DNA from: an uncultured Clostridia bacterium | Lineage (GTDB): Bacteria > Bacillota > Clostridia > Christensenellales > UBA1242 | NCBI GenBank assembly: GCA_934777435.1 | Contig: CAKVNK010000002.1 | Span: 195,889-259,888 of the forward strand | DNA: 64,000 bases | Direction: 5' to 3' | In this document: one piece after another, positions 1 through 64,000 of the stretch | Layout of the letters: each line of letters begins with the position of its first letter | Position numbering within the stretch: the stretch's first letter is position 1 | The notes under the pieces: model-generated | Seen by the model: only the letters and a program-made list of their open reading frames with translations | Databases searched by the model: none | Told to the model about the DNA's origin: nothing | Translations under genes and position numbers: made by a program

Positions 1-107
1 AATAAAAAATAATTTAAAAAATTTACAAAATTTAGTTGTAAACTGGACGTCAAGTTTGATACAATCAAAGTGGAGATACACAATCTCAACAATTTAGGGG
101 GGAAAAT

Positions 108-1343
108 ATGACAAAAAGAAAATCATTTATTAGTTTTTTGATTACTTGTTGTTTAATGCTTTCATCTTTGTTTGTGTTTACTGCTTGTGGAGAAGATGAA
201 CCACATAAACATGAATTTTCAAGTGCGTGGTCATCAAACGCTTTGTACCACTGGCATGCATCAACATGTGGACACTCTGATGAAGTATCTGATAAAGCAA
301 GGCATGATGCTGGTAGCTGGCGTACAGATGATAACCAACACTGGCTTGTTTGCTCAACTTGTGGATATGAACTTTCAGAAAGAGAAAATCACACTTATGA
401 AAACTTTGTTTGTGAGTGCGGTAAAACAAGTGAAGACGCAGCAGTTAGATTAATCACACAAAATGGTCAAATTGAATACTTTGGTGGCTTAACACAAGAA
501 GTAATCAATGCGGCAGAAGAAGATTCAAATTTCTTATTGCTTAAAGATTTAACAATCACAAAAGCACTTTCAGTTGATAAAAATATCAGTATTGATTTTA
601 ACGGCCACACAGTTACTGCTTACAATGAAACAGATAATCAAAAATTGATGGCTGGCGGGTTTGATATTGCTTACAATACTCCTGGTGCAAGATTGTCACT
701 TTACAATGGCACACTTATCACTCAAAAATGGGGTGCTTGGATTCAAAACGGTGGCTACTTGCTTGTTGGTAAAGACTTTACTATTCATGCAAACACTGCA
801 TTGTTAACAAATGCAAACGCTGTTACAGTTGTTGAACAAGGTTCTCAAGTTGATATTGAAGGTACTGTTGAAGTTGAAGGCGATACATTTTGTGTTTCAG
901 GCAATGGTAGCGTTGGTAAAGGTGGTATAACAATCAACGTTAATGATGGTGCTAGAGTTATTGGTGGCACAGCAGGTATCTATATGCCAAATGAAGGCTT
1001 CTTAAATATTGGTGCTGCAACAGTTTCTGGTCAAACAGCAGTTTATATTAAAGCCGGCGTTACAAACATTAATGGTGCAACATTGATTGCAAATGGTGAA
1101 CAAGCAGAATATGTTTGCAGAACAAATGGTGCAAACTCTACAGGTGATGCGATCGTTCTTGACTCTATGGGTTACCCAGGTGGTCAACCACCAAAACTTA
1201 CAATAGTATCAGCAGAAATCACAAGTGAAAATGGTGTTGCTATTGCAATTTACAAAGTAAATGATAACGAATATGAATTCTCAAATGAAACAAGCTATGA
1301 ACCAAAAATCGAAGTATTGGTAAATGTAACACCAGTAAAATAA
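108..1343 (+). CDS. Secreted lipoprotein with Cys/His-rich N-terminal module and Gly-rich beta-helix-like region
   Basis: G-rich RBS upstream of ATG. N-terminus MTKRKSFISFLITCCLMLSSLFVFTAC carries a lipobox. Repeated G/N-rich strands (GGITINVNDGARVIGGTAGIY) resemble a parallel beta-helix. A terminator follows. Confidence 0.6.
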   Translation: MTKRKSFISFLITCCLMLSSLFVFTACGEDEPHKHEFSSAWSSNALYHWHASTCGHSDEVSDKARHDAGSWRTDDNQHWLVCSTCGYELSERENHTYENFVCECGKTSEDAAVRLITQNGQIEYFGGLTQEVINAAEEDSNFLLLKDLTITKALSVDKNISIDFNGHTVTAYNETDNQKLMAGGFDIAYNTPGARLSLYNGTLITQKWGAWIQNGGYLLVGKDFTIHANTALLTNANAVTVVEQGSQVDIEGTVEVEGDTFCVSGNGSVGKGGITINVNDGARVIGGTAGIYMPNEGFLNIGAATVSGQTAVYIKAGVTNINGATLIANGEQAEYVCRTNGANSTGDAIVLDSMGYPGGQPPKLTIVSAEITSENGVAIAIYKVNDNEYEFSNETSYEPKIEVLVNVTPVK

Positions 1344-1379
1344 TAAATGGTTAAAACATAAGTTTTGTTTAATAAAAAA

Positions 1380-1408
1380 GCAGGTGAATTAAGCCTGCTT
1401 TTTTTTGT
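1380..1408 (+). terminator. Rho-independent terminator
   Basis: Stem gcagg/cctgc followed by a T-run directly after the lipoprotein stop. Confidence 0.7.
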
Positions 1409-1481
1409 GTTTAATTGGCGGTGTTGATAAATAAAACATTAATTATTTGGCTAAATTGTTTAAATATGTTAAAATAAAAAT

Positions 1482-1946
1482 ATGGAAAATAAAAAGCAAC
1501 AAACACGCCTTGCTGCCGAAAACAGACGCGCAAGGTTTGAATATGACATTTTAGAGAGTTTTGAAGCAGGCATTGTGCTTACAGGTGATGAAATTAAATC
1601 TGTGCGTGCTGGTCATCTTTCTATTGTTGATTGTTATGGGTATATTAAAGATAACGAGTGTTTTTTACGCAACAGTTATATAAAAGAATATGACAACAGT
1701 TTTTCTGCTGGAAGATTAGGGGATAACACCCGCCGAGATAGAAAATTACTTTTGCATAAAATTGAATTGGAAAAAATTAAAAAACGTATTGAGCAAGAAC
1801 ATCTAACACTTGTTCCAACAAAGGCATATTTTTCTGGCAGTAATTTAAAAATCGAATTGGCTGTGGCACGTGGTAAAAAGGTTGCAGATAAGCGAGAGAC
1901 ACTTAAAAAACGCCAAATGGAAAGAGATTTACGTAGGGTAGAATAG
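1482..1946 (+). CDS. smpB: SsrA-binding protein SmpB
   Basis: 154 aa. N-terminal ENRRARFEY, the central body and the basic C-terminal tail (KKRETLKKRQMERDLRR) are typical of SmpB. A tmRNA gene lies 3.3 kb away. Confidence 0.95.
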   Translation: MENKKQQTRLAAENRRARFEYDILESFEAGIVLTGDEIKSVRAGHLSIVDCYGYIKDNECFLRNSYIKEYDNSFSAGRLGDNTRRDRKLLLHKIELEKIKKRIEQEHLTLVPTKAYFSGSNLKIELAVARGKKVADKRETLKKRQMERDLRRVE

Positions 1947-1954
1947 GTTTATAT

Positions 1955-2737
1955 ATGGAAGAAACAAAAAGAATCAAGCGAATTTTAAACTCTAATATGA
2001 TAAAAATGATTGCCATAATCGCAATGACGGTGGACCATATTGCTTGGGCTGTTTTCGAAGGGTATGCTACACACCCAGTGGCAATTATTATGCACATCAT
2101 TGGCAGATTAACTTGCCCTATTATGTGCTATTGCATTGCAGAAGGATACCATTATACAAGAGATGTAAAAAAATACACAAACCGCCTGTTTTTGTTTGCT
2201 TTGATTTCGCATGTACCTTATATGTTGCAATCAATGTCTTTTAAACAATATGGTTGGTTAGCACTTGTGCCTTTTGCAACTGGTGAAGGCTTTTGGGGGC
2301 ATGTTCTTAATCAAACAAGTGTGATGTGGTCACTTGCTATTGGGCTTGTTATGTTGAGAGTTGCCAACAGTGAAAAAATAAAAAAGCAATTTAAACCTGT
2401 TGTTATCATTTTGCTGTGTTTGTTGGCTTTTCCTGCTGATTGGAGTTGCGTTGCGTCATTATTTATCCTTTCAATAGGAACAAATCGTGGCAAACCAGTT
2501 AAACAAATTTTATGGTGCTTGCTTTATGCTGTAATGTATGCCATGGTCTACTTCTTTGCACTTTCAAAGGTTTATGGGCTTATCCAACTTGGCGTTGTGT
2601 TGGCTATACCTGTTATTGCACTTTACAATGGTGAACGTGGCAAAAATGTGGCAGTTAACAAATTTATGAAATGGCTTTACTATATTTATTATCCATTGCA
2701 TTTGCTGGTTATTTGGTTAATTAGCACATTTTGTTAA
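1955..2737 (+). CDS. TraX-family integral membrane protein
   Basis: Polytopic membrane protein with the N-terminal motif IKMIAIIAMTVDHIAW typical of the TraX family. Confidence 0.75.
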   Translation: MEETKRIKRILNSNMIKMIAIIAMTVDHIAWAVFEGYATHPVAIIMHIIGRLTCPIMCYCIAEGYHYTRDVKKYTNRLFLFALISHVPYMLQSMSFKQYGWLALVPFATGEGFWGHVLNQTSVMWSLAIGLVMLRVANSEKIKKQFKPVVIILLCLLAFPADWSCVASLFILSIGTNRGKPVKQILWCLLYAVMYAMVYFFALSKVYGLIQLGVVLAIPVIALYNGERGKNVAVNKFMKWLYYIYYPLHLLVIWLISTFC

Positions 2738-2795
2738 CTGATTTAATCAATAATGGCGTTGGATATATAAAAGTATTAATGATAAAAAAATAAAA

Positions 2796-2822
2796 ACTCA
2801 GTGTTGTGCTGAGTTTTTTTGT
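2796..2822 (+). terminator. Rho-independent terminator
   Basis: Stem actcag/ctgagt followed by a T-run. Confidence 0.7.
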
Positions 2823-2922
2823 TTTTTTGCTTATATTCTTTTGTTTTTTAGTTTGAAATTTATTGTGATGTTTAACGGATAAATGTGTTGTTATTTTTTG
2901 TTATTTAAATATCAACAACAAT

Positions 2923-3564
2923 TTATTCTTCGTCATCTGCATCTTCTTCATCAAGGCCATATTTACGTTTGATTTTTTGACTATATTGCCTTACGTGAAC
3001 TTTTGCGTTTAGCAGACGATAAAGCCTTATCAGTTGTCTTTTCGTGCTAGTTCTATCGTAAAGCAAAATTTCAAAACCGTCCCATAAAAACAACCAACCG
3101 ATAACTGCTATAATTGTGTCTAAATACATATTAACAAAAAATGTGTAAATCAATGCTTCAATAAACAATAATAACAAACCTATTAAAGAAAATGATATTG
3201 CTTTAATATTTTGACGTTTATATTTCTTTTCCACATGTATAATTTCTTCAGCATAATGCCTTTTTACCGTGCGTCTGATACGTCTTTTATCTTCTTGTGT
3301 GGTTGGTGTTTCAGTGTAAATATCAACTGTGACTTGCTTGTCAATCGGAATATTGGATTCATACATTTCAATGTAATCTTTTACTGTTGGGTTCATAAAC
3401 TCATAGGTTAAATATGAATATGGGCTGTAAAAATCGTCTGCTTCCTTCAAGCCAACAGTGATTTGCACTGAACCATCTTTATTATAGTCAAAATCTTGTG
3501 CTTCTTTGATGGCACTATTCTTTTTCAAACTCTTTAAGATTTTTCTGCTATTATGTGTGGGCAT
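2923..3564 (-). CDS. Hypothetical membrane protein (2 TM segments, acidic C-terminus)
   Basis: AGGAG RBS upstream of ATG. Two hydrophobic segments (AISFSLIGLLLLFIEALIYTFFV, IIAVIGWLFLWDGF). C-terminal DEEDADDEE. No family recognised. Confidence 0.5.
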   Translation of the reverse strand: MPTHNSRKILKSLKKNSAIKEAQDFDYNKDGSVQITVGLKEADDFYSPYSYLTYEFMNPTVKDYIEMYESNIPIDKQVTVDIYTETPTTQEDKRRIRRTVKRHYAEEIIHVEKKYKRQNIKAISFSLIGLLLLFIEALIYTFFVNMYLDTIIAVIGWLFLWDGFEILLYDRTSTKRQLIRLYRLLNAKVHVRQYSQKIKRKYGLDEEDADDEE

Positions 3565-3785
3565 AATTCTCCTTTTGCTTTTATATTATATGTTTTTATT
3601 GTTTTTGTGTCAAATTATTTACCCAAAAAGCCACACACTTAAAATAGATTAATTTTGTGTTCGGTTCTTGTATAGAGTTGTGTAAGTAATTGTTGTTCTG
3701 ATGTTTTTTCTTTTGCACTATTGAATTATTATAGTTGAGTTATCAAAGTATTAACATATTTTACTGCTTGAAACTAAATGTAAAA

Positions 3786-4859
3786 TTAGTCTTGTTGCAA
3801 GTCAGAATCTAATTGTTGTTCTGCCATATCAAATTGTTCAATAAACTCTTTGCTTAAAACATCTTTATAGGCAACAAATTCATGTGTTTTTGCTTTTGGA
3901 AAAATCAAATTTTTAAATTCAAAATTGCCTGCACCAAATTTTTGCATGAAGTCAGTAAAACTTAATGGCATTGGGGTGGTGTCTTTCTTCAAACAGTAAA
4001 TCAAGCCTTGCAAAATTTTGTTCATTTCTTGGCTTCGTTTCAATTCTTCCATATTTGTAAACTGGCTTTTTAACAGGGTGAGTTCATGAATATAAAATGA
4101 ATAATCTTGATTGAAGAAGTTGCGGTCTGATAACGCACTGATATATTCAATAAAGTGGTTATAATCTTCCAAAGTTTTAACTTCGTCCAAGCGTGATTTG
4201 ATGTAATAAATATAAGTTGGCACTTTTTCAGAATTATAGATGTTTTTTGAAATATTGATTTCAGCAACACCGTTTGAACGTGCTTTATCTGTGGATACAC
4301 TGCGATATACTAAATCACGTGTGTTATAAGTTAAAAAGTGCATGCCATAATAAGCAGATTCTGCAAAACTTTGTGCGTCACTAGAAGGGCGGTAACATTG
4401 AGATTGAAGGTCTAACACAGATTTTAATGGTTGAGGCAATTTTCTGCCACTTCTGCCAACATAAATGTTTGTGTAACTTTCAGCCAACTTTTCAATTTCG
4501 TTCAAAGTGTCTTGTTCGGCTTGTTCAGTGTTGTTTGGTTTACGCCTTACACCAAACGTGTTGATAAAATGCAATGCATCGATGTTTGCCTGTGAAATAG
4601 GATAGCCCGCTTTGTGCTTTAAAATGCCAGTTGATTCAATAAAACAAATGTTTGTAAAGTAAGGGATAATTTGCCCACGCTCAATATACTTTATAATACG
4701 CATGCAAAAGCCAAACTCATTGATTGCTGGGTGCATGTTTGGGTTAATATCCGTCCTTTCAATAAAGCCTGTGCCTTCGTGTTTCAATTTCCACAAGTTG
4801 GCAAGGGACAAGGTCATATCTGCGTCAAGAGCAATGTAAACAGGTGTATTATTTTTCAT
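3786..4859 (-). CDS. Hypothetical protein, possible PIN-like nuclease fold at N-terminus
   Basis: Start moved to ATG at 4859 (MKNNTPVYIALDADM), which overlaps the upstream small-ORF stop as ATGA. The motifs YIALDAD and later FLTYNTRD resemble the first and last acidic motifs of PIN domains. This assignment is weak. Confidence 0.5.
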   Translation of the reverse strand: MKNNTPVYIALDADMTLSLANLWKLKHEGTGFIERTDINPNMHPAINEFGFCMRIIKYIERGQIIPYFTNICFIESTGILKHKAGYPISQANIDALHFINTFGVRRKPNNTEQAEQDTLNEIEKLAESYTNIYVGRSGRKLPQPLKSVLDLQSQCYRPSSDAQSFAESAYYGMHFLTYNTRDLVYRSVSTDKARSNGVAEINISKNIYNSEKVPTYIYYIKSRLDEVKTLEDYNHFIEYISALSDRNFFNQDYSFYIHELTLLKSQFTNMEELKRSQEMNKILQGLIYCLKKDTTPMPLSFTDFMQKFGAGNFEFKNLIFPKAKTHEFVAYKDVLSKEFIEQFDMAEQQLDSDLQQD

Positions 4860-5007
4860 TTTTGCCTGCCTTTTTGTTGAACTTAAAACAAGTGGCAACC
4901 ATTGCGTCAATTTCGGCTGTTGTTTTGCCCTGAATATCCTTTTTGTTTTCTTCAACAATTTTGTTGATTTCTGTTTTTGTTAAAATTGGGAACTGATTAT
5001 TTTTCAT
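4849..5007 (-). CDS. Small hypothetical protein (52 aa), translationally coupled to the downstream gene
   Basis: AGGA RBS upstream of ATG at 5007 (MKNNQFPILTKTEINK...). Its stop overlaps the next start. Confidence 0.45.
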   Translation of the reverse strand: MKNNQFPILTKTEINKIVEENKKDIQGKTTAEIDAMVATCFKFNKKAGKNEK

Positions 5008-5210
5008 ATTATTCCTTTTATAAAAATTATTATAGCAAATATATGTTAAACTTGCAAGAGAGTAAACGAAAAGTGTTTTGATACTACTGCTCAAAACTGA
5101 AGATATAAAAAAATACCCCGCATATAATTTTGATTAAATTTGGGGCGTTTTTTGTTAACAGTAAACCATATTTATTAATGCTAAAAAACAAATTGGCTTG
5201 TTATTAAATC

Positions 5211-5564
5211 TGGTGGAGATGACGGGATTTGCACCCGTGTCCTGCAATACACTAAAATCATACACTACACGCTTAGTTGATGACTGTTTTTCAAAATTTG
5301 TTCCTTTCACCAACACAAACAAATTTCAAGCCTAAAAGTACGGTTATATGTCCTAGGCAAAACATACAATCGTTCTCCGATAACTGACGTCAGATTTTAA
5401 CATATCGGAACTGTTAAACTGACGGCTACGCATTAAGCAGCGTAAGCAAGTTTATTGTTGTTTTGATTTATTTAATCTTGTTCAATAACAAGGTCGTGTT
5501 TTACAAGTCGACACTTGACGTGCGTATCAAATCAGAGCATAACAGTCGAAACTATTTCACCCCC
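5211..5564 (-). ncRNA. ssrA: tmRNA (transfer-messenger RNA)
   Basis: Minus-strand 5' end GGGGGUGAAAUAGUUUCGAC pairs with the 3' end ...CAUCUCCACCA, including the G3:U pair. T-arm is GGGUGCAAAUCCCGU. Internal tag frame ends ...NQNNNKLAYAA-TAA. Confidence 0.9.
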
Positions 5565-5867
5565 ATACACTTACATTATATCATATTTTGAATTTATTTC
5601 AATATCTATTTTAAAAAATTAATTTAATCAAAATAAATTTATTTTAAAAATATTTGTAAAATAATAAAAAATTAACTAAAAAATTAATAAAAATACACAA
5701 GAAATAATAATTTATAATATTTATTAATTTAAAATATTTTTCTTTATTTTTTGATATGACAATTTTAAATAATACAAAACAATTTTAAAAAGCATCAAAA
5801 TAAATTTTGATATTTTTTGCGTGTTTGTTAAAATTGTAAGTGAAATAAAGTTTTAAAGAAGGGAAAT

Positions 5868-6884
5868 ATGAAAAATAGTAAAACTCAAATTGTGGCAACA
5901 ATAGGTCCAACTAGCATCAATTATGCTACTATGAAAAAAATGGTGCAGGCAGGCATGGATATTGTGCGAATTAATCTTTCTCATGCAGTTATGCCAGACA
6001 TGGAGCAAATTGTTGAAAATGTTAAACAACTTAAAAAGGAAACAGGAATTAAACTTAGCCTTATGCTTGATACTCGTGGGCCAGAAATTAGGGTTAAAAC
6101 TTTTGAACAAGGCAGGGTTGAAATCAAAAAAGGTCAACAATTTATTTTCACCGCAAAAAGTGTTGTTGGTAATACTGAAATGGTTGCTATCAATCAACCA
6201 AGCATTATTAAGAATATTGAAATAGGCAACAAAATTTTGGCAAATGACGGTTTGTTGGAATTTAAAGTGGTTGAAAAACAAGATAAAGATGTTGTCACCG
6301 TTGCAAAAAATTCTGGCATTTTAAGCAATAACAAAAGTTTGTTTGTACCAAACCTTAAACTGAACATAAAATACTTAAACGATAAAGATAAAGAAGATAT
6401 TTTATGGGCTGTTAAAAATAAGTTTGATATGGTTGCAATTAGTTTTGTAAACAGTAAAAAAGATGTTCAATTAGTTAGAAAACTTTTAAAAGCTAACAAC
6501 AGCAATATGAAAATAATTTCTAAAATCGAATCTGCTTTGGGGGTTAAAAACCTTAACGAAATTATTGAAGCAAGTGATGGTATTATGGTTGCACGTGGCG
6601 ACCTTGGTGTTGAATTGCCAATGGAAAGTTTGCCACATATTCAAAAAGACATAATTGCCAAAACTGTGCGCAAGGGTAAGTTTGTGATTGTTGCAACTGA
6701 AATGCTTGAAAGCATGATACACAATAAACGTCCAACTCGTGCAGAAGTTAGTGATGTTGCTAATGCTTTATATGATGGCACAAATGCAGTTATGTTGTCT
6801 GGCGAATCTGCTTCTGGAGAACACCCAGTTGAAGCAGTTAAAATGATGGATAAAATAATCAAAGAAACTGAAAAGTATATTTAG
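5868..6884 (+). CDS. pyk: Pyruvate kinase, short form lacking the C-terminal allosteric domain
   Basis: [37 protein letters not shown] and MLSGESA motifs are present. The ORF ends at 338 aa, right after the A domain. Confidence 0.85.
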
Positions 6885-7007
6885 GGGTTATTTGCTATAT
6901 ATGGTTAGATTGGTGGTTGTTTTTTAGTAGGCTTGATTAAATTAAAAACCACACAAAATATAATCAAATTATATTCAATTATTTTAAGCTTGTACATATA
7001 TTAAAGT

Positions 7008-7781
7008 ATGGACAAGGCAAAGAATAAAACCACACAAAACACGCACACAAAGGGTAAGACTATTCTTCGTGGGCTTGTTTTTTTTGTTTGTCTTGCAGTG
7101 CTAATAGGTGTTGTTGTATGGGTGCTTAAAAGCACTGGTGTTTGGGATAAAGTTAACTCGGTTGCAAAACTTAGGCAGATAGTGGAAAAAGGCGGAGCAT
7201 TTAGTGCTGTTGTGTTTATGTTGTTACAGTTTTTGCAAACCACAGTGCTTCAAATTCCTGCCATTTTTGTCACTATGACTGGCGTGCTGATATTTGCAAA
7301 ATGGAAGGCGTTTTTGCTTTCTTTTATTGCTATTATGTTGGGTAGCCTTTTCAACTTTTGGCTGGGGCGAAAAGCAGGTAGAAAATTCTTGCACTGGATA
7401 GCCGGCGAACAGGTAACCGAAAAGTGGATAAACATTATAAGCGAAGGTAAATATGTGTTCTTTCTTATGATGTTGTTTCCTATGTTTCCTGACGATATTT
7501 TATGTGTGGTGGCGGGGCTTACAAATATGAGTTTTGCCTTCTTCTTTTGGAGCAATATAATATGCCGTTCAATAGGTATTGGTTGTACTGTTTTATTCGG
7601 TAGTGGAAGTATAATTCCTTTTTCTGGTTGGGGTTGGGCTGTCTGGATTTTGATTGCAATATGCTTGGCAACATTGTTTTATATGAGTGTTAAATATCAA
7701 TATAAGATTGATGAGTGGTTGCAAAAATTAGCAAAAAAATTTAAAAATAAATCAAAAAAGCATAAAAATATTGAAAAATAA
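7008..7781 (+). CDS. TVP38/TMEM64 (DedA/SNARE-associated) family membrane protein
   Basis: Polytopic membrane protein with the motif FPMFPDDILCVVAGLT typical of this family. Confidence 0.75.
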   Translation: MDKAKNKTTQNTHTKGKTILRGLVFFVCLAVLIGVVVWVLKSTGVWDKVNSVAKLRQIVEKGGAFSAVVFMLLQFLQTTVLQIPAIFVTMTGVLIFAKWKAFLLSFIAIMLGSLFNFWLGRKAGRKFLHWIAGEQVTEKWINIISEGKYVFFLMMLFPMFPDDILCVVAGLTNMSFAFFFWSNIICRSIGIGCTVLFGSGSIIPFSGWGWAVWILIAICLATLFYMSVKYQYKIDEWLQKLAKKFKNKSKKHKNIEK

Positions 7782-7947
7782 TATAAAATCACACTTTTTA
7801 TATATTTTATTTCAAATTTTATTTAATCATTTTGTTGCTTATGGCTTTAATAACGAAACAAAATTTAAGAATATGTGTGGAATAAATAAGTTATTTAATT
7901 GTTTAAAATATTTGTTTGCGTGTTAATTAATGTGTTAATATAAAAAT

Positions 7948-8733
7948 ATGAAAACAAAAGAAGAAACAAAAAAATATTTATATTCAGTTGTGATTGATTT
8001 TGTAAAAGCAATACCAGCCGGCTTTTTTATTGCTCTTGCTGGGCTAGCATATTTATGCTGTGAATCGAAGGTTGTTGGAGCGTTGTTTTTTACTGTTGGG
8101 TTGTTCTGTATTTTGGTTTTTAATTTAAACCTTTTTACTGGCAAAATTTGTTATGCTTTCACTGCGAAGCCAAAGTATGTTTTTAATCTTTTTGCAATTT
8201 GGTGTGGCAACTTTGTTGGTGCTTCTGGCACTGGTTTATTTATAAGATTGATAAGGCTTAGCAGTTTGATTGAAAAATGCACTAGCATTGCAAACGCAAA
8301 GTTAAATGATGGTTTGTTTAGTGTGTTTATTTTGGCAATACTTTGCAACATTTTGATATTTATTTCTGTGCATGGTTTTAACAATTTTAAATCTGATTTG
8401 GTGCGTGTTATTGCGTTGTTTTTTGGTGTTAGTGTGTTTGTGCTTTGTGGGTTTGAACACTGCGTTGCAAATATGTTTTATTTTACCTTTGCTGGAGTGT
8501 GGAGTGCAAAGGCGTTTGGTTATTTATTAATAATGACATTAGGCAACATCATTGGTGGCATTGGTGCATATTTTGCACTTGTGGCTTGGCAAAAAAGTAA
8601 AGTGACAAAACAGCAAAATTTAGATGCTGAAAATAAAACAGAAATCAAACTGTGTGAAACAAAAGAAAGTGTGCAAATGATTAGCAGAGCAGACAGTGAT
8701 AATGATGTGGATAATAACACCAAACAAGTGTAA
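7948..8733 (+). CDS. Formate/nitrite transporter (FNT) family protein
   Basis: Six-TM protein with GFEHCVANMFY and LGNIIGG motifs characteristic of FocA/NirC-type channels. Confidence 0.85.
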   Translation: MKTKEETKKYLYSVVIDFVKAIPAGFFIALAGLAYLCCESKVVGALFFTVGLFCILVFNLNLFTGKICYAFTAKPKYVFNLFAIWCGNFVGASGTGLFIRLIRLSSLIEKCTSIANAKLNDGLFSVFILAILCNILIFISVHGFNNFKSDLVRVIALFFGVSVFVLCGFEHCVANMFYFTFAGVWSAKAFGYLLIMTLGNIIGGIGAYFALVAWQKSKVTKQQNLDAENKTEIKLCETKESVQMISRADSDNDVDNNTKQV

Positions 8734-8843
8734 AATTTTTAAAAAATATTTGACAATATGTTAAGTTTTAATATATTATTAAATTAATAAATAAAATTGT
8801 TTGTTTGGCAAGATTATTATTTGCCAAAAATAAAGGAGAGAAT

Positions 8844-9959
8844 ATGGGTTTGTTTAAAAAACAATTTTTATCAGTTATTGAGTGGAAAGATTCAAGTGCG
8901 GACGTGATTGTCTACCGCTATCCTATGGAGGCAGGTGCTGAAATTATGAACAGTTCAACTTTGGTTGTTAGAGAAAGCCAAGTTGCAATCTTTGTTCACA
9001 AAGGTCAAATTGCTGACGTGTTTGGTGCTGGCACTTACAAACTTTCAACTGAAAACATACCTTTCTTAACAAAGATGTTAAGTTTGCCAACCTTGGGTAA
9101 CAGCAGAATTAAGGCAGAAGTTTACTTTATCAATACAAAACGTTTCATGGGCTTAAAGTGGGGCACACAAAACCCAATTATGATGCGTGACGTTGATTTT
9201 GGTAATATTCGTTTGCGTGGTTTTGGTACTTTCTCTATTCAAGTTAATGACCCTGAAAAATTTATGAGAGAATGCTTTGGCACAAGCCCAATCTATCGTG
9301 TTGGCGATGTTGCAACGCAATACAAATCTTCACTTATTCAACTTCTTACAGATGTTATTGCTGAAAGCAAAATTTCAGCACTTGATTTGGCTGCTAAATA
9401 CAAAGAACTTGGCAAAGCCGTTGAACAACACGCAAAAGAAGAATTTGCACCTTTGGGTTTAAAAGTTTCTAACTTCGTTATTGAAAACTTGTCATTGCCT
9501 GAAGATGTTGAAAAGATGCTTGATGAACGCACAAAAATGGGCGTTATCAGCGACAAAATGGGCACATACACACAATTCAAAGCAGCAAATGCTATTGAAG
9601 AATCTGCAAAAAATCCAGCAGGTGCGGGTTTGGCAGGTATGGGCGTTGGTCTTGGTGCTGGCGTGCAAATGGGTAACGTGTTTGGCGAAGCGATTGCTGG
9701 TGCAAAAGATAGCAAACGTCAAGTTACTGTGCAATGTGTGAAATGTGGCGCTTCAATCCCTGGCAAATCAAAATTCTGTCCAGAGTGTGGTGCAACACAA
9801 GCATTGTCTTGCCCAAAATGTGGCGAGCCAATCACAAAAGGTAGCAAATTTTGTGTTAACTGTGGTGCTAAATTAGATACCGCAAAAGTATGCCCAAAAT
9901 GTGGTAAAGCACTTTCAGCAAAAGCAAAATTCTGTCCAGATTGTGGTGAAAAGGTTTAG
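8844..9959 (+). CDS. SPFH/band-7 domain protein with C-terminal multi-zinc-ribbon tail
   Basis: Start set at ATG 8844 (AGGAGAG RBS). The N-terminal body resembles COG4260-type SPFH proteins. The C-terminus has five CxxCG...CPxCG zinc-ribbon repeats. Confidence 0.75.
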   Translation: MGLFKKQFLSVIEWKDSSADVIVYRYPMEAGAEIMNSSTLVVRESQVAIFVHKGQIADVFGAGTYKLSTENIPFLTKMLSLPTLGNSRIKAEVYFINTKRFMGLKWGTQNPIMMRDVDFGNIRLRGFGTFSIQVNDPEKFMRECFGTSPIYRVGDVATQYKSSLIQLLTDVIAESKISALDLAAKYKELGKAVEQHAKEEFAPLGLKVSNFVIENLSLPEDVEKMLDERTKMGVISDKMGTYTQFKAANAIEESAKNPAGAGLAGMGVGLGAGVQMGNVFGEAIAGAKDSKRQVTVQCVKCGASIPGKSKFCPECGATQALSCPKCGEPITKGSKFCVNCGAKLDTAKVCPKCGKALSAKAKFCPDCGEKV

Positions 9960-9967
9960 GTGAGTTT

Positions 9968-10405
9968 ATGTGTTTTAGATATAAAGAAAAACGTTATGGC
10001 AAATCTACATTGATTTTAGTTTCATTGTTGGTTATTGCTTTGGCAGTTGGTGCTGGCGTTGGCGGTGCATTTGCTGTTATTAAAATGTCACATTGGTCAA
10101 AATACGTGATTGTTGCAGTATGCGGTATTGTGGCTTTCTGTTTGCTTATGCTTGGCATCTCAATGTTTGTTGTAAGTTGCGGTATGTCAGGGTATAGGAA
10201 AAGTGTGCGTGACATAGGCTATGCAAAAGGCGTTGACGCTGACCGTTTATGTGACAAATGTGGCAAATTGCTTAGTAAAGATGATGAATTCTGCACACAC
10301 TGTGGTGCAAAACAAACAGGTAACGAAAAACGTGTATGTCCACTTTGCAAAGGCAAAAGTGCATCAGAGGCAGAGTTCTGTGCTCACTGCGGTCACAAGT
10401 TTTAA
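9968..10405 (+). CDS. Membrane protein with two C-terminal zinc ribbons
   Basis: Two TM helices, then CDKCG...CTHCG and CPLC...CAHCG. Confidence 0.6.
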   Translation: MCFRYKEKRYGKSTLILVSLLVIALAVGAGVGGAFAVIKMSHWSKYVIVAVCGIVAFCLLMLGISMFVVSCGMSGYRKSVRDIGYAKGVDADRLCDKCGKLLSKDDEFCTHCGAKQTGNEKRVCPLCKGKSASEAEFCAHCGHKF

Positions 10406-10467
10406 TTGTTTATGTTTAAATGAAATTTTGAGCTATATGATTTATATTTAAAGAAAGATAGATAAAA

Positions 10468-10498
10468 ACAGACGTATTTATGGCGTCTGTTTTTTTTT
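10468..10498 (+). terminator. Rho-independent terminator
   Basis: Stem acagacg/cgtctgt followed by T9. Confidence 0.75.
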
Positions 10499-10780
10499 GT
10501 TAGCATGGCGTAGAACTTATTTTGGATATGGTTATCTTTTTTTACTTAAACGGTGTGTGGAGTGGTTGGTTTGTGTCAGTGTGTACGTGTATGTTTGTAT
10601 GTATATTTGTAACAGTGGTTTTAGGTAAAAGGTAAATGCTTTAATTTTGCAGTTTCGACAAATTTAATGAAAAAAAACATTAACCGCTTAAATTAGACAT
10701 CTTTTTTTGACGAATTTATTTTGTTTACTTCAAATAGTTTTATATGCTGTAATTATTACCAAAACAAAAATGGGGGAATT

Positions 10781-11122
10781 ATGAGAAAAAAAATTAAAGG
10801 TAAATTGTATTTTTTAGCAAGAGATGCTAAAAGCAGGATGAAAAATTATAATAGGGAAAAATCAGTTTTTGAACAAATGCCATATGCAAAAATTGGTTTA
10901 AGTGAAAAAGAACAGGGGTTGTATGAACGTGTTTGCCGTATTTTGGATAGTGATAGTATTGTGATTAATCCGATTAAAGAACTTATTGATAACAGATATT
11001 ACAACACTTTGACACTTGAAGGTAAACAAAAATACATATTTGATTTAAGTGAAAAGTATAAAGAAATGAAGCTAAGATATGAGCGAGAACACCAAGAATT
11101 TGCCAATGTTTCAAATATTTAA
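10781..11122 (+). CDS. Hypothetical protein
   Basis: Start set at ATG 10781 (GGGGGA RBS). 113 aa, basic N-terminus. No family recognised. Confidence 0.5.
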   Translation: MRKKIKGKLYFLARDAKSRMKNYNREKSVFEQMPYAKIGLSEKEQGLYERVCRILDSDSIVINPIKELIDNRYYNTLTLEGKQKYIFDLSEKYKEMKLRYEREHQEFANVSNI

Positions 11123-11127
11123 AATTT

Positions 11128-11170
11128 TTGTACAAAATGTTGACTTTTGTACAAAAATTGTTTATAGTGT
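11128..11170 (+). promoter_or_regulatory. Promoter with two TTGTACAA palindromic boxes
   Basis: TTGACT (-35), a 17-nt spacer, then TATAGT (-10). TTGTACAA boxes at 11128-11135 and 11147-11154; the second sits inside the spacer. Confidence 0.4.
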
Positions 11171-11199
11171 TTTTAAGTTAAAGCAAAAGGACGGATAAA

Positions 11200-11622
11200 A
11201 TGGACTGTGTAATTACGAATAAATCTCGTGTTGAGAATCAAGAGCAAATATTTGAAAAGGTTTGTTCGTTTTTGGAAATGCCTATGCCAGACTTGATTGA
11301 AACTGAATTTGTTAGGCAATTTAGAGAATTGTGCTTGATAAAATTGTTTTATGCTATTGGTGTTGGTAACAAATATAATGGTAAGAACAGATTTTTTGGC
11401 TTTGTTTCGCTTGTTTTGGGACAGGCTGTTAGTGATGTGTTAAATTTAGGCATAACTATTGCACCTGATTATTTAAGACTCATAAAATATGATGGAATCA
11501 ACTTTGTTAATCAAATTAAACAGTTTTTACAAACTGAAGACCTTGAAAATGCAATGATAGACGCGTTTGATTTATGTGACGATAATGTTCAAACGATTAA
11601 TAGTATTGATTTCGAAATTTAA
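11200..11622 (+). CDS. Hypothetical protein
   Basis: AAGGA RBS. 140 aa. No family recognised. Confidence 0.5.
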   Translation: MDCVITNKSRVENQEQIFEKVCSFLEMPMPDLIETEFVRQFRELCLIKLFYAIGVGNKYNGKNRFFGFVSLVLGQAVSDVLNLGITIAPDYLRLIKYDGINFVNQIKQFLQTEDLENAMIDAFDLCDDNVQTINSIDFEI

Positions 11623-11855
11623 ATAAATGGCATGTTTTAGTCGATAATTTTAAATGGTGATTGTTGAATATCAATCAAAAGTTTAAGTTTTAATTTTAAA
11701 CTGCTAATTTTTTAAAGCTATTAAATAAACTTGTGTTTAAATTGTGGATTCTTGGTGGGTTAGGATTGCATTATTTTTTGTTTTTCAGCGATTGATTGTG
11801 TTTGTTAAATTTGGGGTTAGTTTACAGTGGCGAAAATAAAAAGTTTAGCAAAATG

Positions 11856-12536
11856 CTAAACTTTTTTTGCAATCACATTACCATTTGAACTATCCAATAA
11901 TACACCAACCATTTCACCGTTTGTTGAGATAATGCCAACATACCAATAATAACGGTCTTGCTCTGTTGATGAATCTTTAACAATTTTCATTACGGCTTCA
12001 ATTTTATTGTTTTTGTCAGAAGTTAATTGTTTGATGTTTGATTTAAGTTCTTTGTTTGCAATTTTAATTGCATTATCCTTATCAACTGCGAATTGTGAGG
12101 AAGTGTTAACAAGTTCTTTGTTGAAACTATAACCGGTGAAAAGCACTTGAACTGTTACTATTGCGTCCGCTGGGGCAGTGGCTTGAATATCGGCTGAGTA
12201 AGAATTATCCACTTCACTTTTTTGCAACTGACCAGTGTAGGTTTGGTCATTAATTTTAACGGTGTAAGTGTATGTGTCGTTGCTCATAGGGGCACAGTCA
12301 AGGCGTGATAAGGTCACAATGCCAAATTCCACCATATTGTTTTTTATGCCGTCAAAATTGTAGTTTTCTTCACGCATACCTGAACTGAAACTTGCTGTGT
12401 AAACATCATCTTGTGCAACATATAAATTTTGGCGTTCTTCAATCAAATAGTCGTTTAAATTTAAATCTTTGTTTCCACAAGCGGCTAAAAAGATTGAACA
12501 GACTGCTACAAATAAGATTAAAATTTTCTTTTTCAT
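11856..12536 (-). CDS. Lipoprotein, function unknown
   Basis: MKKKILILFVAVCSIFLAACGNKD: signal peptide with a lipobox (LAAC). Confidence 0.7.
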   Translation of the reverse strand: MKKKILILFVAVCSIFLAACGNKDLNLNDYLIEERQNLYVAQDDVYTASFSSGMREENYNFDGIKNNMVEFGIVTLSRLDCAPMSNDTYTYTVKINDQTYTGQLQKSEVDNSYSADIQATAPADAIVTVQVLFTGYSFNKELVNTSSQFAVDKDNAIKIANKELKSNIKQLTSDKNNKIEAVMKIVKDSSTEQDRYYWYVGIISTNGEMVGVLLDSSNGNVIAKKV

Positions 12537-12622
12537 ATTTTACCTCACAATTATCATATTTGCTTGTCCGCTTTATTAGAACTTGGTTGACAAATTTTTT
12601 GCATGGCTGTATCATAAAAGCA

Positions 12623-13504
12623 ATGAAAAATACAACCAGCAATTTATGCAATATCTGCCCACGTGCTTGCAATGTTTTAAGAGATAAGCAGGTTGGTTTT
12701 TGCAATCAAACGGACAAGTTACGTATAAGCAAAGTGATGTTACATCATTATGAAGAACCTTGTATCAGTGGCACTGAAAATGATAAAGGTAGTGGTGCAA
12801 TTTTCTTTGCTGGGTGCAACTTAAAATGTGTGTTTTGCCAGAATTATGAGATAAGTTATTTTAATAAAGGTAAAAACATTTCAATAAAAAAACTGGTTAA
12901 AATATTTAAAAGATTAGAGCGTGCTGGGGCGTTAAATATCAATTTTGTAACGCCAACGCATTTTACTAATCAAATTATTGAAGCATTAAAGATATACAAA
13001 CCACAAATTCCAATAGTGTGGAATAGTGGCGGATATGAAACCAAGGCTACAATAGAACAATTATCAGGTTTGGTGGATGTGTACTTGGTTGATATGAAGT
13101 ATGCTTCTGATGAACTGGCAATGCGTTACAGTAAAGCATCTAATTATGTGAAAAACAATCAAGAAGTTGTGCTTGAAATGGTGCGCCAACAACCAAAAAA
13201 TGTATTTGAAAATGGCTTGCTTAAAAAGGGTGTGATTATACGCCATTTAATATTACCAACTCACACTGACGATAGTTTGCGATGTCTAGATTTTGTGGCT
13301 AACAATATTGGTAAAGATGCTATTGTTAGTTTGATGAGTCAGTATGAACCAAGATTTAAAGCAGTTGAATATCCTGAAATCAACCGAAAAATAACTCCGC
13401 TTGAATATAAGAGAGTTGTTCATCATGCGTTGGAACTTGGTCTTATGAATTGCTATACACAAGACCTGTCCAGTGCGGATAGTAAATATACACCAAAATT
13501 TTAA
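12623..13504 (+). CDS. Radical SAM protein, PflX-like (pyruvate formate-lyase activase homologue)
   Basis: Start trimmed to ATG 12623, because the longer ORF overlaps the opposite-strand lipoprotein. N-terminal CNICPRAC cluster plus the radical-SAM motif CNLKCVFCQN. Confidence 0.85.
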   Translation: MKNTTSNLCNICPRACNVLRDKQVGFCNQTDKLRISKVMLHHYEEPCISGTENDKGSGAIFFAGCNLKCVFCQNYEISYFNKGKNISIKKLVKIFKRLERAGALNINFVTPTHFTNQIIEALKIYKPQIPIVWNSGGYETKATIEQLSGLVDVYLVDMKYASDELAMRYSKASNYVKNNQEVVLEMVRQQPKNVFENGLLKKGVIIRHLILPTHTDDSLRCLDFVANNIGKDAIVSLMSQYEPRFKAVEYPEINRKITPLEYKRVVHHALELGLMNCYTQDLSSADSKYTPKF

Positions 13505-13593
13505 AGTTGAGTTGTTGTGTGGTGCTTTGTGTTGGTTAAAAATAAAAAGTTGATAAGGTGACGTTTTTTAACAGTATGATGGGTTGAAAGTAA

Positions 13594-13628
13594 TAAAAAA
13601 GATAACTTAAACATAGGTTATCTTTTTT
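13594..13628. terminator. Bidirectional terminator between convergent genes
   Basis: Stem gataac/gttatc flanked by an A-run and a T-run. Confidence 0.6.
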
Positions 13629-13674
13629 CTTTTTATTTATTAAATTTGGTGTTCTGATAACAGGTTGTTTTTGC

Positions 13675-14097
13675 TTAATATTTTGCAATGCGTCTAGCGT
13701 GTCTTCCACCTTCAAATTCACTGGTTAAAAACACTTTGATAATTTTAATCATTGCACGAGTGCTTAAAAGACGTGCCCCCATAGTGAGAACATTTGCATC
13801 TTCGTCTTTACGGGCAAGGTATGCGATTGCTTGGTCATAAGCATTAACTGCACGGATACCTTTTTGTCTGTTTGCAACAATATTTGCACCAACACCAGAA
13901 CCACAAAGGAAGATACCACAGTTATCTGGACTTTTTAAAACTTCTTGTGTTGCTGGGGCAATAAGGTCAGGGTAGTCATCTTCTTTGTTGAATTCTGCTG
14001 GACCCATGTATTTGTATTCAATTTTTTTGTTATCAAAAAAGTGCATAAGTTTTTGCATGGCATCATAGCCCGCATGGTCACAAGATAAAATAATCAT
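13675..14097 (-). CDS. rpiB: Ribose-5-phosphate isomerase B (RpiB/LacA/LacB family)
   Basis: 140 aa. Contains MIILSCDHAGY and GIFLCGSGVGANIVANR motifs. Confidence 0.9.
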   Translation of the reverse strand: MIILSCDHAGYDAMQKLMHFFDNKKIEYKYMGPAEFNKEDDYPDLIAPATQEVLKSPDNCGIFLCGSGVGANIVANRQKGIRAVNAYDQAIAYLARKDEDANVLTMGARLLSTRAMIKIIKVFLTSEFEGGRHARRIAKY

Positions 14098-14450
14098 AAA
14101 CGTTCCTTTTATAATGATTGTTATTTTAAAAAATTTTCATGTAAGATTAAGGTATGATGGCGTGAAAATTTATTTGTTTTAAATAATAATCATTTAAATA
14201 TTGTAATTTATTATTATTTTAATTAAAAATTAATAAAAAATCTAGCAAAATACTTGTTTTTTTAAAAATGTTATAAAATTTGTGTTGTTAAATTTTATTG
14301 AGCTGTCGTGATTGTTCTTTGTTTTTGGTTGGCTGTAACATGAATTTGTTTGCGTTATATACTTAGTGTGATTATAAAATTATTATTCATAAGGTGTATC
14401 GCAACAATGTTTTTATTTACAAAGTTGATTTTTTGTGCTAAAATACAGGC

Positions 14451-14924
14451 ATGAATAAAATAAACAAAAGGTGCCCAAGATGTGATATGAAAATGCCAGT
14501 GCAAGCAAAAATTTGCCCTGGCTGTGGGCTTAATTATGATAAGTTTGATATGGCAACAAATCGTGCCGGTAAACTTGCTGTTAAAGAAGGCAGAAAAGAC
14601 GATATTGTTATGCGTAAAGGTTGCCCAGCAGATGTTAACAAAACTAAACTTTTGTTGATAACAATTTTTTTAGGTTTCACTGGTGCACATAATTATTATG
14701 TTGGCAGGTATGGGCGTGGAATATTCTTTACAGTTTTCTTTTTATTTGGGCTTGCAAATGCAGTGCTTACAACAATTTTTAAAACTGCAATAACTGGTAT
14801 GTTTTATGAAGTGTTAACAATTTTGGCATTAATTTGGGGTGCTGTGTTATTGACATGGATGTTTGATATTGTTAATGTTGTTTTTAACAAATATAGGATA
14901 CCTGTAAGTTTAGATATAGATTAA
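14451..14924 (+). CDS. Zinc-ribbon plus TM2-domain membrane protein
   Basis: N-terminal CPRC...CPGCG ribbon. TM2-like motif LGFTGAHNYYVGRYGRG. Confidence 0.7.
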   Translation: MNKINKRCPRCDMKMPVQAKICPGCGLNYDKFDMATNRAGKLAVKEGRKDDIVMRKGCPADVNKTKLLLITIFLGFTGAHNYYVGRYGRGIFFTVFFLFGLANAVLTTIFKTAITGMFYEVLTILALIWGAVLLTWMFDIVNVVFNKYRIPVSLDID

Positions 14925-15131
14925 TAAATTTATTATTATAAAATTTTGTTCAAAAAAAATAATTATAAAAAAATTAAAAAATAATTAGATAAATAAAAAA
15001 TTAATTAAAAAATATGTAATTTATAATAAAAATATTAAATTTTTAATAAAGAACCTATTTAAAATAGTGTTTTAAGCAATTAATAATTGAATTTAATTAA
15101 AAATAAATTAAAAAATATTTAGGAGAAATAT

Positions 15132-16217
15132 ATGCAAAACAAAACTGTTGTGGTTGGGCTTTCTGGTGGTGTTGATAGTTCAGTTGCGGCCTACCTTTTA
15201 AAAAAACAAGGCTATAATGTTATTGGTCTTTTTATGCTTAACTGGGAAGAAAACGATGCAAATGGAAATTGCACTGCAGAACAAGATTTTGAAGATGTTA
15301 AACGTGTGGCAAATAAAATTGGCATACCTTATTACACCGTTAATTATGCCAAGGAATATAAAGATAGAGTTTTCAGTTATTTTTTAGATGAATACGAAAA
15401 AGGATATACACCTAACCCTGATGTGATGTGTAATAAAGAAATTAAATTTGGCCCATTTTTAAAGCATGCTATGGAACTTGGTGCAGATTATATTGCTACT
15501 GGACATTATTGCAAAAGGGTGGATAGAGATGGTAAAGTTTATCTTTATAAATCACATGATAAAAATAAAGACCAAACTTACTTTTTAAATCAACTTAATC
15601 AATCTCAACTTGAAAAAACGCTTTTCCCTTTGGCAGATATAGATAAAACTGAAGTGCGTGCGATTGCAAAAGAATTGGGGTTAAGCACAGCAGAAAAGAA
15701 GGATAGTACTGGTATTTGCTTTATTGGTGAGCGTAATTTTAGGCAATTTTTAAAAACGTTTTTGCCAGCTCAACCAGGGGTTATAAAAGACTTGCAGGGC
15801 AATGTTGTTGGCAAACATGATGGTGTTATGTATTATACAATCGGTCAACGCAGAGGACTCAACATTGGTGGTAAAAATGGTTATGATGCGGATAGATGGT
15901 TTGTTGTAAGAAAAGATGTTAAAACTAACACTTTGTATGTGAATTGTGGCGAGTGTGATGAAATGTTTAGTACAGGTTGTATCGTGACAGATTTTAACTG
16001 GATAACTGACACTAAAAGCGAAAACTTCGATTGTTTTGTTAAGTTGAGATACCGCCAACCAGACCAGGCAGTTAAAGTTGAAGTTATTGATGAACATACA
16101 TTGAAATTGAATTTTGCGGAAAAACAACGTGCGGTGACTATTGGTCAATTTGCGGTGTTGTATGGCGCTGACGGCATGTGCTATGGCGGTGGCAGAATTA
16201 ATGAGTTGGTAAAATAA
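15132..16217 (+). CDS. mnmA: tRNA 2-thiouridine(34) synthase MnmA
   Basis: PP-loop VVVGLSGGVDSSVAA, NPDVMCN and TGHY motifs. Length is as expected for the family. Confidence 0.95.
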   Translation: MQNKTVVVGLSGGVDSSVAAYLLKKQGYNVIGLFMLNWEENDANGNCTAEQDFEDVKRVANKIGIPYYTVNYAKEYKDRVFSYFLDEYEKGYTPNPDVMCNKEIKFGPFLKHAMELGADYIATGHYCKRVDRDGKVYLYKSHDKNKDQTYFLNQLNQSQLEKTLFPLADIDKTEVRAIAKELGLSTAEKKDSTGICFIGERNFRQFLKTFLPAQPGVIKDLQGNVVGKHDGVMYYTIGQRRGLNIGGKNGYDADRWFVVRKDVKTNTLYVNCGECDEMFSTGCIVTDFNWITDTKSENFDCFVKLRYRQPDQAVKVEVIDEHTLKLNFAEKQRAVTIGQFAVLYGADGMCYGGGRINELVK

Positions 16218-16230
16218 AACGTTTAAAAAA

Positions 16231-16305
16231 AATAATTAAAAAATATTTAAAAATTTAAAAAATAATTAAAAAATATTTAAAAATTTAAAAAATAATTAAA
16301 AAATA
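16231..16305. repeat. AT-only 30-bp tandem repeat (2.5 copies)
   Basis: The unit aataattaaaaaatatttaaaaatttaaaa occurs at 16231 and 16261, with a partial copy at 16291. Confidence 0.85.
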
Positions 16306-16540
16306 AATAAAAATATCATAAATATTAGTAAAAATATCAAAAATAATTAATTTTTTGGTATTTTTTATTTCCATGTTTTAGATGTTGTGCCTAAATAAAA
16401 TATTTAATTTGTAAACAAAAATTGTTGATTTTGAAATTCGTAGAAAGATATTTGTTATCATTCTGCTTGAATTGTTACTGTTTGGTTTTAATAATATTTC
16501 GCTGTTAAATGATATGATTTTAATATGTTGTGATAAATAT

Positions 16541-16569
16541 TTGTAAAAAGAAATTGATTGTGTTAAACT
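16541..16569 (+). promoter_or_regulatory. Putative sigma-70-type promoter of giant gene 1
   Basis: TTGTAA, 17 nt, TG-T-TAAACT. A near-identical ~38-nt block is found upstream of giant gene 2. Confidence 0.5.
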
Positions 16570-16591
16570 ATGTTTAAACAGTAGGGGATAA

Positions 16592-19500
16592 ATGGTTTTT
16601 GAACGTAGTAAAAATCGTATAGAACTATCAACAATCATATTTGCGATTGTTGCCCTTTTTGTGTCATCAATATTTGCTTTTGGTTTGAATTTTATACAAG
16701 TAGGTTATGCAGCAGCACCTTCTAGCCGCTACACATTTTATTTTACATGTCAAGAAACAGAGTATTGGTCTGGTGACGCTGTTATGGAAACAATGTACAC
16801 TTATTTCGATGATGATATAGAATTAGCTTATTCACCTAATGATTATCCTGATTACATAAAAAAAGATGAAAATGGTGCCCAATATAGATTTAAGGGGTGG
16901 AGAGTAGAAAAGTTACAAAGTTATTATGGAACAGGTGACCCATTAACAGCTAAAGTTGCTAGTGTTGTTGATGAGTGTGCTTCTGATAGATTCGAACTTT
17001 ACCAACCTACTGGACCGATTGGTGACTTAGCATACTATAGATGTGTTGCACTCTGGGAAAAACGCTATTTTAATGAAGAAATAATTGCTAGTGATGATGA
17101 AAGTTGGACTCCACTTGGAACGGAAGGAAAGGGAATTGTTTACTCTGTGTTTGACTATGACAATAGTTATAATGGGGACTATATAGACTTTGGTGGAGAT
17201 AGAGAATTTCGCATCAATATGTTTGCGACAGGTACAGACATGTGTGATTATGAATCTATAAAATTCTTTGATAGTGTGTATTACGATAAATACACGCAGT
17301 ATTATGATGATTACGAGAAGATGTGTGAAGTGTTTGAGGAGTCTATGTATGAGGAGGATCCGGAAGTTATTGGTGTAATACCAGGCTCGGCTGCTAAATC
17401 TATTTGGTACATGGAAAGACCTGACCCTGTTATTAACAACAATAAATCAACACCAAGATTAAGAAGATTTTGTGATTGGAAAAGATTGAATTTTTACATT
17501 AGATTTCAACCTAATAGTGGTTCAATTCAGAATTTGTGTGTGGGCAGTTTTTGGATACCAGCGTTACCAAGGTCAATGTATAATAAACTGCCTGGTATCA
17601 CCACGAATTCGCCATTTGTTACTTCAAGCACTGCTTATAATGACTTAGATGTTAAATGTCAAATGTTTTCAATTTATAACTATGAATTCAAAACTATGAT
17701 GGAAATGCAGTATAGTGATGGTGTGAATGACCCGGCCTATTTTATACAGTTTTTGGGGTTTAACGTTGAGGGTGGTGCTGATGTGGGGTCATCAACTATT
17801 TCTGTCTATGCTGATTATAGGGAAAAAGATTGGCGTAAAGAAAGTGGTGATGTTTTCTTAAAGTATAATTTGGTATTTAATCAACCAAACAATGTATCCA
17901 CAGGTAAAAATGCCGGGGCTTTTTGGTATAAAAAATTGGGTACAACAGGTGACTTTACTAAAGTGCAAGCTGATGATGGTAGTCCATGTGCTTTAACAAT
18001 GGCTATTTATGACAAAACAAAAATTGATATTACATATTCAAATAATGAAACAGTGTTTACATTTTATATGAGTTCTTACACATATTCAAGGAGAACTATA
18101 AAATATTCAATAGCTGATGGTTATAGATTTGATTCGTTAAATAGAAATGGAAATCAAGATTTATCGCCACAGAATAACTTAACAAGTCAAAGTTTTGTTA
18201 CGGATAAAGATGAAGAAATAAATTTAAATTACCAACTTATTTATTATAATCTATCAATAGGTTATACAACAATAGGGTTGAGTAATAACACAAAAGCATA
18301 TTTAGCATCATCTGAATATAGACCTAACAACGACAAAACATATCAAGATGTTACTAGACTAAAAAATTCTTGCCTGTCAGTTGAGGGCTATGAATTGCCA
18401 ACTGCTTCCAATACAACAGCTTTAACTGATATTTTTGGTGAAGACTATGCGACTTTGGTGTCAAACCAAAAAGTATTTAGTGGTTGGCTATTGGATTTAA
18501 CGGCCTTGGAAAGATTGGGCTATACATATGATGAAAACACAAACACCGCAACAAGAAGTTATAATTATAAAACAAGCCCTATTGTGCAACAAGTTGATGA
18601 ACCGACTTGGGTGAAGTTTGAGGCAGGCAAAGCAAGTACAACCTTAAATGGAGAAAGAAGGATTTGTTTAAAACTTACTAAAATATATGGCTTTGGTAAC
18701 TTTGTGTTTGGTTTAAGCAATGTTGCAAGTGCTGGATTTATTTGGGGGGATAATAGCAAACATATTTCATCGGAATCATTTGTTTTGCCTATTGTGCCAA
18801 ACTGGTCTTCACAATACAATTTAAGCATTTCAAATCCAATAAGGACCGTGAATTTTGTAAGTTCAAAAGATAGCGTGAGTGGCGTGTTGAAAAACACATC
18901 AAGTACAATTTATAGCACGGTTAACTTTAAAGTAACCAGCAATTCAAACATAGATTTTGTTTTCCCTAAGGGTGCTGCTTTTTGTTCTTATGCAAATATT
19001 ACATCATATTCAGAGATATATGATGAAAATGGAAATTATGGGTTGTTTAATTATGGGCATGATATTATAGGTTATCAGATATCGTTTAAATATGGCGGGA
19101 TGACTTACTATCCTTATTATTACAAACCAGCAAATGCGATAATAAAATCTTGGAAAGCACTATATTTAAAAAATGGAAATTATTATTATACCACTTATGG
19201 CAGTTCAGGCACCGCGACAGATGTACAATGCAATGTTTCAACAATAAATAATCAAATCTATATGTCTATAAAAGATTTCAGCTACACATTGTTTGGAAAG
19301 ACATCTACTGCTGACATGCAATCTTTGATAAGATGTTTTGCAAGTTGGACTCAAGGTGATTTTGTGTTGCGTGACACAACTTTTGTTGTTACTCCAGTTT
19401 GGGATAATGCTAAAATTAATATAACAGAGTCAATGCCAAATCAATTTGGGTCGGCTTCAAAAATTGATACATTTACAATAAAGTTTGAAGATGCTTACAA

Positions 19501-22500
19501 CATCGATTTTGGCAATTCTGATTCAACAGGCAAAAGTATTGCTTACTATGAAACAAGGTCTTATAATGCCGTTGTTGCAAATGCTAACAAAACATCTACC
19601 GATGTTTATTGGAATTATTACAAAATACCTAAATCAGACTATGTTTACAATTCAATAAATCATTCATACACAGTTACACTTTCGAAGGTTGAAGTTGATA
19701 ATGTGTATTGCATTTATATAAAAGATGTTTCTAATATAAATTTAGCACAAAATGGTAATTATACCATTTCTGAAACTGCTGAAAATTTAAATTTTAGTTC
19801 GAATTATGATAATATATATAAAACAAGGTATAGAACATTTCTTCATTTTGGAAATAGTTATGGTTATTCCACTTTGCCAAGTTATGTCAAAGGCGTAACT
19901 ACAGATCGTTATGCAAACATGTTTAGAAATGCTGTTAACACATATAAAAATCATATAGACGAAACGCAAGTTTCAGTTGAAACATTACGAAAGTTCCATT
20001 TACGCACTGTGTACAATGGGGCGAATGGAAGATATATTTGGGTGGCAAATAACCACACTATTGGAGATTTAGCATTTGCCAAAGATTACTATGAAAACAT
20101 AGCATTCAGGTTTAATGGTGTTAATGGTGCATATGCATTAACAACAAGTAAATACAGAGGAACATTTGTTCCACATTCAGACTATTTAATTAATGACCCC
20201 GCAGGTTTACAGTTTAAAACACAAAACGTTAAGTCAATAAGAAACACAAGTTGGACAATAGATATGGACGTAAACCACATAGGTGAAGAACCAACACTTG
20301 TGCCAATATATTTCAGAGAGTCGTACAAACTCAATTTGAATTACTATTACAAAGCAGGTACATATGAATACAATGGCTTTGTTGGATACTTAAATGTAGT
20401 AGTTACCGACAACGCTGCAGAAACAAGTTCAACAGGTGGCAATGGTAAATATTTGGTATACTACAACAGCAATAAGTCAAAATGTGTAATATACAAGTAT
20501 GACACAACATCAGATACAAAACGATATAAATTAAGTTTATGGTTTGATGAATTAACAGAAGATAAAATAGTAGATTGTATAGTAATCTACCGTGGTTGTG
20601 ATGTAACCATAGAAGCCATAGACCAAAGCAAAGTATTAGATTTGAACAAAGAAAACAGTTTCTATGACCCAATGATAGGTTACAGATACACTGGAGAATT
20701 GAGTGGTAGAGTAGCGGGTGTTGAAAAGACATCATTAGATAGTTATGGATACACAATTCCATTTAACACAAACACAGAAGTAGGACAAGTAACCACAATT
20801 AATGGCTTATTTAGTGACGCGGAGCCAGTATATGTAAATGCTGGTGACTATATTAGTTTAAGCATATACTTTGCCCCTATTAACTATGACACAACCATAG
20901 CGATGACAGATACAAATGCTGGTCAGGTGCAGATTTCACGATTGGGCAACAGCAATGTCATAACAACAAGCCAACCATACAAGTTAACAAACTTGCAAAG
21001 GGGTAGTGTTGCCGAGTTCTTCTATTACGCCTATGCAGGATATGGGTTAATGGAAGAAGATTTCACCATATCCAATAATTGGATAAAGAGTTTAGATATG
21101 TCTGGTAACGAGATAGCAAGGCAAACAGATAGAGAGAAGCAGACATACAAACTTAATTTAAGTGGTGCGTGGTTAAGGATATACTTATACAAAGATGGTA
21201 CATATTCAGTAGATGCATCACAAACATTAGGTCAGATAGATGTAAACATAAAGATGTTAGAGTTTGATATTTACACTAGCATCATAGATAAATATACAAC
21301 TAAACTTGAAACTCAATGGGCAGAGAAAGGTTGGAAATTAGATAATCAATTTATATGGGAATTGCCAGTAACAGAGTTAAAAACTTATGACGGAAATACC
21401 ATATATGCATATTACCATAACGACAAGTATTATGCATTGTTAAGCAGTTGGGCAAACCAACCAAGAACACCAACCACAAGAACATTGTTGGCAGATAATT
21501 ACACTTTCTTGCTTGAAGATAAGCCAGTTAATACATACAACATAACCACAGATATATTGTTTAATATGGTGTTAACAGAACGTGGCATCATAGTACCTGA
21601 AGAAAACAGGTATATGTACTTCAATCTTGAAGTGGTAGAGATGTACAAATTGAGTTTGGCAATAGTTGTAGGTGTTAATGATACCAACTGTTCAACCAGA
21701 ACATTAACAATATCTAACACAGATAACAATACAGTAACACTTACAGCAGGCAGTGAATATATTGCATCACAAACCATGCCATATATCTACACATACCGTT
21801 GGTTGGAAAATGACTTAACGGCAACATTTGTAGATAAATATTATACAGGTGTAACATTTACAGCAACAGAAGGTGATGTTGTTCAACCAATAACTTCACC
21901 AATGCAAGCGACATCGGATATGGTTATATATGCAAACTTCACACCAGTTCAGTTGCTGGTAGATTTAACCTTTAATTACAATGGAACAAAGGTAATACAA
22001 AATCCAACAACAAGTGCGGTAGACAAAGCCAAGATAGCGGAATACTTTACATCATGGCAGATGACAACAAAATCTGGAGTGCAAAACAACATAACCAACA
22101 GCACAGAGACAGGTAAAGTTGTAGCAAATGATACTATTGCGATGGCATATACATTGAAGCCAATATACAATGTAACCATAAAGGTAAACAACAGTGCATC
22201 AAGGTTAATCTACGATACAACCACAGGCAGTTACAAAGCAGTGGTTTCAACAGACGACTATATTTCAGGTAAAGTGGAGATAGTTGTAGATATTGTGGAT
22301 AAGAAGCAAGGACAACTTAACTTAAAAGTAGATAAAGACAATTCAAATGGAGCAGTGTTCCATACCCAAGAAGCAGAGACAATGGAAACATTTGCGGACT
22401 TGTGGATAAATGGGATAAACTATGGTAAAACAGGTTCATTTATGTCTGGTTACACAGTAAAGATTAAGTTAAATTCAATACCAACAGGTTACAAATATGT

Positions 22501-23743
22501 AGGTGTAAAGAAAGACCATGGCAATGTAGATACAAGATACAAATTGACAGGTAACGAGATAGAGATAACAGACGGCAAAGTGCCAGAAGGTATGTTAGAA
22601 GATGACTATGTAACATTGATAGCTGGCACATACTATGCAGTGTTTGAGAAAGAGTTAATTTCAACCGAGATGATATTAACAGCAAGAAACAAAAACAACT
22701 ATGGCTACCAAACAAATGGCTTGCAAGCGGTATGGAGAAATGGGCATTTGGCGGTGTTAAAAGAAAGTTCAGTGCAAGACACATTAAACTTCTACCGTAA
22801 TGCAGAATTAGCAGATGAAGAACTTGTAACGTATTACTATATGGATAAGACAGGTAGACATGACATCACTGGCACAAGTTTAACCATAACCAGTGAAATG
22901 CTGGAAAATATCCAACCATTGGCAAACGGAAGCAAATTGTTAAAGATATATGTAGAGAGTAACTTAAAGTTTAACTTAACATTTACAGTAGAAGAAGAAA
23001 GTTTGCAATACTTGGAAAAGATAGAAGTGGATGGAAAGACATTAAGTTCAGTAAACAACATATTCAGCACAGCGTATAGCCTAGAGAACACCAGTGTAAC
23101 ATACAGCATAAGCAGTAAGTTACCGGATAAATACAAGATAACCATAACAGGAGATGCAACAGGCACAGGCAGTGAGATAAGCCAAAGCATAACACTTGTG
23201 ACCAACCGAAAGATAACAGTAAAGATAACCAAGAATAGTTATGGGTTAACGGTAGACGAGAAGTTGTATGCGGACATAGTTGAATTGAACAACAATGCAC
23301 CTGAAACATTAACAGGGGACGATGTGCTTAATCCAAGCATAAACGGAGATAAGGTTGGCTATGTATACAACAGTAATCCAACATATGTAGACATAGTGAC
23401 AGTTGCAGGTGAAGGTAATGATAAGAAGCAATTAACATCGATAAGGTTTGAAGACGAGAAGTTAAGTTTTGAATTAGCCTTAGACGCAACTAGCGAAGCG
23501 TACATTACAGGCATAACTGCCAAGAAAGCGGACGGCGGAGAGATAAGCAAAGCGGCCATAAAGATAAGCCCAGATAAAGAAAACGCAAATATGTATAGCG
23601 TAAGCATAACCGTTGACGGGGAAACGTTTACCTTTACTTTAGAAAAGTCTAGCACTGGCTCAATATTGTTTGGTTTTGTGGGGTTAGGAAATTCAAAATT
23701 AACTTTAACCTACACTGTTGTAAAACTGATATCCATAAGTTAG
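16592..23743 (+). CDS. Giant secreted/surface protein (2383 aa) with Listeria-Bacteroides (InlB B-repeat)-like modules
   Basis: GGGG RBS. N-terminal signal/anchor (STIIFAIVALFVSSIFAFGLNFIQVGYAAAP). Modules of the G-Y-x-F-x-G-W ... A-x-W-E-K type (YRFKGWRVEK...CVALWEK). No LPXTG or other recognisable C-terminal anchor. Confidence 0.85.
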   Translation: MVFERSKNRIELSTIIFAIVALFVSSIFAFGLNFIQVGYAAAPSSRYTFYFTCQETEYWSGDAVMETMYTYFDDDIELAYSPNDYPDYIKKDENGAQYRFKGWRVEKLQSYYGTGDPLTAKVASVVDECASDRFELYQPTGPIGDLAYYRCVALWEKRYFNEEIIASDDESWTPLGTEGKGIVYSVFDYDNSYNGDYIDFGGDREFRINMFATGTDMCDYESIKFFDSVYYDKYTQYYDDYEKMCEVFEESMYEEDPEVIGVIPGSAAKSIWYMERPDPVINNNKSTPRLRRFCDWKRLNFYIRFQPNSGSIQNLCVGSFWIPALPRSMYNKLPGITTNSPFVTSSTAYNDLDVKCQMFSIYNYEFKTMMEMQYSDGVNDPAYFIQFLGFNVEGGADVGSSTISVYADYREKDWRKESGDVFLKYNLVFNQPNNVSTGKNAGAFWYKKLGTTGDFTKVQADDGSPCALTMAIYDKTKIDITYSNNETVFTFYMSSYTYSRRTIKYSIADGYRFDSLNRNGNQDLSPQNNLTSQSFVTDKDEEINLNYQLIYYNLSIGYTTIGLSNNTKAYLASSEYRPNNDKTYQDVTRLKNSCLSVEGYELPTASNTTALTDIFGEDYATLVSNQKVFSGWLLDLTALERLGYTYDENTNTATRSYNYKTSPIVQQVDEPTWVKFEAGKASTTLNGERRICLKLTKIYGFGNFVFGLSNVASAGFIWGDNSKHISSESFVLPIVPNWSSQYNLSISNPIRTVNFVSSKDSVSGVLKNTSSTIYSTVNFKVTSNSNIDFVFPKGAAFCSYANITSYSEIYDENGNYGLFNYGHDIIGYQISFKYGGMTYYPYYYKPANAIIKSWKALYLKNGNYYYTTYGSSGTATDVQCNVSTINNQIYMSIKDFSYTLFGKTSTADMQSLIRCFASWTQGDFVLRDTTFVVTPVWDNAKINITESMPNQFGSASKIDTFTIKFEDAYNIDFGNSDSTGKSIAYYETRSYNAVVANANKTSTDVYWNYYKIPKSDYVYNSINHSYTVTLSKVEVDNVYCIYIKDVSNINLAQNGNYTISETAENLNFSSNYDNIYKTRYRTFLHFGNSYGYSTLPSYVKGVTTDRYANMFRNAVNTYKNHIDETQVSVETLRKFHLRTVYNGANGRYIWVANNHTIGDLAFAKDYYENIAFRFNGVNGAYALTTSKYRGTFVPHSDYLINDPAGLQFKTQNVKSIRNTSWTIDMDVNHIGEEPTLVPIYFRESYKLNLNYYYKAGTYEYNGFVGYLNVVVTDNAAETSSTGGNGKYLVYYNSNKSKCVIYKYDTTSDTKRYKLSLWFDELTEDKIVDCIVIYRGCDVTIEAIDQSKVLDLNKENSFYDPMIGYRYTGELSGRVAGVEKTSLDSYGYTIPFNTNTEVGQVTTINGLFSDAEPVYVNAGDYISLSIYFAPINYDTTIAMTDTNAGQVQISRLGNSNVITTSQPYKLTNLQRGSVAEFFYYAYAGYGLMEEDFTISNNWIKSLDMSGNEIARQTDREKQTYKLNLSGAWLRIYLYKDGTYSVDASQTLGQIDVNIKMLEFDIYTSIIDKYTTKLETQWAEKGWKLDNQFIWELPVTELKTYDGNTIYAYYHNDKYYALLSSWANQPRTPTTRTLLADNYTFLLEDKPVNTYNITTDILFNMVLTERGIIVPEENRYMYFNLEVVEMYKLSLAIVVGVNDTNCSTRTLTISNTDNNTVTLTAGSEYIASQTMPYIYTYRWLENDLTATFVDKYYTGVTFTATEGDVVQPITSPMQATSDMVIYANFTPVQLLVDLTFNYNGTKVIQNPTTSAVDKAKIAEYFTSWQMTTKSGVQNNITNSTETGKVVANDTIAMAYTLKPIYNVTIKVNNSASRLIYDTTTGSYKAVVSTDDYISGKVEIVVDIVDKKQGQLNLKVDKDNSNGAVFHTQEAETMETFADLWINGINYGKTGSFMSGYTVKIKLNSIPTGYKYVGVKKDHGNVDTRYKLTGNEIEITDGKVPEGMLEDDYVTLIAGTYYAVFEKELISTEMILTARNKNNYGYQTNGLQAVWRNGHLAVLKESSVQDTLNFYRNAELADEELVTYYYMDKTGRHDITGTSLTITSEMLENIQPLANGSKLLKIYVESNLKFNLTFTVEEESLQYLEKIEVDGKTLSSVNNIFSTAYSLENTSVTYSISSKLPDKYKITITGDATGTGSEISQSITLVTNRKITVKITKNSYGLTVDEKLYADIVELNNNAPETLTGDDVLNPSINGDKVGYVYNSNPTYVDIVTVAGEGNDKKQLTSIRFEDEKLSFELALDATSEAYITGITAKKADGGEISKAAIKISPDKENANMYSVSITVDGETFTFTLEKSSTGSILFGFVGLGNSKLTLTYTVVKLISIS
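19953..23476 (+). repeat. 3.5-kb direct repeat, copy 1 (inside giant gene 1)
   Basis: Appears identical to 27203-30726 (offset 7250). Encoded protein and all antisense pseudo-ORFs are identical. Identity begins at atatagacgaaacg and ends at gttttgaatta. Confidence 0.85.
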
Positions 23744-23828
23744 GCTTAAATGTTTGAGTATATGTATCATGTTTTTAAAACATAAATCTAAAAAAGATTC
23801 AGACAAAGTAAATTAAAAGAATAGAAAA

Positions 23829-23864
23829 ACACACTGGATAAAGATGAAACCAGTGTGTTTTTTC
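23829..23864 (+). terminator. Rho-independent terminator
   Basis: Stem acacactgg/ccagtgtgt followed by a T-run. Confidence 0.75.
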
Positions 23865-23955
23865 TTAAGTTTTATTGATAAAACAATCTTACTCTCTGTT
23901 ACTTTTTTGAAATTATCAATGTTAGAAAGATTATGATATAAAGTTGTTAAAATAT

Positions 23956-23984
23956 TTGTAAAAAGAAGTAGATTGTGTTAAACT
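23956..23984 (+). promoter_or_regulatory. Putative promoter of giant gene 2
   Basis: TTGTAA, 17 nt, TG-T-TAAACT. Paralogous to 16541-16569. Confidence 0.5.
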
Positions 23985-24006
23985 ATTATTAAGCACTAGG
24001 GGTTTT

Positions 24007-27000
24007 ATGATTTATCAAAAAAACAAATCTAAATTACGTGTTTCAACAATTCTGCTTGCAGTTATTGTGCTTTTTGTAGCTTCTCTTTGTACTTTTGGCT
24101 TTAATGTGTTGCAAAATAGTGATGCTGCCGCCGTGTCATGGCAAATAAATTATATATTCCATTTGGGATCTGCTCCATATTGGTATGGTAATGAGATAGA
24201 GACAATGTCCACTTCAAGGATAACAATGATTGATGGCCCTTATGCATTTTCACCAAATGATGCTAACAATAAATCAAAAATTGGCAAGGGATACTTATTT
24301 AAGGGGTGGTCAGCTACAGAAGGGTCAAATAGGGTTGATGCACAAGATGGATTTAAATTAAACCACCCAACCTCAGCAAAAGTGTTAACTTTACACTATT
24401 ATGCTGTGTGGGAAAAAATTGAAAAATTTGATAGTGATGATTCTGTTGAAATATCAACAAAAAGCATCAAAATCACATATAGTGATAAGAGTGAGGATTA
24501 TGGAGGCAATAGAGAAGTTGTTGTAACACTCTCTGGTAAAGTGGAAAACGACTCTACTACCGATAATCGCTTAAAGTTTTATAAAAACACTCTTGGATGG
24601 AGCATAGATCAAACAGCGGGTAGCTCTGGTTCAACTTGGTATCTTGCTCCAAAAGTTGTTGATGGCACACTTTACAACAATGGTTTGCCAGTGCTTAGAA
24701 GCTTTACGTCTTGGACAACTCTTAGGTTTGCAATTAGGTATACCCATATTGATAGCCAGGTTTACACTGTTAATGTTGCATCTGTTGATGTGCCTTCTTT
24801 GAATTCGGATTTAACCAATGGTATAACCAATTATTTGGCTGGTAAATCAAATAGCAATTCGGTTGTGGTTTATGGTAAAAAATTTTCAGTGGCTAAAGCT
24901 ATTGATGCTGGCGGATTGAATGCCAAAATAAACAATTATATAAAGAAAAATTTTACTTATACATATGAATATGGAACCATATACGTCAATTTTGTAGGAA
25001 TAAACGACACAAAAAATGATCAGATCTTCACAAAATATGATTTAATGTTTAAAGCACCAATAAATATATCAACAAATGTAAACAAGGGGGCTTTTTGGTA
25101 TTATGGTGCAAGCACTGCTTCATTGGCCGCTTCAAAATCAGCAAATGGTACTGCTTCAGATTTGAAATATAAGGTATATGCTGACACTAATATAACTTAC
25201 AATAATAGCACAGCAAATAATAGATTTGAATTTAATACGGTAACTAGAGAAAATGGTCAAACTGTAAGTAAAAAGATATATGTTGTATACCGCATCCAAG
25301 ATGGTTATTCGTGTGAAAATATTGTATCAAACACACAAAATTACTTATATAGATATCCTACAACTAATTTGTCATCGAAAACTTGGACTATTTCTGCTAA
25401 TGAAACGATAACATCTGAATATAGCTTGATGTATTATAGTTTGACGGTTGGTTATACAGTGCAAGGTAGTTCGGTTAATGTTGCTTCTCAAGACGAAAGT
25501 GGAACTGTGAAAATTGTTAAATCCACATCTTATCAACCTAATGGTGGTAAAACATCTTACCAAGATGTAAGTTACACATATGACAATTCACAAAGCATAT
25601 TTTCAGTTGAGGGCTATGAATTGCCAACAACAGCGGCTGATTTGCAATCAATATTTGGTGGCGACTATGACAGATTATTGGGTACTAATGGTGGCGGAAC
25701 AAAACGAACATTTAATGGCTGGTTACTTGATGTTACTTCTTTGGAGGCGTTGGGTTATCAACTTGACAATAATTTATCAGGCAATGGCACTGTTTACTAT
25801 AGAAAATCATCACAATGGGTTAAATTTGACGTCGGAAATAAAATCACAACATTAAATGGATCAAGATCTATATATTTATCTTTAACAAAAGTATATGGAT
25901 ATGGAGATTTCTTATTTGGTCAGAATTCCAATATTAACAATGGTTATTGTTGGGGAACAAATAACAACAAAGGTTTTGAACCAGCATCATTTATTATGCC
26001 GATTGTTCCAAACTGGTCTTCAGAATATAACTTAAGTGTGTCAAATCCAAAAAGTTCTGTTGTTGTAGATAACGCAAACACAACAAAAACAATATCAGGT
26101 GTTTTGCTTGGCTCATTAAATGGTGTTTATGATGGTTGTACATTTAAAGTGACAAGTAATACAAATATTGACTTTGTTTACTCCAAAGGAACAGCCTTTT
26201 ATCAATCGGATAATATCAAGTCATCAAGTTTATATAATACAGCAGGTCAATATGGTTTGTTTAATTATGGTCACGATATTATAGGCTATCAAATAACATT
26301 TAAATATGGTGGAAAGACTTTTTATCCATATTATTGTAAAGTAGCAGGGGAGTATTCAAAACAATGGAGACCATTATACTATAACAGTTCAGACGGAAAT
26401 TATTATTCTGACACATATAACGCTGATGGTTCAATTAGCTCAAAAGTTTATCCCGTATCACAAATTAACAATCAAATTTATATGTCGCTAAATGACTTTA
26501 AAAAAGTTTTTTGGAATACAGAAACTGATGTAAGCACAAACATGAGGGAATTGATATATTGCTTTGCAAGTTGGACTCAAGGTGACTTTGTGTTACAAGG
26601 AACAACGTTCGTAGTTTCCCCTGTTTGGCGTAAAGCGGATATTTGTATAACAGAAGCAACGGCAAATCAATTTGGCTCTGCTTCAAAAATAGACACAGTT
26701 ACAACAAGTATTGGAAATCAATATAATATTCCATTTGGTGATTCTGCTTCTGCAGGTAAAAGCATTGCATACTACAAAACAAAAAGCAATAAAATTGTTG
26801 TGGCAAATCAAAATGGATATAGTGGAAATGTGACATGGAATTACTACAATCATTCAATATTTGATTATGATTATAACTTAACAAACAATCAATATATAAT
26901 AGAACTTAAAAAGTTTGAAGTTGATAATGTGTATCGTGTTTATTTTAAAGATGTATCTAATTTAAATCTTATTGAAGATTGTGAGTATATTGCCGTTAAT

Positions 27001-30000
27001 GATAGTGATGATGGTAATGAATCTATCTTTGGTGGGAATAGAAATGATGCTTACTCTGTTACATACAGAACATATTGGAATTTTGCCGCATCGTCTGATT
27101 GTTATGGCAGTTTGCCAAACTATGCTATCACAACGACACAAGTGCCAGCGACAGATTACTTTGCATCGTTGTTCAAGGTACAAGTAGATAGGTATGAAAG
27201 TAATATAGACGAAACGCAAGTTTCAGTTGAAACATTACGAAAGTTCCATTTACGCACTGTGTACAATGGGGCGAATGGAAGATATATTTGGGTGGCAAAT
27301 AACCACACTATTGGAGATTTAGCATTTGCCAAAGATTACTATGAAAACATAGCATTCAGGTTTAATGGTGTTAATGGTGCATATGCATTAACAACAAGTA
27401 AATACAGAGGAACATTTGTTCCACATTCAGACTATTTAATTAATGACCCCGCAGGTTTACAGTTTAAAACACAAAACGTTAAGTCAATAAGAAACACAAG
27501 TTGGACAATAGATATGGACGTAAACCACATAGGTGAAGAACCAACACTTGTGCCAATATATTTCAGAGAGTCGTACAAACTCAATTTGAATTACTATTAC
27601 AAAGCAGGTACATATGAATACAATGGCTTTGTTGGATACTTAAATGTAGTAGTTACCGACAACGCTGCAGAAACAAGTTCAACAGGTGGCAATGGTAAAT
27701 ATTTGGTATACTACAACAGCAATAAGTCAAAATGTGTAATATACAAGTATGACACAACATCAGATACAAAACGATATAAATTAAGTTTATGGTTTGATGA
27801 ATTAACAGAAGATAAAATAGTAGATTGTATAGTAATCTACCGTGGTTGTGATGTAACCATAGAAGCCATAGACCAAAGCAAAGTATTAGATTTGAACAAA
27901 GAAAACAGTTTCTATGACCCAATGATAGGTTACAGATACACTGGAGAATTGAGTGGTAGAGTAGCGGGTGTTGAAAAGACATCATTAGATAGTTATGGAT
28001 ACACAATTCCATTTAACACAAACACAGAAGTAGGACAAGTAACCACAATTAATGGCTTATTTAGTGACGCGGAGCCAGTATATGTAAATGCTGGTGACTA
28101 TATTAGTTTAAGCATATACTTTGCCCCTATTAACTATGACACAACCATAGCGATGACAGATACAAATGCTGGTCAGGTGCAGATTTCACGATTGGGCAAC
28201 AGCAATGTCATAACAACAAGCCAACCATACAAGTTAACAAACTTGCAAAGGGGTAGTGTTGCCGAGTTCTTCTATTACGCCTATGCAGGATATGGGTTAA
28301 TGGAAGAAGATTTCACCATATCCAATAATTGGATAAAGAGTTTAGATATGTCTGGTAACGAGATAGCAAGGCAAACAGATAGAGAGAAGCAGACATACAA
28401 ACTTAATTTAAGTGGTGCGTGGTTAAGGATATACTTATACAAAGATGGTACATATTCAGTAGATGCATCACAAACATTAGGTCAGATAGATGTAAACATA
28501 AAGATGTTAGAGTTTGATATTTACACTAGCATCATAGATAAATATACAACTAAACTTGAAACTCAATGGGCAGAGAAAGGTTGGAAATTAGATAATCAAT
28601 TTATATGGGAATTGCCAGTAACAGAGTTAAAAACTTATGACGGAAATACCATATATGCATATTACCATAACGACAAGTATTATGCATTGTTAAGCAGTTG
28701 GGCAAACCAACCAAGAACACCAACCACAAGAACATTGTTGGCAGATAATTACACTTTCTTGCTTGAAGATAAGCCAGTTAATACATACAACATAACCACA
28801 GATATATTGTTTAATATGGTGTTAACAGAACGTGGCATCATAGTACCTGAAGAAAACAGGTATATGTACTTCAATCTTGAAGTGGTAGAGATGTACAAAT
28901 TGAGTTTGGCAATAGTTGTAGGTGTTAATGATACCAACTGTTCAACCAGAACATTAACAATATCTAACACAGATAACAATACAGTAACACTTACAGCAGG
29001 CAGTGAATATATTGCATCACAAACCATGCCATATATCTACACATACCGTTGGTTGGAAAATGACTTAACGGCAACATTTGTAGATAAATATTATACAGGT
29101 GTAACATTTACAGCAACAGAAGGTGATGTTGTTCAACCAATAACTTCACCAATGCAAGCGACATCGGATATGGTTATATATGCAAACTTCACACCAGTTC
29201 AGTTGCTGGTAGATTTAACCTTTAATTACAATGGAACAAAGGTAATACAAAATCCAACAACAAGTGCGGTAGACAAAGCCAAGATAGCGGAATACTTTAC
29301 ATCATGGCAGATGACAACAAAATCTGGAGTGCAAAACAACATAACCAACAGCACAGAGACAGGTAAAGTTGTAGCAAATGATACTATTGCGATGGCATAT
29401 ACATTGAAGCCAATATACAATGTAACCATAAAGGTAAACAACAGTGCATCAAGGTTAATCTACGATACAACCACAGGCAGTTACAAAGCAGTGGTTTCAA
29501 CAGACGACTATATTTCAGGTAAAGTGGAGATAGTTGTAGATATTGTGGATAAGAAGCAAGGACAACTTAACTTAAAAGTAGATAAAGACAATTCAAATGG
29601 AGCAGTGTTCCATACCCAAGAAGCAGAGACAATGGAAACATTTGCGGACTTGTGGATAAATGGGATAAACTATGGTAAAACAGGTTCATTTATGTCTGGT
29701 TACACAGTAAAGATTAAGTTAAATTCAATACCAACAGGTTACAAATATGTAGGTGTAAAGAAAGACCATGGCAATGTAGATACAAGATACAAATTGACAG
29801 GTAACGAGATAGAGATAACAGACGGCAAAGTGCCAGAAGGTATGTTAGAAGATGACTATGTAACATTGATAGCTGGCACATACTATGCAGTGTTTGAGAA
29901 AGAGTTAATTTCAACCGAGATGATATTAACAGCAAGAAACAAAAACAACTATGGCTACCAAACAAATGGCTTGCAAGCGGTATGGAGAAATGGGCATTTG

Positions 30001-30993
30001 GCGGTGTTAAAAGAAAGTTCAGTGCAAGACACATTAAACTTCTACCGTAATGCAGAATTAGCAGATGAAGAACTTGTAACGTATTACTATATGGATAAGA
30101 CAGGTAGACATGACATCACTGGCACAAGTTTAACCATAACCAGTGAAATGCTGGAAAATATCCAACCATTGGCAAACGGAAGCAAATTGTTAAAGATATA
30201 TGTAGAGAGTAACTTAAAGTTTAACTTAACATTTACAGTAGAAGAAGAAAGTTTGCAATACTTGGAAAAGATAGAAGTGGATGGAAAGACATTAAGTTCA
30301 GTAAACAACATATTCAGCACAGCGTATAGCCTAGAGAACACCAGTGTAACATACAGCATAAGCAGTAAGTTACCGGATAAATACAAGATAACCATAACAG
30401 GAGATGCAACAGGCACAGGCAGTGAGATAAGCCAAAGCATAACACTTGTGACCAACCGAAAGATAACAGTAAAGATAACCAAGAATAGTTATGGGTTAAC
30501 GGTAGACGAGAAGTTGTATGCGGACATAGTTGAATTGAACAACAATGCACCTGAAACATTAACAGGGGACGATGTGCTTAATCCAAGCATAAACGGAGAT
30601 AAGGTTGGCTATGTATACAACAGTAATCCAACATATGTAGACATAGTGACAGTTGCAGGTGAAGGTAATGATAAGAAGCAATTAACATCGATAAGGTTTG
30701 AAGACGAGAAGTTAAGTTTTGAATTAACCTTAGATATATCTAGCGAAGCATATATCTCAAGCATAACGGCCAAGAAAGCGGACGGCGGAGAGATAAGCAA
30801 AGCGGACATAAAGATAAGCCCAGATAAAGAAAACGTAAATATGTATAGCGTAAGCATAACCGTTGACGGGGAAACTTATACTTACACATTTAAAAAGTTG
30901 GATACTGGTGCTATCCAATTTGGATTTATTGGTTTAAGCAATGCAAGGTTAACATTGACTTACACAATCTATAAACTGATATCTATAAGTTAG
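24007..30993 (+). CDS. Giant secreted/surface protein paralogue (2328 aa)
   Basis: GGGG RBS. Signal/anchor STILLAVIVLFVASLCTFGFNVLQNSDAAAV. The N-terminal ~1070 aa have diverged from gene 1 with conserved islands (FSVEGYELPT, LFNYGHDIIGYQI, CFASWTQGDFVL). The central 1174 aa are identical. The last ~89 aa are about 80% identical. Confidence 0.85.
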   Translation: MIYQKNKSKLRVSTILLAVIVLFVASLCTFGFNVLQNSDAAAVSWQINYIFHLGSAPYWYGNEIETMSTSRITMIDGPYAFSPNDANNKSKIGKGYLFKGWSATEGSNRVDAQDGFKLNHPTSAKVLTLHYYAVWEKIEKFDSDDSVEISTKSIKITYSDKSEDYGGNREVVVTLSGKVENDSTTDNRLKFYKNTLGWSIDQTAGSSGSTWYLAPKVVDGTLYNNGLPVLRSFTSWTTLRFAIRYTHIDSQVYTVNVASVDVPSLNSDLTNGITNYLAGKSNSNSVVVYGKKFSVAKAIDAGGLNAKINNYIKKNFTYTYEYGTIYVNFVGINDTKNDQIFTKYDLMFKAPINISTNVNKGAFWYYGASTASLAASKSANGTASDLKYKVYADTNITYNNSTANNRFEFNTVTRENGQTVSKKIYVVYRIQDGYSCENIVSNTQNYLYRYPTTNLSSKTWTISANETITSEYSLMYYSLTVGYTVQGSSVNVASQDESGTVKIVKSTSYQPNGGKTSYQDVSYTYDNSQSIFSVEGYELPTTAADLQSIFGGDYDRLLGTNGGGTKRTFNGWLLDVTSLEALGYQLDNNLSGNGTVYYRKSSQWVKFDVGNKITTLNGSRSIYLSLTKVYGYGDFLFGQNSNINNGYCWGTNNNKGFEPASFIMPIVPNWSSEYNLSVSNPKSSVVVDNANTTKTISGVLLGSLNGVYDGCTFKVTSNTNIDFVYSKGTAFYQSDNIKSSSLYNTAGQYGLFNYGHDIIGYQITFKYGGKTFYPYYCKVAGEYSKQWRPLYYNSSDGNYYSDTYNADGSISSKVYPVSQINNQIYMSLNDFKKVFWNTETDVSTNMRELIYCFASWTQGDFVLQGTTFVVSPVWRKADICITEATANQFGSASKIDTVTTSIGNQYNIPFGDSASAGKSIAYYKTKSNKIVVANQNGYSGNVTWNYYNHSIFDYDYNLTNNQYIIELKKFEVDNVYRVYFKDVSNLNLIEDCEYIAVNDSDDGNESIFGGNRNDAYSVTYRTYWNFAASSDCYGSLPNYAITTTQVPATDYFASLFKVQVDRYESNIDETQVSVETLRKFHLRTVYNGANGRYIWVANNHTIGDLAFAKDYYENIAFRFNGVNGAYALTTSKYRGTFVPHSDYLINDPAGLQFKTQNVKSIRNTSWTIDMDVNHIGEEPTLVPIYFRESYKLNLNYYYKAGTYEYNGFVGYLNVVVTDNAAETSSTGGNGKYLVYYNSNKSKCVIYKYDTTSDTKRYKLSLWFDELTEDKIVDCIVIYRGCDVTIEAIDQSKVLDLNKENSFYDPMIGYRYTGELSGRVAGVEKTSLDSYGYTIPFNTNTEVGQVTTINGLFSDAEPVYVNAGDYISLSIYFAPINYDTTIAMTDTNAGQVQISRLGNSNVITTSQPYKLTNLQRGSVAEFFYYAYAGYGLMEEDFTISNNWIKSLDMSGNEIARQTDREKQTYKLNLSGAWLRIYLYKDGTYSVDASQTLGQIDVNIKMLEFDIYTSIIDKYTTKLETQWAEKGWKLDNQFIWELPVTELKTYDGNTIYAYYHNDKYYALLSSWANQPRTPTTRTLLADNYTFLLEDKPVNTYNITTDILFNMVLTERGIIVPEENRYMYFNLEVVEMYKLSLAIVVGVNDTNCSTRTLTISNTDNNTVTLTAGSEYIASQTMPYIYTYRWLENDLTATFVDKYYTGVTFTATEGDVVQPITSPMQATSDMVIYANFTPVQLLVDLTFNYNGTKVIQNPTTSAVDKAKIAEYFTSWQMTTKSGVQNNITNSTETGKVVANDTIAMAYTLKPIYNVTIKVNNSASRLIYDTTTGSYKAVVSTDDYISGKVEIVVDIVDKKQGQLNLKVDKDNSNGAVFHTQEAETMETFADLWINGINYGKTGSFMSGYTVKIKLNSIPTGYKYVGVKKDHGNVDTRYKLTGNEIEITDGKVPEGMLEDDYVTLIAGTYYAVFEKELISTEMILTARNKNNYGYQTNGLQAVWRNGHLAVLKESSVQDTLNFYRNAELADEELVTYYYMDKTGRHDITGTSLTITSEMLENIQPLANGSKLLKIYVESNLKFNLTFTVEEESLQYLEKIEVDGKTLSSVNNIFSTAYSLENTSVTYSISSKLPDKYKITITGDATGTGSEISQSITLVTNRKITVKITKNSYGLTVDEKLYADIVELNNNAPETLTGDDVLNPSINGDKVGYVYNSNPTYVDIVTVAGEGNDKKQLTSIRFEDEKLSFELTLDISSEAYISSITAKKADGGEISKADIKISPDKENVNMYSVSITVDGETYTYTFKKLDTGAIQFGFIGLSNARLTLTYTIYKLISIS
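27203..30726 (+). repeat. 3.5-kb direct repeat, copy 2 (inside giant gene 2)
   Basis: See copy 1 (19953-23476). Confidence 0.85.
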
Positions 30994-31013
30994 GCAAAAC
31001 AAACAAAATAAAA

Positions 31014-31049
31014 ACACACTGAAATAATATAAAGTCAGTGTGTTTTTTT
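31014..31049 (+). terminator. Rho-independent terminator
   Basis: Stem acacactga/tcagtgtgt followed by a T-run. Confidence 0.75.
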
Positions 31050-31283
31050 CTATCTTTTCTAGCACTCTGTAGTTTCTGCGTTTGCTAAAAATATGTTGAT
31101 TTATTATTGCTTAATGCCTAAAATGTGGCAATTTAACATTAAAATTTGCACTTAATTGATAGTTGTTTGCTTTAAACTGCTAATAAATTGCCGTTTTATA
31201 CTCAAAGGCTGGCAGAATAGTGATTTTTGATGTTGTAAACTGCCAAATAAATGGCGGTTTTGACAAAAAGTGTCGTTTTTTGT

Positions 31284-31310
31284 TTGACTATCATTTTTTT
31301 TTGGTATAAG
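31284..31310 (+). promoter_or_regulatory. Putative promoter of the TasA-like expression site
   Basis: TTGACT at 31284 and an extended -10 (TGgTATAAG) at 31302-31310. Two operator-like repeats (taaactgcYaaWaaat) lie upstream at about 31174 and 31238. Confidence 0.4.
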
Positions 31311-31316
31311 ATTGAA

Positions 31317-31789
31317 GTGTAAAGTATGTGATGTCGATTAATCATACTTTTGAGCAGAGGACAATTTATAATGTTTACATTAATAAATTGGCTTTTGCGA
31401 AAAAGTTGTTTAATATGTTAAGTGAACGTAAGTGAACGCAACATATTAGGCAAGTTTATGCTTATTCATTTAAGCAAAAGGCAAACTTAATGTGGCAACA
31501 CATTAGGATTGTTGGGGGTGAACCCCTACAAGTAAATTTGCAAATTTGTTTGTAGTGATACAAACTTTCGGCACTTGAATTGTACACACCAGGTGCTGAA
31601 AAGCAAAATGCTTTCGCGACATCGCAAAGGCATTTAGGTTCCTTTGGTATCAGCCAAAAGGGCAGTTTGGCAAACTAAAAATGCTAAAACGTTGAATTAT
31701 TGCCTTAGTCGGAAAAGTGTAATGGTTTGACGTACGCTTTGGTAAAACAAAGCAAAACTTATTTAAAAAATTTAAAGGGGAAAATAAAA
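31317..31789 (+). promoter_or_regulatory. Long (~470 nt) hairpin-rich 5' leader or candidate structured RNA
   Basis: No ORF of 60 aa or more. At least 8 stem-loops, several with GNRA loops (taatgtg-GCAA-cacatta, gtttgta-GTGA-tacaaac). Mutually exclusive pairings around ccaaaagg (cctttgg/ccaaaagg versus gccaaa/tttggc). Confidence 0.4.
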
Positions 31790-32431
31790 ATGACAAAAAT
31801 GAAATCTAAAAAGATGTCAAAGTCAACATTTGCAATCATTATAATGGGAATTATTATGGTCGCTATGCTCGCTTTCGGCGGCACTTTCGCGTACTTTACT
31901 GCTAGTGCAAAAGCTGATAGCACAAAAGAATTAAAAACAGGTTATGTAAAATTGTCAGCCAACGGTGCTTTAGCAAGCGTTACAGCAACAAATATTATGC
32001 CTGGTGAAACTATTCTTGCAGAAAATGCTATTAAACTTACAGTTGATACAACTGAAACTAAAGGTAATTATGTTGCAATTAAATTTGTTATAACAGCCAA
32101 AGATTCTTCTGGTGCTGCTATTACAGATTTATCAAAAGTTGGTTTAAACCTTACAACTGCACTTGGTGCAAATTGGATTGCTAGTGGTACTGATAACATT
32201 TATCTTTATGGCACTGGTGATGCTGCAACTGTAGTTAAATCAGGTGAATTAAATGTAAATGCTGCTGCTTTAAAATTTGATGCAACAGATAACTGGACTC
32301 AAGGAGGAACAAGTTCAGACAACAAATTAATGGAAGCAACAATCACAATTTCAATGGAAGCACACTCAATTCAATCAACTGGTGTTGATGCTGCAACAGC
32401 TAAAACACAACTTGTAGGTTTGTTTGCTTAA
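31790..32431 (+). CDS. TasA/camelysin-family secreted protein with SipW-type signal peptide (expressed copy A)
   Basis: GGGG RBS upstream of ATG 31790. MTKMKSKKMSKSTFAIIIMGIIMVAMLAFGGTFAYFTA matches the SipW-dependent signal-peptide pattern (GGTFAYF-T/S). A terminator follows. Confidence 0.8.
   Translation: MTKMKSKKMSKSTFAIIIMGIIMVAMLAFGGTFAYFTASAKADSTKELKTGYVKLSANGALASVTATNIMPGETILAENAIKLTVDTTETKGNYVAIKFVITAKDSSGAAITDLSKVGLNLTTALGANWIASGTDNIYLYGTGDAATVVKSGELNVNAAALKFDATDNWTQGGTSSDNKLMEATITISMEAHSIQSTGVDAATAKTQLVGLFA
31839..31904 (+). repeat. Inverted repeat, left arm (66 bp, inside the signal-peptide coding region)
   Basis: ttataatgggaattattatggtcgctatgctcgctttcggcggcactttcgcgtactttactgcta is the exact reverse complement of 33296-33361. 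Confidence 0.95.
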
Positions 32432-32449
32432 TTACAATCAAATTAAAAA

Positions 32450-32471
32450 ACACGCATTAGCGTGTTTTTTT
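32450..32471 (+). terminator. Terminator of cassette A
   Basis: acacgc-atta-gcgtgt followed by T7. It is the reverse complement of the hairpin at 32736-32751. Confidence 0.75.
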
Positions 32472-32728
32472 CATATTTATTGGGGGGGGATTTTCAATAA
32501 TACCTATATATATTATATATTAGAACAGCAAAACAACTTTTGCTGTTCTTTATATTAATATATGTATATGGTTGATTTTTCACCCAAAGTTTTTTTAAAC
32601 AAAGTTGTTCAATATTAATACGTTCATTTTAATTAATATATTTTAATCTCTGTATTTATGCTTGTTTAAGTTTAACAAGATTTAATCTCAACTCGCTTTC
32701 TAACAAACCAAATTTCAATTTTTATGCA

Positions 32729-32752
32729 CAAAAAAACACGCTAATGCGTGTT
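32729..32752 (-). terminator. Terminator of cassette B
   Basis: Read on the minus strand: acacgc-atta-gcgtgt followed by a T-run. Confidence 0.7.
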
Positions 32753-32759
32753 TTTTTTA

Positions 32760-33356
32760 TTATTTATTGTCTATTGTAGCGGCTGCATAAGCTCCAGCAA
32801 CATCTGTGCCGAAACCTTCATATTGAGCTGCAGATGAATCAATAGTTACTTTAATTGTTGCATCCATTAATGAACCTTTTAATGCTTCAGTACTTACACT
32901 ATAACCATCAAAAGTAATGCTTGAACAAACATCTTTCGGTGTTGACGCTTCAGCACCTTCAATAACTGCATAGTAAACATCTGTTTGATCTGGTACAAGT
33001 TTCCAATCCGCAGCAACTGTTGGTGTTAATTTGTATTCGCCTTCTGCTTTTGGTTCTGCTGTAACCTTTTTCAATACTGCTGTATTATAGCCTTCACCTG
33101 TAGCTTTTGTAATGTCTACAGAGAATTTAACAAATACATATGTTTTAACATTTGAATTTGATGTGATAGTAACTTTGTTTTCATCACCAACAAGTAATTC
33201 TTGTCCTGGAACTACTTTTGTTGTCAAAGTGAAAGTGCTGTTTGCACCTAATTGAACTCTACCAGTTTGAACTTCTTTACTTTGTGCTGTTGTAGTAGCA
33301 GTAAAGTACGCGAAAGTGCCGCCGAAAGCGAGCATAGCGACCATAATAATTCCCAT
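32760..33356 (-). CDS. TasA/camelysin-family cassette B, 5'-truncated (no n-region or RBS); probable silent copy
   Basis: The ORF starts inside the inverted repeat at MGIIMVAMLAFGGTFAYFTA. An in-frame TGA lies 6 codons upstream and the nearest SD-like GGTGA is 15 nt away. The mature region (TTTAQSKEVQTGRVQLGANS...) is paralogous to copy A but diverged. Confidence 0.65.
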   Translation of the reverse strand: MGIIMVAMLAFGGTFAYFTATTTAQSKEVQTGRVQLGANSTFTLTTKVVPGQELLVGDENKVTITSNSNVKTYVFVKFSVDITKATGEGYNTAVLKKVTAEPKAEGEYKLTPTVAADWKLVPDQTDVYYAVIEGAEASTPKDVCSSITFDGYSVSTEALKGSLMDATIKVTIDSSAAQYEGFGTDVAGAYAAATIDNK

Positions 33357-33361
33357 TATAA
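33296..33361 (-). repeat. Inverted repeat, right arm (66 bp)
   Basis: Exact reverse complement of 31839-31904. Identity breaks on both flanks. Confidence 0.95.
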
Positions 33362-33432
33362 CGCGGTTAATTCACCTTTTTGCTAATTTGCTAATCATAG
33401 ATTACGCAAATATGAGCCTTTCAGGTGATTAA

Positions 33433-33768
33433 CCGCTTGCTATCAAGGGCGGAAACAATCTTTCCCCCTTGATGAATCCCCTTTGACTAAATAGGGCTAT
33501 TGAAGTGTGAGAGCCAATCAGTGTAAGGACAAGTGTGTTCGTGGCGTTTATTAAGAGACAAACCAATTTTAACTTTGTTAAAATTCTTTTTCCCTTAATG
33601 AATCCCTTTTGGTTAAAGCGGATTATGAAGTGTGCTTCGAAGTCGGTGCGTGGAAGTCTATTGGGTGGCCGCCCGCTTGCTATCAAGGGTGGAAACAATC
33701 TTTCCCCCTTGATGAATCCCCTTTGACTAAATAGGACTATTGAAGTGTGAAAGCAAATCAGTGTAAGG
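33433..33768. repeat. Triplicated structured repeat (two ~96-bp copies about 96% identical, plus a degenerate middle copy)
   Basis: Copy 33433-33528 and copy 33673-33768 differ at 4 positions. A degenerate copy lies at about 33581-33655. Each full copy contains the hairpin tcaaggg-c-ggaaa-caatc-tttcc-cccttga. Confidence 0.8.
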
Positions 33769-33846
33769 CTGGGGTTGTCCCTTTTACGTGTAAACCTACT
33801 ATGTAAGGCTTTGTAGGGGCTTCTAAAAAGTGGCCTGTTATTCCAT

Positions 33847-33929
33847 TTGTATATTATAAAATATACAAATATGTAATTGTATATTATAAAATATACAAAT
33901 ATGTAATTGTAGATTGAAAAATATACAAA
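33847..33929. repeat. 30-bp tandem repeat (2.8 copies), each unit containing a 10-4-10 palindrome
   Basis: Unit ttgtatattataaaatatacaaatatgtaa at 33847 and 33877, with a degenerate copy at 33907. Palindrome is tttgtatatt-ataa-aatatacaaa. Confidence 0.85.
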
Positions 33930-34032
33930 AGCACCTTTAGGGCGTATGGTGGCTTGCTATTATGATTATTTACTTTGTAAAACACTGGATATTGCAATGC
34001 TTTTAAATTTTATGTTTGTGTTAATTGTTTGA

Positions 34033-35043
34033 TTAAACTTCAATTATTTTTAGGTCGTGGGCGTCTTGATATACTATGTGATAACCGTCACTGAGTGGGT
34101 CTTCTGGGTCTAATGGTAGCCACTGGTGGTGTGTGCCTAATTCTTCAGGAACTGGGGCGTTATATGCGGTTGGTACGGCATAACATATATATTCAGGCTG
34201 GTTATCCTTATAAATTGCACCAAGGCAGTAAGTGTTGCTTCCTTCGGATATTGTTACAAAACGGCTGTTTTCGATTCTGCTGTTAAGTTCTTCGCACTCT
34301 GGAAAGGTTTTAAATATATAATCAAACTGTGGAATTAGGCTTTCTAATATAGTTGGTGTTTTGCTTGTGCTTGCTGGTTCGCTGTCAGGTTTAGTCTGTT
34401 TTTCTGCCAGTATATGGTTAGATTGTTGTTCTGATTGTTTAGGTAAATTATTTGTAGCAATGTTATCCGCATTGTTTTGTTGTGTGGGTTGGCTTTGTTG
34501 CGATTGTTGAGTGTAAAAGTATTCCTTGTACTTACAGCCGATACAAGGGTTAACGTTGTTTGCATTATCGCATTGATTTTGACATGGTTGTTGGCTGTTG
34601 GTTTGCTGTTGCTGACTTGCGTTGATTGGATTGTTGCTTTGAGTGGCTGTTTCGCGTGTTGGCGTGATTTTGTTAGGACTATAACAGTTGTTTAAGTTGT
34701 TGGTGATAACTGATGTGTCGTCAAAATAATAACCGCCGTATGTCCCGCCGGCTAAAAGTGGGGTGTTGTTATTTAAAGTGTCCACAACCGCACAGTAAAA
34801 ATCTGCGTTAATATCAAAATCGCCAACCAAAGAACTTATGTATGCTCCGTCTTTAAACAACATATTGCCAGCAAAAACTTGGTTGTTGTGATAAACGCCT
34901 AATTTTGCGTTTGCGTCCAGCGGGGCAAATGAATACAGACGAAGTTTGGTTGTTAATAAATCGTTTTCTTGTGTTAGGGTTAAAATTGCTCTGCCTGATT
35001 TGTTGTTGGTTTGTGATTGTAAAATCATTGTTTTGCTTTTCAT
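34033..35043 (-). CDS. Hypothetical protein with Q/N-rich central linker
   Basis: Long ORF. The first ATG at 35043 has no SD, so the start is uncertain (the TTG at 35058 is an alternative). Central region is rich in Q/N. No family recognised. Confidence 0.55.
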   Translation of the reverse strand: MKSKTMILQSQTNNKSGRAILTLTQENDLLTTKLRLYSFAPLDANAKLGVYHNNQVFAGNMLFKDGAYISSLVGDFDINADFYCAVVDTLNNNTPLLAGGTYGGYYFDDTSVITNNLNNCYSPNKITPTRETATQSNNPINASQQQQTNSQQPCQNQCDNANNVNPCIGCKYKEYFYTQQSQQSQPTQQNNADNIATNNLPKQSEQQSNHILAEKQTKPDSEPASTSKTPTILESLIPQFDYIFKTFPECEELNSRIENSRFVTISEGSNTYCLGAIYKDNQPEYICYAVPTAYNAPVPEELGTHHQWLPLDPEDPLSDGYHIVYQDAHDLKIIEV

Positions 35044-35298
35044 ATTTCTATTATACAAGGCAAAAGTAAAGCATATTACAAGAATTTTGGGCTTATGCTG
35101 ATATCTTTGTTAAAATTACACTTTTCTTGTTGAAATTTAAGGGCTAAATGACAGTTAGAATAATCTATTTTGTTTGACAACCTTGCGTTTGTATGCTAAT
35201 ATTATGTAAGCGTGAATTGGCGGTGAATTTTTGCACTGCTTATATTAAAATTTGCATATTAGTTTACGCTTTTGGCAATAATTTTGGGACGAGGATAT

Positions 35299-36702
35299 AT
35301 GAAAAAGTTTTCTAATTTTGTTATTTGTTTATTATTGTGTGTCTTTGCAATCGGTTTTGTTGGCTGTGGTAAAGATAAAGGCAATGGTTTTAGCCCTGCA
35401 ACTGAAGAAACTGTTATAGGCAACGGTGGTATGGTTGTAAGAAAAGGCGAATATGTTTACTTTGCAAATGGTTTTCAAAATGTTAGTGAATTGAAAGAAG
35501 ACCAACGTGACAGTGCTTACACAAAAGGTGGGCTTTATGTTGCTAAACTTGAAAATGACGAATTTGTGCGTGATAAAGATGGTTATTTAGTTAGTGACAA
35601 TTTGCGTCAAGTAAGCACAAAACTTGCTGGCTATGATGCAACTGACCTTTATGTGTTTGGTGATTACCTTTATTTTGTAAGCCCAAGCACAAAGCAAGAA
35701 TCTGGTAAGTTGAATGAAAGTAAGTGGGCAAAAGACAGGTCTGTTTTCTATCGTGTTAAACTCAACAATTTTGATAGGATTGAAGAACTTTACCAAGCAA
35801 ATGTAAAACATGAAAATTTAAGTTATCAATATTACAATCAAAATGGCAAAACCTACCTTTTGGTGCATGAAAAAGGTGAAGATTTAAACGGTGACAAAAA
35901 CACAGATAGGCTTTTACGTATTGATGTTCAAGCAAAAAAGAAAAAGAACAAAGTTAAAGTTGTTGCTTCAAATGTAACAAGTTTTGTGTTTGGTGCAAAT
36001 AAAGAAGATAACGCTTTTGACCGTGTTTACTTTGTTGAAAAAGCAGACGAAAAATACAATTTATATCGTTACGATGTTACAACAAATGAAAAAACAACAG
36101 TTATTGATGGTTCAACAACTGAAATTGTGGCAAAATTTGTAAGTGAAAATTATGTGTTTATCACTCGCACAGACGGTAGCACAACACGTATGCAACGTGC
36201 TGAAATTGGTGGCTCATTTAGAGATATGATGCCAGACGCGAGTGAAGATGCAGTTGGTAAATTGTTCTTAATGCCTAATGGCTCTGACCTTATGAGTGTT
36301 GTTAATAATAGATTCCAATTCTATATGGCTGGCAATCAAACTGTAAGCCCAAGGTACATTGAAGATACTGATAGCGACAGCGTTTCAACAATCAATGTTA
36401 TTGGCTTTGCAAATGGTTCTATTGTTTATTATGATAATAACAACAAACTTAAAATGGTAAGTTATAGTGAATTCTTGGCTGGTAACACTTCAGCAATTCA
36501 TTATCTTGCAAAAGTTGAAGTTAATGCTGACTATTTGGATATTAATGGTGGCGACCTTTACTACTGCACAGGTGAAAAGGCTGGTTACTTATTCAAAATT
36601 GATTTGGTAAACAACACAGCAGAAGAAGGCAAAGCAGAAGGTGAAATTGTTGGTGTTTATTTGGACGCTGACAAACCAAAAGACGAAGAAAACGCAAATT
36701 AA
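35299..36702 (+). CDS. Lipoprotein, function unknown (possibly beta-propeller-like)
   Basis: GAGGA RBS. MKKFSNFVICLLLCVFAIGFVGCGKD carries a lipobox. Recurrent YVYF/LYYC strand-like motifs. Confidence 0.65.
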   Translation: MKKFSNFVICLLLCVFAIGFVGCGKDKGNGFSPATEETVIGNGGMVVRKGEYVYFANGFQNVSELKEDQRDSAYTKGGLYVAKLENDEFVRDKDGYLVSDNLRQVSTKLAGYDATDLYVFGDYLYFVSPSTKQESGKLNESKWAKDRSVFYRVKLNNFDRIEELYQANVKHENLSYQYYNQNGKTYLLVHEKGEDLNGDKNTDRLLRIDVQAKKKKNKVKVVASNVTSFVFGANKEDNAFDRVYFVEKADEKYNLYRYDVTTNEKTTVIDGSTTEIVAKFVSENYVFITRTDGSTTRMQRAEIGGSFRDMMPDASEDAVGKLFLMPNGSDLMSVVNNRFQFYMAGNQTVSPRYIEDTDSDSVSTINVIGFANGSIVYYDNNNKLKMVSYSEFLAGNTSAIHYLAKVEVNADYLDINGGDLYYCTGEKAGYLFKIDLVNNTAEEGKAEGEIVGVYLDADKPKDEENAN

Positions 36703-36819
36703 TAAATCTTAATTGCTGGCAATTTGCTTTGGCGGTTCAATTATGTTGATATTGTTATAATATAAAGCGTGATTGAAAATTTAAAACAAAAATAAAAAAT
36801 TTAAAACAAAAATAAAAAA

Positions 36820-36845
36820 GCGGACAATTTGATGTCCGTTTTTTG
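36820..36845. terminator. Terminator between convergent genes
   Basis: Stem cggaca/tgtccg with an A-run on one side and a T-run on the other. Confidence 0.7.
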
Positions 36846-36859
36846 TTGTGCTTGATAGG

Positions 36860-37627
36860 TTAAAATTTGCCTTTTTTCTTTTTCAACTCTAATTCACGTT
36901 TTTGTTTTTCTTTTTCTTGCTTTAATTTGCCAAGTTGTTCATATTTTTTAGCCGTCATTTCACGTGCTATCATAATTTTTGTTTCGCTTGTTGGGGTGAG
37001 TTCTTTGCAATAACGTGTTAATTTGCTAACCAAATCTTCAAGATATGGGTTTGTGTTTTCGCCACTGTGTTGATAAATTGTAAGGATGTTTGCATTAGTT
37101 TGCACGCCTGTGAAATGGTCTGTGTAAACATCTTTATCAAATGAATAAGTTATTTTAAAACCTATACCGTTCGTGCTTTTATATTCTTCACTTACGGTTT
37201 GAATTGTGTAGGCTGGTTTAAGTTTCTGCATCAAAAATTCAGGGTCGAAGTTAACACCAGAGATAAACATATTTTTAAAGTTATCAATTAAAAATTGTTT
37301 ATGCTTCATCAAATGGTCATGTGACTTAATAAGTTTGCTGAAATGTTTATAAGTGGAGCGAAGTGTGAGCCTGCTGGTTGAACTGATTTTTTCAGTTGCC
37401 ATATTTAGTTCACAAAAATTGCCAATTTGTGTTTTAAAAAGAACAATGTTTGATTTAAGCAGTGCAAAATCGTCTGTATCATAATAGGTAAATGTTTTTT
37501 TAATTTTATCTTCAAAGTGCATTGCATACTTATCAAAAAAAGCATTTAGTTCCAAAACCGCTGCTTTGGTTTTTTCACTAAACATGATAAATCTGCGTTT
37601 TTGATAAATCACATCTAAACTTTGCAT
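36860..37627 (-). CDS. Hypothetical protein with basic coiled C-terminus
   Basis: AAAGGGG RBS upstream of ATG 37627. 255 aa. No family recognised. Confidence 0.55.
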   Translation of the reverse strand: MQSLDVIYQKRRFIMFSEKTKAAVLELNAFFDKYAMHFEDKIKKTFTYYDTDDFALLKSNIVLFKTQIGNFCELNMATEKISSTSRLTLRSTYKHFSKLIKSHDHLMKHKQFLIDNFKNMFISGVNFDPEFLMQKLKPAYTIQTVSEEYKSTNGIGFKITYSFDKDVYTDHFTGVQTNANILTIYQHSGENTNPYLEDLVSKLTRYCKELTPTSETKIMIAREMTAKKYEQLGKLKQEKEKQKRELELKKKKGKF

Positions 37628-37721
37628 TTTAACCCCTTTTGTTTAATAATAGTTTAGTTAAAATTGCCAAAAAAATCAAGAAAATGTAGAGTTTTTTTAT
37701 TCTTTTTGCTATAATTTTTAT

Positions 37722-39101
37722 ATGAAAAATAAAAAAAGCAAACCAAATGCAAAAATTAATACTAGTGCAATCAAGCCTGTTGATGATAATAAACCATTAA
37801 CTGAAATTTTGCCAGTTGACTTTTTGGATAATATGAAAACAATTTTAGGTGGAGAATTTAATGATTTTTTATCCGCTTTAAATCAGCCAAAGCAATCAGC
37901 GATATTTGTTAACAATAAAATTTCAGTTGATAAATTTAAACAGATTGTGGACTTTGAAATTGAACCAGTGCCTTATGAAAACCGTGGTTTTTATGTTAAT
38001 CAAAAGTTGGGTAAACACCCATTGCACCATGCGGGTGCGTTTTATGTGCAAGAACCAAGTGCAATGTTCACTGTAAACGCTCATCAATTTAAAGGTGACG
38101 AACTTGTGCTTGATATGTGTGCCGCACCTGGTGGTAAATCAATACAACTTGCAAACCGTGTGCCAAATGGGGTGGTGGTAAGCAATGAAATTAACAGAGA
38201 AAGATGTGGTATCCTGTTTTCAAACATTGAACGCATGGGACTTAAAAATGTTATTGTTACCAACGATACACCACAAAACATAGGTGAAGCATATGCTGGT
38301 TGTTTTGATGTTGTGCTGGTTGATGCACCTTGCAGTGGCGAAGGTATGTTTAGGCGTGGTGAACAAGTGGTTAAAGAGTGGAACAAAACCTTGCCACAAA
38401 TGTGTGCTGACCGTCAAAAGCAAATTTTAGATTCGGCAGACAAGGCGTTGAGACAAAATGGATATTTAATCTATTCCACTTGCACATATTCTTTAGAAGA
38501 AAATGAGCAGACTGTTAAAGCTTTTGCGGAACTTTATAACTACAAACTTTGCAACATTGATGAAGACCTACCACGAGGCATTAATATGCCAGAGGCGGTG
38601 AGATTGTATCCGCACAAGGTGAAAGGTGAAGGGCAGTTTGTTGCAGTGTTGCAAAAGGCATGTGAAAACGATAGTGTGGCGTATGCAAATTTACACACTA
38701 AAAATTGTTCTTTGGCTAGCCAGTTTGTTCAAAGTTGTTGTGGCGAAAATTCAGATTGTATGGAATATGGTAACTTTGCATACATTGTGCCAAACACAAG
38801 TTTGATAAAGCGTGGAGTGAATTATTACTCTCTCGGTGTTCGTGTCGGCTGTGTGAAAAATAAAAGATTTGAACCAGCACATAATTTCTTTTCAGCATTT
38901 GGTGGCGATTTTAAAATTAAATGTGATTTAGATTTTGGCTCGACTGAAGTCTTAAAATACCTTAATGGTGAAACTTTAGACGTTGATCTGCCTGACGGTT
39001 GGGGCGCTTTGCTTATTAATGGTTGCCCGGTTGGTGGGTTTAAAATGGCTGGTGGGAAGTTTAAAAATCACTATCCCAAAGGGCTTAGAAGTTTAAGTTA
39101 A
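37722..39101 (+). CDS. rRNA cytosine-C5 methyltransferase, RsmF/RsmB (NOL1/NOP2/Sun) family
   Basis: SAM-binding motif DMCAAPGGKS, catalytic DAPCSGEG and YSTCT motifs, and a C-terminal PUA-like extension. Confidence 0.85.
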   Translation: MKNKKSKPNAKINTSAIKPVDDNKPLTEILPVDFLDNMKTILGGEFNDFLSALNQPKQSAIFVNNKISVDKFKQIVDFEIEPVPYENRGFYVNQKLGKHPLHHAGAFYVQEPSAMFTVNAHQFKGDELVLDMCAAPGGKSIQLANRVPNGVVVSNEINRERCGILFSNIERMGLKNVIVTNDTPQNIGEAYAGCFDVVLVDAPCSGEGMFRRGEQVVKEWNKTLPQMCADRQKQILDSADKALRQNGYLIYSTCTYSLEENEQTVKAFAELYNYKLCNIDEDLPRGINMPEAVRLYPHKVKGEGQFVAVLQKACENDSVAYANLHTKNCSLASQFVQSCCGENSDCMEYGNFAYIVPNTSLIKRGVNYYSLGVRVGCVKNKRFEPAHNFFSAFGGDFKIKCDLDFGSTEVLKYLNGETLDVDLPDGWGALLINGCPVGGFKMAGGKFKNHYPKGLRSLS

Positions 39102-39303
39102 GTTTGATTGTGGAAGATATAATTGATCTTTAAATTTATTAAAAATTTAAACAAATTGGTAAAAACTGATAAAAAATTAACTTTTTTTGTTAAAATTTGC
39201 CAATTTTTTTATTTTTTTTAAAAAAAATTTAAAAAAGGTATTGAAAAAACAAACTGTATGAGATATAATAAGCCCGAACAAACAAAAAGGAGATTTATTT
39301 TTT

Positions 39304-40662
39304 ATGGAATGGCAAGCATTTGTAGGTGTTATTGCGATTATCGGTATTGTTATTGTTGTTGGTGGCTTAATTGCATTTTTAGGTCATGTTATTATTGGGG
39401 CTTTTGATAATGAAGACCGCTCAACAAAACAACCTAAGCAAGAAGTTATGGATTACACCCAATATAAACAAAATTTAATTGAGAATAAGGCTGAAGCAGA
39501 AAAGCAACAAGATTATGACTTTGAAGCAATCGATATGGCTAAGGCTCAAAAAGAACAAGATATGCTTAAAGAAAACAGCAAAGAAGATGACTTGTTCAAA
39601 CTTGTTGAGGATAATGACTCTAACTTAGAAGAAATTGAAAACAGATTGAAAAACGAAAACGCTGAAAATAAAGAACCAGAAATGCCAGCAACTGAAGTTA
39701 AAACTTTGGAAGAAGCACCAATGGCTGTTGAAGAAAATGCAACAGAAGATGAAGGCGAAGACGTTGATGTTCAAAACTTGTTAAACGAAATTAACAATCA
39801 AGTTGTTGACGAAGAAAAAGCAAAAGAAGACGAAACTAAGGAAGAAGAAAACCCAGTTTTGGCTGCTTATGACATTGACAAAATTTTAAAAGAATCAAAC
39901 GAAGCAACTGAAGAAGAAGCAACTGAAGAAGAAACAACCAAAGAAACAGACGAAGAAGAAAACAAAACTGAAGAAGTTGCGGAAGAAGTTGCCCCAGTTG
40001 AAGAAAATAAAGAAGTTGAAACAGAAGAAACAACTGAATCAACCAAAGAAGTTGAAGAAGAATCATCAGAAACTGAAGATGACACAACAAAACAAGAGTT
40101 GGAAGAAGCAAACAAACGTATTGCTGAACTTACATCTCAAATTGCAAATCTTAACAAACAAATAAATGAACAGCCAGAACAACAACCTGAAGTTGTAACA
40201 ATCGATATGACCGAAGAAGAGTGCTTAAACCGTATTGCTGTTTTGGAAGAACGTTTGAAAAATGCTAAAAAAGATTATAAGATCAATATGAAGGAATATC
40301 GTCCTTTGAAAAAAGTGATGACAGACCTTGAAAGATACCAAACAAAACTTCGTCGTAAAGAAGCAATCGTTGCTAAAAAGAAAGTTGCTTTGTATGGTGT
40401 GAACAACTATGTTGATATTGATAAAGAAAAAGCAGAAAAACTTGCTAATGAACTTGAATTGCTTGACGGTTTGAGATTGAGCGTTAACCACTGTGAAGAT
40501 GTTATCAATGCTAACAAAGACCGCTTCCCAATTTTGGAACATACAAACAGCATTTTAGAAGAACAAATTGCTCAACTTGAAGAAGATTTGAAACAAACAA
40601 ACTTAACCCTTCAAAAAATCCGCGAACGCGAAGGCAAGGGCGAAGGTGAAAATAACCAATAA
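39304..40662 (+). CDS. Membrane-anchored, highly acidic coiled-coil protein
   Basis: AGGAG RBS. N-terminal TM segment (FVGVIAIIGIVIVVGGLIAFLGHVIIGAF), followed by an E/K-rich low-complexity and coiled-coil region. Confidence 0.65.
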   Translation: MEWQAFVGVIAIIGIVIVVGGLIAFLGHVIIGAFDNEDRSTKQPKQEVMDYTQYKQNLIENKAEAEKQQDYDFEAIDMAKAQKEQDMLKENSKEDDLFKLVEDNDSNLEEIENRLKNENAENKEPEMPATEVKTLEEAPMAVEENATEDEGEDVDVQNLLNEINNQVVDEEKAKEDETKEEENPVLAAYDIDKILKESNEATEEEATEEETTKETDEEENKTEEVAEEVAPVEENKEVETEETTESTKEVEEESSETEDDTTKQELEEANKRIAELTSQIANLNKQINEQPEQQPEVVTIDMTEEECLNRIAVLEERLKNAKKDYKINMKEYRPLKKVMTDLERYQTKLRRKEAIVAKKKVALYGVNNYVDIDKEKAEKLANELELLDGLRLSVNHCEDVINANKDRFPILEHTNSILEEQIAQLEEDLKQTNLTLQKIREREGKGEGENNQ

Positions 40663-40697
40663 TTTAAAAGCAAATAAAAAATAATAAATGTTAAAAA

Positions 40698-40722
40698 ATC
40701 CACAGATAATGTGGGTTTTTTT
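40698..40722 (+). terminator. Rho-independent terminator
   Basis: Stem ccaca/tgtgg followed by a T-run. Confidence 0.65.
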
Positions 40723-40840
40723 ATACTTCATTTAAAAATAATTGTTTTTTACAGTGTTTTTAATGTTGGGTAAATAATAGATTTAATTTGTTTATTTTTA
40801 TATTTTATTGTATAATACAGTCATAATTGGTGGTTAAAAC

Positions 40841-41716
40841 GTGCATAATAAAAATATGGGGTTAACATCAAAATTTGGATTAAAACGCATGAACATTTTC
40901 CACAAAAAATACAAAATTGGTTTGTGTTTAAGTGGTGGTGGCACACGTGGATTTGCACACCTTGGTGCGTTTAAAGCCTTTGCAGAATATGGTATAAAAT
41001 TTGATGCTGTTGCCGGTGCAAGTGCTGGCAGTATTTTTGGTGCTTTATATGCAAGTGGACTCAGTTTTGAACAGATTTATGAAATGTCCAACCAAGTTAA
41101 ACAAAGCGATTTGATAAAACAAAAGTTTGGCATTTTGCCTTCTAGTATGGATATGCTGGCTGAAACTTTGGATAGAGTTTTGCCAATCAAACGCATTGAA
41201 AATTTGAAAGTGCCTTATTATGCGGTTGCAGTGGATTTAAAAACTGGCAAACAAGTGGTGTTTAAAACGGGGAAATTAAATAGTGTTATCACTGGCAGTT
41301 GTGCAATTCCTGGCGTGTTTTTGCCTGTTAAATATAGAGATATGACCTTGATTGACGGCGGAGTAAGGAACAATGTTCCGTCTGACGTTTTATATAAAAA
41401 TGGTTGTGATTTTGTTATAACAATAGACTGCAATTCAACACGTGGCGGTGGTACTGAAAGCAATAAATTATGGACGCAATTTGTAACCAGCATTGGTATT
41501 ATGATGGTTAACAATTCAAAACAAGGGCTTATGTGGAGCGACCTTGTTATTGCCCCTGATATGGCACGTTTTAACTCGCTTAAACTTGAAAATAAGGACG
41601 AAATGATTAAGGCCGGTTATGACGCTGTTGTTAAGGCTATGCCAGAAATTGAAAAGATATTTTTGGGTAAACACAAAAGAAAATGGATAGACAAAAGAAA
41701 GCAACAAATTTGGTAA
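40841..41716 (+). CDS. Patatin-like phospholipase
   Basis: GGGTRG oxyanion motif, GASAGS (GxSxG) nucleophile elbow and DGG motif. GTG start with a GGTGG RBS; ATG at 40889 is an alternative. Confidence 0.85.
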   Translation: MHNKNMGLTSKFGLKRMNIFHKKYKIGLCLSGGGTRGFAHLGAFKAFAEYGIKFDAVAGASAGSIFGALYASGLSFEQIYEMSNQVKQSDLIKQKFGILPSSMDMLAETLDRVLPIKRIENLKVPYYAVAVDLKTGKQVVFKTGKLNSVITGSCAIPGVFLPVKYRDMTLIDGGVRNNVPSDVLYKNGCDFVITIDCNSTRGGGTESNKLWTQFVTSIGIMMVNNSKQGLMWSDLVIAPDMARFNSLKLENKDEMIKAGYDAVVKAMPEIEKIFLGKHKRKWIDKRKQQIW

Positions 41717-42756
41717 AAAATGTTAAATTTAACAAAAAACACAGCAAAATAACCAAAATTATAGCACTTTCAATAATTATTTTGGTTTTAAGTGTTCTGT
41801 GTTTGTTTTTTAATGCATTAAATCCTGTGATTGTGGCTTGGCTTAAAAATGATTTTGATTGCGTGAGTGTGAAAGATAATTTGCTTGTGCATTTTATTAA
41901 TGTTGGGCAAGGTGATGCAATATCAATCAATCTGCCAGACGGCAAAACTGCAATTATAGATGCTGGGCCTGCCAACGCAAGCAATGTTCTTGTGAAATAT
42001 GTGCAAGAAAAAGTTTTAAACAATAAGCACAACAATGTTGTTGACTATTTAGTGCTTACTCACGCTGATGCTGACCATATCGGCGGAGCAGTTGGTTTGC
42101 TTAATGCATTTGATTTTAAAACAATTTATATGCCTATTGTTGAAAGTAGTTCGGCTACTTATGTAAATTTAACCGAAGCAGTGGAAAAAGAAAATTGCAA
42201 TGTGGTTGTAAATCATAATCAAATTGAACTTGATACAGACTGTTTGTTGAAAATATTTAAACCGCTTGATTATACTGATACTAACAACACTTGTCCACTT
42301 ATTAAATTGGAATATATGGCAAAATCATTTTTATTTACTGGTGATTTGGAAGCAAAAGGTGAAAAAGATTATGTTAATTTGCTTGGCGAAGAATTAGATG
42401 TTGATGTGCTTAAAGTTGCACACCACGGCAGTAAATATTCAACTTGTGAAGAATTTTTGGCGGCAACCACGCCTGAATATGCAGTGATTTCAAGCGGAAA
42501 CAGGTATGGACACCCAAACCAAGAAACTCTGGATAGGCTAGAAGCGGTAAATTCAAACATTGTCCGCACTGACGCGGTTGGCAATGTTATGTTTGCGGTT
42601 GGTGAAAATTATAATTTAGATTTGCTTACTGGGGAATATGCGGTTTCTGGCTTTATATTTGACTATCGCTATATAGTGCTGATTATTGACACTATTTTGG
42701 TGGTTGAAATTATAATTGTTGCAACAAAAAGGCGTAAAGTTAACAAGCATAATTAA
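41683..42756 (+). CDS. ComEC-related metallo-beta-lactamase-fold hydrolase (membrane anchored)
   Basis: N- and C-terminal TM segments. MBL motifs LVLTHADADHIGG and VAHHGS. Confidence 0.75.
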   Translation: MDRQKKATNLVKNVKFNKKHSKITKIIALSIIILVLSVLCLFFNALNPVIVAWLKNDFDCVSVKDNLLVHFINVGQGDAISINLPDGKTAIIDAGPANASNVLVKYVQEKVLNNKHNNVVDYLVLTHADADHIGGAVGLLNAFDFKTIYMPIVESSSATYVNLTEAVEKENCNVVVNHNQIELDTDCLLKIFKPLDYTDTNNTCPLIKLEYMAKSFLFTGDLEAKGEKDYVNLLGEELDVDVLKVAHHGSKYSTCEEFLAATTPEYAVISSGNRYGHPNQETLDRLEAVNSNIVRTDAVGNVMFAVGENYNLDLLTGEYAVSGFIFDYRYIVLIIDTILVVEIIIVATKRRKVNKHN

Positions 42757-42825
42757 AGAAAAATAAAAATTTTTAAAAATGTTAAAAATTAATGTATATT
42801 TAAAAAAATTGCTCACATATTAATA

Positions 42826-43074
42826 ATGTAAGGCAACCCCTTACACATAAGAGAGATAGTCTTATGCTCCAAAAAAAGCACAATAGTTTGAACGTGATTA
42901 AGTTGGCATTAGCCAACACTGGCGTTCTTAGAAGATTTGTGTTTTCGAGTGTAAATCAACATCTCTCTTTTTCATTGAATATTTGATAAGATAAGAGATG
43001 TTTTAATGCCTTTTTAGATATACTAGACTGCACTTGGTTTTACAAAGAAATCAGTTATAGTCGTCAATTATAAT
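42826..43074 (+). ncRNA. Candidate structured small RNA (unclassified)
   Basis: ORF-free gap. Hairpin tgtaagg-caacc-ccttaca. A ~120-nt imperfect hairpin is closed by aagagagat/atctctctt with apex gttggc-atta-gccaac. An alternative pairing is catctct/agagatg. The region ends at a terminator. Strand is uncertain. Confidence 0.25.
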
Positions 43075-43106
43075 ATAAAAAAATCCACAGAAATTGTGGA
43101 TTTTTT
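43075..43106. terminator. Bidirectional terminator (downstream of rpsI)
   Basis: aatccaca-gaaat-tgtggatt flanked by A- and T-runs. The same hairpin recurs at 46657-46679. Confidence 0.75.
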
Positions 43107-43157
43107 GTTTTGTAATTGTCTGCACAATAGTGCAAGGGTAAACAACACAAGTTCGGC

Positions 43158-43634
43158 TTAACGTTTGCTGAATTGTGGTGCTTTACGTGCTTTGTGTAAA
43201 CCGTATTTTTTACGTTCTTTCTTACGAGCGTCACGTGTTACAAAGCCTGCTTTTTTAAGTTCACTGCGAAGTTCTGGGCGATATTCCATCAATGCACGTG
43301 TAATGCCGTGACGAAGTGCACCTGCTTGACCTGCTTTACCACCACCATAAATGTTAGCAACAATGTCAACATTATTTTCAGTTTCAGTTAAAACCAAAGG
43401 TTGTTTAACGATTGTGATAAGAGTGTCAAGGTCGAAGTAATCTTTTAATTCTTCACCATTAACTTTGATTGCGCCTGTGCCGGTTGTTAAACGAACACGA
43501 GCAACTGAGCATTTCCTGCGACCAGTACCCAAGAATTCTTGAGCCTTAACTTTTGCTTTTGCAGGGGCTTTTTTAACTGTTTTTGTTGTTTTAGTTGTTT
43601 TTGCAACTTTCTTTTCTTCAACTACTTCTGCCAT
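43158..43634 (-). CDS. rpsI: 30S ribosomal protein S9 (with Lys/Thr-rich N-terminal extension)
   Basis: GGAGG RBS. Conserved [14 protein letters not shown] and C-terminal ...RKAPQFSKR. Confidence 0.95.
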
Positions 43635-44071
43635 TAGTTTTTACCTCCGTTCCAGATTTCAGGTTTTTGGGCTTGGTTAAAATGTTCAGCACCTTTATAG
43701 ATGTGGCAGTGTGTTGCCATTGTGCGACCCAAACTATTTTTTGGAAGCATACCTTTAATTGCCCTCATCAAAGCAACATCGCTTTGTTCAGCCATCATTT
43801 TCTTGTATTGAATCAATTTCAAACCTGATTGATAGCCTGAGTAACGTTTGAAGTATTTTTGTTCTTCCTTTTTACCTGTTAAAACAAGTTTATCACTGTT
43901 TATAACAATAACATTGTCGCCACAGTCAATGTTTGGTGTGAAGGTTGCTTTGTGTTTACCACGAAGAAGGCTTGCTGCTTCTGCTGCAACACGGCCAAGG
44001 ACTTTGCCTTCAGCATCAATGATGTACCATTTCTTTTCAACAGTGGCTTTATTTGCCATAATTGTACGCAT
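43634..44071 (-). CDS. rplM: 50S ribosomal protein L13
   Basis: Start trimmed to ATG 44071 (AGGAGA RBS). [20 protein letters not shown] is a typical L13 N-terminus. The stop overlaps the rpsI start (TAATG). Confidence 0.95.
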
Positions 44072-44149
44072 TGTATTTCTCCTTATAAAAATTAAATTTA
44101 ATCTAAAATTTGTGATACATAAAACACAATCAAGTGTTTTAAACAAAAC

Positions 44150-44270
44150 GATTTATGTTTTTGCAACATAGATAATTTTGCTGTTTGTGACCTTATTTCG
44201 CGTTCAGGTCAATGTTAAGGCAAAATCTCCCGTGTGGCAGGAAAAATCGCACTTAACGTGCAATACTAGA
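44150..44270 (-). promoter_or_regulatory. Possible rplM-rpsI 5' leader
   Basis: A ~120-nt structured region upstream of rplM (gtgcgatttttcctgccacacgggag...). Assigned from position only; the motif is not verified. Confidence 0.2.
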
Positions 44271-44484
44271 TAATTATATAAGAAACAAAATAAATTGTCA
44301 ATACAATTAAACAAAATTTTAAATTAAAATTCGCCTTTTAAATTTGGCGTAAATTATCTTAAACAGCGTTGAATTTTGTTTGTTTTTGTGCCGTTGGTTT
44401 GCTATAATTAAGGTGTTTGATGTGAAATTAACATTAAATTTTGCAACAAATTTGTATTACAACTATACTTAAAAGGAAAAGAAA

Positions 44485-46638
44485 ATGGATTTAACAAAAC
44501 AACTGGCATACGAATTCAATTTGAAAGAAGTGTATGCTGAAAACATCATCAATTTGATTGATGAAGGCAACACAATACCGTTTATTGCTCGTTATAGAAA
44601 AGAAGCACACGGTGCGTGTGATGACCAAGTTTTGCGTGATTTTGCTGATAGGCTTAATTATTTGCGTAACTTGAACAAGGAAAAAGAAAAAGTTGAAAAG
44701 GTGATTAAAGAGCAAGAGAAGTGGACAGACGAAATTGCTTTGGCACTTGAAAATGCACTTACACTCACCGAAGTGGAAGATATTTATAGGCCATATAAAC
44801 CAAAACGTAAAACAAGGGCAACTGTGGCTATTGCAAAAGGGCTTGAACCACTTGCTGACGCAATTCAAGCACAAGATTTAACTTGCCCAGTTGAAGAAAT
44901 TGCAAAAGATTATGTAAGCGAAGAAAAGGGCGTTAAAAATGTTGAAGAAGCCATTGCTGGTGCAAAAGATATTATTGCTGAACGTATAAGTGATGACGCC
45001 TCTTTACGTAAAACCTTGCGTGAAATTATTGCTAAAAAGGCACAAATTAAAGCCGTTTGGGACGAAGAAAAAGACACAAACAAAACCTATGAAAATTATA
45101 AGGACTTTTCAGGCGAAGTGGCTAAACTTCCAAGCCACCGCATTTTGGCACTTAACCGTGGCGAGAAGGAAGATTGCTTGAAAGTTGATATTGAAATCAA
45201 CCCAAAACTTACAATCACTGAAATTGAAAAAGCATATAAAAAAGAGAACGAATATACCAATCAAATTATGCTTGACACAATTGAAGATAGTTATGATAGA
45301 TTGTTGTTCCCTTCACTTGAAAATGAGTGCCGTAGGGCTTTAACTGATAGGGCAAATGAACAAGCGATCAAAATGTTTGAAGTTAACTTAAAACCATTGT
45401 TGCTTCAAGCACCACTTAAAAACAATGTTATTATGGGTTATGACCCTGGTTATTACAACGGCTGTAAAATTGCAGTTATTGACACAAAAGGTGATGTGCT
45501 TGACACAGCAGTTGTTCACCCAACTCCACCACAAAATAAGGTTGAAGAAGCAAAGAAAAAATTGACAGAAATGATTGTGCGTAACAATGTTGACATCATT
45601 GCAATCGGTAACGGCACAGCAAGCAAAGAAAGTGAAATTTTGGTGGCAGATTTGATTAAAACTTGCCCACGCAAAGTTAGTTATGCAATGGTTAACGAAG
45701 CAGGTGCTTCTGTTTACAGTGCTTCAAAACTTGCTGCAAAAGAGTTTCCAGATTATGATGTAAACTTGCGTAGTGCGGTTTCTATTGCACGCAGATTGCA
45801 AGACCCACTTGCAGAACTTATCAAAATTGATGTTAAATCAATCGGAGTGGGGCAATATCAACACGATATGCCACAAAACCGCTTAACAGAAGTGCTTACA
45901 AACACTGTTGAAGATTGTGTTAACAGCGTTGGTGTTGACCTTAACACCGCTTCTGTAAGTTTGTTGAGTTATGTTTCTGGCATTTCAAACAGTTTGGCAG
46001 AAAATATTGTTGACTATCGTAGCCAAGTTAAACACATTAACGACCGTAGCGAACTTATGAACGTTAAAAAGATGGGGCCAAAAGCCTATGAACAATGTGC
46101 AGGTTTCTTGCGTATTACTGACGGCGACAACATTTTGGATAACACCGCTGTTCACCCAGAAAGTTATAATTCAGTTGAAAAATTGCTTGCCTTGTTCAAT
46201 TTAACAGACGAACAAATCAAAACTGGTGGCTTAACTTTGTTGCCAAGTTTGATTGATAAGAAAGGCGAACAATCAGTTGCTGACGCAATCGGTGTTGGTG
46301 TGCCTACCTTGCAAGATATTGTTAAAGAACTTTTAAAACCTGGCCGTGATATTCGTGAAGATATGCCATTGCCAGAGTTACGCAGTGATATTCTTTCAAT
46401 GGAAGACCTTAAACCAGATATGGTGCTTGACGGCGTTGTTCGTAATGTTATTGACTTTGGTGCATTTGTGGATATTGGTGTACACCAAGATGGTTTGGTT
46501 CACATTTCACAAATCAGCAATGCTTATATCACTCACCCAAGCGAAGTGCTTAAAGTTGGTCAAAAAGTTAAAGTTAAAGTGCTTTCAGTTGACCTTCAAA
46601 AGAAACGTATTTCACTCACCATGAAAGGCATTGAATAA
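44485..46638 (+). CDS. tex: Transcription accessory protein Tex (S1 RNA-binding domain protein)
   Basis: 717 aa. N-terminal IPFIARYRKE, YqgF-like and HhH regions, and a C-terminal S1 domain (GVVRNVIDFGAFVDIG...VKVKVLSVD). Confidence 0.95.
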   Translation: MDLTKQLAYEFNLKEVYAENIINLIDEGNTIPFIARYRKEAHGACDDQVLRDFADRLNYLRNLNKEKEKVEKVIKEQEKWTDEIALALENALTLTEVEDIYRPYKPKRKTRATVAIAKGLEPLADAIQAQDLTCPVEEIAKDYVSEEKGVKNVEEAIAGAKDIIAERISDDASLRKTLREIIAKKAQIKAVWDEEKDTNKTYENYKDFSGEVAKLPSHRILALNRGEKEDCLKVDIEINPKLTITEIEKAYKKENEYTNQIMLDTIEDSYDRLLFPSLENECRRALTDRANEQAIKMFEVNLKPLLLQAPLKNNVIMGYDPGYYNGCKIAVIDTKGDVLDTAVVHPTPPQNKVEEAKKKLTEMIVRNNVDIIAIGNGTASKESEILVADLIKTCPRKVSYAMVNEAGASVYSASKLAAKEFPDYDVNLRSAVSIARRLQDPLAELIKIDVKSIGVGQYQHDMPQNRLTEVLTNTVEDCVNSVGVDLNTASVSLLSYVSGISNSLAENIVDYRSQVKHINDRSELMNVKKMGPKAYEQCAGFLRITDGDNILDNTAVHPESYNSVEKLLALFNLTDEQIKTGGLTLLPSLIDKKGEQSVADAIGVGVPTLQDIVKELLKPGRDIREDMPLPELRSDILSMEDLKPDMVLDGVVRNVIDFGAFVDIGVHQDGLVHISQISNAYITHPSEVLKVGQKVKVKVLSVDLQKKRISLTMKGIE

Positions 46639-46654
46639 AACAAATTGCAAAAAG

Positions 46655-46684
46655 AAAAATCCACAGAAATTGTGGATTTTTTTG
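46655..46684. terminator. Terminator (same hairpin as 43075-43106)
   Basis: aaatccaca-gaaat-tgtggattt followed by a T-run. Confidence 0.75.
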
Positions 46685-46741
46685 TAGTGTTTTTAATCAA
46701 CTATATTTTTATAAAAGCAAGTGTGTTAGTCTTGTTTTGGT

Positions 46742-47446
46742 TTACACCATATGATAGTCAAACGCTTTAAATATAGCGTCCATAATAACATTGCATTTGC
46801 CTGCTAATGTGGTTTGACCATTGATACGTTCTTGCAATTCTGTTTGTTGGCTACCAATAACATAAGCACGGAAGGTGAGAGTGATGATTGTTGATTGATA
46901 AGCGTTGCCCATTTTTTCATGTAATTTAAGTTTGCCTTCTGGGATAACTTCAATTAAATTTTGAGTTTCTGGAATAGCGGTTGGAATCATCAAATATCTA
47001 AAATCAGTGTCATATGGGGTGTTGGTGTAACGGCCGTCAAACCAAGTTGTGTCCCCATGGATACCAATAAGTGGATTAGATAAGTCATAATCAGTGATTT
47101 CTTGATTGTAATTTGGGCTGTTAGGGTCATTATTAATAGCCTTAACAGTGTAAACAACAGCGATATAAACAGGTGTGTTTGAGGAGTTTGTTACAGTAAG
47201 TGCAGTGTTTGGAAGCACTTGACCTGGAATATAATAACTGTTTGTGTTCAAAATTTCACTTGAACCGCTTGAACCTGAACCTGCGTTCATTTCAATTTTA
47301 AGGTTTGCCATTTTAACAATACCTGAAATTTTGGAACTTGTTGTGCTGTAATAGGCATAAACACCACCAAAAACACAAGTTAACAACAGCAAGATTGCCA
47401 AAACTATAATTGTGATTGTTTGCCCTGATAATTTCTTTTTTGTCAC
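46742..47446 (-). CDS. TasA/camelysin-family secreted protein with SipW-type signal peptide (third paralogue)
   Basis: GTG start with a GGGG RBS. MTKKKLSGQTITIIVLAILLLLTCVFGGVYAYYSTT fits the SipW-type pattern. Its signal-peptide DNA is not identical to the inverted repeat at 31839. Confidence 0.75.
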   Translation of the reverse strand: MTKKKLSGQTITIIVLAILLLLTCVFGGVYAYYSTTSSKISGIVKMANLKIEMNAGSGSSGSSEILNTNSYYIPGQVLPNTALTVTNSSNTPVYIAVVYTVKAINNDPNSPNYNQEITDYDLSNPLIGIHGDTTWFDGRYTNTPYDTDFRYLMIPTAIPETQNLIEVIPEGKLKLHEKMGNAYQSTIITLTFRAYVIGSQQTELQERINGQTTLAGKCNVIMDAIFKAFDYHMV

Positions 47447-47836
47447 TTTTTACCCCTAAATAAATGATTTTTTGAAATTTTATTATTAACTTTAGTTTTT
47501 AGCCAAAGCGTAATTGTGAATTATCAAAAGTGCCGCGTAAGGCACTCTTTAACTTATTTTATTTTAGAGAATAATTTTAACAAAGTCAAACGGAAATGTT
47601 AATAAATGTAGAAAATTTGAAAATAATTAAAAAAAAGATAGAATATACAATTTTTTTAGGCTATTTTGTTATATTTTCCGCCTATTTTTGTGGTGTGTAA
47701 GGCAGATTTAGGCATTAAAAAGCTCAGCGGAAAGCAAATACAAAATTCATTACGGTAACAAAAAAACGCACACTGACAAATTGTCTGTTTTATTGCGGCA
47801 CAAAATAAGTTTAAATTCACACCTTTAATAGGTTAT

Positions 47837-48199
47837 TTAAACAAAATAGTCTGTAATAAAATCTTTGACAATTTTTATAAACTGACAGCAACTTGGTGGG
47901 CTGTCTTTTAGCCAGTAATGCGATAATTGTTGTTTTAAATCAGTATCCCATTTGACGTTGATTATATTGCGAATATCACGCTCTATGGTGCAATCATTTT
48001 TACAATATTTCTGGGCAATACGCGGGTAAATCTGCCTTGAAAAAGACTGTATCGTGGCATCATCCTGTATCATTTTTCTTAAAATTTCACTTAAATAATA
48101 GAACGCTATATAATTCGAGCCAATACCTAAATCTTTTAATCGTTTGTTGATTAAATGATTTTTTAAAATATGTTCAAAATAATCTGTTTCTTTACACAT
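47837..48199 (-). CDS. Stand-alone Spo0A C-terminal (DNA-binding) domain protein, no receiver domain
   Basis: Aligns to the B. subtilis Spo0A effector domain (LGIGSNYIAFYYLSEI..IYPRIAQKY..TIERDIRNIINVKW versus IGVPAHIKGYLYLREA..LYPDIAKKF..RVERAIRHAIEVAW). Start set at ATG 48199, preceded by GGAGG. The ORF-track start is 48211. Confidence 0.75.
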   Translation of the reverse strand: MCKETDYFEHILKNHLINKRLKDLGIGSNYIAFYYLSEILRKMIQDDATIQSFSRQIYPRIAQKYCKNDCTIERDIRNIINVKWDTDLKQQLSHYWLKDSPPSCCQFIKIVKDFITDYFV

Positions 48200-48346
48200 A
48201 CAGTCCTCCATTTAAGGGGTTTAAAAAAATTTTGTTAATCCGTTTTTGGATTAATCAAAAATACTAATTTAATAATATTGTGTTAAGCGGTTTTGACACG
48301 CTTATGGCCACATACTATCACTTTTTTAAAGGCTAGTCAAACAATT

Positions 48347-48374
48347 TTGTACAATATCCTATAATTTTGTACAA
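48347..48374. promoter_or_regulatory. Pair of TTGTACAA palindromic boxes in a divergent promoter region
   Basis: Boxes at 48347-48354 and 48367-48374 (20-bp spacing), between the Spo0A_C-like gene and spmA. Confidence 0.4.
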
Positions 48375-48529
48375 AAGTTTTATTTTTTTGCAAAAATATC
48401 TCATAAATTAGCCTAAATTTGTGTGATTTTGGGTTTTTAAGGCGGTTGCTACACTCCAAATCAGATAAAAAACCGTTTATATCAGTATTTGTGTTGCATA
48501 ACTTGGGCAAGCTATCAATAAATTAGTGT

Positions 48530-49096
48530 ATGAGCAAAATTTGGATTGTTATGCTGATTTCTAGCCTTGTTATGCTTTGCATTGTTGCCCCTGGCAAAGT
48601 TGTTGGCACAATGATGGAAGCAAGCAAAATGGGCGTTACAATGTGCATAGAATTTATAGGCATTTACGCCGTTTGGATGGGTATTATGCAGGTTATGGAC
48701 GATTGCAAACTCAGCCACAAACTTTCAAAAATATTAAGCAAACCAATCCGTCACATTTTTGGCAGAACGGACGAAGAAACAGAAAAAAACATTTGTTTAA
48801 ACATTGCTTCAAATATTATCGGCATAGGCAGTGCAGCAACTCCGTTTGGCATAAAGGCCATGCGTGGGCTGGATGAAGGCGACAGCAAAGCAACAAGGGC
48901 AATGATAATGCTTGTTGTGATAAATTCAACTGGCATACAACTTTTGCCAACAACTGTTATAGGCATGCGTGCTATGGCTGGCAGTGTAAGCCCAAGTTGC
49001 ATATTGTGGCCAACCATTGTTTCAACCTTTGTGCCAACTTTGTTAGGCATTTTGCTTGTTGCAAGTTTTTATAGAAGGCGGAAAGCAAATGGCTGA
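48530..49096 (+). CDS. spmA: Spore maturation protein A-like (nucleoside recognition domain membrane protein)
   Basis: Polytopic membrane protein with SpmA-like sequence. Overlaps an SpmB-like gene in the usual pair arrangement. Confidence 0.7.
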   Translation: MSKIWIVMLISSLVMLCIVAPGKVVGTMMEASKMGVTMCIEFIGIYAVWMGIMQVMDDCKLSHKLSKILSKPIRHIFGRTDEETEKNICLNIASNIIGIGSAATPFGIKAMRGLDEGDSKATRAMIMLVVINSTGIQLLPTTVIGMRAMAGSVSPSCILWPTIVSTFVPTLLGILLVASFYRRRKANG

Positions 49097-49595
49097 TTTA
49101 TTTATTCCAGTTTCAATAGCCAGCGTTATGTTTTACGCATTGATAAAAAAGGTGGACGCATATTCAAGTTTTGTTGCTGGGGCAAAAGGTGCGTTGCCAC
49201 TTATGGCAAGTTTGATGCCATATATCATTGCAATGTTTGTTGCGGTGGAATTGTTCCGCCATAGTGGGTTGAGTGCTATTTTGTGCAATTTTTTAGCCCC
49301 AGTTTTTCGCTTTTTGGGTATACCAGTTGAAATTTGTGAATTGACATTGATACGTCCGTTCAGTTCAAACGCTGCCTATGTTTTGTTACGTGATATTTTT
49401 GCAAAATATGGCGTTGATAGTTATATCGGCAAATGTGCAAGTGTTGTTATGGGTAGCAGTGACACAATTTTTTATGTCAGTTCTATATACTTTGCTTCCA
49501 CAAAAGTTAAAAAGACTGGCTTAACAATACCTATTGCCTTGGTGTGCAACTTGGCGTGTGCAATTATTGCTTGTTTTTGTTGCCGGTTTATTTGA
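49089..49595 (+). CDS. spmB: Spore maturation protein B-like
   Basis: Start set at ATG 49089 (MADLFIPVS), overlapping the end of spmA by 8 nt. Polytopic membrane protein. Confidence 0.7.
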   Translation: MADLFIPVSIASVMFYALIKKVDAYSSFVAGAKGALPLMASLMPYIIAMFVAVELFRHSGLSAILCNFLAPVFRFLGIPVEICELTLIRPFSSNAAYVLLRDIFAKYGVDSYIGKCASVVMGSSDTIFYVSSIYFASTKVKKTGLTIPIALVCNLACAIIACFCCRFI

Positions 49596-49810
49596 TATTA
49601 GGTTTGGCGTTCAACACATAACACATTTATTTAGGGTTTTATGTGTATGAAATGTGTATTAAATATGTGTTTGTTTAATATTTGATTTAATATTTAATGT
49701 GTTTTATCTATATATCTATACTAAATACTATATATTGTATAAATATTATATCATTATATATAAATATCCCTTGCAATTTGTGTTTGGTTGTGATACAATA
49801 GCCAAGCGTT

Positions 49811-50782
49811 ATGAAACAATATTTAGAAGTTATGTTAGATTCATTAATCGACACGGCAAAAATTTTGCCGCTTCTTTTTGTTGTTTACTATTTGATTGAA
49901 TTATTTGAATATAAACACTCTACAAAGTTCAGCGAAAACAAATTTTTAAAAGGCAAACTTAGCCCATTGTTTGGTTCATTGATGGGTAGTGTGCCACAAT
50001 GCGGTTTTTCAATAGTATCCACTGATTTGTTCACAAAAGGTTCAATTTCAGTTGGTGCATTGATTGCTGTTTATATTGCAACCAGTGATGAAGCAATCCC
50101 TCTTATTTTAGCAAATCCAAACAAAATTTTGTGGTTGTTGCTGTTGATGGGTATTAAAATTGTGTATGCAACCGCTGTTGGTTACATTGCAATCGGGCTT
50201 TATAATTTGATATTTAAAAAGAATAGACCAGTGCATGTTGAAGCCGTGCCAGAACAACTGATTGATGAGCATGATTCACATGAAGTGCATAATGAAGGCG
50301 TTAATATGGAAACAGCGCACGTAGAAGTAGAGCAACAAGAAAAACACGGTCATCACACAGGGCATGGCTGTTGTCACCATGATGTTGAAACAAAAACATT
50401 TGATTGGTTGCACCCATTGTTGCATTGCTTGAAAATTGGTGCATTTATATTAGTTATCAACATTTTGTTTGGCTTTATCACCGATATATGGGTTGGGCAT
50501 GATAGATTACAAGCATTTTTGCAAGCAAACAAATATTGGCAACCTATTTTGGCAGTGCTTATCGGTTTGATACCAAACTGTGCTTCAAGCGTTGTGTTAA
50601 CTCAATTATTCCTTGAAGGAGGCTTGGCATTTGGTGCACTTGTTGCAGGGCTTTGCGTAAATGCTGGTTTAGGTTTGGTTATATTGCTTAAACAAAACAA
50701 AAGTTGGAAGGAAAATTTGTTTATTATAAGCGTTATGGTTGTTGCAGGTATTGCAATCGGATATGGTTTAATATTTATTTAA
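49811..50782 (+). CDS. Putative 10-TM metal exporter (ArsP_2-like) with His-rich loop
   Basis: The motif GLIPNCASSVVLTQLF is recalled from the ArsP_2 family. The central loop is His/Cys-rich (HDSHEVHNEG..EKHGHHTGHGCCHHD). Confidence 0.55.
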   Translation: MKQYLEVMLDSLIDTAKILPLLFVVYYLIELFEYKHSTKFSENKFLKGKLSPLFGSLMGSVPQCGFSIVSTDLFTKGSISVGALIAVYIATSDEAIPLILANPNKILWLLLLMGIKIVYATAVGYIAIGLYNLIFKKNRPVHVEAVPEQLIDEHDSHEVHNEGVNMETAHVEVEQQEKHGHHTGHGCCHHDVETKTFDWLHPLLHCLKIGAFILVINILFGFITDIWVGHDRLQAFLQANKYWQPILAVLIGLIPNCASSVVLTQLFLEGGLAFGALVAGLCVNAGLGLVILLKQNKSWKENLFIISVMVVAGIAIGYGLIFI

Positions 50783-50888
50783 TCGTTTAGGATAATTAAA
50801 CAATTCATTTAAATATTCTAGTTATTTATTTAGATATGCTAATTATTTATAGGTTAATAACTAACAATCTAATTAAGATATATAAAAA

Positions 50889-50912
50889 AGCGGATATTGT
50901 GTCCGCTTTTTT
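50889..50912 (+). terminator. Rho-independent terminator
   Basis: Stem gcgga/tccgc followed by a T-run. Confidence 0.7.
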
Positions 50913-51016
50913 GTTTGCTGTTGTTTGTGTTGGTTGATTTTGGTTTGAGTTTGTAAGATGTGTGTTTTTTGCATATTTATTGCTTCACAGCAGATACTAA
51001 TGCAAAGGGGGAAAAT

Positions 51017-51457
51017 ATGGAAAAATCAGATTTGCAACTTTTAAACCGCATATTTCAAGACGCACAAGTGGGTATGCTTTCAATAGATAAAGTGCTTAAA
51101 AAATTGGAGAACGAAAAATTTAAAGTACTGTTCAAAAAACAGTTTGATTATTACCAAAAGTTTGGCGAAAAGTGTAACGCACTTGCGGTGGCGGACGACC
51201 AAGAAATCAAAGAAAACGGATTTTTTAAAAAGTTAAAGCAAACAACCATGATTTATTTTTCTTTGTGGGCAGATAAAACCCCACGTCATATTGTTGAAAT
51301 GATGATAACTGGCACAGTTATGGGTATTGTTGACACCATAAAGGCTGAAAAAGATTTTAAAACAAAAAATGAAGAAATAAAAAATTTGGTTGTTGAATTT
51401 AAGCAAATGCAAGAAGAATTTTACGAAAAATTGAAAAAACAACTTGCTAAAGTTTAA
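51017..51457 (+). CDS. Hypothetical helical protein
   Basis: Start set at ATG 51017 (GGGGGA RBS). 146 aa. No family recognised. Confidence 0.5.
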   Translation: MEKSDLQLLNRIFQDAQVGMLSIDKVLKKLENEKFKVLFKKQFDYYQKFGEKCNALAVADDQEIKENGFFKKLKQTTMIYFSLWADKTPRHIVEMMITGTVMGIVDTIKAEKDFKTKNEEIKNLVVEFKQMQEEFYEKLKKQLAKV

Positions 51458-51479
51458 AAAAATCTTGATGGGGGAATAT

Positions 51480-51671
51480 ATGGAAGAACAGGTTAACGCA
51501 TATATTGAATATTTGCAAAGATTTGGAGTGGTTCAAAAGCCAGATATGCCAAAGTTTGATGCGTCAGCATATACTGAAAATGAATACGTAAGGGCAATTA
51601 ACAGCATAGAGCATGACTTTGAATTTGCCGATAGCGTTAGTTTAACCGAACAGTATTTAAAAGGAGAATAA
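51480..51671 (+). CDS. Putative antitoxin partner of MazF (no recognisable RHH/AbrB fold)
   Basis: GGGGGA RBS upstream of ATG 51480. 63 aa, acidic. The stop overlaps the mazF start (TAATG). Confidence 0.5.
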
Positions 51672-52018
51672 TGGAAATCAACCGTGGCGATATCTTTTAT
51701 GCTGATTTAAGCCCAGTGGTGGGTAGCGAACAGGGTGGAGTTCGTCCGGTTTTGGTTGTCCAAAATGATGTGGGCAATAAGTTCAGCCCAACAGTGATTA
51801 TTGCAGCAATCACAAGCCAGTTAAGCAAAGCAAAATTGCCAACGCATATTGAACTTAACCACGCAAAATATAATCTGCCAAAAGATAGTGTTGTGTTGTT
51901 GGAACAAATACGCACACTTGATAAACGCCGCTTGCAACAAAAAGTCAGCAGTATAGACGCTTCCACCATGCAACGTATAGATGTTGCCATTTTGATATCG
52001 TTAGGTATAACCGCATAA
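51671..52018 (+). CDS. mazF: MazF/PemK-family endoribonuclease toxin (EndoA-like)
   Basis: [45 protein letters not shown] is very close to B. subtilis EndoA/NdoA. Confidence 0.9.
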
Positions 52019-52033
52019 ATCAAAGCGGTTTTT

Positions 52034-52510
52034 TTATATCTCTTTTTTAAAAAATATTAAATTATTTTTTTCTTCTATCTGTTTAAAACCTAATTTTTTG
52101 TAAAAGCCTATAGCAACATCATTTTGTTTTATACATTTTAAATTTATAGTGCAGTTTTTAAGTTTGTTTGTTGCCCAGCCTTCAACTGATTCGATTAATA
52201 ATTTTCCGATAGATTTACCCCTAAAAGCATTTTCAATATATAAGTTCATAATCACAATGTTGCCATAATTAGATTGAGATTGGTTGCTGATATAAGCCAT
52301 AATATATCCGATTGGTGTGTTTAAATTTTTTGCAATAAAAATAACACAATCTTCTTTATTTAAAGTGTTTTCATAAAAATGTTCAATCTTTTTATCGGCC
52401 TTGATCGTTGGTGAAAGGGTAGCCTCAAATTTAATTAATCTTTCAAGCATTTTGTTGCAATCTATACACTCTGAAATGGTGTCAACTTTTTTTATTTCAA
52501 TATCTTTCAT
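52034..52510 (-). CDS. GNAT-family N-acetyltransferase
   Basis: Start set at ATG 52510. Acetyl-CoA motif-A region is FRGKSIGKLLIESVEGWA, with a GFYKKLGF tail. Confidence 0.75.
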   Translation of the reverse strand: MKDIEIKKVDTISECIDCNKMLERLIKFEATLSPTIKADKKIEHFYENTLNKEDCVIFIAKNLNTPIGYIMAYISNQSQSNYGNIVIMNLYIENAFRGKSIGKLLIESVEGWATNKLKNCTINLKCIKQNDVAIGFYKKLGFKQIEEKNNLIFFKKEI

Positions 52511-52590
52511 AATAAAATGATAGCAGATTTGAAAATTTAAAGTCAAATATCATTCAACTAAATTGCAATTATATATAAAAAGGGCGGTGA

Positions 52591-53010
52591 TTAAATCACA
52601 CGCCCCATAAGTTCGTCCATTGATATGTTTAAATAGTCCGCTATTTTTATTAGGTTTGAAACACTTGGCTTTACACCTTGGTTAAACCATCTAACCTTAT
52701 AACTGTTGCTTAATTTGCAATCTTTAAATAATTTATATTTTGTTATATCTTTTTCTTTTAATATCTCTTTTAAATGTTCACTAAAAGACATTAATTTTTT
52801 AGTGTGACACTCTGTATCATCATCTGTGCGAGATAAAATATAATCAACACTATAACCAAAATAATCGGCAAATTTTATCAAATTGTCAAAACTGGGCATA
52901 GAGTTGCCATTTCGCCAGTCGTAAATAATTGTTTTATCAATTTGTAACTGGTTGGCAATTTCATAACACCTATTGTCGTCAGCATCTAAAAGCTCTTTTA
53001 TTCTATTCAT
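52591..53010 (-). CDS. Tandem XRE-family helix-turn-helix protein
   Basis: Two HTH_3-like modules (CYEIANQLQIDKTIIYDWRNG..PSFDNLIKFADYF and KYKLFKDCKLSNSYKVRWFNQ..PSVSNLIKIADYL). Confidence 0.75.
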   Translation of the reverse strand: MNRIKELLDADDNRCYEIANQLQIDKTIIYDWRNGNSMPSFDNLIKFADYFGYSVDYILSRTDDDTECHTKKLMSFSEHLKEILKEKDITKYKLFKDCKLSNSYKVRWFNQGVKPSVSNLIKIADYLNISMDELMGRVI

Positions 53011-53108
53011 ATCAATAATATGGTCTGTTTTTCCAAAAAAAATTTATTTTTTGGTTAAACGCACTCTATTTTTGTTGACAATGATTTTTGATATGTTTAT
53101 ATTTATTA

Positions 53109-53250
53109 TTGTACAAAAATGTTTTTGTACATATTTAATTGCTGGTTTTTTTTAGTTTAGCAAAATATAGTGTAAAGGGGGAATTATAAGTATTATTTTA
53201 TTGTACAAAATTGATTTTTGGCTTTCGCTTGTTGATTTTGTTTTGTACAA
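53109..53250. promoter_or_regulatory. Cluster of four TTGTACA(A/T) palindromic boxes in a divergent promoter region
   Basis: Boxes at 53109-53116, 53125-53132 (TTGTACAT), 53211-53218 and 53243-53250. Confidence 0.4.
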
Positions 53251-53275
53251 AAATACTTTACTTTAAAAATCGGTT

Positions 53276-54355
53276 ATGATACAATTTAGATATATGACAA
53301 GGGACGAATTAAACGATTTAAGCATTTTTGCTTTGCGTGAATTTGCACGTAGAACTGGTGTTTATGCACCTACAAGCAAAAAGAAAGAAGAATTAATTAA
53401 TGACATTATTGAAATAAGTGAAGGGCGTAAACAACCACATATCGCTAAAACAAAACAAGGTAGACCCCCAAAAAATTATGGCTATCCTTTTGCAGATACT
53501 TTTATAGGTATGCCACAACAAGTTTTTCCAACAACTTTAAAACAAGACAGTCATTTTGTGTATGCTGAAAATTTAAAATCTGTTGCCGGATATGTTGAAA
53601 TCGCAAACGGAACAGAAGTGGTTTGGGCATTTATCAATCTTAAAATGGTGTGCTTTAACTTTGCCAAAAATGTGGCTGAAAATTATGGTTTAAGAACTGG
53701 TGACTTTGTGCAAGTTTCACTTGGGGGTGAAAACAACAATCAAGTTATAGAAATTTTGGCAATAAACAATTTGCCTGTTCAAAGTTTTAATCCAATGCGT
53801 ATGATGTTCAACCAAATTGAACACCAACCTAATTTTGAACCTATTGCATTTAATCAAGGTTTTGAAAATGTTAATGTTTGCAAAGGTGAAAGTGTTTATC
53901 TTTATGGTGCAAACAATATGCAAAACTCTTTGGCTGTGGCTTCACTTTTAACTGCTTGCCAAGCAGATGTTAAAATTTATCTTAACATTTCTATTGTGGA
54001 TAAAAACCGTTTTGTTCTTAACAGTTTGGCAGATTGTGAAGAATTTGTTATCAACTTTGCTGAAACCATTGATGATGCAAGGCGTGCCGTTGTGTTGGCT
54101 ATTGAAAGGGCAAAACGTGCATTAGAAAATGGGCAAAATTGTGTTTTGGCGATTGATGATGTGCAATCAGTACATAGTATTGATGACGAAAACAAAACAC
54201 TTACAAAAAGTTTGATGTCATTATCTAAAGCGGGGCAAAATGGCAGTGTAACATTGTTGGCACTTATGCCACAAAACCGCAGTTTAGATTTTCTTGAAAA
54301 ACTTGCTGACAGGCGTTATAAAATTTTTGACCGCAATTTAGTTGCTGTTGAATAA
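53276..54355 (+). CDS. Rho-like protein with degenerate (Walker A-less) ATPase domain
   Basis: Rho_N-like start (LNDLSIFALREFARRTGV..KKKEELINDII). OB-domain motif NYGLRTGDFV (Rho has FNLRTGDTI). The region aligning to the Rho P-loop GQRGLIVAPPKAGKT reads GESVYLYGANNMQNS. AIERAKRALENGQNCVLAIDDV aligns to VIEKAKRLVEHKKDVIILLDSI. Confidence 0.65.
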   Translation: MIQFRYMTRDELNDLSIFALREFARRTGVYAPTSKKKEELINDIIEISEGRKQPHIAKTKQGRPPKNYGYPFADTFIGMPQQVFPTTLKQDSHFVYAENLKSVAGYVEIANGTEVVWAFINLKMVCFNFAKNVAENYGLRTGDFVQVSLGGENNNQVIEILAINNLPVQSFNPMRMMFNQIEHQPNFEPIAFNQGFENVNVCKGESVYLYGANNMQNSLAVASLLTACQADVKIYLNISIVDKNRFVLNSLADCEEFVINFAETIDDARRAVVLAIERAKRALENGQNCVLAIDDVQSVHSIDDENKTLTKSLMSLSKAGQNGSVTLLALMPQNRSLDFLEKLADRRYKIFDRNLVAVE

Positions 54356-54527
54356 ATTGCTTTGATAAATTTATTTTTAAAATGTTTATAAAACACAAAT
54401 GTGAAATTCCATAAACTGATTTTGCACTTGTGTTTTTTTGTATGGAAAGGTTTAACTAGATTTGTTGCTGTTTGACAAAATAATTATTGTGTGATATTAT
54501 AACACGAGAATAAATAAAAAGGCGATT

Positions 54528-54962
54528 ATGAAAGCAGTTATTCAAATAGTTAAAAAATGCGTTTTATTTAGTGAAGGTGTTAAACACAGTGAAATTGGTC
54601 ACGGTGCACTTGTTTTGTTTGGTGTTAACAAAACCGATACTATTGAAATGGTGGATAAATTTGCTGAAAAATTGCTTAAATTGAGAATTTTTGATGATGC
54701 CGATGGCAAAACTAACTTGAATATTTTTGACACTCATGGAGAGTTTTTGGTTGTGAGCAACTTCACATTGTATGGTGATGTTAAAGGCTACAATCGTCCT
54801 TGCTTTATGATGTCTGCCAGCCACGAACAGGCTGAACCTATTTACAATGCTTTATGCAAAAAATTAAGTGAAAAATTGCCAATTCAAACAGGTGTTTTCC
54901 GCACTAATATGCAAATTGAAATGATTGCAGATGGACCAAGCACATATATTTTGGAATTGTAG
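54528..54962 (+). CDS. dtd: D-aminoacyl-tRNA deacylase
   Basis: 144 aa. MKAVIQ start, SNFTLYGD and the C-terminal ADGPSTYILE motif are typical of Dtd. Confidence 0.9.
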   Translation: MKAVIQIVKKCVLFSEGVKHSEIGHGALVLFGVNKTDTIEMVDKFAEKLLKLRIFDDADGKTNLNIFDTHGEFLVVSNFTLYGDVKGYNRPCFMMSASHEQAEPIYNALCKKLSEKLPIQTGVFRTNMQIEMIADGPSTYILEL

Positions 54963-55449
54963 CGAGGCAATCTGACAATCTGATATTTTTGAATTTGTTA
55001 CTATTATTTTTAAATTTTACACAACAAACTTTTTGCTGTTTAAAGCGGTTTGTTGTTTGGTGTAATTTTGGATTGTGTTAAAACAAGTTTATATAGATTT
55101 TTTAAATTTATATTTTTTAATCTAATTTATTTTATAAATTTTTAATATTTTAACATATAGTTTTTGTTGCTTCAAAAATGTTGGATTATAAGCATTTTTT
55201 TGCGTAGCCTTTTTGGCATATGGTTTATAAATAAATCAAATATAAAGGTGGTAAACACCTAAAAAGAGAAAGGGAATTATGACGTAGCGTATCTACTAAA
55301 ATACAAAACAGAAAACAAAAATAAGTATAATCAAAATTTAATATTGCCATAAATTAAACAGTTGATGTTTAAATATGTTTTGTGCAATTTTGTTGTTTTG
55401 ATTTTGCTTTTTAACAAACATTAAATAATTAAAATTTTAGGAGAACATT

Positions 55450-56022
55450 ATGGTATATAAACAAATAACACGCCTTTCAGAGGCAAAAGAAATGGAAGAA
55501 CTTTATAATCAAAGTTTTATTAAAGATGAAAGAATTGAATTTAATCAACTTTTAACCGCACCTTTTGACGGATTTATCATTGTTGGGCAATATGATGAAG
55601 GCAAATTGGTTGGTATGATGCACTACATTTGCAAACCTGAATTTGTGCAACTTAACTATTTTGCAATCACACCCAATACTCGTGGGCATGGGTATGGCTC
55701 TAAATGCCTAAACTGGCTTAAACAACAATATCCAAACAAAAGCATTGTTGTGGAAGTGGAAGATTTAGATGATGAATGTGATAACAACGAATATCGCAAA
55801 AAACGTCAGGCGTTTTACAATAAAAACGGGCTTGAAAAAGGTTTGTTTAATTTTTGGTGGGAAGGCGTATATATGACCTGTATGCACTATTTACCAATAG
55901 ACAGACAGGCTTATTTAAGGCACATTAGTAAGATTTATCCAACAGCTTACAAGATTGTTGAACTTGAAGATAAGCAACAATATGGAAAAAATGCTGAATT
56001 AACAGCAGAAAAAGCATTTTAA
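55450..56022 (+). CDS. GNAT-family N-acetyltransferase
   Basis: AGGAGA RBS. Motif-A region is TRGHGYGSKCLNWLKQ. Confidence 0.7.
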   Translation: MVYKQITRLSEAKEMEELYNQSFIKDERIEFNQLLTAPFDGFIIVGQYDEGKLVGMMHYICKPEFVQLNYFAITPNTRGHGYGSKCLNWLKQQYPNKSIVVEVEDLDDECDNNEYRKKRQAFYNKNGLEKGLFNFWWEGVYMTCMHYLPIDRQAYLRHISKIYPTAYKIVELEDKQQYGKNAELTAEKAF

Positions 56023-56110
56023 AAGAGAATTATAGTTATACTGCAAACGCCGGTAAAATAGAGTGCCTATTGATAGATGGCCATTTTGTGATATAATTAT
56101 CACAGAGGAA

Positions 56111-56132
56111 ATTATACTCAAATTATACTCAC
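56111..56132 (+). repeat. 22-bp direct repeat, copy 1 (itself 2 x ATTATACTC)
   Basis: attatactcaaattatactcac is identical to 56282-56303. The two copies bracket the tRNA fragment. Confidence 0.85.
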
Positions 56133-56208
56133 AAATAAAAATGACTTGATACACCACCGCTAAATGTTGCTATCAAGTCAATACAAAAACACTATATAAT
56201 GTGTTTTT

Positions 56209-56234
56209 TGGTGCCGGTGGTCGGGGTCGAACCT
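56209..56234 (-). other. Orphan tRNA 3'-end fragment (att-like remnant)
   Basis: The minus strand reads AGGTTCGACCCCGACCACCGGCACCA: T-loop, 3' T-stem, 3' acceptor strand and CCA. No matching 5' acceptor strand (GCCGGTG), D arm or anticodon arm lies upstream. Confidence 0.6.
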
Positions 56235-56281
56235 AAATTTGACCCTTGATAAACCACTGTAAAATAGATAACTAGCAAATT

Positions 56282-56303
56282 ATTATACTCAAATTATACT
56301 CAC
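56282..56303 (+). repeat. 22-bp direct repeat, copy 2
   Basis: Identical to 56111-56132. Confidence 0.85.
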
Positions 56304-56305
56304 TT

Positions 56306-56536
56306 TTAATTGTACCTTGGCATTGCAAAAATAAACTTTTTGGCTTCTATAAATTCGCAAATTTGCAAAAGAACATCACGGGCTTCTTCTATGGATTTAT
56401 AAAGCCCTAATGTTTCTTCTAAATAACCATTGTTTCCTGTTGATATCTCAAATTTGTGAGATAAGGTTTCTGTAATATAAAAAGATTTATCTTTTATGTT
56501 TAAAATTGATTTTCGATTTTGCGTGATAATATACAT
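56306..56536 (-). CDS. Hypothetical small protein (phage-like module)
   Basis: Start set at ATG 56536 (AAGGAA RBS). 76 aa. Confidence 0.45.
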   Translation of the reverse strand: MYIITQNRKSILNIKDKSFYITETLSHKFEISTGNNGYLEETLGLYKSIEEARDVLLQICEFIEAKKFIFAMPRYN

Positions 56537-56592
56537 AATTTCCTTAAAAAAATTTTTCAAAAAATTTTGAAAAAATTGGCTATTTGTGGCGG

Positions 56593-56806
56593 ACGCTCGC
56601 AAAGCGAGCGTTATTAATCGGTCTTTATTTAAGTTTTCTTTTGTAGTACACCCAAAAGCAAAAAATATCTTCGAAAGCGAAGGTGGCGCACAGCGCTCAT
56701 CCTTTCGTCCTTTCTTCGATATATACTTTTGCTTTTTTCTTATACAGGTATAAGAGATAATAACAACGTAACCAATATAGTTAGCAGTTAATTAACTACT
56801 AAACTG
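56593..56806. other. Hairpin-rich non-coding region (candidate ssDNA origin or packaging signal)
   Basis: Contains acgctcgc-aaa-gcgagcgt (56593-56611), cttcg-aaag-cgaag (56669-56682), a long-range inverted repeat aaaagcaaaa.../...ttttgctttt (56653-56739), cttatac/gtataag, and the near-palindrome agcagttaattaactact. Confidence 0.4.
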
Positions 56807-56842
56807 TTTATTGACGTTGTTATTAATATGTTAATTAAAATT

Positions 56843-57061
56843 TTAATTAACTTTTCGTTTCGCTGTAGACTTTGCTTTTTCTTTTTTAAGCAAAAATTCA
56901 AGTGCATCTTTTTTAAAGCCAGTAGTGCCACCTACACCGTTTAGATAACGTTTTACAAATTCTTGTTTAGTCAATGGTGTTTTGCGACCAATAGGTGTAA
57001 TACATGCACCTGTACGCTTCTTTTCTGCATATAATGCTTCTGCTAATTCCTTCTTTGTCAT
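56843..57061 (-). CDS. Hypothetical small basic protein
   Basis: AGGAGA RBS. 72 aa, K-rich C-terminus. Confidence 0.5.
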   Translation of the reverse strand: MTKKELAEALYAEKKRTGACITPIGRKTPLTKQEFVKRYLNGVGGTTGFKKDALEFLLKKEKAKSTAKRKVN

Positions 57062-57145
57062 AAATTTTCTCCTTTTTGTATTGACTTTTTTTTATGATTA
57101 GTTATAATATAATCATAGAAGAGATAAAAGCGAATTAAGTTTCGA

Positions 57146-57526
57146 TCATCTCTTCTTTTTTGTTGGCCTTTTTGCAATATTTCTCATTTTCGCTTTATCA
57201 ACAGCATTACAAATTTTCAAATTTGAGTGATGTTTACCAACATTTTTTTTGATATTTACTTCTTCAGGTTCTGTAACAACAAAAGCTGTTCTATTTTCGC
57301 CCTGTGGATTTTCACATAATTGTATATTTTTTCTGCCACGAGTGTATGGAGCGTGTGTAACGATAACTCCTGTGGCAGTCCCATTCTTTTTAATATTTCT
57401 AAGTTGACCTTTATGTCCTTTTGCTCTCATGGTATTTATGGAATAAAATTCGCCTGCGCGTAATTTTCTGGCATTGTTATTTAATAATACCTGTTCTTGT
57501 TTTTCTATAGATTTTTTATTAAACAT
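57146..57526 (-). CDS. Hypothetical basic protein
   Basis: AAGGA RBS. 126 aa. Confidence 0.5.
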   Translation of the reverse strand: MFNKKSIEKQEQVLLNNNARKLRAGEFYSINTMRAKGHKGQLRNIKKNGTATGVIVTHAPYTRGRKNIQLCENPQGENRTAFVVTEPEEVNIKKNVGKHHSNLKICNAVDKAKMRNIAKRPTKKKR

Positions 57527-57537
57527 TCGATATCCTT

Positions 57538-57807
57538 TTATCTTTCGCTAAGCCTTTCAGCTTTAGAGTTTAAGTAAATTAAATTTCTACCATCTTCAAT
57601 AGCTATTGCCTTGTATCCGTTTTTTTCCATAAACTTTTCAGCACCGCGAAGAGTTTTATATTTTTTATATTCCAGATGATTATTTGCAAGATATTCAGTT
57701 TTACCTTTTTTTGTACAAACTTCAATGCCTGTCCTATTTATTGAATCCTGGTCGTTGCTGTGATAAATTTTATTGTTACGAGAGTAGTGAATATATGTTG
57801 TACTCAT
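57538..57807 (-). CDS. Hypothetical protein
   Basis: AAGGAG RBS. 89 aa. Confidence 0.5.
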   Translation of the reverse strand: MSTTYIHYSRNNKIYHSNDQDSINRTGIEVCTKKGKTEYLANNHLEYKKYKTLRGAEKFMEKNGYKAIAIEDGRNLIYLNSKAERLSER

Positions 57808-57816
57808 TATCGCTCC

Positions 57817-58227
57817 TTATCTTTTGCTTGCTCTTTTAGCAGACAACTTTTCTAGTTTTTCATTGTAAAGGTCATTGACGTATTTTTCATCAATAAACCC
57901 GTTTTTGTATTTTCTGTCGCAATGATTAACGCGTGTTTTATTTGGATTAAAATCTTTATAGATATGCTTATAATATTTGTCATAAAGCATATCTCCTTCT
58001 TTTTCTAATTGCTTATTTAATTTAGCATAGAAATTATCATTGATTTTGCGTCTGCCTGATTGTTTATTTTTTTGTCCAGCAGAATCCCACGCATTTATAA
58101 CGCGTTCTTGTTGTTTATCAACTTTTTGCATTTGCCTTAATATTTTTAAGGCTTCATTTTTTCTAGCAATAATTTGCTCGCTTTTTGAAAGCTTTGGAGC
58201 TTTCTTTTGTACTGTTTTAGTTCTCAT
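57817..58227 (-). CDS. Hypothetical basic protein
   Basis: AAGGAAGG RBS. 136 aa. Overlaps the upstream gene end. Confidence 0.5.
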   Translation of the reverse strand: MRTKTVQKKAPKLSKSEQIIARKNEALKILRQMQKVDKQQERVINAWDSAGQKNKQSGRRKINDNFYAKLNKQLEKEGDMLYDKYYKHIYKDFNPNKTRVNHCDRKYKNGFIDEKYVNDLYNEKLEKLSAKRASKR

Positions 58228-58663
58228 TTGTACCTTCCTTTTCTTCGAAATCTGATATATCTATTTGTCCCTTGATGACACCGTTTGCAGTTAATTCTGG
58301 TTTTTTAGATGTGTCAATCAAATATTCATCAGATTGTTGTTCAATCAAAATGTTTGAGTTTTTGTTTGATAGCAATTTATGGTCTTGCTTAAATTCTTTT
58401 TTGCTTATTTTTAAATTTGAATTAATGTTTTGAAGCTGCGCTGAATCAATCTTATTTTGTAAATTATTCTTGACCTTAATATTTTTAAGTGCCTTATAAA
58501 ACAATTCTTTTAAAAATTTACGCATTTTTTTTATACTGCGCTCATCCATGCCACTTTCATCAAGCTTTCCAAATTCATCATAGAAATAGTCAGTGCACTG
58601 TGCCAAATCATCAAAACTTGGTAGAACATCAGGGATATCTTCAAAGTAGTTCTTTTTTATCAT
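58217..58663 (-). CDS. Hypothetical protein
   Basis: AAGGTGG RBS. ATGA overlap with the stop of the Zot-like gene. Confidence 0.5.
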   Translation of the reverse strand: MIKKNYFEDIPDVLPSFDDLAQCTDYFYDEFGKLDESGMDERSIKKMRKFLKELFYKALKNIKVKNNLQNKIDSAQLQNINSNLKISKKEFKQDHKLLSNKNSNILIEQQSDEYLIDTSKKPELTANGVIKGQIDISDFEEKEGTNEN

Positions 58664-59517
58664 ACTGCCACCTTTTCTTCAGTTTTTTCATTTACTTGTT
58701 TTTCAGTTTTTACTTTTGTTACCTTCTTAAAGTTGTCCCACGACTCTGGTCTTTTTTCAGATAAAGTAGTTCTGTCGTAATAGCTAAAATCTTTACTTAA
58801 ATCTTCAACCATTGTTGCGTATGCGTGTGTGTTATAGTGCTTATTAATATCACCGTTGAACTCATATTTTCCCTTAACACCAAGTGATTTTTCACCTGCG
58901 ATGTATTGACTGAGCAAGTCTTCACTTTCAAATTGATGATATTTCCACACAGTTTTAATCAATTTGCCAATAGGAAGTAATTTATCAGATTTAATTTTTC
59001 TGCCAGAAGGCAATACGTAAGTATGTTGAATTTCATCAATGTAGGTGAAGACATCTGCAATATCACGGATATCTTTGTGAATACGGATATAGCGTTGAGC
59101 AATCAAGTAAATATCCATAGAGATGTGTCTACGCAACTCGAAAGCTTGAGTAACCCATGGTGGTAATGGTTTATCGCTTTTGCTGTCAAAATAGCGTTGA
59201 GCTTCGTCAAACACGTAAAGACCATAAGGCATTAAACGTTTTGTTGTTTTGTGAATATCATTTGGAACACCGAAATCCCAACCAGAGATTTCATAGTTTT
59301 TCATATTAGGATATTTACGATAAATATCAAAATTGGCAAATACTGCATGTCTATTAGGCGGTGGTGTCAAGTTTTGACCTAGGCTATTCATTTGCTTAAT
59401 ATATCGTCTAGCCGCGTGATATCTGCTATTGTTAAACCTAAATTCTTCATTTATGACATGCGCCACGACATAGGATGTTTTCCCAGCCCCTGGCTTACCA
59501 CAAACGATTTCTAACAT
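58660..59517 (-). CDS. Zonular occludens toxin (Zot)/phage gpI-like P-loop NTPase
   Basis: Start set at ATG 59517 (AGGGTGA RBS). Walker A is CGKPGAGKTS at the extreme N-terminus. Walker B is LYVFDEAQRYF. Size and layout match the Zot/pI morphogenesis ATPase N-domain. Confidence 0.7.
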   Translation of the reverse strand: MLEIVCGKPGAGKTSYVVAHVINEEFRFNNSRYHAARRYIKQMNSLGQNLTPPPNRHAVFANFDIYRKYPNMKNYEISGWDFGVPNDIHKTTKRLMPYGLYVFDEAQRYFDSKSDKPLPPWVTQAFELRRHISMDIYLIAQRYIRIHKDIRDIADVFTYIDEIQHTYVLPSGRKIKSDKLLPIGKLIKTVWKYHQFESEDLLSQYIAGEKSLGVKGKYEFNGDINKHYNTHAYATMVEDLSKDFSYYDRTTLSEKRPESWDNFKKVTKVKTEKQVNEKTEEKVAV

Positions 59518-59609
59518 TTTCACCCTTTTTAGTTGCTTTTTGATTAGCAATTTGTTATCATAAATTTAATAGGTGAAGGGCAAACGTTAGAGTTTGCTTC
59601 TTTTTTTTA

Positions 59610-59801
59610 CTATCTTAAAAGTGATTTATCTATTTTAATAACGATTGTTTTTGTACCTGTATTTTTTGCTGGCCTTTTAGTTTGAACAGCTTTCTTTTTA
59701 GGTGTTGAAACAGTTTTTGTTTTTTTAGCCTTTGTTACAGTTGATTTTCTTTTTGTCGCTGTTTTAATAGGCTTTTTTGTTAATTTAGCTTTAACTTTCA
59801 T
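59610..59801 (-). CDS. Small, extremely basic K/T-rich protein (63 aa)
   Basis: AAGGAGA RBS upstream of ATG 59801 (MKVKAKLTKKPIKTATKRKSTVTKAKKTK...). The longer ORF-track version has no support. Confidence 0.5.
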   Translation of the reverse strand: MKVKAKLTKKPIKTATKRKSTVTKAKKTKTVSTPKKKAVQTKRPAKNTGTKTIVIKIDKSLLR

Positions 59802-59853
59802 ATTTTTTCTCCTTAATTCATTTACAAACAATCCAGCGCGCTTTGGTGTTTGT

Positions 59854-59920
59854 TGGTGGAGAATATGGTATCGAAACCACACACTTTGCTGGGTATAGCC
59901 AAAGCGAATCCTTTTTCTCC
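59854..59920 (-). other. tRNA-like 67-nt element ending in CCACCA (non-canonical)
   Basis: The minus strand reads GGAGAAA...gtggt-ttcgat-accat-ATTCTCC-ACCA. It has a 6-bp acceptor-like stem and a T-arm-like hairpin with a 6-nt loop. It is too short, and lacks clear D and anticodon arms, to be a standard tRNA. Confidence 0.25.
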
Positions 59921-59949
59921 ATAAAGCCTGAATTAACAGGCTTTTATTT

Positions 59950-60861
59950 TTATTTACAGCAACGTAAAACTTCACCAGTTTCCAAATTTTTGAAAACTGC
60001 ATAGAAGCTAACACTTGAATAAGCTCTATATCCTTTAAGGTTAAAGTTATCCATATCAATGATTGTATTCATAATGGCTTCATCATCTAAAAATTCATAG
60101 TTAAGACGTTCTGCATGTTCTTTTGAGTAACATGGAGTCAAAGACCACCCAATGAATTCATATCCTTCGATAGTAGGCTTTTCAGGTGTTTGCACAACGC
60201 GTTCAACTGTTTGTGTTGTGTCAATGGTTGTATAATTCAATTCGCCTTCATAATTAATAGACTCAAAACAGCAATTAACGAAATCTTCAAGATGAATATA
60301 TAAGGTTTTTTTCGCTCCAGCTTGAAATTCAAAGCTGGCTGTTTCGGAAGCGAAACTTGGTTGAAATGTGATATTGAGAACTTTAGATTCATATTTGCCG
60401 TCTTGGTCTGTTGCAAACATGACATCTTCGCTTGCATAATTCAACAATTTATTAACCGCTTCTTGAGTGTAAAGGGCGGTTTTAGTGATAATTGTTGGTG
60501 AATTGTCGTCCATATCATCAACAACGTTTGTTTCAAGTATCATCAAATTGTTGTTCGCAGCAAAATCTGCTAAAACATTTTCCAATTCATTGCATTTTTC
60601 AGCTTGTTCGTTGGACTTTTCTAACAAATTTTTGTTTTCGTTTGTCAATTCATTGTTTTTGTCAGTTAAGGTTTTGTTTGCTGTTTTTAAATTTGTATTT
60701 TCTTTTTCTTGTTCTTTTTGAGCAAGTTGTGATTGCTCAATTTGAACATTTAAGTCTTTAATGCTTGCTTGGTTGTAATTGTTGGTTACTGCATAGCTAA
60801 GACCACCTGCTGCACCAGCAAAAGCCAAAGCTAAAGCTGTTGTTAAAATTGCTTTTTTCAT
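59950..60861 (-). CDS. Secreted coiled-coil protein with C-terminal B-repeat-like module
   Basis: AAGGAAG RBS. Signal peptide MKKAILTTALALAFAGAAGG. N/K/E-rich coiled region. GYEFIGWSL motif. Confidence 0.6.
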   Translation of the reverse strand: MKKAILTTALALAFAGAAGGLSYAVTNNYNQASIKDLNVQIEQSQLAQKEQEKENTNLKTANKTLTDKNNELTNENKNLLEKSNEQAEKCNELENVLADFAANNNLMILETNVVDDMDDNSPTIITKTALYTQEAVNKLLNYASEDVMFATDQDGKYESKVLNITFQPSFASETASFEFQAGAKKTLYIHLEDFVNCCFESINYEGELNYTTIDTTQTVERVVQTPEKPTIEGYEFIGWSLTPCYSKEHAERLNYEFLDDEAIMNTIIDMDNFNLKGYRAYSSVSFYAVFKNLETGEVLRCCK

Positions 60862-60874
60862 TTTTTTCTTCCTT

Positions 60875-61195
60875 TTAAAGAGCTAAAATAAATGCTCTTA
60901 GTAAATAGATTCCAAAGCCTGTAACAGTTAAAGAACCAAGCAGAAGTATGATTGATATGACTTTAATTGTTACAGAGTTTGATTTTATACTGCGTGTTGA
61001 TGAAATTATTGCTGATAGGCAAAAAGCCGCCAAAACGCAATAAAAGACAATAATAATTGGAACGGTAACTATTAAGCTTAAACGTTCCACACCGTTCATG
61101 TTTGCAAAACCGATATCGTTTAATAAATACAGCATTAGACATGCTAAAGTTAATGAAACGATTGCAGTTATAAAACTTCCAATTCGTGTTTTCAT
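60875..61195 (-). CDS. Small polytopic membrane protein (3 TM)
   Basis: AGGTGA RBS. 106 aa, almost entirely hydrophobic helices. Confidence 0.6.
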   Translation of the reverse strand: MKTRIGSFITAIVSLTLACLMLYLLNDIGFANMNGVERLSLIVTVPIIIVFYCVLAAFCLSAIISSTRSIKSNSVTIKVISIILLLGSLTVTGFGIYLLRAFILAL

Positions 61196-61202
61196 GTTTC
61201 AC

Positions 61203-63224
61203 CTAGACAGATTGAGTATTGTTACCATTTAAGTAAATCGTAATATAAGTGGCATTTTCCCAAGTGATTGTAAAACCATCTTTAGAATTGCCTGTTTGAG
61301 TGTAAGTACCATCTGTTGAGATTTCATTTATGAAACTGCTAATCTTGCTGGTTTTTACTACTATTTTTCCAGATTTGGTAGTGAAAATTTTAGCACCTGC
61401 TATAGTAGTTTCTTCGCCATCGTTAATTGTAAAGATAACTTTTCCCTTGTCATTAAATTTTTCACCCTTGTAACCAACTATAAGTGAAACAGAGTCCCAA
61501 CAAGCATAGATAGTGCAGTCTGAACTGCCAAAGGTAAAGATGTTTCCATCAACATGACCTTGTCCTTCCAGGATTTTCCAACCAGAAAATGAAGCTCCGT
61601 CAGTAACTGCTGTTGGAGTAGTTAAAGACAGTGTTGAATTTGAAACTTGAGAAATTGTTTGTATAACGTTACCGTTACCCGAATCTAAAACTGTTAATAT
61701 GTAAACTTCATCACTAAACACTGCGATGAAAGTTTTATCATTTTTAATTGATGACAATTCTGCAGTCATATCTTCAATGATTGTGTGGCCATCTAATGAC
61801 CAACCAGAGAAGACTTTGCCTGTACAAACTGGATTGCTGTTTGGAACGGTTGCATTTTCACCGAATTTGATTGTTTGAGAGTCAAACACAATAGATTCAC
61901 CATCGTTTTGTGTTATGAAATTTACAACGTAAGTTAAATATCCATCTGCCAAAATTGTTACAGGTTCACTGACAACATAAGCGGTAGAACTTACTACCAC
62001 ACCATTTACAGTGCAGCTTGTAATTACGTAGTTGTTTGGAAGATAATTTGCTATGTTAATTGTCTTACCTGATTCTATCCAAAAGCCAAGAGTACTTAAT
62101 TCAGAGCTACGATAAGCAGCAATTTGAATCATGTATTGAAAATGACCTTTTGCTACAAAAGTTGTGTTTGTTAAAATTTCATAAGATTTCAATTCTTCAA
62201 CTTTCATGTCATCAACCAACCAATAATCGAAAATCCATTTTGTATTTCCAGAAATCACATCTTCAGGTATAAAGTTTTCACATGTGCTACCTTTATAAAT
62301 ATCCTGACTTAAGACTTCTTTACCTAACACCACAAATTTACAAGTATAGAGTGGAACGGTGTTAGCAACTAAATCAATATCACCAGTAACAACAAAATCG
62401 TCATCAATCTTTTCACCGTTTAGCAACCAACACTCAAATTTTTCAACATCAGGCACGTAAGTAATTTTTGAGCCTTTGTAAACGATTTCAGTTTTATCTA
62501 AGCCTTCATTTACAAAATACCTAACTGTTGCGAAATTTGAAATATCGCCATTTGAATAATCTTTATCGTTGTTGGTGGTTGATTTTGTACCTAATTTGAT
62601 AACAAAATCGTTCTTATTGAAGTAGTAATTCCAATATTTAACAGCGGTTTGTCCACCGTCTGTTGAAACTGTGAAACTGGTTGAGTTTTTATAGAACGCA
62701 ATACGAATTTTTAAAGTATCTGTTAAAGCGATACTCATATCTTCGTTGTAAAAAACATAACTGTAATCTGCAACGATGTAATCTTCGTTATTATCTGTGT
62801 AACCACAAGGCACGTCATTGATTAACAACTGATATTTAACACCTTTGGTTAATTCCAATACTTCGTCAATCGAAACACTGGCTTTGTACGTGCTTGTATC
62901 ACCGACTTGTAACAATTCAGTGTTTGAAAATTTGTATGTAATATCATCTACCAATTTGACTTCATTTGGTTTAAAAATACCATCAATTTGACCGATAATT
63001 CCGCCACTAGCTTTATAGTAAAAGTTTAACTGAATAGCTGAATATATTGTTACACCTACAAGCGCAAAATAAAAAACAACTAGCAGAACCCATTTACCAA
63101 CAGCAGGATATTTGAAACATGCAATTAATACCATGACTGCACCGATTATCAAAATAATGGTGTACCAGAATTTTGGATTTGATAGCATATCACTAAATTT
63201 GCTGAAACAAAGTAAATTAAACAT
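61203..63224 (-). CDS. Membrane-anchored adhesin-like protein with several B-repeat-like (F-x-G-W) modules
   Basis: Start set at ATG 63224 (GGTGGTGG RBS). N-terminal TM helices. Modules contain FECWLLNG, FDYWLVDD, FSGWSLDG and FSGWKILEG. Confidence 0.6.
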   Translation of the reverse strand: MFNLLCFSKFSDMLSNPKFWYTIILIIGAVMVLIACFKYPAVGKWVLLVVFYFALVGVTIYSAIQLNFYYKASGGIIGQIDGIFKPNEVKLVDDITYKFSNTELLQVGDTSTYKASVSIDEVLELTKGVKYQLLINDVPCGYTDNNEDYIVADYSYVFYNEDMSIALTDTLKIRIAFYKNSTSFTVSTDGGQTAVKYWNYYFNKNDFVIKLGTKSTTNNDKDYSNGDISNFATVRYFVNEGLDKTEIVYKGSKITYVPDVEKFECWLLNGEKIDDDFVVTGDIDLVANTVPLYTCKFVVLGKEVLSQDIYKGSTCENFIPEDVISGNTKWIFDYWLVDDMKVEELKSYEILTNTTFVAKGHFQYMIQIAAYRSSELSTLGFWIESGKTINIANYLPNNYVITSCTVNGVVVSSTAYVVSEPVTILADGYLTYVVNFITQNDGESIVFDSQTIKFGENATVPNSNPVCTGKVFSGWSLDGHTIIEDMTAELSSIKNDKTFIAVFSDEVYILTVLDSGNGNVIQTISQVSNSTLSLTTPTAVTDGASFSGWKILEGQGHVDGNIFTFGSSDCTIYACWDSVSLIVGYKGEKFNDKGKVIFTINDGEETTIAGAKIFTTKSGKIVVKTSKISSFINEISTDGTYTQTGNSKDGFTITWENATYITIYLNGNNTQSV

Positions 63225-63999
63225 ACGCCACCACCTTATAGACAAGTTGACCGTCTATTGTTTGCACTGTTTGACAATCTTGTACTTTGAATAGGCTTAG
63301 TTTGCTATCTTTTGTAAAACCAACAAAGTGAAGTTTGCCAAGTTTGTCCAAATCAATCAAAATATCAAGTTTAATTTTCTCACTATACTTCTCCAAATCG
63401 TCAACAAAAGAAGATTTAAGCTTAAGCGCTATATTGTTATCGTCAATTTTAACTTTTGTAAAATTGTCTAATGTAACAGGAACAATGCTTCGGCCAATGA
63501 AGTAATTTTGCATATTCGCAGAGCCATCATTAAAGCCAGAGTTACCTGAAACCATATTAAACATAGATTCGCCAGCACTTTTTACACCACTAGCAGACTT
63601 ATTAACTAAAATGGAATAATAAGACTTCACATCTGTTGTTAAGGCTTTGAATTTATCTGGGTCAACTTTTTTGTCATACTTGCCAGATTCTGGATTTAAT
63701 TCGTAGTAATCGAATAAATCACCGAACTCGAAAGCGATAACTCTGTTAGTGCCATTTTTTAAGCTTTTAACACTGTTAAACAACACCCCCGCGAAATAAT
63801 CTACGTCATAGTCGTCATACCATTTACGATAATGTGTTATGAACGGAATATGTTGCTTTGCGCCATAATCGTCAGTTTGAGCAATTAATCCTTTAAACTT
63901 CATTAAATACAATTCATTTCCAATTTGAATTTTAAAAGCTGTGTTTGGATTAATTGGATTTGATGAAATAACTGGTGTTTGATAGTCGTCTGACGACAT
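63217..63999 (-). CDS. Hypothetical protein (may continue beyond the window edge)
   Basis: The open frame reaches the ATG at 63999, one base from the window end, so the true start is unknown. No family recognised. Confidence 0.45.
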   Translation of the reverse strand: MSSDDYQTPVISSNPINPNTAFKIQIGNELYLMKFKGLIAQTDDYGAKQHIPFITHYRKWYDDYDVDYFAGVLFNSVKSLKNGTNRVIAFEFGDLFDYYELNPESGKYDKKVDPDKFKALTTDVKSYYSILVNKSASGVKSAGESMFNMVSGNSGFNDGSANMQNYFIGRSIVPVTLDNFTKVKIDDNNIALKLKSSFVDDLEKYSEKIKLDILIDLDKLGKLHFVGFTKDSKLSLFKVQDCQTVQTIDGQLVYKVVAYV

Positions 64000-64000
64000 G

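Follow-up and report, generated by a model that had tools for sequence, protein, structure and literature searches.

The window, that is, the whole 64-kb stretch of DNA analysed here, from an uncultured bacterium of the Christensenellales, probably carries a shufflon-like expression switch with two cassettes, acting on the major subunit of a secreted fibre that is TasA-like and SipW-type. Two opposed homologous coding sequences, one complete (gene A) and one 5'-truncated (gene B), contain inverted repeats within them (Table 1). In the proposed mechanism, a single fixed expression site (31284-31838) would supply a candidate promoter, a leader of ~470 nt, an SD sequence, the start codon and a basic n-region, and would be followed by 66 bp coding for the signal peptide's hydrophobic core and cleavage region. 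The same 66 bp, inverted, would stand ahead of a second body (B) predicted to lack both promoter and start. Recombination between the two copies would invert 31905-33295, leaving B fused in frame to the expression site and A parked behind a dead stub. Because the inversion swaps the fused body, the fibre variant on display would change, which could provide antigenic or receptor variation. Switching is predicted to be reversible and frequent within populations, and B is presumably untranslated in its present place. An earlier, sequence-only reading of this DNA had proposed the expression site and silent cassette as an inversion switch, and comparative data from 18 loci largely support that proposal.

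Table 1. Coordinates of the features of the predicted switch in the window.
Feature	Coordinates	Strand	Remark
Candidate sigma-70-type promoter, TTGACT-17-TAAGAT	31284..31312	+	consensus scan 9/12, weak
Long 5' leader with palindrome ACAAGTAAATTTGCAAATTTGTTTGT (31519-31562) and SD AAAGGGGAA (31774-31782)	31313..31789	+	
Fixed start codon and basic n-region (MTKMKSKKMSKSTFAI plus first base of the next codon)	31790..31838	+	outside the invertible segment
Left inverted repeat (66 nt)	31839..31904	+	encodes h-region, FGGTFAYFTA motif and presumed SipW cleavage region
Cassette A body, mature TasA-like protein	31905..32431	+	now joined to the expression site
Predicted invertible segment, 1391 bp, with both bodies and both terminators	31905..33295	.	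inferred from repeat positions
Terminator hairpin of cassette A, bidirectional	32445..32471	.	terminator-like on both strands
Terminator hairpin of cassette B	32730..32756	.	terminator-like
Cassette B body, mature TasA-like protein	32760..33295	-	now at the silent position; ORF intact
Right inverted repeat (66 nt)	33296..33361	-	66/66 reverse complement of the left arm
Silent-site stub, decayed 5' end	33362..33398	-	no functional start or SD for B

The perfect 66-bp inverted repeat described in the sequence-only reading was recovered without a mismatch. That reading also had identity breaking off abruptly on both flanks, which is true of the outer side only: a repeat search extended the arms to 90 nt at 90% (31839-31928 and 33272-33361), so the end of identity is sharp on the outer side, and on the inner side it fades gradually into ordinary paralogue similarity. 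The mature parts of A and B, which had been called paralogous but diverged, indeed share ~26-34% protein identity. In related genomes, the corresponding segments align with one another in inverted orientation, which backs the predicted extent of the invertible segment.

Gene A (31790-32431, + strand, 213 aa) is complete, with an SD, a basic n-region and a signal peptide. The signals that had been placed to the left of the repeat, namely SD AAAGGGGAA 8 nt upstream of the ATG, start codon and basic n-region, were all found there. Matches of 9/12 to the promoter consensus are no commoner here than in shuffled sequence, and since the ~470-nt leader is defined solely by such a match, it is treated as a weak candidate. 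Most of 17 aligned loci keep both the palindrome core AAATTTGCAAATTT and the SD ahead of the full-length gene, and every multi-copy locus has one single copy of the n-region (MTKxKSKKMxKSTFAIII). A riboswitch or other known RNA in the leader or stub was considered and rejected: Rfam returned no family matches for either, at gathering thresholds or at E<=1, and gave only tmRNA elsewhere and terminator-like noise.

Gene B (32760-33356, - strand, 198 aa) is convergent with A, starts inside the repeat and lacks an n-region. Its upstream in-frame reading is MISKLAKR*INRVIMGIIMV, with a TGA six codons ahead of the ATG, and the sole SD-like motif nearby as read from the sequence, AGGTGA, lies 15 nt from the ATG. 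The earlier description of B as 5'-truncated, with its start in the repeat, an upstream in-frame TGA and no usable SD, thus agrees with these features. The stub holds a mini-ORF (MISKLAKR-TGA, 33372-33398) followed by INRV, and the same stub is kept in loci L030, L033 and L004, each time with different bodies attached. Other species (P0002/L006 and P0004) have B-type bodies joined to a complete expression site. An alternative genetic code that would make B full-length by reading TGA as Trp or Gly was rejected on the basis of table-11 ORFs of 2328 and 2383 aa in the window, and is also ruled out by stops in the other stub family.

The SipW-cognate signal TIGR04088 was found in A and in B alike (24.7 bits for A and 26.7 bits for B, cut-off 19). 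The Pfam family Peptidase_M73 (PF12389) matched A marginally and over residues 19-81 only (23.3 against a gathering threshold of 22.5), and scored 18.0 for B, below threshold. The AF2 model of A (pLDDT 82, pTM 0.70) had a sole match at E<=0.001 in a Foldseek search of the PDB, the TasA fibre 8AUR_A (E 6.1e-4, prob 1.00), with a modest TM-score (TMq 0.46). The modelled product of gene A is accordingly predicted to adopt a TasA-like beta-sandwich fold. The B. subtilis TasA and C. perfringens BsaA proteins resemble A and B in their SipW-type signal peptide (TIGR04088), and A further in the weak Peptidase_M73 match and in the predicted fold nearest to TasA fibre 8AUR. The genes of TasA and BsaA lie in tapA-sipW-tasA-type operons and, in the literature searched, are not known to show inversion phase variation. 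In contrast, the window contains no sipW gene: no Peptidase_S24/S26 match was found among its ORFs of at least 120 aa, and a SipW-type signal peptidase may be encoded elsewhere in the genome.

We compared 18 multi-copy loci (16 tabulated, plus L051 and L052) from uncultured gut Christensenellales of the family UBA1242/'Ca. Onthoplasma', with genomes <1 Mb. Neighbour-ORF clustering across the fetched loci showed the locus to be chromosomal, with conserved housekeeping synteny. Each of the 18 loci has one full gene and one or two truncated cassettes; L003, L048 and L016 show several-cassette, shufflon-like layouts. Of 21 truncated cassettes, 20 are inverted relative to the full-length gene, and all 21 keep an intact full-length ORF. 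The dN/dS values for orthologous cassettes silent in both genomes compared were 0.19 and 0.24, the lower one being that of cassette B against its orthologue in L003; the silent cassettes are under purifying selection. None of the stubs examined has a recognisable n-region and most have stop codons, and stubs are kept across species while the bodies joined to them differ.

In the 16 loci measured (the window and 15 others), exact intra-locus repeats are 54-79 nt long and reach from -35/-33 to +20..+38 relative to the FGG codon. The outer boundary always lies at -35/-33 nt from that codon, and all species share one truncation point. Repeat sequences are identical inside each genome and divergent between genomes, a pattern of concerted evolution. 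A weak dyad, ATAAT-N7-ATTAT, seen by eye in the window's repeat was rejected as a symmetric core, other species being without it.

The exchange itself would be carried out either by RecA-type homologous recombination or by a recombinase acting in trans. We scanned the window with Pfam over every non-nested ORF of 120 aa or more, and with NCBIfam for those without a Pfam match, and found no integrase, resolvase or transposase domain in the 64 kb, in keeping with the absence of a recombinase gene already claimed for the window. Among the ORFs that neighbour the fetched loci, annotation covered the conserved clusters shared with the window, and no cluster of recombinases stood out. RecA-type exchange that depends on homology, as in Campylobacter fetus sap, is slightly favoured over a site-specific recombinase encoded at an unlinked place, because the whole 66 nt is identical within each genome, including sites that vary between species, which a fixed-point crossover cannot bring about. 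A length of 66 bp is, however, short for efficient RecA-dependent exchange.

It is conceivable, if rather doubtful, that the same switch is run by a dedicated site-specific recombinase encoded elsewhere (tyrosine, Xer-like or serine), with crossover at a fixed core in the repeat, possibly the nearly invariant ATAATGG at its outer edge. The shared outer boundary in all species speaks for such an enzyme, as does the start of the repeat: copies of all 16 tabulated loci begin ATAATG, with an ATA Ile codon, and ATAATGG begins every copy except that of L048 (ATAATGT), whereas several single-copy loci have ATC or ATT at that Ile codon. Site-specific recombinases are also usual in known gene-altering inversions, some of them acting in trans (PMC9881135). 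Against this, none was detected in the window or among the conserved neighbours, third-codon positions vary between species over most of the repeat so that no long core, and no sub-core except ATAATGG, is conserved, and a crossover at one fixed point would not account for in-genome identity across the whole 66 nt on either side of it.

Three pairs of close relatives have one and the same body in different positions, joined to the expression site in one member and placed behind the silent stub in the other. The A-type body, expressed in the window, is a truncated cassette in L003. In the pairs L013/L031 and L051/L052, flanks are collinear and 94-95% identical, and a ~900-nt segment comprising body and repeat is inverted between the two positions at 91% identity; L013 and L051 have the shared body at the expression site, and L031 and L052 have it inverted at the stub. 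Members of a pair share one body while the partner cassette differs, and the differences are therefore not simple single inversions; of the comparison of orthologous loci for both orientations that had been suggested, the shared body in opposite positions was found and the simple inversion was not. Furthermore, the layout of L016 (S1-> <-S2 <-FULL) equals the predicted outer-inversion product of a three-cassette locus.

Of the inverted junctions predicted for the window itself, one was probably recovered. In L004, from another sample, 14 nt of B-side flank are followed by the repeat and then by the A body at 97.3%, which indicates the predicted inverted junction in what is a 638-nt, probably low-coverage MEGAHIT contig with just those 14 nt of flank. 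Three other contigs with both proteins have the window's orientation. For the reciprocal product (A n-region with B body, 216 aa) and for truncated forms of A, exact look-ups in a 15-billion-protein collection gave no entry, although the 90% cluster of A includes the truncated P0123, and JGI metagenome contigs gave 0 matches for the B-expressed junction and 0 for the stub, probably because the species is missing from the JGI collection. Contig ends inside repeats (L015/L050, L051) were considered as a sign of mixed orientation and set aside as uninformative, since ordinary repeat-induced or low-coverage breaks suffice to produce them.

We consider it unlikely that there is no active switching and that A and B are ordinary paralogues, with B decaying or independently and weakly expressed. 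The 66-nt identity would then stem from occasional gene conversion of the signal-peptide code, and the arrangements in other genomes from rare evolutionary rearrangements and horizontal cassette replacement. L004 could, for its part, be an assembly chimera across the 66-nt repeat, and between the window and L033 the flanks are 92-96% identical yet the bodies are replaced wholesale, which shows that processes besides inversion act at the locus. However, the truncated copies, intact throughout the 18 loci and with dN/dS well below 1 where tested, are unlike pseudogenes, and the strong bias towards the inverted orientation, the common truncation point and the state of the stubs also argue against this explanation. 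That the repeat is an assembly or scaffolding artefact, such as a mis-join of two alleles, is highly improbable even for a metagenome-assembled contig, given the identical arrangement in three contigs of up to 402 kb with both proteins and its presence in other species, in ~18 independent assemblies produced by different assemblers.

A switch by inversion in the window can be compared with several known systems. In Campylobacter fetus sap, one promoter and expression site serves several promoterless homologues whose conserved 5' coding region is the recombination substrate; inversion between opposed copies swaps the surface protein, and the process is RecA-dependent with no dedicated invertase in the locus. 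The window locus shares with sap the single expression site, the promoterless homologues, the common 5' code and the lack of a linked invertase. However, the conserved region is hundreds of bp in sap and 66 bp here, and sap cassettes are complete ORFs with a shared start of their own, so that only the promoter moves, whereas here the start codon and n-region would stay in place and fusion within the signal peptide would complete the gene. Moreover, sap encodes an S-layer in another phylum and the window locus a TasA-like fibre.

In Mycoplasma pulmonis vsa, inversion at a repeat within the 5' coding region switches on silent 5'-truncated genes. The recombinases of Ureaplasma MBA (XerC) and the Bacteroides master invertase Mpi are comparable to an unlinked enzyme of the kind considered above. 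The Ureaplasma MBA locus likewise has one expression site and inversion-activated silent 5'-truncated genes (see PMC3047005). Like the window locus, vsa and MBA belong to reduced-genome, host-dependent bacteria, and their expression site gives the promoter, the start and the signal-peptide-coding 5' end of a surface-protein gene. In contrast, their sites are short and specific (vrs, 34 bp), recombination is by a dedicated or Xer-type tyrosine recombinase (hvsR lies within the locus), and the proteins varied are lipoproteins, whereas the window locus has no linked recombinase, a repeat of 54-79 nt that is not sequence-conserved across species, and SipW-type fibre subunits as its target. The R64 shufflon (pilV) and Hin/Gin/Cin/Min systems also join a constant N-terminal part to alternative C-terminal bodies by inversion, with several cassettes per locus as in L003, L048 and L016; they rely on 19-26-bp sites with an adjacent rci or serine invertase gene on plasmids or phages, whereas the window locus is chromosomal with no adjacent enzyme.

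The locus adds to the known class of gene-altering programmed inversions. It shows the signature set out by Milman, Yelin & Kishony 2023 (PMC9881135), that is, a difference in size between gene and pseudogene, opposite orientation, and inverted repeats that overlap both coding sequences. Recombinases are enriched neighbours of the inversions in that survey, whereas the window locus is without such neighbours. Its main text does not mention TasA, camelysin or SipW-type proteins, nor do its enriched target families include them, and the locus would thus bring in a target family absent from systematic surveys of gene-altering inversions.

Our literature search found no report of an inversion switch for TasA/SipW-type proteins; the sequence-only reading, too, knew of no such description for the TasA superfamily. 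The protein scaffold of Bacillus and Clostridium biofilms consists mainly of TasA-like fibres. To our knowledge, these fibres have hitherto been regarded as stably encoded and under transcriptional regulation. A conserved inversion switch with silent cassettes would mean that the superfamily can be used as a variable surface antigen or adhesin, and would suggest that phages, host immunity or partner-cell specificity exert a strong pressure to diversify. If true, it would be the first programmed variation system in the TasA superfamily and a Gram-positive, fibre-based counterpart of mycoplasma antigenic variation. The host lineage is an uncultured gut group with genomes <1 Mb, predicted to be an obligate symbiont or parasite (PMC12306168). 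We tentatively suggest that UBA1242/'Ca. Onthoplasma', as uncultured, reduced-genome and probably partner-dependent bacteria, possess a family-wide chromosomal shufflon of a major TasA-like fibre, in which the signal-peptide code is the site of a 66-bp RecA-type exchange with no linked invertase, fed by a hypervariable pool of horizontally exchanged bodies. The locus would offer a PCR-testable phase-variation marker for organisms known from metagenomes alone, and a natural case in which to ask whether ~66 bp of homology suffices for programmed inversion without a dedicated invertase.

A minor feature of the segment concerns its two terminator hairpins, which are reverse complements at 27/27 positions. 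The sequence-only reading had noted this and the consequence that either orientation ends in the same terminator; the observation is correct but trivial, since each cassette travels with its own terminator. Inversion between the hairpins themselves was discarded as a candidate event, as it would flip just the 258-nt spacer and have no consequence.

The inverted repeat described as perfect in the sequence-only reading is exact over its full length, and the claimed break of identity on both flanks holds on the outer side, but not on the inner side. In a repeat search the pair lengthened to 90 nt at 90% identity, so the outer edge is sharp while the inner edge grades into ordinary paralogue similarity. 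As had been stated, gene A, the full-length gene at the expression site, carries a ribosome-binding site and a basic n-region, and the convergent gene B is 5′-truncated: its upstream frame reads MISKLAKR-TGA-INRV-IMGIIMV, and its sole Shine-Dalgarno (SD)-like motif, AGGTGA, sits 15 nt from the ATG. Of the proposed expression signals, the terminators were borne out, but the promoter is no better than a candidate (see table). ENA ERZ28613879 scaffold_47 matches the window at 100% identity.

Features of the fibre locus and other parts of the window
Feature	Position	Strand	Description
smpB	1482-1946	+	near the tmRNA gene
tmRNA gene	5211-5564	-	Rfam 126.9 bits
Tandem giant ORFs	16592-23743 and 24007-30993	+	2383 and 2328 aa; without Pfam domains
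Direct repeat of giant ORFs	19943-23745 and 27193-30995		3.8 kb
Candidate promoter, expression site	31284-31312		9/12 consensus match; such matches not enriched over shuffles
Leader palindrome	31519-31562		core AAATTTGCAAATTT (31534-31547)
Gene A	31790-32431	+	213 aa; basic n-region MTKMKSKKMSKSTFAIII; SD AAAGGGGAA 8 nt 5′ of ATG
Inverted repeat	31839-31904 and 33296-33361		reverse complements, 66/66
Terminator hairpins	32445-32471 and 32730-32756		mutual reverse complements, 27/27; both score as terminators
Gene B	32760-33356	-	198 aa; start within repeat
96-nt direct repeats	33433-33528 and 33673-33768		96% identical, 240 nt apart
Degenerate third copy	33580-33626
AT-rich palindrome	33847-33929		perfect; TTGTATAT-N6-ATATACAA three times, 30-nt spacing
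341-aa protein gene	34033-35058	-	no Pfam/NCBIfam match
Third TasA-like paralogue	46742-47446	-	SipW-type, distant; VTKKKLSGQTITIIVLAILLLLTCVFGGVYAYYS...
Spo0A-type protein gene	47837-48211	-	124 aa; Spo0A C-terminal DNA-binding domain
Small one-strand ORFs	57146-63999	-	include Zot-like assembly ATPase (58660-59550)

Proteins A and B both exceed the cut-off for the SipW-cognate signal peptide (TIGR04088). Against Pfam Peptidase_M73 (camelysin/TasA), A scores marginally and B stays below threshold. The structure of A modelled with AlphaFold2 from 67 homologues (pLDDT 82, pTM 0.70) matched only the TasA fibre 8AUR in a Foldseek search of the PDB at E<=0.001 (E 6e-4, prob 1.0, TMq 0.46). It is reasonable to regard both proteins as TasA-superfamily fibre subunits; their mature parts, about 26-34% identical, are paralogous yet diverged, as originally noted. 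The window ORFs of ≥120 aa include no sipW peptidase gene. The third paralogue, about 400 bp from the Spo0A-type gene, has neither repeat nor partner cassette.

A six-frame scan of all related loci (L-numbers) for FGGT[FY]AYF, to which L051 and L052 were added afterwards, found 18 loci in which the motif occurs more than once. Each holds exactly one full copy, with the n-region MTKxKSKKMxKSTFAIII and SD AAAGGGGAA, and one or two truncated copies that start abruptly at ...IM(A/G)xxMVAMLAFGG, preceded by unrelated sequence in which stops are usually present. Truncated copies lie on the strand opposite the full gene in 20 of 21 cases; the exception, L016 (S1-> <-S2 <-FULL), has exactly the order expected from outer-repeat recombination in a three-cassette locus (e.g. 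L003, L048: Sa-> Sb-> <-FULL). Across the 16 loci measured at the DNA level, the exact stretch shared within a locus spans 54-79 nt; its start, at (T)TATAATGG, always precedes the FGG codon by 33-35 nt, and its end lies 20-38 nt past FGG. Between species it differs at numerous synonymous sites and at some non-synonymous ones (variants include GGGAATTATT, GGCGGTGGTT, GGTATCGTT, GGCAATCGCT and TCAATAGCG), yet inside each genome it is identical; the pattern is one of concerted evolution, and the outer boundary is fixed. The leader palindrome, a candidate operator, is kept in most of 17 aligned loci while the remaining leader has diverged; the SD is conserved too.

In related genomes, where the sequence-only reading had proposed to look for both orientations, two pairs have one shared body in opposite positions. 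L013 and L031 have collinear flanks (95.1% and 93.6% identity), and an 896-nt repeat-plus-body on the expression-site side in L013 is inverted at the stub side, the decayed 5′ end outside the right repeat, in L031 (90.6%). Similarly, L051 and L052 (flank 94.2% identity) share an inverted 914-nt segment (91.1%), located at the expression site in L051 and the stub in L052. The partner cassette differs in both pairs, so more than one event separates each. In L003, syntenic with the window (RsmF, 255-aa, 476-aa and 341-aa families), the A-type and the B-type body are each present as a truncated cassette, and the expression site, which in the window carries the A-type, is occupied by a third type. 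Other species have a full expression site fused to a B-type body (proteins P0002, from L006, and P0004). The stub SMISKLAKR*INRV recurs in the window (B-type), L030, L033 and L004, and NIQMK*WAKWSL in L005 (B-type), L013, L031, L032 and L052; the stubs are conserved features of the chromosome that carry different bodies.

The inverted junction itself, also suggested as a check, is precisely what L004 contains. This 638-nt contig (ENA ERZ27263846) encodes P0123, a 191-aa protein starting at MVAML within the 90%-identity cluster of protein A. Its 5′ end, GTGAATTAACCGCG, is window 33375-33362 reversed, the outer flank on the B side, followed by the 66-nt repeat and the A body plus terminator (97.3% identity to 31839-32462). 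As the contig is short, probably low-coverage and has only 14 nt of flank, it may be a chimera across the repeat. The reciprocal chimera (A n-region with B body) was absent from a 15-billion-protein collection and from the homologues of a chimeric query, JGI metagenome contigs had neither the reciprocal junction nor the stub, and three contigs (up to 402 kb) with both proteins were all in the window's orientation.

Cassette bodies of L033, L030 and L032 are unrelated to those of the window despite flanking DNA 92-96% identical, so the bodies are hypervariable and probably exchanged horizontally in addition to inversion. They form a hypervariable island between two conserved borders, the leader with the signal at one end and the terminator at the other, which would act as anchors for such exchange. 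In all 21 truncated copies the reading frame stays open over the usual length, 171-210 codons beyond the motif. The dN/dS values of 0.19 for window B against the L003 B-type and 0.24 for orthologous bodies of L009 and L025, truncated in both genomes in each case, indicate purifying selection on truncated bodies, unexpected for dead genes. A genome scan with the family alignment recovered 44 loci, all from uncultured gut Clostridia labeled 'Candidatus Onthoplasma' (Christensenellales in NCBI), 'Christensenella sp.' or 'Clostridia bacterium'. Among the matched MAGs, KY236-132 and KA0021_177 were published in a description of family UBA1242 (PMC12306168). Genomes of this family stay below 1 Mb and are without most biosynthesis, and the organisms are predicted to be obligate symbionts or parasites.

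Searches with Pfam (every non-nested ORF of ≥120 aa) and NCBIfam (the unannotated rest) found no integrase, resolvase, invertase or transposase in the window, in agreement with the earlier claim. Clustering of neighbouring ORFs over the fetched loci yielded no recombinase cluster; conserved housekeeping neighbours were the 341-aa family (33 loci), a 476-aa lipoprotein (32), a 255-aa family (30), RsmF (29), MnmA and others. Within a genome the whole 66 nt is identical at sites free to vary between species, which points to homology-dependent exchange or gene conversion on the repeats, and we infer that this favours a RecA-type mechanism like that of Campylobacter fetus sap. A site-specific enzyme acting in trans would accord with the outer-edge ATAATG, which the tabulated multi-copy loci share without exception (a single locus departs from ATAATGG) and which uses the ATA Ile codon where several single-copy loci have ATC or ATT. 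A fixed-point crossover cannot homogenise both of its sides between copies that never exchange those halves, and identity across all 66 nt inside a genome speaks against it. We rate the RecA-type mechanism plausible and slightly ahead of a trans-acting enzyme, and consider an absence of active switching unlikely.

The logic of the locus is that of gene-altering programmed inversion. Its closest mechanistic analogue is C. fetus sap, a RecA-dependent system with a single promoter and no linked invertase, whose substrate is a conserved 5′ coding region. Architecturally, the closest are Mycoplasma pulmonis vsa and Ureaplasma MBA (for the latter see PMC3047005), where in reduced genomes a fixed promoter and 5′ signal region are fused to silent 5′-truncated bodies; multi-cassette loci behave like the R64 shufflon. 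Milman et al. 2023 (PMC9881135) describe a signature whose three traits are all seen here: asymmetric sizes, opposite orientation and repeats that overlap both coding sequences. TasA, camelysin and SipW appear neither in the main text of that study nor among its enriched targets, and top-ranked full-text literature matches contained nothing relevant pairing them with DNA inversion, invertible elements, shufflons, invertons or phase variation, consistent with the initial impression that no such system was known for TasA-superfamily subunits. The class is thus known, the target family and lineage are rated new, and the lack of a linked recombinase is unusual. With the initial observation confirmed and its interpretation supported by the comparative loci, we consider the locus likely to be a functional cassette switch that works by inversion.

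Directly upstream of the fibre locus, the 98.6% identity of the giant ORFs' direct repeat points to recent duplication or gene conversion; L051 and L052 have one giant gene and L003 none. Between the stub and the upstream 341-aa gene, each 96-nt repeat contains a G/C-rich hairpin (CAAGGGCGGAAAC...TTTCCCCCTTG), with no copies in the window beyond those tabulated. The AT-rich palindrome, close to the silent site, might bind a protein; in the other stub family (L005, L013, L031, L032) the repeat is preceded, at about 25 nt, by a similar palindrome. In the 341-aa protein the N- and C-terminal domains are conserved and the linker is Q/N-rich, and its gene adjoins the fibre locus in 33 fetched loci, transcribed toward the silent cassette. 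The tmRNA gene and smpB are ordinary housekeeping. The one-strand ORFs at the window's end, which also encode a Listeria-Bacteroides repeat protein of 303 aa and a domainless 680-aa protein, may represent an integrated filamentous (inovirus-like) prophage.

Follow-up and report, generated by a model that had tools for sequence, protein, structure and literature searches.

RESULTS

The inversion switch and the array outside its right arm

The locus lies within a 64-kb window (the whole stretch of DNA that was analysed) and carries an inversion switch by which gut Christensenellales exchange one C-terminal cassette of a camelysin/TasA-like fibre subunit for another. The parts of the switch are as follows.

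31790 (ATG) to 32431 (stop): expressed camelysin/TasA-like gene, with a match to Pfam PF12389
31839-31928, + strand: IR-L, the left arm, a 90-nt inverted repeat 90% complementary to 33272-33361
32760-33356, - strand: alternative cassette, promoterless and startless, first residues MGIIMVAM
33272-33361, - strand: IR-R, the right arm, at the 5' end of the alternative cassette

IR-L falls in the signal-peptide part at the 5' end of the expressed coding sequence, and a terminator scan placed three canonical terminators between the two cassettes. An equivalent pair of inverted repeats was found in 8 related loci; the more distant relatives L014 and L016 are without the same switch layout. The inversion switch beside the array is a working one: loci L002 and L003 are inversion isomers whose flanks are 100% identical and whose inter-arm segments match in reverse complement at 98.9% identity, and both orientations are seen in nature, on two metagenome contigs of one relative. 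No recombinase gene was found within the 64-kb window or adjoining any related locus, and no transposase gene within the window. It is now recognised that inversions within coding regions commonly exchange portions of surface proteins in gut bacteria; our search of the literature on Christensenella phase variation and TasA invertons returned nothing specific.

An array of structured repeats begins 2 nt past IR-R and extends to about 33965, beyond the three repeat copies that were described initially. Its elements are listed without a strand unless one applies.

33363-33436: boundary hairpin LLIR1, with outer arms at 33363-33376 and 33424-33436 (13 bp plus one bulged T) and an inner hairpin at 33387-33396/33400-33410
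33433-33528: module A copy 1, with a bulged hairpin at 33443-33472, a C-rich box ATCCCCTTTGA at 33476-33486 and a box TTGAAGTGTGAGAGCCAATCAGTG at 33500-33523
33549-33655: module B, with an outer stem at 33551-33558/33590-33598, an AU-rich inner hairpin at 33565-33573/33577-33585 with U-rich tracts on both strands, a C-rich box ATCCCTTTTGG at 33602-33612 and a box ATGAAGTGTG at 33626-33635
33555-33584, + strand: sigma-70-like promoter candidate in module B (GAGACA, 18-nt spacer, TAAAAT, upstream TG)
33673-33768: module A copy 2, 96% identical to copy 1, with its hairpin at 33683-33712
33769-33846: spacer with weak hairpin-plus-U features (GGGGTTGTCCCTTTT)
33847-33965: LLIR2, a second boundary-type element with three 30-bp tandem units

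The initial annotation had reported a long-loop inverted repeat at 33363-33435 followed by two full repeat copies and a degenerate middle copy. The inverted repeat exists and adjoins IR-R, but it ends at 33436, one nucleotide further on. A repeat search recovered the two 96-nt direct copies just as described (92/96 identical, with 4 differences, 240 nt apart), and the full-copy hairpin motif TCAAGGGNGGAAACAATCTTTCCCCCTTGA had exactly 2 matches in 64 kb at ≤3 mismatches where 0 were expected, as did each of the two blocks downstream of the hairpin (two matches, 0 expected). The middle copy is likewise present as a third, partial copy (33580-33626, 74 to 77% identical over 47 nt), but it belongs to a conserved and distinct subtype, module B, and is not simply degenerate.

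The modules follow a common plan of about 95 to 107 nt, occur in one to three copies per locus and fall into subtypes A and B. In every module a G-rich/C-rich hairpin is accompanied by two boxes, one single-stranded and C-rich (on the + strand AUCCCCUUUGA or AUCCCUUUUGG), the other the invariant GAAGUGUG. In module A the hairpin, whose loop measures 5 to 8 nt and differs between sequences, is followed by UGAAUCCCCUUUG; in module B an outer stem, TTAAGAGA/TTCCCTTAA, surrounds the inner hairpin AATTTTAAC-TTT-GTTAAAATT. The tandem units of LLIR2 (33847-33929; TRF period 30, 2.8 copies, 94% matches) each hold a palindrome, TTGTATATT-N4-AATATACAA. Past the tandem units lies GGGCGTATGGTGGCTTGCTATTATGA, a homologue of the 3' arm of L005-type boundary hairpins together with the start of a module A. 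In keeping with this homology, the L005-type hairpin gave a Blast match at 33920-33955, the remnant of a second boundary-type hairpin.

The array is non-coding. The 89-aa open reading frame at 33429-33698 (- strand), which had been explained as the repeat read through, exists but is an artefact: it has no relative among 5.8 billion proteins, so that as a proxy for further copies of the array it led to none, and its frame is disrupted by 1-nt indels between orthologous copies. A micro-ORF, NTG-AAG-TGT (M-K-C), was also considered; read from the alignment, it ends after 3, 8, 23 or 28 codons depending on the lineage, and it was not taken as a conserved gene: its first base is T, G or A, but a start codon results from three of the four possible bases anyway, and the peptides differ in length. 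Two further candidates were set aside. A template/variable pair of a diversity-generating retroelement (DGR) was considered since 3 of the 4 copy differences involve A in copy 2, but there is no reverse transcriptase, the sequence is non-coding and the sample is tiny. A G-quadruplex was discounted, each unit having merely two G runs and no G4 motif.

Distribution of the modules

From the genome that contains the window, the searches covered the 64 kb of the window alone, and there the unit matches are confined to the array itself. An nhmmer search of 261 kb of sequence from 9 related lineages, with both units as queries, gave matches confined to the right flank of the switch, and over 261 to 316 kb of related loci the module matches were restricted to the same syntenic flank. 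Degenerate patterns of the unit found one locus, syntenic, among 185,579 GTDB genomes (representatives that do not include the window's own genome) and one locus, again syntenic, among JGI metagenomes; viral contigs, phages and plasmids held no module match. Exact look-ups of proteins from the window gave no recorded entry. The modules are thus not dispersed but are found at this locus only. They are kept beside homologous switches in at least 6 lineages, with module A orthologues in L001, L004, L005, L008, L009 and L013; L006, L010 and L011 are without A or B modules.

The earlier statement that the sequence matches no recognisable RNA or IS family held up in Rfam, phage and plasmid searches, all of which were empty over the array. 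In Rfam the units scored at best 16 to 17 bits, a chance level, against thresholds of 40 to 44, with no family reaching E = 1, and the sole family at its gathering threshold in the whole window was tmRNA (5211-5564). Rfam also returned nothing for the equivalent flanks of L006 and L011. Hallmarks of a MITE or IS were not seen in the array: its copies are direct, the ends of the unit are not inverted repeats of each other, and there are no target duplications. Because the modules are restricted to one locus and the phage, plasmid and Rfam searches were empty, the array is not a MITE or IS remnant. IS200/IS605 ends, a TnpB omega-RNA and an IS110-type bridge RNA for a Piv-like invertase were likewise rejected, there being no Rfam match and no transposase or recombinase in the window. 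The conserved segments of the unit did not match the inverted repeats; the best shared words were 8 nt long and not conserved.

Conservation of the array

In Christensenella sp. UBA4626, LLIR1 is identical to that of the window at 75/75 positions, the spacer is 95% identical, module B 90% and module A 89%. Module A of L005 is 81 to 83% identical to that of the window, module A copy 2 is 97% identical to the L013 copy, module B reaches 100% in L013, 96% in L002 and 90% in L001, and the spacer at 33769-33846 is 83% identical in L013. At four-fold degenerate sites of two adjacent genes, the identical fraction was 0.40 to 0.55 against UBA4626, L004, L005, L006 and L008 and 0.47 to 0.67 against L002. 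By this comparison of sequences, the array is more conserved than the neighbouring genes, and since the modules remain 81 to 100% identical between species while four-fold degenerate sites are saturated (0.40 to 0.55), the array is probably under purifying selection. Stems and boxes of the modules are fixed, the changes being located in variable segments, the bulge and loops, and one compensatory pair (C-G to U-A) splits two groups of four module-A sequences. Additional conserved helices proposed by RNAalifold for the box region were rejected; they show no covariation, and the differences between copies 1 and 2 break them.

The same observations bear on the possibility that the array consists of non-functional relics, that is, scars of local duplication, deletion or insertion at a recombination hot spot, whose conservation is merely apparent and arises from horizontal exchange of the locus. 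The region is plastic and mosaic: module number and order vary by lineage, L001 and L002 have an inserted Phd/Doc module, L006 and L008 an inserted GTCATYCTGAGC-type repeat that is dispersed, and boundary-hairpin types are swapped between close relatives, the window having the UBA4626 type and L013 the L002 type. This mosaic of types shows that pieces of the region are exchanged between lineages, and apparent conservation is therefore inflated; moreover, fresh inverted duplications are complementary without any selection. However, the A and B paralogues, about 25 to 35% different, have the same invariant columns in all species, and orthologous A copies are not identical but show a graded difference of 3 to 19%, with neutral sites saturated. 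Stems and boxes are spared by substitutions, and even between deeply diverged lineages the boundary hairpin stands at exactly one and the same position. We regard an origin of the array purely as relics as very unlikely.

The boundary hairpin

The outer arms of LLIR1, GCGGTTAATTCACC (33363-33376) and GGTGATTAACCGC (33424-33436), close a hairpin with a folding energy of -30.3 kcal/mol on the + strand and -32.1 kcal/mol on the - strand (z about -6.3), and 0 of 200 shuffles were as stable. Where the window has LLIR1, L002/L013, L004/L005/L008 and L011 have unrelated sequences that share its two-tier fold. Such hairpins, of at least four unrelated sequence types, lie 1 to 6 nt outside IR-R in different lineages, a distant relative included, and four unrelated types at this position fold at -22 to -36 kcal/mol (z -5 to -8). 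The boundary hairpin is thus conserved despite turnover of its sequence. The hairpin of L004 closes on the + strand only, via G-U pairs. Inspection of the arms for an integron attC-like site showed no GTTRRRY/RYYYAAC pair in any of the four hairpin types.

One of the three functions suggested in the initial annotation was a recombinase or accessory-protein binding array. As a DNA-level accessory element, the palindromes and boxes would bind a trans-encoded invertase, a directionality factor or a nucleoid protein; alternatively, the boundary palindrome would extrude as a cruciform. Either way, the element would determine how efficiently inversion or cassette exchange proceeds, or which way it is biased. 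It can be compared with the Hin/Gin enhancer, the IHF and Lrp sites at fimS, the Borrelia vlsE inverted repeat and the Neisseria pil Sma/Cla repeat. Consistent with such a role, the array and its counterparts in related loci keep a constant position, in cis, at the outer edge of one recombination arm, and the hairpin types act like exchangeable alleles, each near-invariant across species and mutually unrelated. The inner palindrome arms TTTGTATATT/AATATACAAA are invariant in L004, L005, L008, L013 and the window while their spacer varies, and the window palindromes stand in tandem with a 30-bp period, equal to three helical turns. In the L005-type hairpin, the 5' arm resembles a tandem partial duplicate of the IR-R end and the 3' arm is 12/13 complementary to IR-R. 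On the other hand, there is the lack of a recombinase gene in the window or beside the related loci, the array has no counterpart outside IR-L, which is coding, and the palindrome spacer varies between 3 and 4 nt, which is unusual for a dimer operator. The likeness of the hairpin arms to the inverted-repeat ends was marginal (p 0.02 to 0.07 in L004, L005 and L008) and not significant elsewhere, and the idea that the arms are copies of these ends is for that reason kept merely as a remark. Finally, the switch is present in L006 and L010 without the modules. We consider a DNA-level accessory function rather unlikely.

Candidate transcription signals around the array

The promoter candidate in module B is a consensus match only, and the total of the promoter scan was not above shuffle expectation; an equivalent promoter-like site is present in L005 and L008, and among the window copies only module B has one. 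On both strands of 33362-34032, the terminator scan reported no terminator-like site, the A hairpins failing; the inner hairpin of module B falls outside the criteria of the scan because it is AU-rich with U tracts on both sides. In L005, module A is followed on the + strand by AAAGCC...GGCUUUUUU, a terminator-like hairpin plus U tract, a feature that is weak or absent past the module copies of the window. At the place equivalent to the array, L006 has a + strand promoter.

A further suggestion of the initial annotation, that the array might serve as a second leader RNA for the right-facing cassette, was abandoned. The right-hand cassette lacks a start for the signal-peptide n-region, has no Shine-Dalgarno sequence close enough to be used and shows no homology to the true leader; a short-word BLAST of the right flank against the true leader and promoter gave only chance-level words. 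Two words, ATTGAAGTGT and TTTGACTA, are shared with the pilin promoter and are not conserved in the promoters of UBA4626 or L011.

Several of these features are what would be expected of an insulator array, in which the hairpins act as non-canonical terminators, RNase III sites or roadblocks and have no role in trans. Such an array would keep read-through across IR-R out of the promoterless cassette and out of the convergent or neighbouring gene. In every hairpin-bearing lineage the boundary hairpin adjoins IR-R whatever the neighbour gene, be it the - strand 341-aa homologue, the Phd/Doc module or a + strand 588-aa gene (L011). The inner hairpin of module B, which has U-rich tracts on both strands, encloses the neighbour gene's stop codon in L005 and L008 and has the look of a bidirectional terminator. 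The L011 flank has terminator-like sites of which 4/4 are on the + strand, against 0.5 expected, and L006 has canonical + strand terminators by reading of the sequence, though the scan lists none. In addition, internal AUGs of the silent cassette lie 4 to 6 nt downstream of the base of the boundary hairpin. Yet the invariant columns are single-stranded boxes such as GAAGTGTG or ATCCCCTTTGA, which terminators do not need, the A hairpins failed the scan on both strands, three canonical terminators already stand between the cassettes, and L006 and L010 manage without a strong boundary hairpin. We consider an array with insulation as its sole function doubtful.

Transcription of the array from the - strand was also considered. 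The array would then be a long structured 3' untranslated region of the upstream - strand gene (341 aa) or of a toxin-antitoxin operon, and its RBS-like G-rich motifs, UCAAAGGGGAU and AAGGGGGAAAG, would form a decoy or sponge for an RBS-binding factor or stabilise the mRNA. Throughout the module-bearing clade the array is co-oriented with the neighbouring - strand gene; in the window there is no canonical - strand terminator between that gene and IR-R, and in L004 module A begins 6 nt past the neighbour's stop codon. In four lineages the outer stem of module B has one non-Watson-Crick position, which reads G-U on the - strand but A-C on the + strand; each module has two SD-like motifs. Against this, the A module and boundary hairpin of L005 and L008 lie downstream of a terminator-like hairpin at the gene stop, the equivalent architectures of L011 and L006 carry + strand signals, and the SD-like motifs are not followed consistently by a start codon; moreover, we know of no RBS-binding factor in this clade. 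A - strand RNA is, in our estimate, quite unlikely.

Complementarity to the pilin ribosome binding site

The pilin RBS UUAAAGGGGAAAA (31772-31784) is G-rich and invariant in all lineages. On the + strand, the module sequence AUCCCCUUUGA is complementary to the RBS sequence UUAAAGGGGA over 10 bp (-14.9 kcal/mol), and module B gives -17.2 kcal/mol. The pairing of the window-type A copies, and of the B copies of both the window and L002, beats at least 99% of shuffles (p about 0.003 to 0.01); the - strand does not beat shuffles likewise, and in L005 and L008 the shuffle p value is 0.05 to 0.06. The core match corresponds to 8 to 10 nt of SD-like sequence. Variation in the C-rich box is from C to U only (CCCC, CUCC, CCUU, CCCU), so that pairing to GGGG is kept; the pattern is equally readable as purine transitions between SD-like variants on the - strand. 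Since the RBS is equally conserved in L006, L010 and L011, which are without A/B modules, the modules are no obligatory partner of the RBS.

DISCUSSION

Of the three functions proposed initially, we tentatively place the small-RNA option first, although the evidence does not decide between them. The mechanism that we favour, with a probability of roughly 0.3, combines + strand RNA modules, whose C-rich boxes would act on the pilin RBS, with an insulating boundary hairpin. According to this proposal, the array may be transcribed from the + strand, reading outward from the switch, with a start at the promoter-like site in module B or through transcription that leaves the switch. Hints of the + strand come from the terminator-like sites in the flank of L011, the promoter and terminators of L006, the sequence past module A in L005, the strand-specific closure of the L004 hairpin and the promoter candidate in module B; the G-U position in the outer stem of module B points to the - strand. 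The C-rich boxes would pair with the RBS UUAAAGGGGAAAA of the fibre-subunit mRNA, or with similar Shine-Dalgarno sequences, which would make the modules an anti-SD regulator in tandem copies, as Listeria LhrC1-5 and the streptococcal csRNAs are. The boundary hairpin, for its part, may serve as a structural insulator at the IR-R edge, so that neither transcription nor translation enters or leaves the silent cassette there.

A two-part, switch-associated element is a related reading that we judge unlikely. Here the boundary hairpin would act in cis on inversion or silencing, and RNA modules would tune translation of the expressed variant, by means of the C-rich boxes or, from the opposite strand, of the RBS-mimicking G-rich boxes. 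If true, phase variation at the DNA level and control at the RNA level would be linked at a TasA-like fibre locus of an uncultured gut lineage. For the Christensenellales, a health-associated and poorly studied gut group, a regulatory role of the array would provide a handle for predicting or engineering phase variation of TasA-like fibres; if the elements are merely terminators or relics, the outcome is a tidy annotation of a lineage-specific repeat.

Like REP/BIME/REPIN and MITE repeats, the array is made of imperfect palindromes and intergenic units of about 100 nt. Those repeats are dispersed in tens to hundreds of copies, whereas the array occupies one syntenic locus, and its copies are direct, without terminal inverted repeats or target duplications. 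Cis-acting structures are known from antigenic variation, namely, the inverted repeat of Borrelia vlsE and the G-quadruplex and Sma/Cla repeat of Neisseria pilE. With these the array shares a structure-forming non-coding element at a fixed place beside a variable locus, its presence kept while its sequence turns over; they differ in that they serve gene conversion and not inversion, and no G4 motif is present here.

In the 3' untranslated region of the Staphylococcus aureus icaR mRNA, a UCCCC anti-SD motif pairs with the Shine-Dalgarno sequence of the same mRNA. As there, a C-rich motif lies downstream of a surface- or biofilm-related gene and is complementary to the RBS of that gene, but here three terminators and the whole silent cassette intervene, which makes a single mRNA with both gene and motif unlikely. 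Another comparison is with the C-rich small RNAs of Firmicutes that have an anti-Shine-Dalgarno function and lie in several tandem copies, namely, Listeria LhrC1-5 and the streptococcal csRNAs. In them, too, one intergenic region contains a series of adjacent paralogous units, each about 100 nt long, with a stable hairpin and C/U-rich motifs able to pair with the G-rich RBSs of surface proteins. In contrast to them, the units of the array do not seem each to have their own promoter and terminator, the array is fixed beside an inversion switch, and its transcription is only predicted; in the Rfam search of the units, where no family reached E = 1, no sequence similarity to them appeared.

The switch itself resembles the invertible pilin and surface-protein switches Moraxella tfpQ/tfpI-Piv and the R64 shufflon, in which a constant 5' coding part is joined to alternative 3' cassettes. 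We group with them the intragenic invertons (bioRxiv 10.1101/2023.03.11.532203). Common to all are intragenic inverted repeats with two convergent cassettes between them and the occurrence of both orientations in nature; unlike those systems, the present switch has no recombinase adjacent. To our knowledge, a conserved hairpin and repeat array outside one arm is not a described part of such switches, and the surroundings of the recombination arms have hardly been examined so far in inversions of this kind. If the array does control switching, the silence of the alternative cassette or translation of the expressed variant, it would represent a missing regulatory layer of these switches.

The inversion switch

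The fibre-subunit (pilin) switch is framed by a 90-nt inverted repeat whose arms fall within the 5' coding parts of two camelysin/TasA-like genes in convergent orientation (Pfam PF12389, with a SipW-type signal peptide). The features of the window considered here are as follows.

31284-31312, sigma-70-like promoter of the left gene, TTGACT-17-TAAGAT
31839-31928 and 33272-33361, left and right repeat arms (IR-L and IR-R)
32445-32471, 32522-32549 and 32730-32757, terminators between the cassettes
33363-33376 and 33424-33436, arms of the boundary hairpin, a long-loop inverted repeat (LLIR1)
33433-33528 and 33673-33768, module A, copies 1 and 2
33549-33655, module B

The left gene is complete, with its promoter, a leader of ~480 nt, a ribosome-binding site (RBS) and the start MTKMKSKK. 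The right gene starts (MGIIMVAM) inside the repeat, without an n-region or a usable Shine-Dalgarno (SD) sequence. The first and last of the three terminator hairpins form a perfect inverted pair of 27 nt, which keeps the terminator layout identical in either switch orientation. The fibre-subunit leader, within the promoter-leader stretch 31262-31789, contained islands nearly 100% identical to UBA4626 (e.g., 31473-31600, with palindrome AAATTTGCAAATTT) and matched no Rfam family.

Syntenic loci of relatives, gathered via homologues of the neighbouring 476-aa protein, all shared this arrangement; the closest named genome was the metagenome-assembled Christensenella sp. UBA4626 (locus L001). For two loci of one species from different samples (L002:798-2368 and L003:798-2365), the inter-arm segment was 98.9% identical when reverse-complemented and the flanks were 100% identical. 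These opposite orientations between identical flanks indicated that the switch really flips in nature. No recombinase gene was found in the window.

Directly upstream of the switch are two giant open reading frames (ORFs) of 2383 and 2328 aa (16592-23743 and 24007-30993). The 3' end of the second was 68% identical in the JGI metagenome locus L013, versus 96-100% for the non-coding flanks of the switch, a contrast suggesting either a hypervariable giant gene or an exchanged switch.

A modular array outside the right arm

A repeat search of the window recovered the two ~96-bp copies described in the initial annotation, direct repeats 240 nt apart with 4 differences, and a partial third copy at 33580-33626. 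Within 64 kb, the bulged hairpin of 30 nt and the two blocks downstream of it were confined to these copies (0 expected by chance), and the whole 469-nt stretch showed more structure than shuffles did on either strand (z of -4.9 and -5.5). Module A combines a 12-bp hairpin, variable in its loop and bulge, with a C-rich box and a second box containing GAAGTGTG. The middle copy had been called degenerate; a partial copy is indeed present, but it has the same design as A with ~22 nt inserted in the loop (module B), the insert forming an inner AU-rich hairpin flanked on both strands by U-rich tracts. L005 and L008 have the stop codon of the neighbouring gene within this inner hairpin. Comparison of the loci shows a modular array. 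Every module also carries NTG-AAG-TGT (TTG in A, GTG in L009, ATG in B; window 33500-33526 and 33626-33650), which opens a short ORF on the + strand (3 to ~35 codons) that is conserved only in its first three codons and is probably incidental to the conserved GAAGTGTG box.

When the window and twelve loci (261 kb) were searched with the A and B units (nhmmer), matches fell only in the right flank of the switch.

Table. Module matches (nhmmer) and order of parts outward from IR-R; LLIR(w) is the window type.
Locus; matches; order of parts
Window; 3; LLIR(w)-A-B-A-spacer-LLIR(L005 type, three tandem palindromes)-A remnant
UBA4626 (L001); 3; LLIR(w)-A-B-A(degenerate)-Phd/Doc
L002; 2; LLIR-B-A(hairpin disrupted)-Phd/Doc
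L003; 2
L004; 1; LLIR-A-gene end
L005, L008; 1 plus partial B; LLIR-A-half of B fused to gene end
L009; 1 plus partial B
L006, L007, L010, L011, L012; 0
L013; order only; LLIR(L002 type)-B-A-LLIR(L005 type)

A degenerate unit pattern occurred at a single, syntenic locus among 185,579 GTDB representative genomes, and a second such pattern at a single, syntenic locus in JGI metagenomes (L013); viral contigs, phage records and plasmids yielded no units. As initially proposed, no RNA or insertion sequence (IS) family was recognized: over the units nothing reached Rfam gathering thresholds, and at E up to 10 there were only chance-level matches. The predicted 89-aa ORF (33429-33698) had no relative and its frame was broken between orthologues, in keeping with mere repeat read-through. 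A MITE, an IS remnant and a curated RNA family were rejected, since the modules are locus-confined and syntenic in relatives and have no Rfam family. Together, these results establish a real non-coding array that is restricted to this locus and conserved beside homologous switches.

A Phd/YefM-Doc(Fic) toxin-antitoxin pair, absent from the window, is inserted between the array and the neighbouring homologue of the 341-aa gene in two lineages (L001:3389-4032, L002:2724-3337).

Conservation and selection

At four-fold degenerate sites of two adjacent genes, identity was saturated (0.40-0.55) between the window and UBA4626, L004, L005, L006 and L008, and was 0.47-0.67 against L002. The non-coding parts were far more similar: against UBA4626, LLIR1 was identical at 75/75 positions, the A-B spacer at 95%, B at 90% and A at 89%; A was 81-83% identical to that of L005, and B 96% to that of L002. 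Changes were confined to the hairpin loop, bulge and variable stretches, with stems and boxes invariant even between the old A/B paralogues, and the A hairpin showed one compensatory exchange (C-G to U-A). The mosaic spread of LLIR types implies that pieces of the region were also exchanged between lineages, so that transfer may account for some of the identity. Two patterns favour purifying selection on structure as well as sequence, namely the graded divergence of A and the dependence of change on position. The array is thus probably under selection, and the view that it consists of relics was ranked last, as improbable.

The boundary hairpin

The long-loop inverted repeat said to abut the right arm was confirmed: LLIR1 begins 2 nt after IR-R and folds at -30 to -32 kcal/mol (z about -6.3). 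The hairpin has two tiers, outer arms rich in G+C and an inner palindrome rich in A+T. Its exact position is taken by four types unrelated in sequence (window/UBA4626, L002/L013, L004/L005/L008 and L011), none occurring again in 316 kb. The three that were folded gave -22 to -36 kcal/mol (z from -5 to -8), and the arms of the L011 type, adjoining IR-R, are perfect over 12 nt even though this locus is distant (flanking protein only 36% identical). A pure terminator/insulator array, ranked second, is an unlikely reading.

At 33847-33929, three tandem 30-bp units each carry a palindrome, TTGTATATT-N4-AATATACAA, that looks operator-like; L004, L005 and L008 have a single pair of its arms within the boundary hairpin, and L013 has two pairs.

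Strand assignment and action as RNA or DNA

Signals pointed both ways. Several favour the + strand, which reads outward from the switch: the L011 flank holds four terminator-like sites, all on this strand (0.5 expected); L006 has a + strand promoter with a palindrome in its spacer, and + strand terminators by manual reading, although the terminator scan lists none there; in L005, a + strand hairpin with a U6 tract comes after module A; in L004, G-U pairs let the boundary hairpin close on the + strand only; and module B carries GAGACA-18-TG-TAAAAT on this strand. Conversely, the B outer-stem mismatch becomes G-U on the − strand in four lineages, and the array and the upstream gene share one orientation, with no canonical terminator between that gene and IR-R in the window.

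On the + strand, the single-stranded box AUCCCCUUUGA would form 10 bp with UUAAAGGGGA of the pilin RBS (-14.9 kcal/mol; -17.2 for module B). This pairing beat at least 99% of shuffles for window-type A copies and both B copies (window, L002) and was marginal for the L005 type; − strand pairing was no better than shuffles. The pilin RBS is invariant in every lineage, and the box varies only from C to U, keeping pairing to GGGG. However, the core is an 8-10-nt SD-like sequence, the C-to-U pattern reads equally as − strand SD-like variants, and the same RBS occurs in lineages without modules. The link is suggestive but not strong. A − strand 3'-UTR or decoy RNA, ranked fourth, seems rather improbable.

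In favour of a role as DNA, species share invariant sequence in the inner palindrome arms, and the palindromes of the window are in tandem at a 30-bp period; the palindrome spacer, varying between 3 and 4 nt, speaks against a simple operator. DNA accessory sites or a cruciform for the invertase, ranked third, are a doubtful reading. Ranked first, tentatively and at a probability of roughly 0.30, is an array of structured + strand RNA modules carrying anti-RBS boxes, combined with a boundary hairpin that would act as an insulator.

Other elements of the window

SmpB (1482-1946, +) and tmRNA (5211-5564, −; Rfam 126.9 bits, not reported by ARAGORN) are ~3 kb apart. A 296-aa ORF (58660-59550) with a Zot-type P-loop domain (PF05707, E = 3e-11) may mark a filamentous-phage-like element near the window end.

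Comparison with other flanks and repeats

L006 and L011 have no A or B and carry their own unrelated palindromic tandem repeats in the same flank (L006:8328-8523, 46 nt twice at 150-nt spacing; L011:6575-6932, 40 nt twice at 188-nt spacing); the architecture of the flank is thereby repeated in different sequences. A GTCATYCTGAGCG...GAAGRATC-type repeat also has copies in flanks (L008:8590-8640, L006:8570-8680, L001 ~6990-7030); unlike the A/B modules, it resembles an intergenic repeat that is widely dispersed.
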